This document shows, one piece after another, positions 1-64,000 of a DNA stretch of 64,000 nucleotides. This stretch comes from Octopus vulgaris. Its lineage: Eukaryota. The stretch covers positions 11,284,001 through 11,348,000 of the forward strand of contig OX597834.1 of assembly GCA_951406725.2 (NCBI GenBank), read 5' to 3'. Position numbers and translations under genes: made by a program. Within the stretch, counting starts at the first letter, position 1. Each line of letters starts with the position of its first letter. The notes beneath the pieces were generated by a model. It searched no databases, was not told the origin of the DNA, and was given only the letters and a program-made list of their open reading frames with translations.

Positions 1-471
1 ATATATATGTGTATATATGTATATATATGTGTATATGTGTATATATATATATGTGTATGTATATGTATATATATATATATGTATATGTATATATGTATAT
101 GTATATATATATATGTATATATATATATGTATATATGTATATATATATACATATGTATATATATACATATGTATATATATATACATATGCATATATATAT
201 ACCTATGTATGTGTGTATATGTGTATATATGTATGTGTGTATATGTGTATATATGTATGTGTGTATATGTGTATATATGTATGTGTGTATATGTGTATAT
301 ATGTATGTGTGTATATGTGTATATATGTATATGTGTATATGTATATATATATATATATGTATATATATAGATGTAAGTATATATGTATATGTATATATTT
401 ATATATGTATATATATATATGTAAATATATATATGAATACAAACATATATGTATATATATGTGTGTATATA

Positions 472-502
<31 letters not shown>

Positions 503-552
503 TTATATATATGCACACATTCATACATACATACATACATACATGCATACAT
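1..552. repeat. (TA)n/(TG)n compound microsatellite with ~5 copies of a 24-bp unit GTATGTGTGTATATGTGTATATAT (~205-325)
   Basis: Direct reading. The ORFs at 7-737 are low-complexity IY/VC translations of this tract. Confidence 0.97.
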
Positions 553-1137
553 ACGAACACATCCAAACCATTTCTCTCCACATCTCTGTCTGTAACATCG
601 TCTGTGAGAAAATGTCGGATTTATTGTTAATTTGTAAAAAGGCTAAATTCATTTATGGAGACTCGAAATTAACTCCGAACTTTTCAACAGAAAATCATAT
701 TAAAGATTCACAATCTAATCACAGAGAATGGTTATAAGATTTCTGCCATTTACTATTTCTGAAATCCTTATATATATACCTAATAGCGACATATTATAGA
801 ATAGTTATTTTAAATTTAGTTCGTTTCGCTGGCTTTTTGTTATATTTTCTCACACGATTGTAATCTTTTTACTCTCTAATTTCTTTCTTTTGTGTTCACC
901 ACCTGTCTCTCTATCTCTCATCTTCTCTCTCTCTTTCACACACTCTTTCTCTCTCTCTCTGTTCAGCGCTCTCTGGCGTGACTTTCACTATTTTCTTTGT
1001 TTTTCCCACCTTTTCCATTATATGCTCTGCACAAGTAACCTATTCGCCAAGAACACTGTGACTAAGTAAGAAGAAATTCTATAACCAGAAAACGTTTTCG
1101 AATATCTTTTTCTAACTCTTTCCCATTTCCCTTTCAA

Positions 1138-1184
<47 letters not shown>

Positions 1185-1187
<3 letters not shown>

Positions 1188-1377
1188 CCATGATAGATCG
1201 GTGGCCACTACACGCATTTTTTTCTCTCCTTGTTTTATTTTGTGTCTGTGTCGCTCTCTGTAGAAGAGCGTAGGCTCGAAACGTGAAGGAATTTTTCTAT
1301 CCCTCAGCGTTATAATAATACATCTTTTTGTTTCGTACACCACCTGTCTTCGTCTTTTGTTTTTTCGTAAACTCTTC

Positions 1378-1380
<3 letters not shown>
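1185..1380 (+). mobile_element. Family A: ~200-bp non-autonomous TA-embedded element with a hammerhead-like core (Penelope-like/retrozyme-like)
   Basis: Homologous to 39825-40001(+), 45633-45806(+) and 50503-50707(-), each bordered by (TA)n. Core CTGTAGA-A-GAGC-GTAG-GCTC-GAAA-CG at 1258-1283. Confidence 0.8.
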
Positions 1381-1440
<60 letters not shown>

Positions 1441-1442
<2 letters not shown>

Positions 1443-1541
1443 GATAATAAAGGGTTATTTGCAACAAGTTGCTTAAACCACATACCGAAAATATTAGAAA
1501 TAGCAGCCAAATAGTTTACCATTACTATTACTACAAAAATA

Positions 1542-1542
<1 letters not shown>
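1441..1542 (-). mobile_element. Short TA-embedded fragment related to the terminus of the element at 23213-23693
   Basis: AAGGGTT..GCAAC..TTGC..CCACA.ACCGAA..TTAGAAATAGCAG.CAAA is shared with ~23324-23380. (TA)n on both sides. Confidence 0.5.
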
Positions 1543-1578
<36 letters not shown>

Positions 1579-2233
1579 GGTTTGGAGATGATGTACATGT
1601 ACTATATATTAGAAGAAATGAGGTATTCAAAAATTTGGATGGTTTTATATTTACAGATATTTATTAGTATGTTACATGTTTTTATAAATCCTATATCATA
1701 TAATAGCGCTTTCGTCTACTCTAGTGGAGTGTTCAAATTCAATATATATACATATATATGCATTAATGAATAAATATGTGCATATATATGTGTGTGCGTG
1801 TGTGAATATGTATGTATATATATGCTAAGGTATTAGTATACATTAATGTATATATGTGTATTTATATATGTATGCACTTATTAATTGTATATATGTACTT
1901 AAGATATATAGTGTGCAATTTGCTTGGTGACTGGTTCAGCATAAAAGCACTCAGTTCAATTGGCGGTAAATATCATTTAACAAACAGTGGTGTTATACGT
2001 GAAATATTTCAAGTGCAGTGTTCTGGAAAATACAGTTTTCTGACAAGCTTGTATAGCATATTGTGCACGATCCAGCATTTGTCCAGGCTTATATACCATG
2101 ACTAAGTAAGAAAATATAAGGAATAACCCTGTCTCATTTACCCATAGAACATTTCTTATCGTGGTTTCTCTTTTATTTTCATGTACTTCATTATGGTGCA
2201 GCCGAATACAAAAGCAGACATTGAACAATTACA

Positions 2234-3258
2234 TTATATTTCGACATAGTCTCCTTGCTCTTCGATACACTGCTTCCAGCGGTCTATAATCGTGATTCCA
2301 TTACAGAAGATTTGCGCTGATTCTGCAACTAATTATGTACCGCTTCCTGGAGTTCTACGACTGTAGAAGATTGCCGACTCGGTAAAAGATGTTTAAGCGG
2401 TAGGAGGAGGTTATAGTCGAGACAAGTACTAGACTCCATGTAGAGTATTCCACCAGCAAGTCGAAATCCTATTTCAATTGTTTCAACCGGGTGGCAAGCC
2501 GTATATAAACGTGCATTACCATGCAACATTAACATTCGATATTACAATAGACTTCGGCATTTGGTGCGGATTGCTAATTTCCGTTTATTGGTTACCATTT
2601 TATTGTAGGCCACGGTTGTGTCTGCAGACACTTTTTACGTGTAATTTTCCTGTATAGGCCCCCTTTTTTGTTTGTACCACATATCAGTTAGCATGACTTT
2701 TTCTGCAGAAGTTTCAGTCTTGAATTCCTTTCTTAATGGCGATACCGGGAGATACCACTTGATAGCTTGCCTTTTGGATTCTGGTCCAAAGAATTATCTT
2801 CTGTGATTCTCAAAGCAAAACAAAAAGAAAACAAAGCTTTGCCTTCAACATTGTTGTGATTGAGAAAATGTTGACAGCTTTATTGATGCATATTTCGCTC
2901 AGTCTTTACGGAAGCTAAGATTGTCGAGGATGATTCTATATGAAGAACCAGGACTAATTTGCAGAAAACATGCTTCCTACTCGTTCGTCTGTTCATCAGA
3001 CCCATTACTCGAGCTTGTTGAAACTTCACATCAGTGTTGGGTGTTGATGGGTGTCCTGCTCCCTCTTCATGCTTCACGCTTGTCCGACCATTTTGAATTT
3101 GTCGATCTGCTCATACAAACAACTACGCGGTAGAGATATGGCCCTGTATTGAACTCATAGCCCACGAAATATTTCAGCGCTGACGCACCTTCAGGCTAGA
3201 AAAATCGAATTATAGATCTCTGTTCTTCTTTGGTGCGCACTGCTAGAGGGGCGGCCAT
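2234..3258 (-). pseudogene. Degenerate mariner (DD34D-type) transposase
   Basis: N-terminus MAAPLAVRTKEEQRSIIRFF, LHGNARLY (LHDNARPH motif) and C-terminal GDYVEI*. Broken by stops and frameshifts. Confidence 0.85.
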
Positions 3259-3322
3259 GTTTAATTTTTTTATCACAAGAGAGAAAACTGTAGCGATCAA
3301 GGTTAAACCCTGATAAACCGCC

Positions 3323-3785
3323 CACCAACAAGCTAGGAGAGCAAATCTGATAAAGACAAAAATTAACAAAGTTGAGTAAGACAGCAAATATAGAATATGG
3401 AGAAGGTGAAGAAAGTATTGGTTATCTCTTGAACATGAACAAAATAAAAATAAAGAATATAAGCGCAGGCTGGACTACATCGGTAAAGGAGTGTTTGGAG
3501 TTAGATGAGTGAGTGGTTTCAAAATTATAGAAAAATGGTCTGAACACAAATCAGAACCTTTCGTAGAAAAGGAGAATTATAGGATTTTAAGAGACCTCGC
3601 CATAAGGACTGACCATACTGTTGGGGCAAGAGGATCAGATATGGATATAGAGGACAAAATAGATTATAGAAGACAAAATAGATTATTGATTATAGAGGGC
3701 AAAATAACCAAAGTTCATAGATTTGCACTTCCCTGTGATTACAGAGTTGACACCAAATAAATTGGAAAAATGAGAAATATCAAAG
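3323..3785 (+). mobile_element. Non-LTR retrotransposon 3' fragment with restriction-like endonuclease (R4/Dong/NeSL-like), copy 1
   Basis: ORF 3509-3760 DLAIRTDHTVGARGSDMDIEDK...FALPCDYRVDTK resembles the RLE motif WDF.IQTDH...ARRPDI...IDFAVP.D.RV. Confidence 0.7.
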
Positions 3786-3904
3786 ATCTTAAGCGCTTCA
3801 CCTTTTAACACGCTACCTCTGAAGGCGGTGCAGCTAGCTGAACGAAATTTTTGGTGAAAAGACATATTTGACCCCCCCCCCCCCCATATACACATGTGCA
3901 CAAA

Positions 3905-4590
3905 TTACCACACGAATACTTGTTTTGGTCCTCCACAGACTATTTCTCTGGCTTTGATATTTCTCATTTTTTCAAGTTATTATGTGTCAACTCTGTAATC
4001 ACAGGGATGTGCAAATCTATGAACTTTGGTTATTTTGCCCTCTATTTTGTCTTCTATATCCATATCTGATCCTCTTGCCCCAACAGTATGGTCAGTCCTT
4101 ATGGCGAAGTCTCTTAAAATCCTATAATTATCCTTTTCTACGAAAGGTTCTGATTTGTGTTCAGACCATTTTTCTATCATTTTGAAACCACTCACTCATC
4201 TAACCCCAAACACTCTTTTACCGATACAGTCCGGCCTGCGCTTATACTCTTTATTTTGTTCATGTTCGATTGATGACCAATACTTTCTTCACCTCCTTCT
4301 TCTGAATATTCTACATTCGCTGTCTTACTGAACTTTGTTAATTTTTGTCTTTAACAGATTCGCTCTCATAGCTTGTTGGTGAGCGGTTCTAATCACTATT
4401 TCGGTAACAGGTTTTGGGTTCTTGCCCATCAACCAGCGCCACCTTTCTTTACTTTCAGCATTCTCGATTTGCTTGCATGACTTGACTATATAATTTCATC
4501 TCTTTCCATTTGTTTGCCTTGTTCTTTCTTCTCTCTTTGAATTCTTCTTCAGTTTCAGCCACTATTTGGGCACATGTAGCTGCCAATAGA
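3905..4590 (-). mobile_element. Same RLE-type LINE fragment, inverted copy 2 (longer, probably continuing to ~5460 beyond two SINEs)
   Basis: ORF 3980-4195(-) is nearly identical to 3509-3760(+). 3953-4382 is the reverse complement of 3323-3785. Confidence 0.7.
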
Positions 4591-4600
4591 ATTCTTTATT

Positions 4601-4822
4601 CTGGCAGAAGCGTTAGCATGCCGAGAGAAATACTTAGCGACATTTCATCTGCCGTTACGTTCTGAGTTCAAATTCCGCCGAGGTCGACTTTGCCTTTCAT
4701 CCTTTCGGGATCGATAAATTAAGTACCAGTTACACAATAGGGTAGATATAATCGACTTAATACCTTTGTATGTCCTTATTTGTTCCCTCTATGTTTAGCC
4801 CCTTGTGGGCAATAAAGAAATA
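4601..4822 (+). mobile_element. SINE family 1 (tRNA head plus Meta/Sauria-like central domain)
   Basis: B-box-like GAGTTCAAATTCC, core GTCGACTTTGCCTTTCATCCTTTCGGGGTCGATAAA, tail GCCCCTTGTGGG.AATAAAGAAATA. TSD AGAATTC(T/A)TTATTCTG at 4588-4603 and 4823-4838. Confidence 0.92.
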
Positions 4823-4866
4823 AGAATTCATTATTCTGCATAACATAATGTTTTAATCTTAATATC

Positions 4867-5099
4867 TGTTTCTTTATTACCCGCAAGGGGCTAAACATAG
4901 AGGGGACAAACAAGAAAAGACAAACGGATTAAGTCGATTACATCGACCCCAGTGCATAACTGGTACTTAATTTATCGACCCCGAAAGGATGAACGGCAAA
5001 GTCGACCTCGGCGGAATTTGAACTCAGAACGTAGCGACGGGCGAAATACCGCGAAGCACTTCGCCCGGCGTGCTAAAATCTCTGCCAGCTCGCCGCCTT
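4867..5099 (-). mobile_element. SINE family 1, full length
   Basis: Reverse complement of the family consensus. TSD TTTAATCTTAATATC on both sides. Confidence 0.92.
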
Positions 5100-5475
5100 T
5101 TAATCTTAATATCGTGGAGCTAACGCTGTCTTTTGCGTTTAGTAGTCCTCGGTCACTTTCCTTTCTTGATAGGGAGAGTCTGTCGGCATTATTTTAGGGC
5201 ATCATGCGTTGTGTACTGAGAGCAGTTTTATGATTCTTTCCAATTTCTGCTGCTCGACATTTTCTTTTTCAGAAATGGAGCAGAGTATGCCAATACTAGC
5301 ATAGCTTTTATATTTATTGCTTTAATGGTATTCCCAGATTTAATTTTGTTTCGAACACCTTCCTCTTGTCCTCTCATTTTCCTTTCCGTTTTCCTTTCGT
5401 CTTCAGTATCTCTAACTTTTTGTATAGCTCATTATATCTATGGATCGAATGATATTGTCTTGTAATTTTTATTTA

Positions 5476-5857
5476 GTGGAGGCGCAATGGCCCAGTGGTT
5501 AGGGCAGCGGACTCGCGATCATAGGATCGCGGTTTCGATTCCAAGACCGGGCGTTGTGAGTGTTTATTGAGCGAAAACACCTAAAAGCTCCACGAGGCTC
5601 CGGCAGGGGATGGTCGTGATCCCTGCTGTACTCTTTCACCACAACTTTCTCTCACTCTTACTTCCTGTTTCTGTTGTACCTGTATTTTCAAGGGGTCGGC
5701 CTTGTCACTCTCTGTGTCACGCTGAATATCCCCGAGAACTACGTTAAGGGTACACGTGTCTGTGGAGTGCTCAGCCACTTACACGTTAATTTCACGAGTA
5801 GGCTGTTCCGTTGATCGGATCAACCGGAACCCTCGTCGTCGTAACCGACGGAATGCT
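5476..5857 (+). mobile_element. SINE family 3 (tRNA-derived), full length
   Basis: A box TGGCCCAGTGG, B-box-like GGTTTCGATTCC, 3' end GGAACCCTCGTCGTCGTAACCGACGG. TTGTAATTTTT flanks both sides. Homologous to 56901-57169(-). Confidence 0.9.
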
Positions 5858-6029
5858 TCCAACTTGTAATTTTTGTCATTATTACCTCCGCCTCAGCGAA
5901 GGTAGAGGAATGTTTTCAGTCTTGTTTGTTTGTGGACAAGATATCTCAAGAACGATTGGATGGATCAGGATGAAACTTCCAGGAATTCTTGACCTCGTGA
6001 CTGGGATGAACTAATTAGATTTTGGGATC

Positions 6030-8162
6030 TATTTCTTTTATTACCCACAAGGGGCTACATACAGAATAATCCAATTACAAGACAAACATATACAATGACA
6101 AACTCGGAGAACTTAAAATACAAAAGAAGATGAAATAAGAATAGAAAAAATTAAAAGAAACGAATGGTAATATGAAAAGAATATAAAATGAGGCGCAATG
6201 CCCACTCGATCCCTGAAATCGAGTAGTTACACTTCGACTGTTTTTTTTAATTCTTTTTCATATAATGAATGCACATTTCTATTGTCTTTTTTTTTTATCT
6301 TCACATTTTACACACAGTTTCATCTCTTAAGTCTAATTTTTTCAACTCTTGATATTCGATTTCCGAGAGTCGAATCTCAGGTAATAAAAAATACTTGTCT
6401 CAAAATTTTGCTATTTCAGCAATTTCTTTTTCAAATTTGTAATACTTTATTTTTCAAAAGCTATCAAAATCCCCACCCCCTATCGTCTACAGCAAAATTG
6501 TCTTCCGGCAACTTCACTTTCCCCAGTTTCCTTATTTTCGCAACTATTCTTTCCACTTCCTCATCTTCTTCGTATATAACCAAGACACCGTGAAATTTAC
6601 CTCGATCCAAACTTTGCTTTCCTTTTTTCGCTCTTTTGTACATTCTCAGTCTCGCATCCTTCCTTACCTTTCCTTCGTTCTACTGACTCCTCTTTTTCTT
6701 TCGATTTTTTTCCTTTTTTTTTTGGGGGGGGGGGTGCTGACCCCACCGTTACTTTCCTCCCCACTTTTCTTTTTCTTTTTGTCTTTCCGGGTAAAATCCT
6801 ACTCTTCTTCTATTTTTTCTTCCTCCGTTTGTATTTTTTCCTCAATTTTATTTTCCTCTCTTTGTAGTTGCTCCTTTGTTTGTGATTCCATCAATTATTT
6901 TCGTTGTTCCTTTTCCCTTTTTGTTATGTGAGAATTCGTATAAGGGGCACTCGGTCCTTATATGGCCTCTCACTCCGCCTATGTAACAATTTGTCTTACT
7001 GTCTCTCTACCACCACATTCAATGTATTCTCTTCCTCAATTTCAAACTGGTAGGGGAATCTTTCTATGTCTTCAAATGTGGCAACCAGCCACATTTCGAC
7101 ACCTTACCCCAATCAATTTAACTTATCTCTCTTTCCTATGGATCCCAGCGTAGGGTTGTCCTCTGTTGAAAACCAGAACAGCTGCAACCAACCACTCTGT
7201 CTTGATTTCTTGGCGGCATTATTCTTGATATCCTTATTCTAACACTGCGTTTTCCCCTGTAGTTACGCTATTTTCTCTGTTCTCAGAATTGTGACAGAAT
7301 GTGAAGCTGCCTCTTCCATTGTGGCAAACCCCGCCTCCACCGTACCAAATCTTTGGATCTTTTGGGTTTGAACGGCAGTTTTTCTAGCGGTGTCATATGA
7401 AATTGTCACCCATAATTATGACCCTACTATCGATCTATTGTATTTCAATCTATTTTAGGGTGAGGGTTAGTTAGAGTTAGGGTTAGGGGTGGAAGGAAGG
7501 GTATCTTTTTTCTACACAAATGTAAATAAACCCAATCTGTTTCTTAAACGAGGGACATATTCATACGGCACATAATGTTTTCTACCTCAATGGACGTCAG
7601 TGATTGGTTGAAATTGCAGAAAAAAACAAAATATCTTACAAACTATAGAATTTTCTCAATAAAGTCAAGAGAAAAAGATGCTTTATAAACACATTCTACC
7701 AGTATACGAAGTTTAAAATATTTTAGTTACCTAGAAATTATGTTAAAAACTACCGTTCAAACCGAAAAGATCCGAATCTTTTTCCTCTGCTAATATACGT
7801 TACCTTTTTAACAATTTCACCCAGGCACTCCTCAATTTCTTCCTCTGTTACTCTCTCTATCCTTTTGGTGGCAACCTCTTGTGTCCTGTAAATTACTGTT
7901 TTGCAACTTTTATCTTCTGTAGTCTCTTTTGTGGGGAATCAATTTGATGTTATCTCCCTCCCTTCTTAGAAACTGTTCACTTCTCAAAATTTCTTCTTTG
8001 TCCACATTAATTGGCCTTGCTTCTAGTGACACTATGTTACCCTTTTCACCCAAAATGGAGAAAAAGGAACAGCAAATGCAACAATACTAACAAACTTCGC
8101 CTTCGTCAAACGATAATTCACTAATAATTCACAATAATTCACTAAATCAACACGCAGCACTG
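6030..8162 (-). mobile_element. Non-autonomous LINE derivative: 5' UTR, decayed gag-like ORF1 with zinc knuckle, and a SINE-family-1-type 3' tail
   Basis: 16-bp TSD (6014-6029 / 8163-8178, 15/16). Minus-strand 6947-6988 encodes CYIGGVRGHIRTEC (CX2CX4HX4C with C2>G). The 3' end TAGCCCCTTGTGGGTAATAAAAGAAATA matches the SINE-1 tail. Confidence 0.7.
7355..7773. mobile_element. MITE with ~28-bp TIRs and an 8-bp TSD
   Basis: TIRs GGATCTTTTGGGTTTGAACGGCAGTTTT / AAAACTACCGTTCAAACCGAAAAGATCC. TSD AAATCTTT/GAATCTTT. Internal TTAGGG-like repeats at ~7453-7490. Confidence 0.88.
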
Positions 8163-8568
8163 ATTAGATATTGGGATCGATCCGGTACCGGGCAAGGATT
8201 CTGGATGATCTTTCCAGCTCTTTTACTTAATTTTTGAGAGCGGCCGGGTTCATTCTTAGTATTCTCGTTTGCGAGAGCAGTCGAGTTCATTTCAGATATT
8301 CTCATTTTAACAATCATCTCCGGTTAATTGTTGACAGAACGTTTGTGTTGCCTTGGCGGAGCTTTGCGCGCTCTGAGTGCCCTTGTTAACATTATCTTTT
8401 TATCAGTTGCTTTCACGAGAATATTTGGACTTCACCTTTAATCGTTTCTGTCCCTGTTTTACCCGTGTAAACTAGCGTCAGTCTGTAGCAGGCGATCAAT
8501 GTGCAATTATTACCTGAGCATAAGTATCATGTTTAGCTTAAGACAACAAGATCATCTTTTATATTACA

Positions 8569-8930
8569 CTAGCAGTATCGCCCGGCGTTGCTCGGGTTTG
8601 TAACGGAAATAACTATATAAGCATTTTTAGAGATGTAAAGTATAATAGCCATCTCAATATGGCTAACCACAAAGGGGGGGTGTTACTGTAGCTTTTTACA
8701 GAGTTACTTCCCTTATATAAACCGAGCGAAAATGCATTAAAAATACGGAAAAATTATGGTAATTTTTTTTTAATCGTAGACTCATCGTAGACGCGCGCTA
8801 ATACCCAGAAGGGCTCGATATGAATCACAACTATAAGATACCCGGTTTTGGTTACACTGCACCGCAAAATGTGGGAATAGTTAGGAATCTAAATCGTAGG
8901 AGACAGACACACAACTTCATTTTTATATTA
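8569..8930 (-). mobile_element. Non-autonomous Helitron, subfamily 1
   Basis: Minus-strand 3' end CCCGAGCAACGCCGGG hairpin plus CTAG|T. Homologous to 40592-40988. Confidence 0.85.
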
Positions 8931-9119
8931 CATTCCCAGGTAAATGGAGTATAAACCATTTTCAGGCTCTCTTTAACGCAAACCACGAGAGCTGTATCTC
9001 TTTTATCTGTGCTATTTCTAGCAAGATAATCTGGCGCAGTGTCTCTGTCTTTCTGTTGGGCATTTCTCCTATTTTCTTTCATTCTTGGGGCTTGCTTATA
9101 TTAAAGAACCCTTATATTG

Positions 9120-9352
9120 AGGCGGCGAACTGGCAGAATCGTCAGCACGTCGGGCGAAATGCTTAGCGGGATTTCATCTGCCGCTCCGTTCTGAGTTCAA
9201 ATTTCACCGGAGGTCGACTTTGCCTTTCATCCTTTCGGGGTCGATAAATAAAGTAACAGTTTCGCCCTTGGGTCGATGTAATCGACTTAATCCCTTTGTC
9301 TGTCCTTGTTTGTCCCCTCTATGTTTAGCCCCTTGTGGGCAATAAAGAAATA
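9120..9352 (+). mobile_element. SINE family 1, full length
   Basis: Matches the family consensus from GGCGGCGAACTGGCAG to AATAAAGAAATA. Confidence 0.92.
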
Positions 9353-9970
9353 TATATATTGAGGAGCCCTTTATACTGAAAGTATTTTCTACCAATGACG
9401 AGGTGATGTTGTTGATGCGGTTACTGTAGTTTGCAGCGTTACCTAGATTTATTTCTTTTCATTGCAATTAATATTTTTCAACTTATTTTGATTTTTATTT
9501 TACACTTCTAATTGTTTATGCTTCAAGCTGTGTCTGTTTCCTTCATTTTAATATTGTTTTATAGAGCCATTTAGATTTTTAGCTATAATTGGTTCGTGTT
9601 TGTTTACAGTTTAAGACTACAGTATTACTGGCCTTAGTGAGAAATCCTTGCCGTGATTTTAGCGTCGTTTCGGACCAAAAGTACAAAAACTCAAATATCT
9701 GCAGTAAAAAGTAACAATTTGTCAAATAAAATTTCATCAAATATTTATTGCAACCTCAGGATACTGGGGAAAACTTCCAAATACCCGGAAGCTATTTATG
9801 TTTCTAGTTACGCCATTTCTACCAACAAACCCCCTAAGAACTCACTATCGAAACATTTGGGAATTTACACACATAGGCATACACACACATACACACAAAA
9901 AGCACAGGCAAAATTATACACATATATATATATATGTCTCTGTGTGTATGTATGTATATCTGTATGTTTG

Positions 9971-9971
<1 letters not shown>

Positions 9972-10021
<50 letters not shown>

Positions 10022-10052
10022 GTGGATAGATAGATAGATGGATGGATAGGTG

Positions 10053-10091
<39 letters not shown>

Positions 10092-10155
10092 GGATGGATA
10101 GGTGGATAGATAGATAGATGGATGAATGGATAGGTGGACATATAGATAGATAGGT
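9972..10155. repeat. (GATA)n/(GGAT)n tetranucleotide tract
   Basis: Direct reading. Confidence 0.97.
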
Positions 10156-11581
10156 GATAAACGAAGTGTATGGGAAAAGCAATCGAATATATTGAAGCCG
10201 TTCAAATAACTGGAATAGAAAGCAAGTACAAATGATTGACATCAACCCACGGACACAGGCATGCGCATCAGCTATGCCGGGAGAATCAGAAGCAAACCAG
10301 TTACTGACCAGTTTCCGCTCTGATAACCAACTGAAAACTGAGTACTTGGAAATCATTCGTTAGTATTTCTAGATTTTTATGAGCCCTCATGATTTGTGTG
10401 TTGATAAACTGCTGCTGATGTGGGATTTAAAAAATGCCAATCATATAAGGACCATTGGTCCTACCATCTTCTCTCCAATCAGTATGTTATTTGGTTTGTC
10501 CTATTTTACTGTTACCATTAACCTAAGTTCTTTCTTCTAATTTTCATAGTTCTACTACTTCGAGGTGTGGAGGAATTTTCAGAAAAGCTTGCAGACGCCT
10601 TCTTACTTTGAACCCTATTCTCTTTCATATTTTCTCCACGCCTTTTCTTTTTACTCTCCCCAAGGGTATTCCAGCATTCTATCGCTTCTATATCCTTCTT
10701 TAGGGCAAAACAGCAGAGTTACTACGCGCAATTTTGTAAATGTCATCTAACAACTAGTTACCCGAAAGAAAAAGAAGACGAAAAGCAAAGCAATATGGAA
10801 GGTGGAAGCAAACGGAGTAACAGTTGCAAGCACGAGAATTAACGCTTCTGGCCACCATTACTATGACGCAACAATGAATTACTGTATGAGGAATCGATTA
10901 TGTTGTTGATTGTAGCCTCTGGTCGAAATTCTTCAGAGTCAAGAAACACACCAATTCCTTAATAATCGTTGATTCTACTTATTTGCGTTATGCAGGATGA
11001 GGCAACATGCCTGGCTTCCAGTTCTTCATAGATCTGAGCTATAAAATGTCATAGTAATGACAAGAGGTGCTAATTCTGGGGGCTGTAAATTGTTAAACTT
11101 TCTGCTCCTATGTTCGGCGGCCATTTTCCATTTTTGTTTTGCTTTCGTCTTATTTCAGGTAAATGATTGTCAAATTGCCTTTACAGACGCTTGTTTTGTA
11201 AATCCATCCTTTTTCACAGAACCAAACACTAGGTTGACTAACCTTTCTTTGCGTTTCTTTAATGCTGTATCTCTTCACCATAATTGTCATCGAAATCATC
11301 AGGACATGGTCGCCTAAAGGTTCATTATGTGTATATCGCGATCGCACCATCGTTGAACCTAATGTTGCATGTGTTTGCCAAGAAACCAAACTCGAATATT
11401 AAGGCCAATATCTCAGGTTGTGAACATTCTTTCTCTGAGAACCATGTAGTACTCCCGCTTCCAATAGGATAGCTTATAATACAGTCACTTTACTTATGCC
11501 CTCCATTGAGTCTCTAGCATTATATTTAATATATGCTTGCATTTGCTTATTCTTCAAGCTAAAACGCGGTAAGAGCCTCCC

Positions 11582-11737
11582 GTTCAAATTCCGCCGAGGT
11601 CAACTTTACCTTTCATCCTTTCGGGGTCGATTAAATAAGTACCAGTTACGCACTGGGTCGATATAATCGACTTAACCCGTTTGTCTGTCCTTGTTTGTCC
11701 CCTTTTCTTTTAGCCCCTTGTGGGTAGTAAAGAAATA
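11582..11737 (+). mobile_element. SINE family 1, 5'-truncated
   Basis: Core domain and tail are present. Confidence 0.88.
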
Positions 11738-12899
11738 TATATTTCCTGTTACGATGCGCCTAATAAAGTCTCTTCTCTTTCTTCTGAAAACACCTGCACG
11801 TCATTTTCTTTTATCTTTCATCGAAAAGTTCAACCTGCAAGGAGAGAGATTTCGATCATACTATACTTGTGCTTGCTTCATTTTCTTTGTCTTTCCCATT
11901 TTTCATGCGCAGAGACCCTCATTTTACCTCCAACGTATCAATAAATCTGATGATTTATTAAAATAATTTTTAGAAATGATTCGATTCATTTTAAGCATAA
12001 ATTATTGCGGTAAGAGATATCACCAGCTAGACCATCACCACATTCCAATTCTTTGGGTACCATTTTAAAGCAAGAAAAAAAATGTTACAAGCGATTATTT
12101 GCCAAACGTATATACTGCGCATATAAGCATCTGAAGACAAATATTTCCTTTAATTCCTTTAAATGGTGTGGACCTTCAAAAATTTCATAAAAATCGATTG
12201 ACTTTTACAGAAAAACGTTTTGCCCTAAAGGAATCCGCTTAAGAATTACTTCTTCATGGAACTCAAACAAAACAGTAGGTTCGTTTCAAAATAACAATAA
12301 CACTCTTATGAAAATAGTAATAGTAATATTGATGATGGTGATAATAATAATAGTAATAGTAATAATAATAACAATAATAATAATTTTAGTGATGATGATA
12401 ACTATGATGATATAATAAAGATAATACTTTATTTGTCATTATATATTTTTTTATTTATTATTAAAAACAATAACATGTATTTCATTATTTTCCACATGGG
12501 TGACAGATAAAGTATACCACTTTTTAGATTGTGAAAATGCTTGAAGGAATTTTCTGGTTTTTATTATAATTATTATTATTATTATAATTATTATTATTAT
12601 TATTATTATTACTTTTTTATCGAAATCGAATAAGTAGGAACTTAGAAAATGAAATGAAATTATAAACATTACTAAAAATTCGATAATAGCCTTTGGGACC
12701 ACTATAGAAATGCACCAACCCAAAATAAACCTTCGGTACATTAACTACCAAATATATATGATTTCTTTACAACACTATCAAAATTAAATGCTCAACGCAC
12801 AACACGTGAGTGTTGAATGTATTTGTTCTCTTGTCTGATGTTGCATTCAACAAATGTACTTAATTAGACTAATTCTCTCAACTCTCATTTACCTGACCT

Positions 12900-13274
12900 T
12901 TCAGTCCCAATGCGTGGCACCTTGGGAAAGTATCTTCTACTATAGCTTCGGGCCGACCAAAGCCTTGTGAGTGGATTTGGTAGACGGAAACTGAAAGAAA
13001 CCCGTCGTATATGTGTGTATATATGATATATATATATATATGTGTGTGTTTGTGTGTCTGTGTTTGTCCTCCCGTCATCGGTTGACAACCGATGCTGATG
13101 TGTTTACGTCCCCGTACCTTAGCGGTTCGGCAAAAACAAAAACGATAGAATAAGTACTAGGCTTACAAAGAATAAGTCCTTGGGTCGATTTGCACGACTA
13201 AAGGCAGTGCTCAAGCATGGCCACAGTGAAATGACTGAAATAAGTAAAAGAGTAACAGAACAGAGTAAAGAGTA
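12900..13274 (+). mobile_element. SINE family 2 (tRNA head, CORE-like ACCTTGGGCAAGT, internal (TA)n(TG)n, (AAAAGAGT)n tail), 5'-truncated
   Basis: Homologous to the full-length copies at 33989-34389 and 48545-48962. Confidence 0.9.
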
Positions 13275-13399
13275 TATATAGTGAGCTAGTGTTTGTAGAT
13301 TATTTTCATTACTTTTGTTGCATCTTTAGCTTATGCTGTTTCTTTCTTTAGAATTTATTTTTCTTTAACTTTATTTAGAGCTCACCAGTGCTCAAATAG

Positions 13400-13888
13400 T
13401 GCTTTTTTATCGATCCGAAAAGATGAAAGGCGAAATCGACCTTGGTGGCAATTGAACTCAGAACGTAAAACCAGAAGAAATGTTGCAAGGTATTTTGCCG
13501 GTCATGCCAAATCTGTCAGCTCGTCGCCTTTAGCATAATAATAACGATTTCAAATTTTGTCATAAGGGTAGAAATTTTGGAGAAGGTAATAAGTCGATTA
13601 CATCGATTAATTCGACCTGGACGGAATTTGAACTTAGAACGTGAGGATGGTCGAAATACCTATTTCTTTATTACCCACAAGGAGCTAAACACAGAGAGGG
13701 CAAACAAAGACAGACAAATGGATTAAGTCGATTATATCGACCCCAGTGCGTAACTGGTATTTATTTAATTGACCCCGAAAGGATGAAAGGCGAAGTCGAC
13801 CTCGGCAGAATTTGAACTCAGAACGTAACGACAGACGAAATATCGCTAGGCATTTTGCCAGGTGTTCAAACAATTCTGCCAGCTCGAC
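13400..13888 (-). mobile_element. Cluster of SINE family 1 units (13400-13530 old variant, ~13545-13659 body plus alternative tail, 13660-13888 younger unit)
   Basis: Reverse-complement matches to the core and tail. Confidence 0.85.
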
Positions 13889-14002
13889 TTCTTTTTCTTC
13901 TTCTTCTTCTTCTTCTTCTTCTTCTTCTTCTCCTTCTTCTTCTCCTCCTCCTCCTCCTTCTTCTTCTTCTTCTCATTATTATCATTATTATTATCATTAT
14001 CA

Positions 14003-14037
<35 letters not shown>

Positions 14038-14132
14038 TTTATTAAGAAGAACAACAACAACTACAACAAAAATAGTAGTAATAATACTACTACTACTACT
14101 AATAATAATAATAATAATAATAATAACAGTAG
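13889..14132. repeat. Compound trinucleotide tract (CTT)(CCT)(ATT)(ACA)(ACT)(AAT)
   Basis: Direct reading. Source of the poly-S/L/I/K/N ORFs. Confidence 0.97.
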
Positions 14133-14587
14133 TATTGCTTTTGCTATTTGCAACTGCCAAGATATTTGCTCCGCGGCAGGTTATTTTTATGGGATATTTT
14201 GTTTGATGCTGCCGCTGTCAAGCATAATGATTCTAGCATTTCACATTTGCTAGTGAAGATAAGAGTATTGTCGAGTTGTTAAGTGCAAAAATGGTGATAA
14301 TGACTACTTTTCAGCATAATGATTTTTAAGATAAATTGGTTTTTAGCACGTTTGTTTGTATTCCTCTTTCCTGGTTTCATTGTTAATAGTCATATCAAGA
14401 TAGGAGACATTAGTAAGAATTATGCTATTGTCAATGTGAAATTTAATTGCTGGATTTGTTATTTTTATGTTCTGCCAAACAAACTAAACGATTTCTAATT
14501 TGCAGTGTTGTGGAGTAGAAATAGTAGCAGGTGTCCTTTAATATAACAAAGCCTAGTCAGTAGCTAACGAAAGCTAAAAGACGCTCG

Positions 14588-14640
<53 letters not shown>

Positions 14641-14676
14641 CTATATATATATCTGTGTGTGTGTGTGTGTGTGTGT

Positions 14677-14975
14677 GTAGGCACATGGCCTAGTGGTTAG
14701 AGTAGCGGACTCGCTGACGAGAGATCGTGATTTCGAATCTCAGACCGGGCGATGTGTGTTTATGAGTGAAACACCTAAGCTCCACACGGCTCCGGCAGAA
14801 GGTAATGGCGAACTTCTGCTCACTCTTTCGCCACAACTTTCTCTCACTCTTTCCTCCTGCATCTTGCAGCTCACCTGCGACGAACCGGTGTTCCGTCCAG
14901 GTGGGGAACGTATACACCAAGGAAACCGGTAACCCGGCCCTTATGAGCCAGTCATCGCTCGAGAAGGAACAAACA
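14677..14975 (+). mobile_element. SINE family 3 variant (same head and 5' body, different 3' part)
   Basis: TGGCCTAGTGGTTAG..TTCGAATCTCAGACCGGGCG..ACAACTTTCTCTCACTCTT is shared with 5476-5660. Confidence 0.8.
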
Positions 14976-15022
14976 ATATATATATATATAGTTGCAGTAG
15001 TGGCTATGGCTATAGGTACATA

Positions 15023-15176
15023 AGTGGCTGCGTGGTAAGTAGCCTGCTTACCAACAACATGTTTCCGAGTTCAGTCCCACTGCGTGGCACCTTGGGCAAG
15101 TGTCTCCTACTATGATAGCCTCGGACCGACCAAAGACATGTGAGTGGATTTGGTAGATGGAAACTGAAAGAAGCCG
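15023..15176 (+). mobile_element. SINE family 2, 5' half
   Basis: Head and CORE-like segment. Confidence 0.85.
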
Positions 15177-15244
15177 GTGTGGATGTGTGTGAGTATACAT
15201 ATATATAATATATATTTATATCTTTAGAAAAAAATGAATTTATC

Positions 15245-16840
15245 CGCTCCTACGACCTTATTAGACCACACATTGACACTCTTGATGTCATCATGGAAAA
15301 TAACAGTGGTAAGTCCAATAGAGATAGGGAAGATGGAGCCAGAACCAGAAGTCCTGCTGATCTAGTGGTCCCACAAAAGAATTGATCCCCTATCCCTATG
15401 AACAACCAGGTTGATAAGAATAGAGAATCTGAAGAAGCAACAACTAGAAGTCCCTCCCTGCCAGTGGTCCTACAAAGGAATGGAGCCCTCAACTAGAGGA
15501 ATGCAAGTCCTACTACCAGTAAAGTAAGGAAAGACCACGGGCACAAACACAAAGAAGGGAGCAGAGAGAAAGGAAAAGGAAAATATGAAACAACTAAAAC
15601 GGAAACTGAAAACCCCCAAACAAAAAACACAGCACAACTCAATTATGGAAGATACCATGGAATTCAAAACTTTAGAGGAGATAAAACTTTTTGGAATGAA
15701 GTCAAGAACATACACATTTTACCTGCAAGGCAAACGTTGGCATGGGGAAGACGGTACGAACTGCCGGTTTCTTCACTCAAGACCCCGCCAAAACTGCAGG
15801 GGTCTTAAAGAGAAATACTTCCCTAAGGAGAAGTACCAATACTCTCCAAAGAGAATGTATACAAATGCAGTGCGCTCTTGCGATGTTATACGCAAGGCAG
15901 GAATCTTCTTTGTGCTTCGCGCAAAATATTGTGCAGTAGTGGACCTGGCTGCATCAAGCTCTAACGCGGAGCTTTGCCTACTACGACGCAAAACCACCAC
16001 AATCAACAGACACAGGATGGTCTCTCCTAACACCTGCACAGTCGAAGCGCCAATATTTTTACTAAATATTGGAAGCCTGTTGCATCACAAAAACAAAAGC
16101 AAAATCTTTTTCATGAAAGACCTTGCTGCATGCTATCAAGCTCTATGCATAGCACACGAGGAAATTCATCTGATCCCCGATACGGAGGACGAAAAAGTAC
16201 AGGCACCAAAATATATCATGCTGCGAACTTACAGAAGGGAAAGGAACCATGGTTGGGTTGCTGTATACATCCGTGAGGACCTCACACCTCATATTCAAAT
16301 TCAGTATCTGATTCTCTCATTGTATACATAAGACAACACAATATAGTCATATGCAATATAGTCATATGTATACATATGCTGTATACATCCGTGAGGACCT
16401 CACACCTCAGGCCCTTCTGTCATATTCAAATTCAGTATCTGATTCTCTCATTGTATACATAAGACAACACAATATAGTCATATGCAATATAGTCATATGT
16501 ATACATATGCTGTATACATCCGTGAGGACCTCACACCTCGGGCCCTTCTGTCATATTCAAATTCAGTATCTGATTCTCTCATTGTATACATAAGACAACA
16601 CAATATAGTCATATGCAATATAGTCATATGTATACATATGCTGTATACATCCGTGAGGACCTCACACCTCAGGCCCTTCTGTCATATTCAAATTCAGTAT
16701 CTGATTCTTTCATTGTATACATAAGACAACACAATATAGTCATACGCAATACATATAAGCCACGGGGTGGTCCAAACCACGTAGGCAAGTTTGAAGATTT
16801 GCCTCACAAGAAGAAAAGATACCTTCATGAAACTGGAACG
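15245..16840 (+). pseudogene. Decayed APE-type LINE (CR1/L2-group-like): ORF1 end with CCCH-like fingers followed by the AP endonuclease N-terminus
   Basis: ORF 15585-16331: YTFYLQGKRWHGEDGTNCRFLH (decayed CCCH), then LLNIGSL..CIAHEEIHL..LRTYR..HGWVAVYIR, matching APE motifs (N..SL, .ETWL, R.DR, GGGVA.Y). Confidence 0.75.
16259..16750 (+). repeat. 131-bp tandem repeat (~3.7 copies) inside the LINE endonuclease
   Basis: Near-identical ORFs start at 16351, 16482 and 16613, i.e. spaced 131 bp. Confidence 0.95.
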
Positions 16841-17052
16841 TTAGGTGAAAGAGAAAACAGAGACAAAAAAATGGAATGACGTGGTTATTGCATAAACACT
16901 TTCATGAATGTTAAACACAATGCATTTGTGATGTACTCTTTGACTTCGTTGATTCGGAAAATTAAAAGCAATCTCGTGTAAATTCTAAGTTTGCGAAACA
17001 CACTCAGTACATTTTTCATTATCTTAACATAATTTGACATTTTATATCTAAA

Positions 17053-17435
17053 CTAGCAGTATCGCCCGGCGTTGCTCGGGTTTGTAAGGGAAATAACTAT
17101 AAAGCATTTTTAGAGAGTTATAGTCAAAAAATAGCAAAAAATGGGGAAAAAATGATGGTAAATTTTTTTGAGAGTTAAAAAGGTCGAGTCGCGTCCCCTA
17201 GACCATCTGTGGTTTGTGTTTCTGATTGTCGACTCCATGTCGAATTTATCGATTTCTTTTCAGAACTGGGGGAACTTTTCAAAATTTTCGCTGCGTTAGT
17301 TTTGAATTATGACATTGGGCTATGTGTGTGTCAAGTTTCATCAGAATCGGTTGAAAGCCGTGGTCAGGGTGAGGGTACAACCTGACAGACACACAGAAAC
17401 ACACACAGACAAACTGCCGTTTATATATAGAGAGA
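17053..17435 (-). mobile_element. Non-autonomous Helitron, subfamily 2
   Basis: TC start and CTAG end on the minus strand, inserted between A and T with no TSD. Empty site at 19299/19300. Homologous to 44573-44956. Confidence 0.92.
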
Positions 17436-17989
17436 TAACAAAACGTAGAGCATAAGGAAAAAACAGATGCATTTGATAAAATTTTCACTACTTTCCTAAA
17501 CAGATAAATACACAGAGATGTGCACACGTACGTATATTCATAGTTATTTTTATTTAAATATAGTATAATTATATATATAACATATGTATGTTTGTGCGCG
17601 CGTCTGCTTGTATATAAAAGCAACGACGAAAATTATAATACGTAAGACAAAGTGACTCCGAAATATAACTTTAGATTATCATCGCTCGAGGAGGGTAATG
17701 TAAGGAGAAGAATCTACCATTTCGAAATTAGCTTTACCTCAGAAAAAGGGCCAGCTTTGTCTCACTCTGTGTCACGCTGAATCCCCTTGAGAATTACGTT
17801 GAGGCCACACGTGTCTGCGAAGTACTCAGCCACATGTACGTTAATTTTACGAGTAGGCTGATCCGTTAAGACTGTGGATTTGCAATGCCAAGGTGATTTT
17901 TCCGCCGATATTGCAAGCAACTCCGTCAATATTTTGACGAAGGGCAGAGAATAGGAATATCTATATCTATAATGTCGCTAGAAAATGTC

Positions 17990-18246
17990 GCTAGAAGCTG
18001 GGATCACCAAGTGTAGATTGGCATACTTCGGTCATATTATGCGGAGAAAATCCCTGGAGAAGCACATCATGCTCGGAATGGTCAGTGGCAAGACAAGAAG
18101 AGGCCGACCAAGAAACCCGCTGACTTGACACCATCAGGAGTGATACCGGAATGGACATGGCCAGTCTGAAAGAAGTGGCCTAGGATAGAACTGACTGGAG
18201 GACACTGATCCAAAGAGTGACCGAGAGTCGATTTCGACTGAGCGGT
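17990..18246 (+). mobile_element. RTE-clade LINE 3' end
   Basis: Encodes RLAYFGHIMRRKSLEKHIMLGMVSGKTRRGRPR, a typical RTE C-terminus. Confidence 0.8.
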
Positions 18247-18260
18247 TAGAGAGAGAGATA

Positions 18261-18781
18261 TCTATAACAGGCAGGATGTGTGTGTGTACGTGAATGTACT
18301 TTATGCACGTCCACAAATTAGCACGCATGTCGCTTCAATTTTAGGAGGACATTGGTCACAACCATAGCTGTGCTTTTGTCAACTTATTTTGCCCGAGGCA
18401 CACACGGATAGTGATAAAGAAAAAAAGGATTTCAACCATAACTTTTACCAATTTTCGCGTCAGTGAAATCTGTAAGTTTTCTAACATGAGTTAAGTCCCC
18501 TGTCTCATAGATTAATTCACCTTACTACAACGCCTTCGAAAAAGAATTAGATTTGGACGAAGCAAGCAGTCTCAGCGTAGGAAAAGAAAAATAGCTGAAG
18601 AGACTATTAGCAGATCCATTAGTAAAATATTATAACTTTTGGGGCTGAAGCCTAGCAATAAAGGCTTGCCAATATTCCACTACAAAACATTCAATAATAT
18701 CGAAGCAATAACTTTCATAAATCAGGGTATAATTTTTGAAGAGTCTTTCTGAACCCAGTCAACGACGGGTATTTCTGCTAT
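18261..18781 (+). mobile_element. Older Helitron-like non-autonomous element
   Basis: Starts A|TCTATAACAGGCAG..TGTGTG. Ends CCCAGTCAACGACGGG hairpin plus TATTTCTGCTA, resembling the Helitron 3' end above. Confidence 0.45.
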
Positions 18782-19739
18782 TCAGACTTAATGACGTTTT
18801 TATTATTTATATGCTCTTCGTGTTTCGTGCCAAAACATCTTCAACGTAGAATTAACCCTCGTTTTAAAGGAATGGTTAAAATAAATATCTATCAAATTGA
18901 CTGTATCTCCTGTGGAAAACGAATTTTGCTTAAATGTTAAGAATTAATATTTTCCCACCTATTACGTTTAATTTCACTTTTAAAAGATATTGCAAACTTC
19001 TTCAGTTTTTTTCGTAATACATTCTGCGTAGCTGATGTATGTGTGGTGCATTGGCAGTTGTTTTATTATAATAATAGAAAAATTTAAAATGTGTGAAAGA
19101 GAAAACAGAGACAAAAAATGGAATGACGTGGTTATTGCATAAACACTTTCATGAATGTTAAACACAATGCATTTGTGGTGTACTCTTTGACTTCGTTGAT
19201 TCGGAAAATTAAAAGCAATCTCGTGTAAATTCTAAGTGTGTGAAACACACTCAGTACATTTTTCATTATCTTAACATAATTTGACATTTTATATCTAAAT
19301 AACAAAACGTAAAGAATAAGGAAAAAACAGATGCGTTTGATAAAATGTTCACTCTACTTTTCTAAACAGATAAATACACAGAGATGTACACACGTACGTA
19401 TATTTATATTTATATTTATTTAAATATAGTATAATTATATATAACATATGTATGTTCGTGCGCGCGTCTGCTTGTAAATAAAAGCAACGATGAAAATTAT
19501 AATACGTAAGACAAAGTGACTCCGAAATATAATTTTAGATTATCATCGCTCGAGGAAGGTAATGTAAGGAGAAGAATCTACCATTTTGAAATTAGCTTTA
19601 CCTCAGAAAAATTGCAGTGGGGAAAATGGAAAGGCTCAATTTTGTATGCGACGGGACATGTTGGAAATAGCTTACAATTTCAAGTCGAATTTTCTGCTGA
19701 TATTTCTAGCAACTCGGTGTATCAGCATGGCCGCTGCTC

Positions 19740-19953
19740 TGAGCTGAAACAACAGAGAGGACAAACAATGACAGACAAACAGATTAAGTCGATTATATCG
19801 ACCCCAGTACGTAACTGGTACTTATTTAATCGAACCCGAAAGGATGAAAGGCAAAGTCGACCTCGGCGGAATTTGAACCAGAACGTAGCGGTAGACGAAA
19901 TTCCGCTAGGTATTTCGCCCGGCGTGCTAACGTTTCTGCCAGCTCGTTGCCTT
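19740..19953 (-). mobile_element. SINE family 1
   Basis: Reverse-complement match. Confidence 0.9.
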
Positions 19954-20768
19954 AGGGTTCTTTCAGACTCTGCCAACCAAATTCTCTCAGAACGCTTTGG
20001 TTTGTCGAATAGAAGACGCTTGACCAACGTCCCTCGCAGTACGACGGAACGCAGGACCATCTAATTAGGAGACAAACTTCTTACAACATGCCCACATCTG
20101 CCCCAGGTGATTCCTTCAAAGAATTTCACCAAAAATTCATAGATATATAATCAGCCCTCTGTACATCTAGCCCTAACGGAAACAACTTTGTTGCAGCTAT
20201 ACTGACTATACACCTGGTATGGGAATACTCTATAAGTTGTACAACCAGCTGTTTCGCAGAGAACCAGTAAAAATGTTTTAGTATTAAGCCTCTTTCTCAT
20301 AGACTGAACAGTAACGAAAAATAATAATTAGAGATTATATGCGAAAGGTTTTATGGTATAACGATTGAACAATATATACAGAACGTCTTGGATTTTCGTT
20401 CGTATCCCCTTATGAATAAAGGAAATATCATTGGCTACCGATTTTCAACGTAAATATATCTTAGCTTTTTTTTTCTTAGTTTTATTGCGTTTATGAATTC
20501 GCTTTTATTTTCGTCGGAGATCAATGCTTACTACATTTCATCTCCTCGCAGAATTCCGTTCGATTTCAGAAAACAGAATATTATTCTATCAAGCAAATGT
20601 TTACATTTCATTATATTCATTATCCATGATTTCGCAAATATAATCTCGACAATATCTCTTGTGAAATAATAACAAAAAAAAAAAGGTCACACTTCATAAA
20701 GAAACGAATAAGAATTACCAATAAGCGCAGCAATACTGACACTATTTCACAAAAACAGATACACACAC

Positions 20769-20831
<63 letters not shown>

Positions 20832-21077
20832 CACACGTACACACACATATATAAAGGCATATTTACACATACTCAAAATCATGATGGCGGATAAAAAGTA
20901 CATATTCACTGACAAAATGTGAAACAAGGATCATAACATATGTGACGAGTCGTTTCAACTAAATTATTTGAGTGTACGCGAATGTGAGAATGTTTACATC
21001 GAAAGGAACAGCTTCATGAAGACGGGCTTATTATGTACGAGTTATTGTTTCATTTGGATGTGTGTATATGTATAAGT

Positions 21078-21110
<33 letters not shown>

Positions 21111-21229
21111 ACGATTGATACATACATACATAAATAGGTAAATAGATAAATTTCTGTTATGCATTTCTGTATACATGCACTTGAGTATCTATATATTTAT
21201 ACATTTTTCTCTGCATATATATGTGTTTG

Positions 21230-21260
21230 TATATATATATATCTATATATATATACACTT

Positions 21261-21299
<39 letters not shown>

Positions 21300-21304
21300 C
21301 ACTT

Positions 21305-21343
<39 letters not shown>

Positions 21344-21348
21344 CACTT

Positions 21349-21383
<35 letters not shown>

Positions 21384-21416
21384 CACTTATACATATATAT
21401 ATATATACATACACTT

Positions 21417-21451
<35 letters not shown>

Positions 21452-21792
21452 CACTTATATATATATATATATATATATACATACATATACATATATATAT
21501 ATATATATACATACACTTATACATATATATATATATATACATACACTTATACATATATATATATATATGTATATATACATACATACACTTATACATATAT
21601 ATATATGTGTATATATACATACATACACTTATACATATATATATATATATATATATATGCATATATACATACATACACTTATACATATATACATATACAC
21701 ACACATATATATATATATACAGATAAATAATAATAATAATAATAATTATAATAATAATAATATCATCATCATCATCATTATTATTATTATTA
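21230..21792. repeat. Minisatellite CATACACTTATACA(TA)n (~10 units) followed by (AAT)n/(ATC)n
   Basis: Direct reading. Confidence 0.95.
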
Positions 21793-21882
21793 CTCCATTG
21801 TGAATTATTTATTTTGTCTACGTATCAATGTAGGTACATATATATATATAAAGATATACAGACTAACACACACATATAGATG

Positions 21883-21918
<36 letters not shown>

Positions 21919-23174
21919 TTTGTTTCTATTTATCAACGTATATACATATGTCAGCTTATAGGTTTCTATTATGAGGTTATTTTCTTCTTCTCTTCGATTC
22001 TATTACAGAATATAATATCTAAATTGACATATAATCCGTTTTCTTCTATACATTTATGTATCTGATAATAAATTACTTTTGGAAGAAAATAGAAAAAAAA
22101 TATCAAACCCAACATAATAACAAAATATAGAGTAACTCCGAAATAATCGAATCTATAAGAACCGTATCTATATCAATCGCAATGGTAATATAAATAACAA
22201 TAATATAAATTTTCGCTACAATTTTCAAATTTAGCTACAATAACTAAAGACAAAACAGATTCATTTGTTTACTACATATTTATAATTGGACAGTTGATCG
22301 GAAGCCAATGTGTATGAGATTTCCAATGATGAGATGACTGTTTTATTTATTTCAGATGTACGTTTTGAGTGAGTGAGTGAGTGAGTGAGTTTTTTCCCCC
22401 GTCCTTTGAGCTTGTTTTTGTTTTGTTTTTTTTTTGGTTTTGGTTTTTTGTTGTGGTTGCTTTGGTTTTTGTTTTCGTTCTTAAGCTATTTATGTGAATG
22501 TAAAATGGATGGCAGCGAGTGGACGTATGTGAACGTGTTAGGTTTGTGTGTGTGAGTGTGTGTGTAATTTTGTGTCTGTGTCTTTCTGTGTGTCTAGGTA
22601 TACGCCTGCATGAATACGTACATACATGAAAATGTTTGTTATGCATGTATACATATATGTGTGTGTGTGTGTATGTATATGTGTGTGTTTGTGGTGTTGG
22701 TGGTACTGGTGCTGATGTGTGTGTATGTGTGTGCGTGTGTGTGTGAGTAGTACATTGGCTTTAAAAAGGCTTTGTAGGCTAATGACAATTTTGTGTGAGT
22801 ACCTGTCTTCTAAGTCTTGTCCTATAAATGTGCAATAAATAAATAAATAGAGAAACTCACCCCATTAGATAAAGGGAAAAGAAATATAAAACGATTATCT
22901 CCCTTATACCGGAAGAAATCGCTCATTACCTCCCCCTACCTGGAACTCTACTTTGCACTTCCTAACGAAGACATAACATGATGTAGGTAAAGACACTTGA
23001 GAAATTTGAAAAGTTAACACGAAACCGGTAATTTCTTCAAAAACTATGTTTATAAAATTCTTCCAACATAATGACTCAAATATATTCTTTAACCTTATAA
23101 AACAAAGCTTCTGTAGTTTTTTCACATTTTACTATTTTCTATATATCCAACCACGTGCTTTCACACACCAACTT

Positions 23175-23209
<35 letters not shown>

Positions 23210-23212
23210 TAT

Positions 23213-23690
23213 CAATGATAAAGGGTGAAATTAATTAATTTAGAAATAATCATTAATTTCACCAAGTAGAGTTCGCCATGTAAAAGCCCCATTCAAGGAA
23301 GGTTTAAGTAATACTAAGTAATTAAGGGTTTAGCAACGATTTGCCTCACCACACACCGAATTTAGAAATAGCAGTCAAAAAGTTTTGGCTATTCTTTCTA
23401 CTTAAAAGGGAGATCCCAGTAAAACCAAAGCACTTAAAAAGCAAACGACGCAGGCAAAAGAGAAAGAAATGATGAAAATCATTCTATATTCAGTCACCTA
23501 CGGACGTACGTTTCGGAATTAAGTCATTGCAGAGCATAAAAATTAAATAATTATGTCTTACCTGACTATTTTCCTCCTCAGCGTAGGACTCTTTAATTAT
23601 AATAATTGCGTATTAAATTTGAAGGCACTAGAAGACATCACCTCAACTCATGGTATCAGAGCGATCGGTGTGTGGTGAGGCAAATCGTTG

Positions 23691-23693
<3 letters not shown>
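23213..23693 (-). mobile_element. Family C: TA-embedded Penelope-like terminal fragment with hammerhead and a 29-bp inverted duplication
   Basis: (TA)n on both sides. Perfect inverted repeat 23331-23359 / 23665-23693. HHR at 23497-23587. Confidence 0.75.
23497..23587 (-). ncRNA. Type I hammerhead ribozyme with canonical core
   Basis: Minus strand: stem I CCTACG/CGTAGG, CTGAGGA, stem II GGAA/TTCC extended by AGTCA/TGACT, GAAA, palindromic stem III ACGTACGT, GUC cleavage triplet. Confidence 0.88.
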
Positions 23694-23735
<42 letters not shown>

Positions 23736-24548
23736 CGCAGGCACGGCTGTGTGGTAAGTGGCCTGCTTGCCAACAACATGGTTCCGGATTCAGATCCACT
23801 ACGTGGCACTTGTGGTTTTATACACCTCATTTCTTGAAACGTTATTTGGATATACATTAGCAATTACCCTGGATGATTATTTTATTGGTATTTATTTCTA
23901 TTTGAATGTTGGATATAGTTAAACAAATTCGTATAACATTGCGTGCTTTATTGCTATCTGGATTTTAAAATCTTTTTTATATCTTATTGTGTGTGTGTCT
24001 TTGTATCTGAGTTTGTTCCCGACCGCCGTTTGACAACCGCTGATGGTATGTTTACAACCTGTAACCTAGTGGTTCGACAAAATTCCCCAATTATAAATCG
24101 GGAAAATTGGAGGCCGGGAGTTGGAGCAGTTGCGGTCGTATAAACTCTTCGACAAACACTTCTGCCATTTCCGGAGGTACGGCAAAGAGCCGAATCCTGC
24201 TGCCAAAGACAAAATTTCCAATAGCAACCCCCCCACCCAGGCGGGATTGACCACAGTCTCCAGCAGCTCCACACATTGTTGGCTGGCTGTCTGTATTGAG
24301 CCTAAGGTCTCTTTCAAAGATATGGTGATGAATATCGAACCTGCGGACGCAGTGAGAACGCCTGCTCTATTCTCTCTTTCTGGCCATATCCGTATTATAT
24401 TTTACAGATTTGACATTGTCCATATATCATCGAGCAGCAGTCGTTGTGTCGGCATTGGATACCCGGCGCCGATGATATGGGTAACTCTTTTCTAATAGCT
24501 TCCACATCACCATGTCACCTCACTTTTTCTTAACTACAATATTTATAT

Positions 24549-24780
24549 GTTTCTTTATTGCCCACAAGGGGCTAAACATAGAGGAGACAAACTAGAACAG
24601 ACAAAGGGATTAAGTCGATTACATCGACCCCGATGCGTAACTGGTACTTAATTTATCGAACTCGAAAGGATGAAAGGCAAAGTCGACCTCGGTGGGATTT
24701 GAACTCAGAACGTAACGGCAGACGAAGTACGGCTACGCATTTCGCCCGGCCTGCTAACGATTCTGCCAGCTCGCCGCCTT
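24549..24780 (-). mobile_element. SINE family 1
   Basis: Reverse-complement match, full length. Confidence 0.92.
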
Positions 24781-25537
24781 TATACTCTTTATACTCCTCT
24801 TCACCGCTGACTGTTCACCAATTCTTCAAGCTGTTCCTGAGAAAAGGAAACGAGGTATCCTCAAATTCAGCCCGAAAACCTCACTATTTCTTGTACATAT
24901 TTGTTGTGACATATTTGTGACTATTTCTTGTACGTATGTGTTGTGAAACGTAAATTTCCTAATATTTTGTGCATAAGCTCATTCCAGAAGTCTCCAGATT
25001 TTTGTGATTAACTTAATAAACACTGATCGGTCTCCAAAGTAGCCGCACTTACTAAACTCTTAGATGAGAGATGTTTGCAAATATCTCTAAATAAATGGCA
25101 TGTAGTTATGACGGAAAGTTTATTGTTATAAATTATATTTGAAATTATTTTCTTACCAAATGTAAAAGGAGAAAATTTTCTTAGTCTTTTTAATTTTTAG
25201 CCGTTAACAATTTTAGCAGTTTTATGATATTTTCCAAAACACTTAATTTATTGTTCATAATATGTGAATTTGGAAAATACTTTAAAATTAATTATGGCGT
25301 TAATGTATTGGTAACTACATAGCATTTTCAACAAATAAACCGCTTTCAATTGGTTGCTGTATTAGAGAATAATTTTAAACAGCTTCAAATAATGTGTTGT
25401 GAAAACAATGAAAACTTGAGATAAAGAAATTTTCATATTCAATATTTACGTTTTTACTAATATTGTAATTTGGTAAACCCAAACTGATACACTTGGTGGT
25501 AAAAGAGTAAATGTCACGTTGATCTGAATGTGACAGA

Positions 25538-26073
25538 AAGGCGGCGAACGAAATGCTTAGCGGTATTTTGCCTGACGCTACGGTCTGAGTTCAAATTCCG
25601 CCGAGGTCGACTTTGCCTTTCATCCTTTCGTGGTCGATTAAATAAGTAGCAGTTACGTACTGGGGTCGATATAATCAACTTAATCCGTTTGTCCTCTCTG
25701 TGTTTAGCCCCTTGTGGGTAGTAAAGAAATAGGTATTTCGTCTGCCGTTACGTTCCGAGTTCAAATTCCAACGAGGTCGACTTTGCCTTTCATCCTTTCG
25801 GGGTCGATTAAATAAGTACCAGTTACACACTGGGGTCGATATAATCGACTTAATCCGTTTGTCTGTTCTTGTTTGTCCTCTCTGTATTTAGCCCCTTGTG
25901 GGTAATAAAGAAATAGGTATATTCCCTGTCGCCTACGTTCTGAGTTCAAATTCCGCTGACGTCGATTTTCATCCTTTCGGGGTCTATAAATTAATTCCTG
26001 CTGAAACACTAGAGTCGATGTAATCGACTAGTTCCCTCCCCCAAAATTTCAGGCCTGTAGTAGAAAGAACATA
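25538..26073 (+). mobile_element. Trimeric SINE family 1 array (head-body-tailA, body-tailA, body-tailB)
   Basis: Three core domains in tandem. Outer TSD AATGTGA(C/T)AGA at 25527-25537 and 26074-26084. Confidence 0.88.
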
Positions 26074-27235
26074 AATGTGATAGATGTAATGGTGTCGTTT
26101 CCGGTATTGAAGTATTTTCACTTTCGGTGACATTACGGTAAATTGCTATTTTTGTCCTTCTGTGATGTTCGCAAGATCAAAGTGCTTAGCTAGAAATAGC
26201 ATGCACACTGCAAGAATATCTACCTATAATTATTGATAGTAAAAAACTTGGATGTCTCCTAGTTACGTGATTCCCAATGGCTTTTGTGCCATGTAGTTCT
26301 CGTACAGTTAACACCTCTTTTAAATAATTTGAATGTGCTTATAATTCAAGAAGAAAAATTATGTAATACTGAGCAAGGGGATACGTACTCTCTTTCGAAA
26401 CAAAACTACAGCGGTGGGGATGCAGTTGTAGAGATCAAACTCGGCTCATATCACTGCAAAATGAGAGACAAAAGATAACAATGGCAGCAGATAACTGGAG
26501 AACCTCTTCGTCTGTCGCTGTGATTTTTCCCTCACACTCAATCTACTTAATACAACATTTTATGTGAAAGCAGTCGTCATGCCGAAAGATATACAAATGG
26601 AACATACTGGTATGAATTGCAATTTATCTATCAAACTGAAAATGTCACCAGAATAGATAACTCTGCAAGAGGTTTACAAAAATTATCTTCTTGAACTGCC
26701 TGGTTGACATGCAAAAACAAAGCTGACATCCATATTCGGCAGCACTTATTACATGCGCTAATGTATATGTGCTGCTGTATATTACATCGTTCATAAGATT
26801 TCATACACTAAAAGCCTTATAAAAAAAAAAACAGAATAAACGATGGCCATTTGCAAAGTGTTGTGCTCTTGTCTTCATCCACCCTATTACATATATTGAA
26901 AAATATATATATATATATCGTCTATCAGATTATATACTTATTCTTGTATCCGTTCTTACGTAAATCTCAATAGGACATTCAAATTGCCCATAGCTCTATG
27001 TGTTTCATTATTATCTAACTCTGTCAGTTACAGAATCCCATATAATTCTTCGAAGAATGGCTATCATTTCAAGTATGACATACCAACATAATACAATACT
27101 GCTGAGTGGCGTTTAAATGACATATTGAGTTTACCTGATCAAATATTATTATTTATCAAGTACTCTTTATTAAATCAAAAATATCGATTATGCATTGACA
27201 TATTCAGATTAATATCATGGTCGTCTTTATTATCT

Positions 27236-27480
27236 TTTATCTTTATTTATTTTACCTGTTTCACTCATTAGAATGTGGCAATGCTGCAGCACCACCTTGT
27301 CGAATTTTAGTCGAACTAATCGAGACCAGAACTTATTTCCTTTTTTACGCCTGGTACTTATTCTATCGGTTTCTTTGTTCCGAACCGCTATGTTACGAGG
27401 ACGTATACACATCAACATCGTTTATCGGTTAGCGGTGGTGGGACGGAAATACAGATAAAACACACATACACACATGAGCA
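27236..27480 (-). mobile_element. SINE family 2, older variant, 3' half
   Basis: Diverged reverse-complement match to the tail. Confidence 0.75.
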
Positions 27481-27527
27481 CACACAAACGCACCCACATA
27501 CACGCAAACATATATATACACACACAC

Positions 27528-27583
<56 letters not shown>

Positions 27584-27732
27584 TAATATATAAATATATG
27601 CCTATATACATATATGTACATACCTACATATATATGTATATTTACATGCATATATGGGTACAGGACATCAAAAATACGTTGACACAATGAGAAACGAAAA
27701 GATAAAAACAAATACATAGAAAACGGACAATT

Positions 27733-28080
27733 TTTACCATTAAGACTATTCTGCAGAGACCTGAATAAGTGGAAATCTGAAAGAGCAATATCTGGTGAAT
27801 ATGGAGGGTGGGGTAGCACATCCCAGCCGAGCCGCAGCAATTTTTGTCTGGTTCCCAAAGCATCAATTACTGAAAATGAACTTTCTTATCTTCCATTTTA
27901 AAGAGTTATAGAATTAAGGCAGTTTATAGGAACATAAATTTTCTTCCACGAAAGGCTAGCTTAAACTGTGCTCTAAATGAAGATGTAGTCAAATCCTATT
28001 CTATGTACTCAACCATGTTGTAACATAAGTCGAAATGTAAGCTGCTATAAATCGGCACGAACTTTTCGGACAACCTAATA
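27733..28080 (-). pseudogene. Internally deleted mariner (5' TIR plus catalytic fragment)
   Basis: LGWDVLPHPPYSPDIALSDFHLFRSLQNSL (YSPDLAP motif). Minus strand begins TATTAGGTTGTCCGAAAAGTTCG, a mariner-type TIR. Confidence 0.88.
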
Positions 28081-28126
28081 GTTATGGTCTTCTGTTTAGG
28101 ATGTTGAGTTACTGACGCAACCTACG

Positions 28127-28436
28127 TTACGACGACGAGGGTTCCAGTTGATTCCATCAATGGAACGGCCTGTTCGTGAAATTAACGTGCAAGTGGTTGA
28201 GTACATCACAGACACGCATACGCTTAACGTAGTTCTCAGAGAAATTCAGCGTCACACAGAATGTAACAAGGCTGGTACTTTGAACTATATGTACAACTCA
28301 TTCTTGCCAGCAGAGTGAACAGGAGCAACGTGAAATAAATTGTCTTGCTCAAGGTCATAATGCTTTGCCGGGAATCGAATGCACGACCTTATGATCGGGA
28401 GCCGGATAACTTAACCATTGAGGCATACGCCTTCAC
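28127..28436 (-). mobile_element. tRNA-SINE sharing the family 3 3' domain
   Basis: Minus-strand head ATGGTTAAG..TTCGATTCCCGG. 3' domain homologous to 5700-5850. Confidence 0.75.
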
Positions 28437-28619
28437 ATCCCGAGTATATATTGAGTAGCGAATGCAATGAATTCATCCTTACCAGTTAAACTTGTAAACT
28501 TATCACCTACTTAAAGCTTATATTCACACACTTCTATTGCCCTGCTGATTAAGTGGTGAGATTAAACATTTAGCTAGTGAACATGACTTGAATGTCAGTT
28601 TTATCCAAATATATATTCT

Positions 28620-29100
28620 CTGGTTGCAGTGATGACACCCATAAAATCAAGAGAAGACTCGGTATAGTCAAGAATGCAATGATATCACTGAACAGTATAT
28701 GGAAGAATAAAGCTTTCGCTTTGCAAACACGAATACAGCGTCTCAATTCAATATTTTGTCATAGACACATATGGAGTTAAATGCTGGGTGATAAAGAAAA
28801 TTGTTAAAAAGAAAATTGACGCCTATGAAAACCGGTGATTTACGCACATTCTCTGAATAAGTTGGGTGGATAAAGGTGCTAATGTATGGATCTTTCACGA
28901 GATAAGCTTTCAGGAAAGTTTTTTGAATGTTCTCATGAAAAAAAATGCGGACCTTCACTGGTTGTATACTAAGCAGACAAGACCTTGAAAAGTTCTTGTT
29001 AACAGGTGTTATATATGGCAAAATAATAAGAGGAAGACCGTAAGCAATATTTGAAGCTAATGGTGGAGAATTTACAGAACTAAGCAGAATGGTACAGGCC
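28620..29100 (+). pseudogene. Decayed RTE-clade LINE ORF 3' part
   Basis: IKRRLGIVKNAMISLNSIWKNK, and downstream GKIIRGRP. Confidence 0.7.
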
Positions 29101-29200
29101 ATATACAAGCGAGGGGCAGCGGCAGATCAACTAAAGGAGCTTTTCATCTAAAGAAGCGTGGCTAAAGCGATATCGGAAAGAGAATACTTAATTAGATACC

Positions 29201-29430
29201 TATTTCTTTACTACCCACAAGGGGCTAAACACAGAGAGGACAAACAAGGACAGACAAACGGATTAAGTCGATTATATCGATCCCAGTGCGCAACTGGTAC
29301 TTATTTAATCGACCCCGAAAGGATGAAGGACAAAGTCGACTCGGCGGAATTTGAACTCAGAACTTAATGGTAGACGAAATACGGCTACGCATTTCGCCCG
29401 GCGTGCTAACGTTTCTGTCAGCTCGCCGCC
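29201..29430 (-). mobile_element. SINE family 1
   Basis: TSD TTAA(T)TAGATACC at 29188-29200 and 29431-29442. Confidence 0.93.
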
Positions 29431-31177
29431 TTAATAGATACCATCTCCCGTTAGGGCAGTCGGCTGAGAAAAATTTTTAGATTTAACACAGGGTTACGTT
29501 TGAAATTCCGAATATTAGTGAATCTGAAGGCTGGGAGGATGTGATAGACAAATATTTGTGAGTATAACAACTAATATTAAGACACTCAAACGAGCTCTAT
29601 TGATTGACTAAACTAAATCTAGCCGAATGTTATGGTGTGAGGTAGGGGTGTGGCTTAGGTGTTGCAGTCATGATCCTAAGATTGTGAGTTCGATTCCTGA
29701 ACCGGGCGAATCATAAATTTCTTGGGAAAAATACTTCATTACAAATTACTTCAGTTTACTCAATTGATAAAAATGAGTATTTTTCCGATCGACACGCGTC
29801 ACATCCAGGACGGAGTGTATAGACCAGAAATCCAAGAAACCGGCCTTGTGAGTCTATAGCACTTGGGAAGGCGCTTTATCCTTCTAATGTTAATCCATAT
29901 ACATATTTGTACAGTTCCTTCGGTAGCTTACCTTGACTCACCTATATTTTCAAACGATTATGATTGCTCTCATGTAAAGCCAAAAATATTTCTCTGGTTA
30001 ATTTAACGTAGCATTTTACCGTCTAAATTTTATGAGACACTATATTAAATTTGTAATTATGTGTATGTCTTCGGTGTAAACATCATTTGCTGTGCAAAAA
30101 AAATCGTTGGTATATATATATGATATTTGAAAATGATTGATAGCAGCTATTGAAAACTGTATTATAAATGATAACATCACGAACTTCTTTCAATATTTAC
30201 CTTATATGTATGTATTTATGAATGGAAGACTATATTATGTATGCATGCAGGAATTCTAAATTCAATTTAAAATTCGTGTAGAACTTTGCATGCAAAGGCT
30301 AAGTTTCATTTTCTTTATTTTTTTTTCTTGTAATATATTAATAATTTTTTCATCTTTGACATAAGTCGCTATAATGATAAAAGAAAAATTACGTGGAACT
30401 CTTATGACGAAATGCATAGTTTTATTATTATTATTATTATACCATGCAGAGTGACTTCCCTTGCGTAAGCCCGACGAACGTTTCATTGCTATGACAACAT
30501 ATTGTTTCCTCATTCACTGTTATTCAGCACAAATAATAAATAGTTTGAGTATTTACTGTCAACTGAACATCAATTTCAACATAACATGGATTTTGCAGGA
30601 AAGATATATTGAAAAAAATATTCTATTGTATTTATGCAATAAAATTAAAATACCATATTGTAATTATATAAGCCGTCACGTAGTGTTTAAAGAAGGTTTC
30701 GCGTACGAACGATGCTTGACTTAAAATTAATGGGCGCATCATATAAAATTTTCTTCTATGTCGTTTCATCTCACTACTAAATAAATATATAACGACATAA
30801 GGTAGTCGTGACTCACAGTTCAGTAAGTATACCATTTTCACTTTCGTTTCATAACGATTTCATGCTAAGTATCAAATAATTTAACTGTCAATTTACATAC
30901 TTAGTTATTTATTTCTATTCGTTCATACATTCATTTCAAAAGTTACTTTTGATTATATCTTTTTCCTAAATATATATATTATTTAATTTTAGTTATATAT
31001 TCAATTTTCTTCATCATTCGTTGACAACACTGTAATATTGTATTCTTGCCTTCGGATATTGTATATAAGTAAAGTTCTATGAAATGAAAATTTTGAGTAA
31101 AGTATTGAGTTAACTACTGATTACTTTGTTGCCTACAACTTATATGTAAATGTATATCATAAATAATATATAATATA

Positions 31178-31223
<46 letters not shown>

Positions 31224-31289
31224 TCGTAAGTTAAGCAACAGTAAGAGTGATAATTTTGTGAATACAATTATAAGTTTTCACCGTATGTT

Positions 31290-31987
31290 GACAACCAAAA
31301 ATTGTCTAATATTAGGGGATATAACCGCCACTTATCCCGACAGAAAAATATAGGTATTAGAACGCGGGTTTAAAGAACACATATCCCCCAATTTCAAGGC
31401 AAGTCTGCAGACTCATTATATCAACATGCCCAGCTACTTTTTCTGTTAAGTAAATCTTTGAGAAAAACCAAATCAAATCTTCTTCTGAATTTTTCATTTT
31501 GTTTAAGAGCCTTTCAGATCTGATGTGATTTTCTTTTGCATTTTCTGATTAATTGACCTTTTCTTGTCATATAAGACTTATATCTGATGTCTTCTTGGAC
31601 AACATTTCTGATTGTTCCTTCTGATACACGGAGATCTTTTGCAATTGACCTCATGGACTTCTAGGATTATAATCAATTGTCTGTTGAACTTGCCGGATAA
31701 ATTCAGGTGTTCTGATGATTTCAGAGCATTTAAAATGCTTGTTATGCTTTGATACATTTCCATCTTCATTCTTAGCTACTTGCAAATATTACAGACGAAA
31801 GATCTGGCAACATTTAAAAATCGAGATATATCTAAATCTCTATGCTCAGCCTTTATAATCACAATAACAGCATGCCTCCTCATTTCTTGAGTAATCTGAA
31901 AGTCTGCCATTATTATTTTCTGAAACAAAGATTATACAGAGTTAGCAACAAATGCAGTTATGGACAAAAAAGGGTATGTCCCCATAT
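31290..31987 (-). pseudogene. Decayed Tc1/mariner-superfamily transposase (maT/DD37D-like N-terminal half)
   Basis: Minus-strand frames give MRRHAVIV..RFLNVARSFVCNI, IRTPEFIRQVQQTIDYNP and SIAKDLRVSEGTIRNVVQEDIRYKSY. Confidence 0.7.
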
Positions 31988-32076
31988 AACTTACGCAACC
32001 TGTAAATACACACACACACACACAAACATATATCTATATATAGCTATACATACTTACATACATAGATACACACATA

Positions 32077-32114
<38 letters not shown>

Positions 32115-32116
<2 letters not shown>

Positions 32117-32488
32117 CAGTTCTATATTGAAGTGATGAGGAATTATCTACATTATTTACATTATTTACATTTGACGGATATTTGTCTTCATCTTGTTTGT
32201 TGTTAACACAACGTTTCAGCTGATATGTCCTCCAGCTTTCATCAGGTGTCCTGAGGAAATTTCGAACCTGGGTTCTCATTCTTAAGGTATTTTTCAATGT
32301 TATCATCATCATCATCATTATTATTATCATTATTATTATTATTATTATTATCATTATTATTATTATTATTCAGGTCACTGCCTGGAATCGAACACGGAAT
32401 CTTGGGGTTAAGAGCGAGGGCTACTAACCCCAAAATTCCGAGTTCGATTCCAGGCAGTGACCTGAATAACAACAGCAACAACAACAAC

Positions 32489-32523
<35 letters not shown>

Positions 32524-32680
32524 CAACAACATCGAAAAATACTTTCGGAATGAGAACGCAGGTTCGAAATTTCCCGAAGACACCTAATGAAGGCGAGAGG
32601 CTATATCAGTCGAACCGTTGTGTTAACAACAATCAAGATGAGGACAAATATCCGTCAATTGTAAATAATGTAAATTATGT
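32115..32680. mobile_element. Family B inverted dimer: tRNA-like head, (AAT)n, hammerhead tail
   Basis: ~260-bp arms around a 14-nt spacer (32411-32424). B box GAGTTCGATTCC. HHRs at 32205-32250(-) and 32579-32624(+, decayed). Confidence 0.88.
32205..32250 (-). ncRNA. Minimal type I hammerhead ribozyme
   Basis: GACAC CTGATGA A AGCTG-loop-CAGCT GAAA CG TT GTGTT: stem I GACAC/GTGTT, 5-bp stem II, loopless palindromic stem III AACGTT. Confidence 0.82.
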
Positions 32681-32735
<55 letters not shown>

Positions 32736-32833
32736 TGTATACATAATATGGACGTACTTATGTGTGTGTGTGTATGTGAAGCTGTGTGCGCGCGTACAAA
32801 ATATGAGTCGTAGGAAATTCAAAACAAAATACC

Positions 32834-33069
32834 TATTTCTTTACTACCCACAAGGGGCTAAACATACAGGGGACAAACAAGGACAGACAAACGGATTAAG
32901 TCGATTATATCGACCCCAGTGCGTAACTGGTACTTATTTAATCGACCCCGAAAGGATAAAAGGCAAAGTCGACCTCGGCGGAATTTGAACTCAGAACGTA
33001 GCGGCAGACGAAATACCGCTAAGCAGTTCGCCCAGCATGCTAACGTTTCTGCCAGCTCGCCGCCGCCTT
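32834..33069 (-). mobile_element. SINE family 1
   Basis: Perfect 13-bp TSD AAAACAAAATACC at 32821-32833 and 33070-33082. Confidence 0.95.
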
Positions 33070-33765
33070 AAAACAAAATACCGTTGCTCTAGTTTCAACC
33101 TAGTGTCCACAAGCATAAAAAAAAGTGTCATATAAAATTTCCTGTACGTAACCAAATGAGATTCAAATGGGAAAAACGCAACTTGCACATTTATAAATGT
33201 TAGTGCAGAAGCAAGTGATAAGTGCACATTAGGGAAGAAGAACATGGTAAATATGCATCTATAGTTATGACATCAGCAAAATTTATAACCAGATTCAATA
33301 TCTAAATACGTATTTATTATATTCGTTGTTCACTGTTTCAGTTGTGAAAATTTTTGTCTACAAACTGTCATTACACAAGCATTGAGAATACAGTCGTAAG
33401 AAGAGATTCGTAAATGCTGTACGTAGGACAACTAAAACTCATTAACAATGTCTCATGGCAAATATCCATGAAGAAAATTCTTTACAATATTTACAGATAA
33501 TTGTCATCGAATACGAATTGATAGCAGAAAAGAAAGCGATTATAGACGTTATGTAAGAGTAATTAAGATGTGTCCAGACACAAAGCAACATATTTCATAC
33601 TTAATGTCGAAATATATTTCCGTGTAGTACGTATAGGTAAATGCACTCAAGAACACACATACACACACACGCGCGCACACATATTCACACACGCACATAC
33701 AAAAACGCTCACACGCACAAAGGCAAACACACACACGTACACATATATGTACGTCCATATTATAT

Positions 33766-33852
33766 ATAATAATAATAACAATAATAATAATGATAATAAT
33801 AATAATGACAAAAACAACAATATCGAAAAACACCTAAGGAATGAGAACCCAG
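33766..33852 (+). mobile_element. Family B fragment ((AAT)n plus start of tail, truncated before the HHR)
   Basis: ATCGAAAAACACCTAAGGAATGAGAACCCAG matches ~54462-54492. Confidence 0.7.
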
Positions 33853-33947
33853 CGAGAGAGAGAGAGCGAGAGAGAAAAGCGATGTTAAAGAAATAGATCG
33901 ATAGGCATATTTACGCATATATATATGTGTGTGTGTGTGTGTGTATA

Positions 33948-33988
<41 letters not shown>

Positions 33989-33991
<3 letters not shown>

Positions 33992-34160
33992 CGCAGGAGT
34001 GGCTGTGTGGTAAGTAGCTTGCTAACCAACCACATGGTTCTGGGTTCAGTCCACTGCGTGGCATCTTGGGCAAGTGTCTTCTGCTATAGCCCCGGGCCGA
34101 CCAATGTCTTGTGAGTGGATTTAGTAGACGGAAAACTGAAAGAAGCCTGTCGTATATATG

Positions 34161-34195
<35 letters not shown>

Positions 34196-34389
34196 TTGTT
34201 TGTGTGTCTGTGTTTGTCCCCCTAGCATTGCTTGACAACCGATGCTGGTGTGTTTATGTCCCCGTTACTTAGCGGTTCGGTAAAAGAGACCGATAGAATA
34301 AGTACTGGGCTTACAAAAAGAATAAGTCCTGGGGTCGAGTTGCTCGATTAAAGGCAAATGACTGAAACAAGTAAAAGAGTAAAAAGAGA
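33989..34389 (+). mobile_element. SINE family 2, near full length
   Basis: Head AGGCGCAGGAGTGGCTGTGTGGTAAG through tail AAGTAAAAGAGTAAAA. Confidence 0.93.
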
Positions 34390-34404
34390 ATATATATATA
34401 TATG

Positions 34405-34454
<50 letters not shown>

Positions 34455-34720
34455 CAAAATAAGCAACAAGAATAACTTTGGTAGTTTGACACGATCGTTT
34501 CACGCTACCAAACAACCGAAGTTATTCTTGTTGCTTATTTTGATTATAATCACCCCATGGATTTATATGGATAAAACTATATAAAATTCTGGTGCATCTA
34601 ACTTAAGTACCATATTCATTTGAATCTAAATTTTGCTAAACTTATATATATATATATATATATATATATGAATAAATGAAAGAATGGAGTCGAACGAAGA
34701 TTTTAACAAAATTCCTTTAT

Positions 34721-34801
34721 TCTCAACACATGTTTCGAAGACTGCATACTCTTAATTCCGAAGGAATAAAGGGTGCATTATGCCGTCTTCTCATCAGGAA
34801 A
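34721..34801 (-). ncRNA. Type I hammerhead ribozyme in a ~190-bp TA-embedded element (family D, ~34670-34858)
   Basis: TTTC CTGATGA GAAGAC..(GCATA/TATGC extension)..GTCTTC GAAA C ATGT GTT GAGA. (TA)n on both sides. Confidence 0.78.
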
Positions 34802-34854
34802 GACAAGAAACATCTATCATCCTCAAGACGAACAAAAACTTCTTGATGACTGCC

Positions 34855-34906
<52 letters not shown>

Positions 34907-35074
34907 TATATGTATATACAAAGCGACAGACAACCTCTAAGGAATGCCTTAAAAATTATAAATTGCAGAAATTAATGCAGTCTACAATGGAAAGGAAATG
35001 CTCAGAGAGATTTTCAGGGGTCTGAAACTATAAGATGAGAGTTTACGACGCTTAAGAACAAGTGTGAGCACACG

Positions 35075-35313
35075 GTGTGTGTGTGTGTGTGTTTGTGTGT
35101 CTGTGTTTGTCTGTGCCTGTCCCCCCAACATCGCTTTACAACTGATGGTGACGTGTTTACTTCCCTGTAACTTAGCGGTTCGAAAAAAGATACGTATAGA
35201 ATAAGTACTACGCTTACAAAGAATAAGTCCTGAGGTCGATTTGCTCGACTAAAGGCGGTACTCCAGCATGGCCACAGTCAAATGACTGAAGCAAGTAAGA
35301 GAGTAAAAGAGTA
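35075..35313 (+). mobile_element. SINE family 2, 3' half
   Basis: Tail match. Confidence 0.88.
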
Positions 35314-35569
35314 TATGATTTACTGGATGACCTGCTGTGCCGAAATGAATGACATATTGGAATTAAATGAATTCTTATGTCAATATATTTTACGTATCAG
35401 ATTGCAGCTAAGATTTCTATAATAAGTGTTCGAGGAGATTTGGATGCGAGAGAAATTTAATACATGAGACAGAAGACGGCGAACGAGAAAAAGAAGACTA
35501 GAAGGAGGAGGAGGAGGAGGTGAAGGGGTGATGATGATTAACGTGATGGTGGTGATAGTGATGCTGATG

Positions 35570-38360
<2,791 letters not shown>

Positions 38361-39334
38361 ATAAATGCGAAAGCGAATGACAGTGTGTCACTAAGTCACT
38401 TTTTCAACTTCACTCCTCCGACTCCCTCTCTCACTATTCAAGGACACTTCTACTGTTCCTCATGCATTACCCGTCTCTTACTATTCAGTGACACTTCTAA
38501 TTGTATCAAATAATTTTACCATAAAAGTGCTTCGTAACGTTCGGAACTGAAATACGTTTTGAACTCAGTCTCTCATACAGTATTACCTCTCATTATTCTC
38601 TATCATAAAAATGTTGGAAACGTAGTATCTTTTCAGATATTAATAAAATTTGTCAGATCTATTTTCATGCTGTCGGCTGTCGGAGCTAGTTTTATTATTA
38701 CCTTTAAAAATAATAAAAAATATTAAATTTCAAACATCGTTATGGCCAAATACGTTTTGAGCAATTCGAAACCATAAAAGTTACCCTTTAAAATAGTGTT
38801 TAGCGACAGTGGTGTAATTTTCTTTCAAACTACGCACAGGAATTTAGATTCGTACCAGCTACTGCAAATAATTCATTGTACGAAAAGTAAGGCCCTACTT
38901 ACATCAAACTGGCTTAAATTAAGTGATGACAGAAAAATTATCGTTGGACCTTTATAAGGTAAGTTCATTGTTGCCTATAGCAGCTGTATGTTGGTTGTTC
39001 AAGGGTTGGAAATGGAAACAAGCTATTTGTACTGACCCCAAATGAAAAGGCAGAAAATGATGTTTATCATGTAACTTTGCAATAAGTTCAAAGTCGACAA
39101 TTTATATCAATTTGTTGACAAATTATATCATTTTGTTGGAGTTTAATAGAATTTAGTATGTATTCGATGCATGAAATATCATTGCTTGGCCCAAGGCACA
39201 ATGAAGAGCTCACTATAGGAGCTAGTATAAGCATGTACGTATACACACATATCCGATTTCTCTGAAAAGGGGTGTACTTTGCTTGACCAACAGTACTTTG
39301 CTTGACCAACAAACTGAAATCAACAATTCGCACC

Positions 39335-39745
39335 AAACATTGAAGCCTATTGGGAAAAAAAGTTTTGATCCTGCATGACAATGCCTGCCCACATACGGCC
39401 GCCCATACCGTTGAAACCATTAACAAATTGGATTTTGCGGTGTTAGAACACCATGCCTACAGCCCAGATCTCGCCCTTCCATCTATCATATCTTTGGACG
39501 TCCTAAAGATGGTTTACGAGATCGTCGATTACCCACGGCTGAAGATGTGAAAGAAACAGTGCATGAATGGTTGCACGACCAACCAAAAACCTTATCTTGA
39601 AGGAAATACGGAAGCTTGTGGCCCTCTGGGCCAAGCGCATCGAAAAGGAGGGAGACTATATAGAAAATTAACGTACTTGTTTAACCCCTTATTTTGTGTA
39701 AATACATTGAAAAAACAAAAAACAGGAGTACATATAATTTTGACT
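39335..39745 (+). pseudogene. Mariner transposase 3' fragment
   Basis: ILHDNACPHTA..LEHHAYSPDLA, with C-terminal GDYIEN in another frame. Confidence 0.88.
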
Positions 39746-39824
39746 CTGGCTAAAAACTTTATATATATATACATATATATATACATATATATTTTATGTG
39801 CGTATGTCTTTACGTATATATATA

Positions 39825-39998
39825 GTCGCCATGATAGATCGTTAGCCACTACACACATTTTTAATTCTCTCCTTGTTTCTCTCCTTGTTTTTTCTGTGTC
39901 CTTTTCTGTAGAAGACCGTATGCTCGAAACGTAAAACACTTTTTCTATTACTTGTACACCACCTGTCTTCGTCTTTTGTTTATTTTCGTAAACTTTCC

Positions 39999-40001
<3 letters not shown>
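39825..40001 (+). mobile_element. Family A copy 2
   Basis: Core CTGTAGA at 39906-39912, GAAA at 39926-39929. TA flanks. Confidence 0.82.
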
Positions 40002-40035
<34 letters not shown>

Positions 40036-40042
40036 TTAACCA

Positions 40043-40192
40043 AGGCGTAGGTTTGACTGTGTGATAAGAAGCTTGCTTCCCAACCACATGGATCCAGGTT
40101 CATTCTCACTATGTGGCTTCTTGGGCCAGTCTCTTCTATTATAGCCTTGAGCCGTCCAAGGCTTTGAGAGTGGAAATTAAAAGAAGTCCGTC

Positions 40193-40244
<52 letters not shown>

Positions 40245-40468
40245 ATGTGTGTCTTTGTGTGAGTGTTTCTTTTGTCACAGTCACCGTTTGATAACCGGTG
40301 TTAGTATGTTTACTTCCCCGAAACTTAACAGTTCGGCAAAAGAAATTGAAAAGAATGTGCACTCGGCTTTAAAAAATAAGTCCTGGCGTTGATTTGTACG
40401 ACTAAAATCCCTTCATGGCGGTGTTCTAGCATGACCGCAGTCACATGGCTGAAACAAGTAAAGAAAAT
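40043..40468 (+). mobile_element. SINE family 2, older variant
   Basis: Diverged head, internal microsatellite and tail. Confidence 0.8.
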
Positions 40469-40591
40469 AATAGAACAATTGAATATATTGGCGTATTTCT
40501 TTCGTGTATACATCTATGTATTTTTATACACTGCAATTTCATATATACATATGTGTATACATGTGCTTATATTTGTGTACATTAGTGTATA

Positions 40592-40988
40592 TCTTTATAT
40601 ATAAAAGTGAGGTTGTGTGCTGTCTGTCTCCTACGATTTAGATTCCTAACTACTCCCACATTTTGCGGTGCAGTTTAACCAAAACCGGGTATCTTATAGT
40701 CGTGATTCATATCGAGCCCTTCTGGGTATTAGCGCGCGTCTACAATGAGTCTACGATTTAAAAAAAAATTTACTATCAATTTTTCCCATTTTAATGCATT
40801 TTTGGCATATATAAGGGAAGTAACTCTGTAAAAGTTTATTATTAAATCTCAGAATGTAAAAAGCTACAGTAACACCCGCCCCCTTTGTGGTTAACCATAT
40901 TGAGATAGCTATTATACTTTACATCTCTAAAAATGCTTGTATAGTTATTTCCCTTACAAACCCGAGCAACGCCGGGCGATACTGCTAG
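40592..40988 (+). mobile_element. Non-autonomous Helitron, subfamily 1
   Basis: A|TC...CCCGAGCAACGCCGGG..CTAG|T, no TSD. Confidence 0.9.
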
Positions 40989-41439
40989 TATGTGTATATA
41001 TGTGCTTGCATTTTTGGAAAAATCAAACTAAACATTTTCTGCTATTATTATTCCGTATTACTTCTTAGTAACAAAATATAGCAAATGCAAGAAACGTCAG
41101 AAACCACCGCCATTTTATTTCTACATTTTTTCTTCATATCACCCGAGTAGCATAACAATACAGTGCTGTGCGTGGCACAAAATTTGAGGAAGATAGCATC
41201 TAACATTTTTTATATTTAACATGTTTCTTATTCGTGTTTTTTTCTTCAGTTTTTTTTTTTTTTACTTTCTCCTATATTCTTTTTTTTTTCTGTTTTTTCG
41301 TTAATACCATTGACAAAGTATCTCACTAATTTTCTAGCATATCTTATTTTCCTACCCTAAAGCGTTAAATGTTTTTTAAAAAAAAGTAATTTCATATACA
41401 TGTGCCTTCTGATCCTCTTTCTTACAGTATCACCTTCAG

Positions 41440-41485
41440 TCTGTATGTAAGCATGTATGTATGTATGTATGTATATGTATGCGCG

Positions 41486-41527
<42 letters not shown>

Positions 41528-41545
41528 CACACATATGTTCGACTA

Positions 41546-41583
<38 letters not shown>

Positions 41584-41728
41584 CTGTGTGTGTGTATAAG
41601 TATATACAGAAGTATATATATATATTTATATGCATACCAGAATTTTGTGTACATTTATACGCACAGAGATATTTACGCTTTTATATGCATACACACAGAT
41701 ATATATATATATACATATATAGATACAC

Positions 41729-41778
<50 letters not shown>

Positions 41779-42037
41779 CTGTGTGTGTGTGCACATACGT
41801 ATATATGCATGAACACACATTATATATATATATTCATATACATTTACACATATGCATATATATATATATACATGCATATATATATATATATATATATATA
41901 TACAAGCATATATATATATACAAGCATATATATATATACAAGCATATATATATATATACAAGCATATATATATATATACAAGCATATATATATATACAAG
42001 CATATATATATATACAAGCATATATATATATACAAGC

Positions 42038-42077
<40 letters not shown>

Positions 42078-42130
42078 AAGCATATATATATATATACATG
42101 CATATATATGTATGTATATATGTATAAATA
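41440..42130. repeat. (TA)/(TG) tracts including a CAAGCA(TA)n minisatellite at ~41900-42085
   Basis: Direct reading. Confidence 0.95.
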
Positions 42131-42705
42131 TGTCATCGCCTTTAGGTGATTTATTTCACACAGTCATCCACATTATGTTACGGCTTCATCATCCTCGTCT
42201 TTATCTTTTTTTTACAAAATAATTTTGTTTTTCTTTCCACCTTAAGCAATGCTACCGTCTGTCATTTTCATTTTTAATTCAATTTTTACCTGTTAGGAAA
42301 TGCGTAACACTATTTTGATGTCGATATTTTTTTCTTTAATGGTGAGGAAATCTCTTTGTTCTGAAATTATAATGTTCTTTTTTTTTTTTACAGTTATCTT
42401 GATTTTAATTCTCCCTTTCTTTAATTACAGTTTAGTTTGGTTTTTTTTTGCCACCTTTTTAGATTTATATATTTATTCCGTTATTTTTTTTCTTCGGTGG
42501 TATTTTTTTTTCTTCATGTGCAAAATTATACATATACACCTTTTATTTCAACCAAAGACTTTTGTATTTTAAATGTAGGTGAAGATTTGATTCTTTACAA
42601 TGATAAGACGATCTCGAAAAATCATTTTCTTGCAAATAAGATTTCATATACATTACCAGAAAAATTAAATAAACATACGGAAAAGAAAAACAAATAGTAA
42701 TACTG

Positions 42706-42968
42706 ATGAGGAGGAGGATGAGGATGATGATGGTGGTGGTGATGGTGGTGAAGGTGATGGTGGTGGTGGTGATGAAGGTGGTGGTGGTGGTGGTGAAGGT
42801 GATGGTGGTGGTGGTGATGAAGGTCGTGGTGGTGGTGGTGGTGATGAAGGTCGTGGTGGTGGTGGTGGTGGTGGTGATGAAGGTGGTGGTGGTGGTGGTG
42901 ATGAAGGTGGTGGTGGTGGTGGTGGTGATGAAGGTTGTGGGTGGTGGTGATGAAGGTGGTGGTGGTGA
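42706..42968. repeat. (GGT)n-based compound repeat with GATGAA interruptions
   Basis: Direct reading. Source of the poly-V and poly-H ORFs. Confidence 0.95.
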
Positions 42969-43738
42969 TATTTTTCCCTCTTACTCTCTCCATGTAGTTT
43001 TTTTTCCTGCTCCTCCCTCTACGTTTTCTCGACTTGGATTGTTTGACATTCCATTGTTTAATATATATTTATTGTTATTATTTCTTTCCTATGATATCAA
43101 TATGATATATGATCAGTGTTATTCTTTCTCCTTCTTTTTTGCTAACTTTTCGTGAATATGTACACGTAATTACCAGAAAGCTATTTGAAGTCTTAAAATT
43201 TCGTTTAAGTAATTACATTCCTAGAAAATATTTGTTTATTTGATCTCAACGTTTTTTTTTTTTTAGTCTACTGTGTTGCGAACTATTTCATATAAACATA
43301 TAAAATAATCTTAAGTTTGGATGTGTGGTTATGTTGCTCGCTTTGCAGCTCCTTGGTTCCAGTTTCGTTCCTAGTGCCCTGCAGCTTGCCTTGGGCAAGT
43401 GTCTTCTAATTATAGCTTCTGCCAGTGGCTTCTGAATAGTTTGGCTCAGCGGAAACTCCGTGGAAACCAGTTGTGTAGTGGAAGAAGCGGGTATGTGTGC
43501 ATGCGTGTATAATGTTTACAGATCTGCTAGAAATAGCAACCCAAATCCCTTTCAAACAATAACTTTAAAATGCAAAAGATGTATGGATCAGGCTTTCTTA
43601 GAATACCTAAATACTCCACTGCTCGCTTATGGCTGGAATTTCTTTGAAGCTAGATCCGCTCTCTTTGTCGGTCCCTGCATCGCAAAACATTACCCCTTGA
43701 AGAAACATCAATATATAAGTGCAAGCGTTTAATGTACC

Positions 43739-43972
43739 TATTGTTTTACTACCCACAAGGGGCTAAACACAGAGGGGACAAACAGGGACAGACAAATGGA
43801 TTAAGTCGATTATATTGACCCCAGTACGCAACTGATACTTACTTTATCGACTGCGAAAGGATGAAAGGCAAAGTCGACCTCGGTGAAATTTGAACTCAGA
43901 ATGTAACAGCAGACGAGATACCGCTAAGCATTTCGCCCGGCGTGTTAACGTTTCTGCCAGTTCGCCGCCTTA
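43739..43972 (-). mobile_element. SINE family 1
   Basis: TSD GCGTTTAAT(G/A)TACC at 43725-43738 and 43974-43987. Confidence 0.93.
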
Positions 43973-44103
43973 TGCGTTTAATATACCGTTTAGGACTAAC
44001 TCATGATTGTATATAATCTTCTAGGCAGCAGCACGAAAACTAACTTCGCTAACATACAATGAATTAGCGTGTTGGAGACTCAATATATATATATATATAT
44101 ATA

Positions 44104-44316
44104 TCTTTTACTCTTTTACTTGTTTCAGTCACTTGACTGCGGCCATGCTGGAGCTCCGCCTTTCATCGAGCAACTCGACCCCGGGACTTATTCTTTTGTA
44201 AGCCCAGTACTTTATCTATCGGTCTCTTTTGCCGAATCGCTAAGTAACGGGGACATAAACACACCAGCATCGGTTGTCAAGCAACGCTAGGGGGGACAAA
44301 CACAGACACACAAACA
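44104..44316 (-). mobile_element. SINE family 2, 3' half
   Basis: Reverse-complement tail match. Confidence 0.9.
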
Positions 44317-44572
44317 AGGGATTTTAGTACTAGAAACCAAAGTTGTTTCTGGTGCTAGTACAGGACATAGCATGTCAAGTACAAAAGCACGGGGACTTGT
44401 TAGAGAGAAGTAAGAGCTAAAGGAATAGACGTATTGGTCGGAGTGCGATTTAAGTTAGTCTAGGAAATTGAAAATTTTCCCACGCTTTCAACCGAATAGA
44501 AATCGGCCACCATATCAGAAATCACGAATCTGGTCAAGAAAATCAGAGTTGCAACGATATTAAAAACTTGTA

Positions 44573-44956
44573 TCTCTCTCTATATAAACGGCAGTTTGTC
44601 TGTGCGTGTTTCTGTGTGTCTGTTTGCTTGTACCCTCACCCTGACCACGGCTTTCAACCGATTCTGATGAAACTTGACACACACATAGCCCAGTGTCATA
44701 ATTCAAAACTAACGCAGCGAAAATTTTGAAAAGTTCCCCGAGTTCTGAAAAAAATCGATAAATTCGACATGGGGTCGAGAATCAGAAACACGAACCACAA
44801 ACTGTCTAGGGGACGCAATCCACCTATTTTAGATCTCAAAAAAAAATTTATCATCATTTTTTTCCATTTTTTTGCTATTTTTTGGCTATAACTCTCTAAA
44901 AATGCTTTATAGTTATTTCCCTTACAGACCCGAGCAACGCCGGGCGATACTGCTAG
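44573..44956 (+). mobile_element. Non-autonomous Helitron, subfamily 2
   Basis: A|TC...CTAG|T. Homologous to 17053-17435. Confidence 0.9.
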
Positions 44957-45632
44957 TACTCAATATAGGTCAACAAAAATGCAATTTAGTTTTAAAATAT
45001 CTGCATGCATTGTACAGCTCCACCTCGTTTGTGAGTTCCTGTAATACAACGAAATGAATTATTCTATCAATATTAAGTCTTCTGTTAGATCCAACACATA
45101 TAAAAATTATTACCAATATAAAAGCATGATTGTAATGGGAAGAGGTGTATGTGAGTGTACGCGAGAAAGAAAACGAAAGAAAGGTTTTAAAACATATGTA
45201 TATATTGATTTTTTTTCCTGATGTGCTTGGGTGAAAATTTATAACTTTTTGAAAGTAAGATTTTATAATATAGTGCTTTCTCTCAGCGGATATATTGTGC
45301 ATATATAATATATCCAATACTTATATTAAAATCAATATGATGAATTTTAAAGAATATTTTAATTATCATAGTCTCTCATAATAAAATTTATCAAGGACAT
45401 TGTGGCTACTATTGATATTATAATGGTATTTCAGAAGAGCATAATAGTTAGTGCCTCATGAATATATAACGATTGAAAAAAAATCCCTTAACGTTGTGGT
45501 TATTGTGCGTATGAATGAGAAATATTTTAAATATATTTCAGATATTGAATAGTTTCTAGATACTAATGTAACAACGTATATTTTACATAAAAATGGATCC
45601 ACGCTTTTAAGCATGCATATATATATATATAT

Positions 45633-45805
45633 CCATGTTTCTCTCCGTGTTTTTTTTTTTTTTACTGTGTATCTTTCTGTCGAAGACCGTAGGCTCGAAA
45701 CGTAAAAGACTTGTTCTATTTCTATTCCTGAGCGCTATACTAATACATTTGTTTGTTTCTACTCCACCTGCCTTCGTCTTTTGTTTATTTTCGTCAACAT
45801 TCCCG

Positions 45806-45806
<1 letters not shown>
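45633..45806 (+). mobile_element. Family A copy 3
   Basis: TCTTT CTGTCGA A GACC GTAG GCTC GAAA CG TA AAAGA at 45672-45709. (TA)n on both sides. Confidence 0.82.
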
Positions 45807-45841
<35 letters not shown>

Positions 45842-45886
45842 TTAGTTGGAAATGGATGCGCGGCGTTCAATTAAATAGTAATAATA

Positions 45887-45941
<55 letters not shown>

Positions 45942-45989
45942 AGTGTGTGCGTGTGTGCGTATGTATATATATGCATATATGTGTACAGG

Positions 45990-46460
45990 ACGTCGCCAGT
46001 TGTGTAAACAACATGGAATGCGTAGACAAACGGGCTAAATGTATAAACACTGAGAGAAAAAAGGAAAATACGATAGGAAATACCAAGAGCCGACCCTTCA
46101 TTAGTTGTCAGTTGTTTATCTACTCCTGCTTTCGAGCATTCAACGACAATATGAGTTTTCGAATACAGTTGGTTGCTTCCATAAATTCCATAATATGATT
46201 TAGGATTTATGGAGGATCAAAGTTGGGAACAAAAACAGGGCAGTAAAGACATATAAGGAAACCGAACGAAAACAAACATCGAGAGTCATTAGACCAGAAC
46301 GAGAGGAAAATAGTGAACGCTGGGAGAAATATTTTCTTTCAAAAGAGAAAAGATAGAAGAGAGAGGAAAAGACGTTCAGTCCTTTGAACGTCCGTGCCGA
46401 AAAACAAAGATTGTAAGGTGAGGAAAGGAAAGATGGACGATGATCACGTGTGCGCAACGA
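45990..46460 (-). mobile_element. Microsatellite-embedded Penelope-like fragment with a decayed rearranged hammerhead (46091-46170)
   Basis: Minus strand ..TTGTCG..GCTC GAAA..GGAGTAGA..TGACAA CTAATGA AGGG parallels 63071-63131. Confidence 0.5.
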
Positions 46461-46783
46461 GAGAGAGAAAGAGAAAGAAAGAGAGAATTAGAGATGGATC
46501 GAGGAAGAAAACAGTATAGATTCGCATCAAAAAAATATATCATTTATTATTATTATATATATACATATATACATATATACGTATATATATGCATATATAT
46601 ACCTATATATATATATATATGTGTATGAGCATATATATAAGCATATATATATATATATATATGTATGTATATGTACATATGTATATATACATATAAATAT
46701 ATATATATATATATATATCTTTTATAAATATATATATGTATAGTTATATATATATATATACATATATACCTACATTCATACAT

Positions 46784-46852
<69 letters not shown>

Positions 46853-47411
46853 CTATATGTGTGTGCGTGTATGTTTGTGTTTGCAATTAAATGTAAATGG
46901 AACTTGGTTGTTTTGACCTCTTCCCTTTGAGAATTTATAAAAATGCGACAGTATCAATGACATGAAATTGAAACCAAGTCACAAGACAGTTTACAAGAGA
47001 CACTTATCCCTCCACATCATGGCGCCTGCCATGTGAATGCATGAATAAAATGTACTTAATTTCGTGGTTGCTTTACGATTGACGTCACGATTTTGTGAAT
47101 CCCGTATTGTATTTAGTATTCAGCAAAATTTTGTTACTATTAAAATGCCTTCGTACATTGTTTATGTATTATCTCTTTCAGTCATTAGACTACGGCTATG
47201 CTGGGGCAACGCCTAGAAGTATTTTTTGTTGATTGAATCGACTACGGTATTTATCTTTTGTTGTGGAGGGATAAACAGCGGCGAGCTGGCAGAAACGTTA
47301 GCACGTTATTTGTAAAATTTGCATTACTGTATTCGATATTCTCTTTATATATATATTCAGTGATGTTAGTATACATTCGGTTTGAAACGTGAAGGAATCA
47401 ATCAATTAAGT

Positions 47412-47787
47412 TAATAATGAAATTATTGTATACACTGCTCAGGTGCACCACAACTTGTCAAAAGTGCGTATAAAGTATATGCAGTAATGTACAAATATAT
47501 GGAAAGTGAACAGTGTATGAGTCAGATACATGCTTGCGTGTGTATGGAGGGGAGAAAATCAGGTGTAGGTTTGGGGAATCTCAGGAAGCATGGAAGTTTT
47601 GAAGGATGCAGTGCTCCGGCAACTAACAACTGATGTCGGCAGTTTGTTCCATGCTTCAGCAACTCTTAGCGTGGAAAAATGTTTACGAAAGTTATGGGAG
47701 CTGTGGTGTTTTCTGACTTTGTAAACATGTCCACGGGTGTTAGACAGGTGGAGTTTGAAAAGGTGCTCGGAGTTATTGTTTGTAGAT
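47412..47787 (-). mobile_element. CR1-clade LINE 3' end
   Basis: Minus strand encodes FRKHFSTLRVAEAWNKLPTSVV..STASFK, typical of the CR1 C-terminus, followed by a 3' UTR. Confidence 0.82.
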
Positions 47788-47822
47788 CGCTCCCAGTGCC
47801 TGGCTTGTCCTTTAATTTATCT

Positions 47823-48385
47823 ACCTGGAAATAACGAAACGCAAATATTTGAACGTGAAACGTTTACAGCGAATACCGACCTGTATCAAATCAATTTCGT
47901 CAGATTATTGTGTATTTATTTAGCGTGCTGAATTCAAAAGTGATATCGGTTTTTTTTGCACATCACGCAGACTTTCGAAGCTATTAATAAAAACAGTTTT
48001 ATTTTGCCATTTTTAATACCTTCTTTGAACACTTCTACCATTAACTGAAAACATGTACAAAAAGCTTTTTAATGTATATTTTGTGAACTTAAATACCATA
48101 TGAAATATCACTTCGAATAATATAATCTATGTTTTGTTTTTATTTTTCAGGGATTATCACACATAAATCAATCATAAATTTACTTTACAATTTTTATTAT
48201 GGTTTCATGAGTTTGCATCAATAACCCAGCCATTTTCCCGTTCTTTTTTATTTGCTGTATATTTGGTGTGTATAATTGTTGTTAGAAAGCAAAAACTAGA
48301 TATTACAGACGTTGTTAAGAGTGTAACGTGTTGACTCTGGAATGAAATTAAGAGGTCAAGCGAACGATCGGCCTGCTCACAGGGA
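47823..48385 (+). pseudogene. Sola2-like DNA transposon 5' part (decayed)
   Basis: Frameshifted CINNP..C.IFG.Y..KQKLDITDVVK..GMKL..Q..PAH resembles the Sola2 N-terminus C.N.PD.FCYICG..IT.FVK..FG.KLGDQDK.WAPH. Subterminal GCGTGCTGAATTC. Confidence 0.55.
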
Positions 48386-48544
48386 CACGATTCAGTGGTA
48401 AGATAAGAGAAAAAAAAGTACGCTGTTTATCCTCCACACCGAATGGGAATATTTTTTCATAAATCTAGTCTCATTCAACTAGTCACATTTAAGGGATAGA
48501 CTTAATGTGTAACGTAATGTTGAACCGAAAGAATGATTTGTTAT

Positions 48545-48962
48545 AGGCGCAGGAGTGGCTGTGTAGTAAGTATCTTGTTTACCAACCACATGGTTCCGGG
48601 TTCAGTCCCACTGCGTGGCACCTTGGGCAAGTGTCTTCTGCTATAGTCCCGGGCCGACCAATGCCTTGTGAGTGGATTTGGTAGACGGAAACTGAAAGAA
48701 GCCTGTCGTATATATGTATATATATATATGTATGCGTGTGTATGTTTGTGTGTCTGTGTTTGTCTCCTAGCATTGCTTGACAACCGATGCTGGTGTGTTT
48801 ACGTCCCCGTCACTTAGCGGTTCGGCAAAAGAGACCGATAGAATAAGTACTGGGCTTACAAAGAATAAGTCCCGGGGTCGATTTGCCCGACTAAAGGCGG
48901 TGCTCCAGCATGGCCGCAGTCAAATGACTGAAACAAGTAAAAGAGTAAAAGAGTAAAGAGTA
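48545..48962 (+). mobile_element. SINE family 2, full length
   Basis: Complete head, CORE-like segment, internal microsatellite and repeated AAAGAGT tail. Confidence 0.95.
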
Positions 48963-49156
48963 TACAGTTGAGAGGATAATTTCTGGGAGACATTTTAAGC
49001 GCAGAAGAGAGGAGAAAGATTGAAGAAAATATATTTACCTTAATTTCAGGAAAATAAAAACGTAACATGCTAACCCAAGTAGGTATTAGAAATAAAGCTA
49101 GGTGTACATAGGTAGTGTATAATAAACTTACGTTGAAGTTTTATGATTTTATGTAA

Positions 49157-49254
49157 CCGCTAAGTTACAGGGACGTAAACACACCAGCATCGGTTGTCAA
49201 GCGATGTTTGGGGGGGACAAACACAAACACATAAACATATACACGCATACATAT

Positions 49255-49307
<53 letters not shown>

Positions 49308-49446
49308 TATATATATGTATGTATTATGTATGTATGTATGTATATGATATATATATATATGTATGTATTATGTATGTATGTATGTATGTATATATATATG
49401 TATATATATATATATATGTGTGTGTGTATGTATGTATATATATATG

Positions 49447-49479
<33 letters not shown>

Positions 49480-49757
49480 ATGTATGTATTATGTATGTAT
49501 ATATATATATATATGTGTGTGTGTATGTATGTATTATGTATGTATATATATATATATGTATGTATGTATTATGTATGTATATATATATATATATATATAT
49601 ATGGGGAGGGGGTACATAGTTTCTGTCTACCAAATTCACTTACAAAGCTTCAGTCGGACTGGGATTTAAGTAGAAGACACTTGTTCAAGACCCTACGCAG
49701 TGGGACTGAACCCGGATCTATGAGGTTATGAACCAACCATCTTACCCACACAGCCAT
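49157..49757 (-). mobile_element. SINE family 2 with the internal microsatellite expanded to ~350 bp
   Basis: 3' body at 49157-49250, head at ~49620-49757. Confidence 0.8.
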
Positions 49758-50278
49758 ATATAATCTCTTCTGATATATTTTGTTTGGAACATTTGATAAC
49801 TTTAGAAGGCGTAAATGTCCACGTATGTAGTATTCAAAGTGCAGTCTCAGGAGGCAACGTCACTTAAATCTATAATCATCGTTTCTACACTGAGAGTTGT
49901 AATCATTATTCTTTAGATTACGCCAAGAATTATTCCAGCTTAACTATGGAGCGAAATGAAAGACAAGATGTGGATATAATGTTATTCTACGACTATTCAG
50001 ATTCGTTGGTAATGCGTTCAAACCTCTTTTCATGGCAGTCTCAGTTAACAAAGTATAGGAGTTGCCACAAGGCGCAGCCATATGTGTAGGGTTAAAAAGT
50101 TAAAAAGATCTGTCCTACTGCGAGGTTTCTAGGTTAAGTCTTTATTACTCTTAATAATTCCTAATTGGGAAAAGTTTGCTAGACAGCAATATTTTTGAGG
50201 CCCATCGAGCCTCATATATATATATATATATATAAAATACTATTACATATTTAATAAAATACTATCATATATATATAT

Positions 50279-50434
50279 GAGTGGCTGTGTGGTAAGTAGC
50301 TTGCTTAAGAACCACATGGATCAGAGTTAAGTCTCACTGCGTGGCACCTTGGACAAGTGTCTTCTACTATAGCCACGGGCCAACCAAAGCCTTGTTAGGG
50401 AATTTGATAGACGGAAACTGAAAGAAGCCGGCGT
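50279..50434 (+). mobile_element. SINE family 2, 5' half (ends in its microsatellite)
   Basis: Head match. Confidence 0.85.
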
Positions 50435-50452
50435 ATGTATGTATGTATATAT

Positions 50453-50502
<50 letters not shown>

Positions 50503-50506
<4 letters not shown>

Positions 50507-50706
50507 AGAGTTTACGAAAGAAACAAAAGACGAAGACAGGTGGTGTACAAAACAAACAGATGTATTATAGTATAACGCTCAGGAATAGAAAAAAGTCTTT
50601 TGCGTTTCGAGCATATGCTCTTCTACAGAGAGGGACACAGAAAAAACAAGGAGAGAAACGAGGACAGAAAAAAATGTGTGTTGTGGCTAACGATCTATCA
50701 TGGCGA

Positions 50707-50707
<1 letters not shown>
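50503..50707 (-). mobile_element. Family A copy 4
   Basis: Minus strand CTGTAGA A GAGC ATAT GCTC GAAA CG CA AAAGAC. (TA)n on both sides. Confidence 0.82.
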
Positions 50708-50752
<45 letters not shown>

Positions 50753-51266
50753 GTATTTTATAAGCTTAAAGCTTATAGCCGATCACCACGCAATGACTAA
50801 AAGATATTCTAATAAAGGGGTATATATAAACTATTATTATTATTTACAGAATTGTAAAACTCGACGCTCCTCTTTCTTTCGTTCACCTTCTGTCATATCT
50901 CACCTTTTCTTTTGACCTCTCTCTTCATTTTAACATGCACAACTTTTCTCCCCTCTCTATCAACTTAATACTACCACGACATTCTCAAATTTCCATTCAG
51001 GCCACAAGATCCCCTTGAATAAACAGCACATGGAATCTACGTCTCTACACTTTCCATTTGTGTTGTTGACAAAATATGAACTCCTATTGGAATTTACATA
51101 CCACGGACAGGAAGCATTTCTACCAATTTTCCTTGGGAGCGTTTCTACCACTTTTCCTTTCTAAATCCATTCTCCTATTTCCATATATAGCCCTTATTTG
51201 CTTCGTTTTCCAAAATAACTCCTCATATTGAACTCTAATATTTCCCTTTATTTAACCATCTCACAT

Positions 51267-51316
51267 AGTCTCTGACGAAGGGATACCCCTAATATCACAG
51301 AAACAGCTGTAAGACT
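51267..51316 (+). ncRNA. Type I hammerhead ribozyme (family E)
   Basis: AGTCT CTGACGA AGGGATA..TATCACA GAAA C AGCT GTA AGACT: perfect stem I, palindromic stem III ACAGCTGT, GUA triplet. Confidence 0.82.
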
Positions 51317-51548
51317 TGTTGCTGTTCGCTTCCTTTTGTCTCGGGAGACAATGGAGTTGCGTATAAACTAAGCCGGCTGGTTTTTACATTTCAAGTCCTC
51401 TCCAGTTTTGCGCAGGCCTGGGTTAGAAGTAAGAAAATCCTGGGTAGTCCAATCGTCAGGCTTCTTCTCTCGACCTTGCTGACGTAGTTCAAAGGAGTGC
51501 AGAGCATTACGTTTGGCACCAGCTTGGTTGCAGGAGCTGCCGGAAAGT
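51317..51548 (-). mobile_element. Short RTE-derived element (5' UTR fused to 3' end)
   Basis: GCAGAGCATTACGTTTGGCACCAGCTTGGTTGCAGGAGCTGCCGGAA resembles RTE 5' UTRs as I recall them. The minus-strand end CCATTGTCTCCCGAGAC..(CAA)n resembles RTE 3' ends. Confidence 0.5.
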
Positions 51549-51944
51549 TTGCTGTAATACTAACTTTCTCTGTATAAATGTTCTGAACATTCCACACAGT
51601 TTTGGCTTTCTTGTCTCATTTTATTTAATATATCTATCTATCTATATCTATATATATTACGGTATTAGCCGGTGTTTTCAAAGCGGGGAATAACTTTTTG
51701 CGGAAACCATGGTTCGCTTTGTTCTCTTACTTTATTATCATCTTATAATCTTCTCATAATAACGTCTTTTATGACTCTTATTACTACCTCAGTCCATCTA
51801 AATGTATATATTTATCGTTACCTGTCATAAAAAGCCTTTTTATTTGCAATGTGCATTTTCGTTGATTTTTCATATTTTACCCTTACATTTCCACGTGTAT
51901 TTTATATTTTCTTTTTGTAACATATATCTTCTATATATACATAC

Positions 51945-51979
<35 letters not shown>

Positions 51980-52022
51980 TATGCATGTTTTTATGTTTGT
52001 TTGTTTGTATATACACACACGC

Positions 52023-52054
<32 letters not shown>

Positions 52055-52518
52055 GTGTGTGTGTGTGTATGTGCATGGTTTTACATTCATGCATGGTTTT
52101 CCATTATTGTCTCTTTCCCATTTTTTTTTATGGGGGGGTGTCTCAAATATTAATGTTTATTTAGCACGGACTGCACTAAAGTCGAAAAGTTGTAACGGAT
52201 TATGTTTTAGGGTCCTTTTGCTTACTGCTGTTGATTTTGTCCTAAACGTGATTTAATCAAGTAAAAAGAGAGATTACTCTCCCATTCTACCTTACCTTTC
52301 TACAGCCATTATATAAAAGGTTATATATAAGTTTCTATTATTCAATTTAGCACCCCTTCTTTAAAAAGGAGCATTTTTTGTAGGGCACATTTTTAGGAAG
52401 ATTTGGCTATTATGTCTGTTAGGTTGAGAAAACTCGCAGACTTCATCGTCGGGTATACTACCTACCTAAAATCGTGGCGATGACGGACTCTCATCTCTTT
52501 CATTCTAACAAATCTATA

Positions 52519-52915
52519 AGGTGGTGAGCTGGCAGAAACGTTAGCATGCCGGGCGAAATGCGTCGCGTATTTCGTCTGACGTTACATTCTGAGTTCATAT
52601 TCTGCCGAGGTCAACTTTGCTTTTCATCCTTTCAGGGTCGATAAATTAAGCACCAGTTATGCACTGGGGTCGATGTAATCGACTTAATCCGTTTGTCTGT
52701 CCTTGTTTGTCCTCTCTGTGTTTAGCCCCTTGTGGGTAGTAAAGAAATAAGTATTTCGTCTGTCTTTACGTTCTGAGTTCAAACTCCACCAGGGTCGACT
52801 TTGCTTTTTATCCTTTCGAGGTCGATAAATGAAGTACCAGTTGCATACTGGTGTCGATCTAATCGACCGATCACCTCGCCCATAATTTCGGGCCTTGTGC
52901 CAAGAGTAGAAAAGA
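52519..52915 (+). mobile_element. Dimeric SINE family 1 (unit with tailA, then body with tailB)
   Basis: Outer TSD TTCTA(A/G)CAAATCTATA at 52503-52518 and 52916-52931. Confidence 0.9.
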
Positions 52916-53130
52916 TTCTAGCAAATCTATATGAGTCCTTATAGTTGATTATGACATTCCACCTAAATGTGAGTCACTGTATCGTTGTGAATAGTCAATT
53001 AATTTATTTGTTAGTACGAAGGTAGATGGAGCTGTGGAGCAACAGACTAAGTCGTATCGCCTGTAGGTGTCACGGCAAAGCAAGTACATCGGATGAAAGA
53101 ATTTTTTGTGCCCTTTTTAGAACCTAGCCA

Positions 53131-53356
53131 GGTTCATGGGCCCGGTTTCCTGGATTCTATAGTGTATGTGTTCCCCAGCTGGATGGGACGCCAGTCCATC
53201 GCAGCGTTACTCATTTTTGCCAACTGAGTGGATTGGAGCAACGTGAAATGAAGTGTTTTGCTCAAGAGCACAACGCGTCGCCTGGTCCAGGAATCGAAAC
53301 CACAATCTTACGATCATGGTGCTAACACCCTAACCACTAAGCCACCCGCCTCCACC
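53131..53356 (-). mobile_element. tRNA-SINE related to the family 3 head, CORE-like body
   Basis: Minus-strand GGTGGAGGCGGGTGGCTTAGTGGTTAGGG..GGTTTCGATTCCTGGACC..TTGAGCAAAACAC. Confidence 0.8.
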
Positions 53357-53786
53357 GCATACAAAATACTCATCGGTAAATTCGTTGTCATACATTTTAC
53401 TCTTTGAGTAAATCTCTCGCTAAATATTATTTAACGCTTTTATTTGTCACAACAATGCAGTTCATTTCATTAAGAATGAAAAATAAATTGCAATTGTCGT
53501 AAAGAAAAAAAGAACATTTTTTAGAAAGAAATTCTAAGATTAAAATTAAATTATAATAATCAAATTTATTCAGTATATACATGAAGAAATTAAAGCAAAA
53601 TTCCTTTTAAAATAGAATCACAGAAAATGTATTAAAACTAGTATTTTAAAATGGAAGAAAGGAAACAAAAAAAAATTCTTAAAAGACAAATTATGAGAGT
53701 TGCTTGGATAATCCAGGATTGTACAATATCCATTCATAATACTTTGAATTCTCATTGTTCTGGATTCGTATAATTTTTGCAAATAG

Positions 53787-54045
53787 CTCTTTACTCTTTT
53801 ACTTGTTTCAGTCATTTGACTGTGGCCATGCTGGAGCACCGCCTTTAGTCGAGCAAAATCGACTCCCAGGACTTATTCTTTGCAAAGCCTAGTACTTATT
53901 CTATCGGTCTCTTTTTGCCGAACGGCTTAGTTACGGGGACGTAAACACACCGGCATCGGTTGTCAAGTGACGTTGCGGGGACAAGCACAGACGCCCAAAC
54001 ATATACACACACACACACACACATACACACATACACACACACACG

Positions 54046-54108
<63 letters not shown>

Positions 54109-54120
54109 GACGGGATTCTT
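53787..54120 (-). mobile_element. SINE family 2, 3' two-thirds
   Basis: Reverse-complement match. Confidence 0.9.
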
Positions 54121-54143
54121 ATGATAATACATGTACATGATAA

Positions 54144-54300
54144 TGTACATTATTTACATTCGACGGATATTTGTCCTCATCAGGTTTCTTGTTAACACAA
54201 CGTTTCGGTTGATATACCCTCCAGCATTCATCAGGTGTCTTCAGGAAATTTCGAACCTTGGTTCTCAATCCTAAGGTATTTTTCGATGTTATTGTTGTTA

Positions 54301-54366
<66 letters not shown>

Positions 54367-54421
54367 GTGGTTAAGAGCGCGGATACTAACCCCAGATTCC
54401 GAGTTCGGTTCCAGGCAGTGA

Positions 54422-54457
<36 letters not shown>

Positions 54458-54612
54458 CAACATCGAAAAATACCTTAGGAATGAGAACCTAGGTTCGAAA
54501 TTTCCCCAAGACACCTGATGAAGGCTGGAGAGTATATCACCGAAACGTTGTGTTAACAATAAACAGGATAAGGACAAATATCGCCAGATGTAAATAATTT
54601 AAATAATGTAAA
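54144..54612. mobile_element. Family B inverted dimer, second locus
   Basis: Minus arm 54144-54364. Plus arm starts TAGTGGTTAAG at 54365. HHRs at 54194-54239(-) and 54510-54554(+). Confidence 0.88.
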
Positions 54613-55414
54613 TGGCAGGAGTAATATTGTTGAATTTTAAGAAGTATGGAAGTGTTTAAGGATTCAATAATTTTTTGACAGCGAACAGCTAACGCTAAGT
54701 AGTAAATTCCATCTATCGCCAATTCTCTGCGTAGTAAAAAAAGAAAAGCAGGTTCCTATCGTCACGGGTGTTGCGCAATGCATTTGTTGTCATTGTCCTT
54801 AGTATTCACAAGCGAAACCCATAAAATGTCCTTGAGTTTCGCCAGTGACGATGAGTTTAGCAAGACTCTATTGACCCACGATGTTTATAACTTACCATAA
54901 AATTACCAGGTGATGAAATCATAGGTGATATCTTTACTATGATGCAATTTATTTCTAAATTCGCAACGATGAGCCTACAGCCAACCACGAAATGCCCAAG
55001 AGATATTCATGGAAAATTTTTACTAAAATTACGATGGAAAATCAGTTATTGTCGATAATTACACCCGAGTGAAAATCTACATAGTTGTTTTATTCTGAAA
55101 ATAAATTCACATTAAATTGTGTAATACGTGCCGATTTCAGACAGGAAAGAGAGTGAGTTGCACATTTTCTGTCTCAAACTGGTGCTTATAATACCTAATA
55201 GCACATTACATCTAAAATATTAGCACTTATTTAAATCATAAATTCATATTTATACCTTTAATAATTCACCGATATTGTTGTATTACCAAACGTTTAATCG
55301 ATAATGTGCTACGTTTTAGAAAACGTACGTAGAACCATAGAAGCCTACACACATACATACATGTTGATACGTAGACACACACACGCATACATTTATGTCT
55401 ACACACACACACAC

Positions 55415-55468
<54 letters not shown>

Positions 55469-55499
55469 ATATATATGTGTGTGTATATATATGTGTGTG

Positions 55500-55532
<33 letters not shown>

Positions 55533-56270
55533 ACACATATACAAACATACGTAAATATATGTTAATTACACATTTTAATGTATATAATATACATTAACAC
55601 ATACACTCACACACGCACAAATGTGTACGCGCGTGTTTCTGAGAGCATGAATGTGTGTGCGTGCATGTGTGGGCATATATGTGTGCATGGGTGCGACTGT
55701 GTGTGTGTGTATGTGTGTGTGTGCGTGTGTGTGTGTGTGATTGTGTGTGTATGCAATTAAGATTTTAATCGTTGGAAGGGTGCCATGCCGGGGCATTTTT
55801 CTCAGCAAGGTTAGCGAGGAAATTGACTTTTATACATATGTCATAACGCTGATAACTAATTTAGGCTCGAGGCCAGCGATTTCGAGGCAAGGGTGATTTA
55901 GTTGATACGATGAAGCTATGTACTTGAATGGGCTGAGATGATGAAGGGCGACGTTGAACTTATCGGGATTTTGAATTTAGAATTTAAAGGGTAGGAACCA
56001 GATTTCTGATTTAGGTTCAAGACCACCAAATTTGGGGGGTGAGGAGAATTAGCTGATGCCATCGATCTCTATACTTGGAATGATATTTTAATTTACCCCC
56101 TCTTAAAAGGGGAAATGCAGAATAGACCTCGGTGTTTTGAAATAAAGACGTGAGATTAGCAGGAATGTGAATGGAATCGGAATGCAATTGTTTATTATGA
56201 AATACGGTTACCAATACTTAGGTGAGAGGAAGCATTCTACATCATAGATCGCTATACTTGAACCATATTA

Positions 56271-56742
56271 AGGGCGGCGAGCTGGCAGAAACGTTAGCAC
56301 GCCGGGCGAAATGCGTAACCGTATTTCGTCTGCCGTTACGTTCTGAGTTCAGATTCCGCCGAGGTCGACTTTACCTTTCATCCTTTCGGGGTCGATAAAT
56401 TAAGTACCTATTTCTTTATTACCCACAAGGGGCTAAAGACAGAGGGGACAAACAAGGACAGACATAGATATTAAGTCGATTACATCGACCCCAGTGCGTA
56501 ACTGGTATTTAATTTATCGACCCCGAAAGGATGAAAGGCAAAGTCGACCTCGGCGGAATTCGAACTCACAACGTAACGCAGACGAAATACCGCTAAGCAT
56601 TTCGCCCGGCGTGCTAACGATTCTGCCAGCTCGATAAATTAAGTACCAGTTACGCACTGGGGTCAAAGTAATCTACTTAATCCCTTTGTCTATCCTTGTT
56701 TGTCCTCTCTATGTTTAGTACCTTGTGGGCAATAAAGAAATA
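56271..56742 (+). mobile_element. SINE family 1 with an antisense family 1 copy (56409-56630) nested inside it
   Basis: Perfect 17-bp TSD TCGATAAATTAAGTACC at 56392-56408 and 56631-56647. Confidence 0.95.
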
Positions 56743-56900
56743 CATATTGTATTTTATCGACCCTGGAAGGCTAAAATGTAAATGTGACATCAGCGGGATT
56801 TGAACTCAATGTAATATATCAGAAGAAATACATGAAGTAGTTCTCCTCAACTCTAAAGTATATGCTTGATTGCCATCTAAACTCACGAGAAATGGATGGA

Positions 56901-57169
56901 TGCACTCCGTCGGTTACGACGATGAGGGTTCCGGTTGATCCGAATCAACGGAACAGCCTTCTCGTGAAATTAACGTGTAAGTGGCTGAGCATTCCACAGA
57001 CACGTGTACCCTTAACGTAGTTCTCGGGGATATTCAGCGTGGCACAGAGAGTGACAAGGCCGGCCCTTTGAAATACAGGTACAACAGAAACAGGAAGTAA
57101 GAGTGAGAGAAAGTTGTGGTGAAAGAGTACAGCAGGGATCACCCCCCCCCTGCCGGAGCCTCGTGGAGT
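56901..57169 (-). mobile_element. SINE family 3, 5'-truncated
   Basis: Reverse complement of ~5587-5857. Confidence 0.92.
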
Positions 57170-57177
57170 CACGAGAA

Positions 57178-57832
57178 ATACTTATTCTGTAACATACTTT
57201 TCGTCACAAGTGACTATTCGGTCAAGAAAAATATCATTGGTGTTTCGCAGAAAGAGCATCGAGCACACTTCAAAATACCGAACTTTTTGACTTTCAGTGA
57301 GCTCATGCGGTACCAATTTATCGAGCTTTTTCACCTTGCCAATCTTCTTCAGATTGCATGAGACCGTTGCAATATCGATGCCAAGTGCCTGAGACATTTC
57401 TCTGACACTTTGACGTTGGTTTTGTTCAGCTATTACTTTCAGTTGTTCATTGTGAAAACAGCATGATCACCCTTACCCTCTTCATCTTCATGTTTCTCAT
57501 CACTACTACGAAATTTCTAAAACCACCTTCGTACAGTGCGATCACTTGTAGACCCCTCTCCTCATGCTTTGTTGATATTGGCAGCAGTTTGGGCCCAAGT
57601 TTGAACTGATGCAAGAAAAGTAAGCGAAGGTCCTTTTTTGTCATGTTCATAATTAAGGGCGCCTATGCTTCAAGAATATTTTCTGTCTGAAATAAGTAGA
57701 AAATTATTAAAGAGCATACATTAATTATTAAATATGTCGAAATTCACCTAAAATATAATTAAAATACTATGATAAAATTTCGTTTCTAAACATAACACTT
57801 AGAGTAGCTGTTATTTTCGGAGCAACCTGATA
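57178..57832 (-). pseudogene. Mariner 5' TIR plus N-terminal transposase fragment
   Basis: MTKKDLRLLFLHQFKLG, KKLDKLVPHELT (WVPHEL) and FLDRIVTCDEK. TIR TATCAGGTTGCTCCGAAAATA. Confidence 0.88.
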
Positions 57833-58681
57833 ATTAAGTATATTTTACCTTCGTTACTTAGCCCGTCTGTAACGCTTTCACGGGACTAGTTGAAGGGAAG
57901 GGCGAATGGCGAAAGTAAAAGGAGAGAGAAAAATGGGTAAGGCGAAGAGTGAGAGTAAAAGAGGGAGAGTTCTGTGTAATAAGGCTATAAAATTTTGCAT
58001 AATCTATACAAAGGGTGTGTATAAAGTGCATTAAGAAATCATCGTATTCCATTTTCTTACACTTTTCAATAATTAGCAGAAGTTTTTTCACTTTTTAACG
58101 ATACAAGCAGAACATCAGGTCTTTTGAAAAACGTTTTCAGAAATAAACCAGTAAGTTTATCATTAATTCCCTGAAATATTCATGGGTCCCACTAGTTTAT
58201 ATATGATTAGATCAAGATATACCGAGAATCTCTCGATCTCATGTTACCCATATATGTGTGTGTGTGAGGGAGTGTATGTGAGTGTATCATACGCATACAT
58301 TCAAATAATGGTTACAAACCTCGTTAAGGAACAACAAAATCCTTTAAAATTACTAGTTAGTTACCTCTACAAAGAATGTTGAACATTACAGTTAATATTC
58401 AACTGTAAGGTAACATTCTAAACTGTGGTTTATGAATATTTATTCATTACCATAAGATAAGAAAATAGAGAGATAATTAATAAATTATCATTTATTGATT
58501 TAAGAAATTTACAGAGATCTCTTACTGCTCTTTCAATTCAAGTCCTTCAGAAAATTAATTAATAAAATTTTTAATTATTTGAAAGTCGAATCTCGTCAGA
58601 GGTAGTTTAAGATATACAAAACAGGTGCTCAATTCCTGTAGGTTGAGTAAACGGCTGTAAACCGGCCCTTTGTTTGTTTGT

Positions 58682-58724
<43 letters not shown>

Positions 58725-59172
58725 CAGAGAGAGAGAGAGAGAGAGAGAGTGTGTGTGTGTGTGTGTGCTTGTACACAACTTATGAATTACAACAAACTAG
58801 TATGTTTCTAAGACTTTTGAGATGCAAGTATGTTGAGAGAGTTTCGGCTCGGCATCTGTCATGTAGTAAGTTTAATCAATAATCTAGTTAACGAAATTAA
58901 CTTAGTAAATTATATTAGCTCTATATTGAATCAAAACAAGTCCGTATTGCTTTATAATATATTCAAAACTAATCTATGACTACTGAAATCTATAACATTC
59001 GTTTAGAGATTGCGCAATGTTGTTTATGCAATCAGAAATTCGTGTCACGACATTAGCAGTCATAGATTTTCAGTTTCTCACGGTAATATATCTTCGTTGA
59101 TTTTCAACGCTGAACTCATATCAAAAAGGTTCACTGCAACGCGCACACGCTTTTACATACGTGCATACATAC

Positions 59173-59204
<32 letters not shown>

Positions 59205-59412
59205 ACCTGTATTTCTGTTGGGTATATGTATGTACAGATATATACGTATGATATACCTCTATATATACATATATGCATTTATATATACATATATGTGAAT
59301 AAATAATTATATATAAACATATGTGCGTATATATATGTTTTCACATGTGTCTGTGCGGGCGATGTGTGTGTATGTTTGTGTTTGAATGTGTATGTATGAA
59401 TATGTATATATG

Positions 59413-59444
<32 letters not shown>

Positions 59445-59538
59445 CCCACACATATATGCACACATATACCTACATACATATATGTGCATAAATATCTCTA
59501 TATAGACATTTATACATATCTGTCCATATATCTATCTA

Positions 59539-59573
<35 letters not shown>

Positions 59574-60401
59574 ATCTATGTAGGGGTGGTTGTGGGTGGT
59601 TGTGTGTTTGTGTTGTATATGCATGTATAAATATAAATGTGTGTGTATATATATATATATATATATACTCACGCACATATATGCATATATTTATTTATTT
59701 ATATGTGTGTTTATATATATGCATGCATATATATGTATACGTGTATGTGTGTGTTTGCGTGTGTGCTTGTTTCCGTGTATGTGTGTGTGTGTGTGTGTGT
59801 TTGCATGTGTGTGTATGTGTATGCGTCTGTGCGTGCACGCAATACAAATTAACAAGGATTTACAAATCCAGTTAGGTGTCTTGTAAGCACTTTGTAGCGA
59901 CCCAAATTTTGAAAATTACTTTGATCAGTAGACCAACATGAAATCCAAATGGAACTTATATCAACGACCTCACTTCTAGCTCGATTAAAAATCTAAAGTT
60001 TCCTTCAAAGAATTTGGAAAACATTCCAGTTTATATTACAAGACCTTAACTAGAATTAAGATCAATACATCTTTAAAATGGGATTACACCACGCATGGTT
60101 AGTGAAGTTGATAATGATCGAAGTGGATAGATTGAAAGACAGATTAAAACAAAGCATGAAAGATAAGATGTAAGTTACTGTATTAGTTTCACGCTGGAAA
60201 ACATGAAATTTATTTAGCGTTTCGGAGGTAATATCTTCATCAAAGCTATAATCTAAGAGAAATATGAGAATCACTTACAAAGAGTGTGAAGACTGAAATG
60301 GTTACACGTGAGCATTACATGAGCGATACAATGTAGGCATAAATATGTGTGTGTGCGTGGGATTGTGTGTGTTTACGAGTTCTTATATGTGTGCCCGCAG
60401 G

Positions 60402-60440
<39 letters not shown>

Positions 60441-60645
60441 ACACACACAGAAAAACGAATATACACATGCACTTACATCGACACCACCACATATATGGTA
60501 ATAATTTAGTAGCTCTACGTCGCCGCGTAATATAGAAAATTATAGAAAAAATTGTAAGGTGTACAATGAACTTGTTGTGAGGAGTGGAATATCTAACGTT
60601 TCGGATATGTTTGACTTTTTTCTCATTTTCTTCGCTTTTTCTCTG

Positions 60646-60680
60646 CCCTCTGACGAAGGCTTGAATCCGAAACGTTGGAT
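60646..60680 (+). ncRNA. Minimal hammerhead-like motif (family F), weak stem I
   Basis: CTGACGA A GG..CC GAAA CG TT at 60650-60676. The 3' half is duplicated in inverted orientation at 60567-60606. Confidence 0.6.
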
Positions 60681-60992
60681 ATTCCAATCTTTACATCAAG
60701 TTCACTACCCATTTAACTTTTTTCTATATTTATTCATATATATGTATATCTTATCGTTGTTGTATCCCATGTCATTTCTGCTTGAATACATCTATGACTA
60801 AAAGCGTTCACGCATGAATATTCTTCCTTCTATCTGAACCCACGTCCACAATATATAATATTCAAAAATTCCAATTGCTTTTCATAAAATGTAAGGCGGT
60901 ATTTATAAAACAGTTACTTCTATAACTTCAAGCAGCTTCGAAGTGAGTCTCCCATCGGACTGTAAAATGTTGTTGTTGTTGTATTACTCCCA

Positions 60993-61397
60993 CTTTTACT
61001 CTTTTACTTGTTTCAGTCATTTGACTGCGGCCATGCTGGAGCACCGCCTTTAGTCGAGCAAATCGACCCCGGAACTTATTCTTTGTAAGCCCAGTACTTA
61101 TTCTATCGGTCTCTTTTGCCGAACCGCTAAGTGACGGGGACGTAAACACACCAGCATCGGTTGTCAAGCAATGCTAGGGGGACAAGCACAGACACACAAA
61201 CATGTACACACACATACACACATATACATATATACGACGGGCTTCTTTCAGTTTCCGTCTACCAAATCCACTCACAAGGCATTGGTCGGCCCGGGGCTAT
61301 AGCAGAAGACACTTGCCCAAGATGCAAACGCAGTGGGACTGAACCCGGAACCATGTGGTTGGTTAGCAAGCTACTTACCACACAGCCACTCTCCTGC
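60993..61397 (-). mobile_element. SINE family 2, full length
   Basis: Reverse-complement match. Confidence 0.95.
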
Positions 61398-62242
61398 TTA
61401 GCCACGGGCGAGCTGCAATAATATAGACTAGCTGGGATCAAAGATATCCATTGTAACAAGATGAGTTTTAGGAACACTTGAGTGGGGTCTGGTCTTAACT
61501 TGTCACATACAAGTCGAAGAAAAGGAACCAAAAATCCGGCTGTCTTCGATAACAATAAATAACACTTTATTCTTCGGGTTCACAGGTAAAATATATACAT
61601 ATATATTTCTTAAGGGCGAACCGGCAGCCAAGTCCACAGGACTGTTTACAAATGTTCACTCGGGTGAGCCAAGAATATTACGGTCTCTGTTCACGCTTCG
61701 AAGAGAGAGCTTCTCTGTGCGTAGGGTTTTCTCTGAGAGAAGTTTTAGTCACGTCCGCTCGGTAGGGCTGCTCTTCCATTGGTTTCCATTGAAAATCTAT
61801 TTAAATGCCCGTGATCCAATTTTATTATTCCAAGATGGTAGGATGTGATCTGGGGGATACTTGCGGGTAATTTCTAACAGCAGATGCAACAAATTGAAAA
61901 CTGCACGCTAACATTGAAATATGTCACTTGTCTATAGAAATTAATATTTTTTTTAACATTGTGTGCTGGTAAAACTGGATATAGATCTAATATCAGACAA
62001 CTTCAAGCCTTTAAGAAGATATAGCAGGATTTTATATTTACAACAACAATGAACGATGTATATTTTCATATATTTTAAAACTGAAATTTTAAAATATTTA
62101 ACTGCTAAAATTAATAGGGCATGTGATGGCGTAGAATATCAATGCTTAAATACGTTGCGATTTCGCGGTACATTGAATAAGTCATTTAAAGTTTAATGGT
62201 ACCCCATTAGATACACACACACCTATCTATATACAAGAATGT

Positions 62243-62293
<51 letters not shown>

Positions 62294-62308
62294 TGTGTGT
62301 GTGTATGA

Positions 62309-62347
<39 letters not shown>

Positions 62348-62362
62348 TGTGTGTGTGTATGA

Positions 62363-62398
<36 letters not shown>

Positions 62399-62404
<6 letters not shown>

Positions 62405-63258
62405 TACTGGAAGTATAAGAAGAAACGAAACGTAACGAATCGAATCGAATCCGTTCGTACATATATGTATGTATGTATGCATATATTTTATTTATTACAC
62501 AATTGTATGACTGAGCGCCTTCGCGTCGATTCGATTCGATTCGTTCCGTTTCTTCTTCTTCTCCCAGTACAGTTTTTATATATAATTATGACGCGAAACC
62601 CTATACCTCTTTGCTTAACCTTCCCTTCTCTCCCTTTCTCTCTCTCTCTCTCTCTCCTCCTCCTCATCTCTCTCACAGCCGTTTGTCTTCCTCTATCTCT
62701 CTCTCTCTCTCTCACTCCTCCTCATCTCTCTCACAGCCGGCCAAATACTTCCTTTTGCATGCGGCCTTCTAACTGTAAACACACGGTTTTCTTGCGCTCC
62801 TTGAATCTCTCCTCGTCTAGGCAAAAAAGGCCCTCTTTGGTTGTTTTCTTGTGTGTTTTTCTTTCTTGTATTGTATTTTTTTGTAATTGTATTTTTATTT
62901 TGTATTTTATTTTGTATTTTATTTTGTATTTTATTTTGTATTTTATTTTGTAATTTTATTTGTATCGTTTTTACGTCCTGTTTGTGTCACATTTTGTTCT
63001 TTCCTTGTTTTTAGCCCTCTGCGAAGTATTTTCCTTTAATTTCTTCGCAGGAAGGGCTAGTTCGACGAGTCATGTTCTGTCCTCACCTTCGAAACACGCT
63101 GGAGTTGAACTAGGGACAGCTGATGAAGGGGATTTTTCCTTGTGTAGTTTGTCTAGTACTCTGTTTTTTCTTTGTAAAAAACAGGTTCGTTCCATGCTTG
63201 TTTTTACGTTTTCGTTCTCGTTCAGTTCTGCGTCTATTTCTGGTGTCCTGTACTCACG
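62399..63258 (+). mobile_element. TA-embedded Penelope-like non-autonomous element with inverted partial duplication and rearranged hammerhead
   Basis: Inverted repeat 62399-62451 / 62528-62575. (TTTTATTTTGTA)n at ~62893-62952. HHR boxes at 63071-63131. TA tracts on both sides. Confidence 0.6.
63057..63131 (+). ncRNA. Candidate non-circularly permuted hammerhead ribozyme
   Basis: Order: CATG-TT-CTGTCC, then CCTTC-GAAA-CACG, then GGACAG-CTGATGA-A-GGGG. All three stems can pair. Confidence 0.6.
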
Positions 63259-63343
63259 TATATATATTTATATATGCATGTATATATACATGTAGGTACG
63301 TACATATATGTATGTATGTATGCATATATTTTATTTATTACAC

Positions 63344-63386
<43 letters not shown>

Positions 63387-63446
63387 ATACATAGATTCAG
63401 ACATACATATATACATATATATACACGCGCGCACGCACACAGACAC

Positions 63447-63486
<40 letters not shown>

Positions 63487-63525
63487 ATATATGTGTGTGT
63501 GTGTGTATATATGTGTGTGTGTGTG

Positions 63526-63589
<64 letters not shown>

Positions 63590-64000
63590 TGTATGTATCG
63601 TTATATATTTTTGAAGTATTAAATTCGTTAGTTATTTAAAAGCTGTACTCAGCGCATTCAATACCGACCGCTTCAACAGAAAGAAGCGACCTTTTAAAAT
63701 CAAATTGCAATTAGAGACGCTACAATCTTAATGGGGAGTAACTCTGAGAGCAAGTATTGTCTGTCAGTTGCATGTTTACCTCCCATGTATCCTGATAGAT
63801 TTTTACGCTTAGCACTGAACCGGATTATATCTCTTGGACCAGTAAATATTTTACCGATCTCGGACAGTATATAAAGTAAAAACCTCTGCATCGCAATTTC
63901 AACAAAGGCTATGTTGAAAAAAAAAAAAGAAACAAAAAGGTGAAAGAACAGCTTAAGTGTTTGATACTATACCAATTTTCCAATCCATTGTAGCAATTTC

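What the first reader, a model, noticed from the sequence alone, without database searches (positions are those of the whole stretch)
54144..54612. Independent second inverted dimer of the tRNA-hammerhead SINE
Seen: same architecture as 32115-32680 but a different breakpoint. The minus arm stops in the (AAT)n tract, while the plus arm starts at nearly the same tRNA position (TAGTGGTTAAG). Different junctions and flanks argue against simple duplication of the first locus. Inference: inversion is built into the integration mechanism, for example a second priming event on the opposite strand.
Basis: partly seen in the sequence, partly recalled or inferred. Interest (0 to 1): 0.74.

Follow-up and report, generated by a model that had tools for sequence, protein, structure and literature searches.

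The report
Penelope back-to-back end pair
This is a back-to-back pair of end pieces of a common Penelope-type jumping gene, a layout already known for such elements and seen here in about four of ten insertions, and it likely forms when both cut DNA ends start copying the element's RNA and the two copies then join head to head.

Summary
Observation confirmed: window 54143-54613 is a head-to-head pair, not a copy of the 32115-32681 pair. But the 'SINE' is the 3' end repeat (pLTR) of a protein-coding Penelope-like element: its RT and GIY-YIG ORF runs into the tRNA-like head in 12 of 13 ORF loci. Pairs are common: 5 of 12 insertions in a systematic 1.4 Mb sample (about 10,000 genome-wide, wide interval). 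Of 63 pairs, 56 carry the 33-nt tail on one arm and none on both; 36 show a flanking direct repeat of 7 nt or more (shuffles 2.7). So each pair is one integration event, and this layout is the published Penelope signature. Junctions are enriched in short microhomology, either arm can reach further 5', and the palindromic centre reads either way round (GT 5, AC 4). This favours priming from both target strands over fold-back, but later centre deletion and gene conversion are not excluded. This locus itself has lost tail and target duplication. The scan already reported this family on other DNA of this genome many times; the junction statistics are what I add.

The parts
54143..54366 (-). Minus arm: (AAT)n tract plus 3' body of the Penelope end repeat; no head; reaches only the first 3-4 nt of the tail
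   Evidence: other copies continue into the tail at 54143 (loose ends)
54365..54613 (+). Plus arm: head from position 13, (AAT)n tract, body, ends tailless in the AATAATGTA repeat
54365..54366 (.). Inversion junction, 2-nt overlap (TA) between the (ATT)n tract and head position 13
54365..54426 (+). tRNA-like head, 5'-truncated: A-box-like motif cut, B-box-like motif at 54401-54412 with one change
   Evidence: sequence; ARAGORN only at 70% threshold; box consensus recalled
54510..54554 (+). Minimal type I hammerhead motif (helix I 5 bp, core, extra base after A9, helix II with a 1-nt deletion, palindromic helix III); predicted cut after 54549
   Evidence: features as in PMC4209133 passages; activity untested
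54194..54239 (-). Minimal type I hammerhead motif of the minus arm, core intact
54121..54142 (.). 22-nt filler with local repeats between the cut host SINE and the minus arm; stands where tail and target duplication would be
   Evidence: reading as deletion scar is inferred
53795..54120 (+). Older host SINE-like repeat with (CA)n(TA)n, cut off at 54120; its remainder is not found next to the insertion
   Evidence: 324 matches in held loci; continuation shown in six copies; nearest remainder motifs at 50400 and 61249
32115..32681 (.). First pair for comparison: tail-bearing minus arm 32115-32410, tailless plus arm 32406-32681, 5-nt overlap GGTTA
33766..33852 (+). Fragment of the same element: (AAT)n tract and first 34 nt of body

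Best explanation
The locus is one insertion made of two 5'-truncated end repeats of a Penelope-like retrotransposon joined head to head, and it likely arose when both 3' ends of a staggered target cut primed reverse transcription and the two cDNAs were joined. Shown: the repeat is the 3' end of an RT + GIY-YIG element; pairs are common; one target duplication of mostly 7-16 nt flanks the pair; one arm ends at the tail and the other 30-60 nt earlier. Inferred: the endonuclease cuts both strands; one end primes at the distal start site (tail arm) and the other at the proximal one (tailless arm), as the two start sites of the anole element do in vitro; most templates are short RNAs that begin about 6-10 nt before the tRNA-like head, likely from its Pol III boxes; the cDNAs join by a few bases of microhomology or through the self-complementary leader GCCC-AC-GGGC. 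At this locus a later (or accompanying) deletion likely removed the tail, the target duplication and the rest of the host SINE.
For: Parent element: 10 arms run 5' past the head into one shared sequence; head follows the ORF directly in 12 of 13 ORF loci; Pfam RVT_1 E 1.4e-10; GIY-YIG look-alikes at 0.96, family on 20-28% of members. Frequency: 5 of 12 body-bearing insertions in 140 evenly spaced 10-kb stretches, 95% interval 15-72%. Orientation: 63 head-to-head, 1 tail-to-tail, 7 same-direction neighbours. Tail on one arm 56 of 63, both 0 (11.5 expected if independent), none 7. Flanking direct repeat of 7 nt or more in 36 of 63, shuffles mean 2.7, max 8; 10 nt or more in 19 of 63. Overlap of 2 nt or more at 15 of 35 scorable junctions, null 16%, p 1.5e-4. 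Tailless arm reaches further 5' in 27, tail arm in 17 of 44. Palindromic centre: GT 5, AC 4, AT (unreadable) 3 on the tail arm; fold-back of a tail-primed cDNA predicts no GT. Longer arm ends at -12 to +13 of the head in 49 of 63, in the ORF region in 3 (breakpoints read by hand). In vitro precedent: PAc cleaves and extends both strands and starts at two sites that bound the tail (PMC11167929).
Against: No call observes the reaction. Short microhomology and one-sided junctions also arise from later deletions in long palindromes (recalled), and a source copy that already had a GT centre would pass it on by fold-back. Shared changes between arms are modest: outside CpG and two common variant sites 7 against 6.9 expected, and they cluster in L266, which fits gene conversion as well as one template. 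The two arms of this locus share no derived change and differ by 13 of 134 sites, fourth highest of 46 pairs. This locus has neither tail nor target duplication. 60 of the 63 pairs come from similarity searches or the window, not from the even sample. No full-length intact parent was found; Pol III transcription and hammerhead cleavage are untested. Single-arm copies with short inverted stubs show that fold-back does happen.
Confidence: 0.68

Rival explanations
1. One cDNA primed at the tail folds back at the self-complementary leader and copies itself; the second strand stops before the tail and joins the other target end; centre deletions later give the varied junctions.
For: The leader is a hairpin; 18 of 63 pairs have both arms ending near the head start; single-arm copies L007, L008, L015, L262, L283, L292 carry short inverted stubs with AC, as fold-back predicts, against one GT (L298) and one AT (L276) (read by eye).
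Against: GT on the tail arm in 5 of 9 readable centres; the tailless arm holds 5' sequence that the tail arm lacks in 27 of 44, three times parent ORF or 3' UTR; amount missing at the centre does not rise clearly with divergence (rho 0.17, p 0.18, weak test); many pairs keep the centre and lose an adjacent piece.
Confidence: 0.2
2. An antisense RNA primes on itself and the RNA-DNA hairpin integrates, as proposed for rotifer Penelope elements (PMC3846280).
For: Palindromes at the junction are frequent (14 centres with 10 nt matching on both sides); the published argument rests on that feature.
Against: Most junctions are strongly one-sided, up to 200 nt or more; tail falls on the longer or the shorter arm; PAc uses sense RNA in vitro; the head has promoter-like boxes in sense.
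Confidence: 0.07
3. Two independent insertions, or a later rearrangement, put two copies back to back.
For: This locus lacks a target duplication and its arms share no derived change.
Against: 63 head-to-head against 1 tail-to-tail; one shared flanking repeat in 36 of 63; tails never on both arms; chance adjacency about 0.5%.
Confidence: 0.03
4. Assembly artefact.
For: Inverted repeats trouble assemblies (PMC8557442); no contig spans the whole stretch.
Against: Arms differ by 9.7%; the right junction is bridged by contigs of four runs under four organism labels; target duplications flank other pairs.
Confidence: 0.01

Closest known systems
EN+ Penelope-like elements with C-terminal GIY-YIG (Penelope/Poseidon type; Anolis PAc, PMC11167929; Adineta Pen2a, PMC3846280; overview PMC8557442)
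   Same: RT followed by GIY-YIG; end repeat with minimal hammerhead; inverted 5'-truncated copy; 30-40 nt tail at one end only; one target duplication around the whole insert; AT-rich targets; palindromes at the inverted junction.
   Different: The end repeat starts with a tRNA-like head and an (AAT)n tract, and most copies begin at that head, so they look like SINEs; tens of thousands of insertions by extrapolation. Clade assignment is by motif look (no CxxC linker seen), no tree built.
L1 twin priming (recalled; mentioned in no passage I read)
   Same: Second priming from the other target strand, inversion, microhomology at the joint, one target duplication.
   Different: In L1 the second primer starts inside the RNA, so the arms do not overlap; here both arms hold the 3' end.
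tRNA-derived SINEs, including the hammerhead-bearing schistosome Sm-alpha (recalled and from earlier scan notes; not read)
   Same: tRNA-like head with A- and B-box-like motifs, short length, high copy number, hammerhead.
   Different: Here head and body are contiguous with the coding element; 3' end is a Penelope tail, not a LINE tail; pairs are inverted.
Non-LTR retrozymes (PMC7761336; bioRxiv 10.64898/2026.07.22.740005)
   Same: Type I hammerhead, non-coding copies, link to Penelope elements.
   Different: Retrozymes are head-to-tail tandem repeats said to lack promoters; these are head-to-head pairs or single arms.

Membership tests
Penelope-like element (EN+) | RT ORF with C-terminal GIY-YIG endonuclease directly linked to the repeat | tested here: met
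   12 of 13 loci; RVT_1; GIY-YIG look-alikes; Pfam scan itself did not hit GIY-YIG
Penelope-like element (EN+) | Minimal type I hammerhead in the end repeat | tested here: met
   Motif anatomy, core intact in 102 of 207 arms, matches PMC4209133 passages; no Rfam hit; cleavage untested
Penelope-like element (EN+) | Inverted 5'-truncated copy at the 5' end | tested here: met
   63 pairs; 4 clear of 13 ORF loci
Penelope-like element (EN+) | 30-40 nt tail at one end only | tested here: met
   33 nt; 56 of 63 one arm, 0 both; missing at this locus
Penelope-like element (EN+) | Partial tandem pLTR-ORF-pLTR with the tail running into the ORF start | tested here: inconclusive
   No shared continuation behind 100 tails; no full-length copy fetched
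Penelope/Poseidon clade | RT phylogeny | not tested
   No tree; only distant from the genome's Neptune-type family in the endonuclease (38% over 37 aa)
tRNA-derived SINE | tRNA-related head with A and B boxes | tested here: inconclusive
   Box-like motifs by eye; ARAGORN only at 70% threshold; no Rfam hit
tRNA-derived SINE | Independent non-coding element, separate from its partner | tested here: not met
   Head and body are the partner's own 3' end; short copies may still spread on their own
tRNA-derived SINE | Pol III transcription | not testable with these tools
Non-LTR retrozyme | Head-to-tail tandem units each with a hammerhead | tested here: not met
   7 same-direction neighbours against 63 head-to-head

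The most novel reading that the evidence does not exclude
Penelope inversions are made by two-ended target-primed reverse transcription in a dimeric particle: two RNA copies, held together by the dimer-only hammerhead, are copied from the two target strands, and the cDNAs anneal through a self-complementary leader whose G-T centre resolves either way. A tRNA-derived Pol III start inside the end repeat supplies short templates, giving some ten thousand natural reaction products that record the step.
Probability: 0.3. Interest if true: 0.72.

Novelty: new variant of a known kind. Interest (0 to 1): 0.4.

Why it matters
The inverted pair with a one-sided tail is already described for Penelope-like elements, so the locus itself is ordinary. 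How those inversions form is still open: PMC8557442 calls the steps undefined, PMC3846280 proposes antisense self-priming, and PMC11167929 leaves the steps after first-strand synthesis unvalidated. This family gives thousands of short, easily scored junctions and a built-in two-base marker (AC or GT centre) that separates fold-back from two-ended priming, so the question becomes testable. It also warns that repeat libraries would file these copies as SINEs.

Tried and rejected
Rfam at gathering and E-value thresholds and ARAGORN at default found no tRNA or hammerhead. The RT next to L002 led to a young Neptune-type family whose hammerhead differs and which does not match the body: rejected as partner. 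A subfamily split of arms could not be scored cleanly, as copies form a near-star 4% from consensus. The first junction aligner was noisy and was redone; 63 breakpoints were read by hand, and 28 pairs (tract, palindrome or unresolved junctions) were left out of the microhomology count. Pairs cut by a locus edge and 8 duplicate loci were dropped before counting. The 36 flanking repeats include some that overlap element letters, this locus's own 7-nt match among them, which is not a target duplication. No shared sequence behind tails, so no full-length parent. Contigs of four runs showed no empty site; repeats were skipped. Paper searches: 'Penelope, twin priming, inverted' gave 2 papers, neither on this by title or abstract start; 'Octopus, SINE, hammerhead' 8 and 'Octopus, Penelope, SINE, tRNA-derived' 1, none describing this element by listing; one search gave 5 general papers. 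The library lacks most subscription papers and Repbase, so the element may be named elsewhere; no supplements were read.

Full report
Observation. The window holds two head-to-head pairs. At the finding, the minus arm (54143-54366) has body and (AAT)n tract only; the plus arm (54365-54613) starts at head position 13. They overlap by TA. The first pair joins at GGTTA (32406-32410). Core divergence is 9.7% within this pair and 11.8-14.7% to the arms of the first pair, and flanks differ, so the two are independent. Contigs from four runs under four organism labels bridge the right junction, so the insertion is older than their split; no empty site was seen. The genome is 2.8 Gb in 227 contigs; that it is an octopus is my inference from recall and from earlier scan notes, not from a call.

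What the element is. A majority sequence from held copies has a 76-nt head with A- and B-box-like motifs (boxes recalled; ARAGORN calls it only at 70% threshold; no Rfam hit), an (AAT)n tract, a 136-nt body, a short AATAATGTA repeat and an optional 33-nt tail with a sharp end. The body holds a minimal type I hammerhead: 5-bp helix I, core, extra base after A9, helix II, palindromic helix III, the features listed for Penelope hammerheads in PMC4209133 (passages). Ten arms run 5' past the head into one shared sequence. Thirteen loci fetched on that sequence show an RT (Pfam RVT_1) and a GIY-YIG-like domain (not hit by Pfam directly) ending just before the head, which follows in 12 of 13; four clearly carry their own inverted copy. 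All are decayed and 5'-truncated. So the 'SINE' is the end repeat of a Penelope-like element. A second, young Neptune-type family has a different hammerhead and is not the parent.

How common. In 140 evenly spaced 10-kb stretches, 14 held a piece, 12 a body, and 5 of these 12 were head-to-head pairs: about 24,000 insertions (12,000-42,000) and 10,000 pairs (3,000-23,000). Pooling all held loci, most of them picked by similarity search, gives 63 pairs against 1 tail-to-tail and 7 same-direction neighbours.

One event. The tail is on exactly one arm in 56 of 63 pairs, on both in none (11.5 expected if independent) and on neither in 7, four of which have weak tail scores. A direct repeat of 7 nt or more lies at both outer ends in 36 of 63 (shuffles mean 2.7, max 8), 10 nt or more in 19. 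This is the layout described in PMC8557442 (passages) and PMC3846280 (passages): inverted truncated copy, one-sided 30-40 nt tail, one target duplication.

Arms. Arm-to-arm divergence is 7.0% against 7.8% for shuffled partners; without CpG 6.0 against 6.3% (p 0.03); without two further common variant sites no difference. Both arms carry the same CpG change 30 times against 12 expected, while opposite changes are not raised (8 against 8.7); in heads the CpG signal is weak (10 against 6.4, p 0.08) and non-CpG sharing is 6 against 1.7, mostly L253. Long pairs L266 and L313 share 14 of 351 and 15 of 756 derived sites, more than with any other copy, but in L266 these cluster. A common template and later conversion both fit. 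The two arms of this locus share none.

Junctions. The longer arm ends within -12 to +13 of the head start in 49 of 63 pairs and in the ORF region in 3 (read by hand), which points to short templates starting just before the head, likely by Pol III (untested). The parental leader reads GCCC-AC-GGGC, self-complementary. Where a full palindromic centre survives in tail-bearing pairs it reads GT 5 times, AC 4 times and AT 3 times on the tail arm. The tailless arm reaches further 5' in 27 and the tail arm in 17 of 44. Other junctions overlap by 2 nt or more in 15 of 35 (null 16%). A join between the (AAT)n tract and the head start, as here, recurs (for example L284, L300, L059, L063).

Mechanism. 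PMC11167929 (first two of four parts read) shows that the anole Penelope protein cuts and extends both target strands and starts at two sites that bound the tail, with a predicted protein dimer; it does not explain the inversion in the parts I read. Joining that to the counts above, I infer two cDNAs, one from each target end, joined at their 3' ends (0.68). Fold-back with later centre deletion stays possible (0.2), since stubs on single arms show fold-back occurs and source copies with a GT centre would blur the marker. Antisense self-priming (PMC3846280) fits the one-sided junctions poorly (0.07). At this locus the host SINE stops at 54120, 22 nt of locally repeated filler follow, and the minus arm keeps only the first letters of the tail: likely a deletion took tail, duplication and host remainder.

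Prior work. Eight earlier notes of this scan on other DNA of this genome describe the same family, six as a Penelope end repeat with a tRNA-type promoter and two as a Penelope-riding SINE (1031 notes fit the words). I had found the ORF link before that call; the notes gave me PMC3846280. Papers seen: PMC8557442, PMC3846280, PMC4209133, PMC7761336 as passages; PMC11167929 two of four parts; the bioRxiv retrozyme preprint one of five parts; others as listings only. L1 twin priming, Sm-alpha and palindrome decay are recalled. Searches for this element or for twin priming in Penelope found no matching paper in a library that lacks most subscription journals.

Verdict. Interest 0.4, for the tRNA-headed end repeat and a junction marker that makes an open mechanistic question testable.

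Noticed in passing
L071-L100: A young, abundant Neptune-type Penelope family (12,071 first-look candidates, many of 150 scored hits with identical score, open frames to 1,211 aa) with its own hammerhead variant.
   Followed up: partly
63 pairs, body CpG sites: Both arms of a pair carry the same CpG change 30 times against 12 expected while non-CpG sharing is barely raised; unexplained (methylated source copies or conversion).
   Followed up: partly
L007, L008, L015, L262, L283, L292: Single-arm copies with a 10-35 nt inverted stub at the head start, as cDNA fold-back would leave.
   Followed up: partly
L003:1180-1280, L010:1380-1500, L277: The same foreign 3' piece ending in (AAT)n sits inside the element's (AAT)n tract at three loci; it looks like the end of a TAA-targeting LINE (recalled, untested).
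   Followed up: no
L278, L285; L063, L282: Other repeats inserted in the (AAT)n tract of pairs, each type at two loci; the tract seems a landing site.
   Followed up: no
L032, L061: Local duplications that include a copy of the element with flank.
   Followed up: no
L057, L288, L299: Complex or same-direction multi-arm insertions, some mixing ORF pieces.
   Followed up: no
window start (from 1) and 36028-38360: Long arrays of 8-12 nt period and a long low-complexity inverted array.
   Followed up: no
window 32000-32115 and 54000-54120: Both window pairs sit at (CA)n(TA)n runs of older repeats, so neither shows a clear target duplication.
   Followed up: partly
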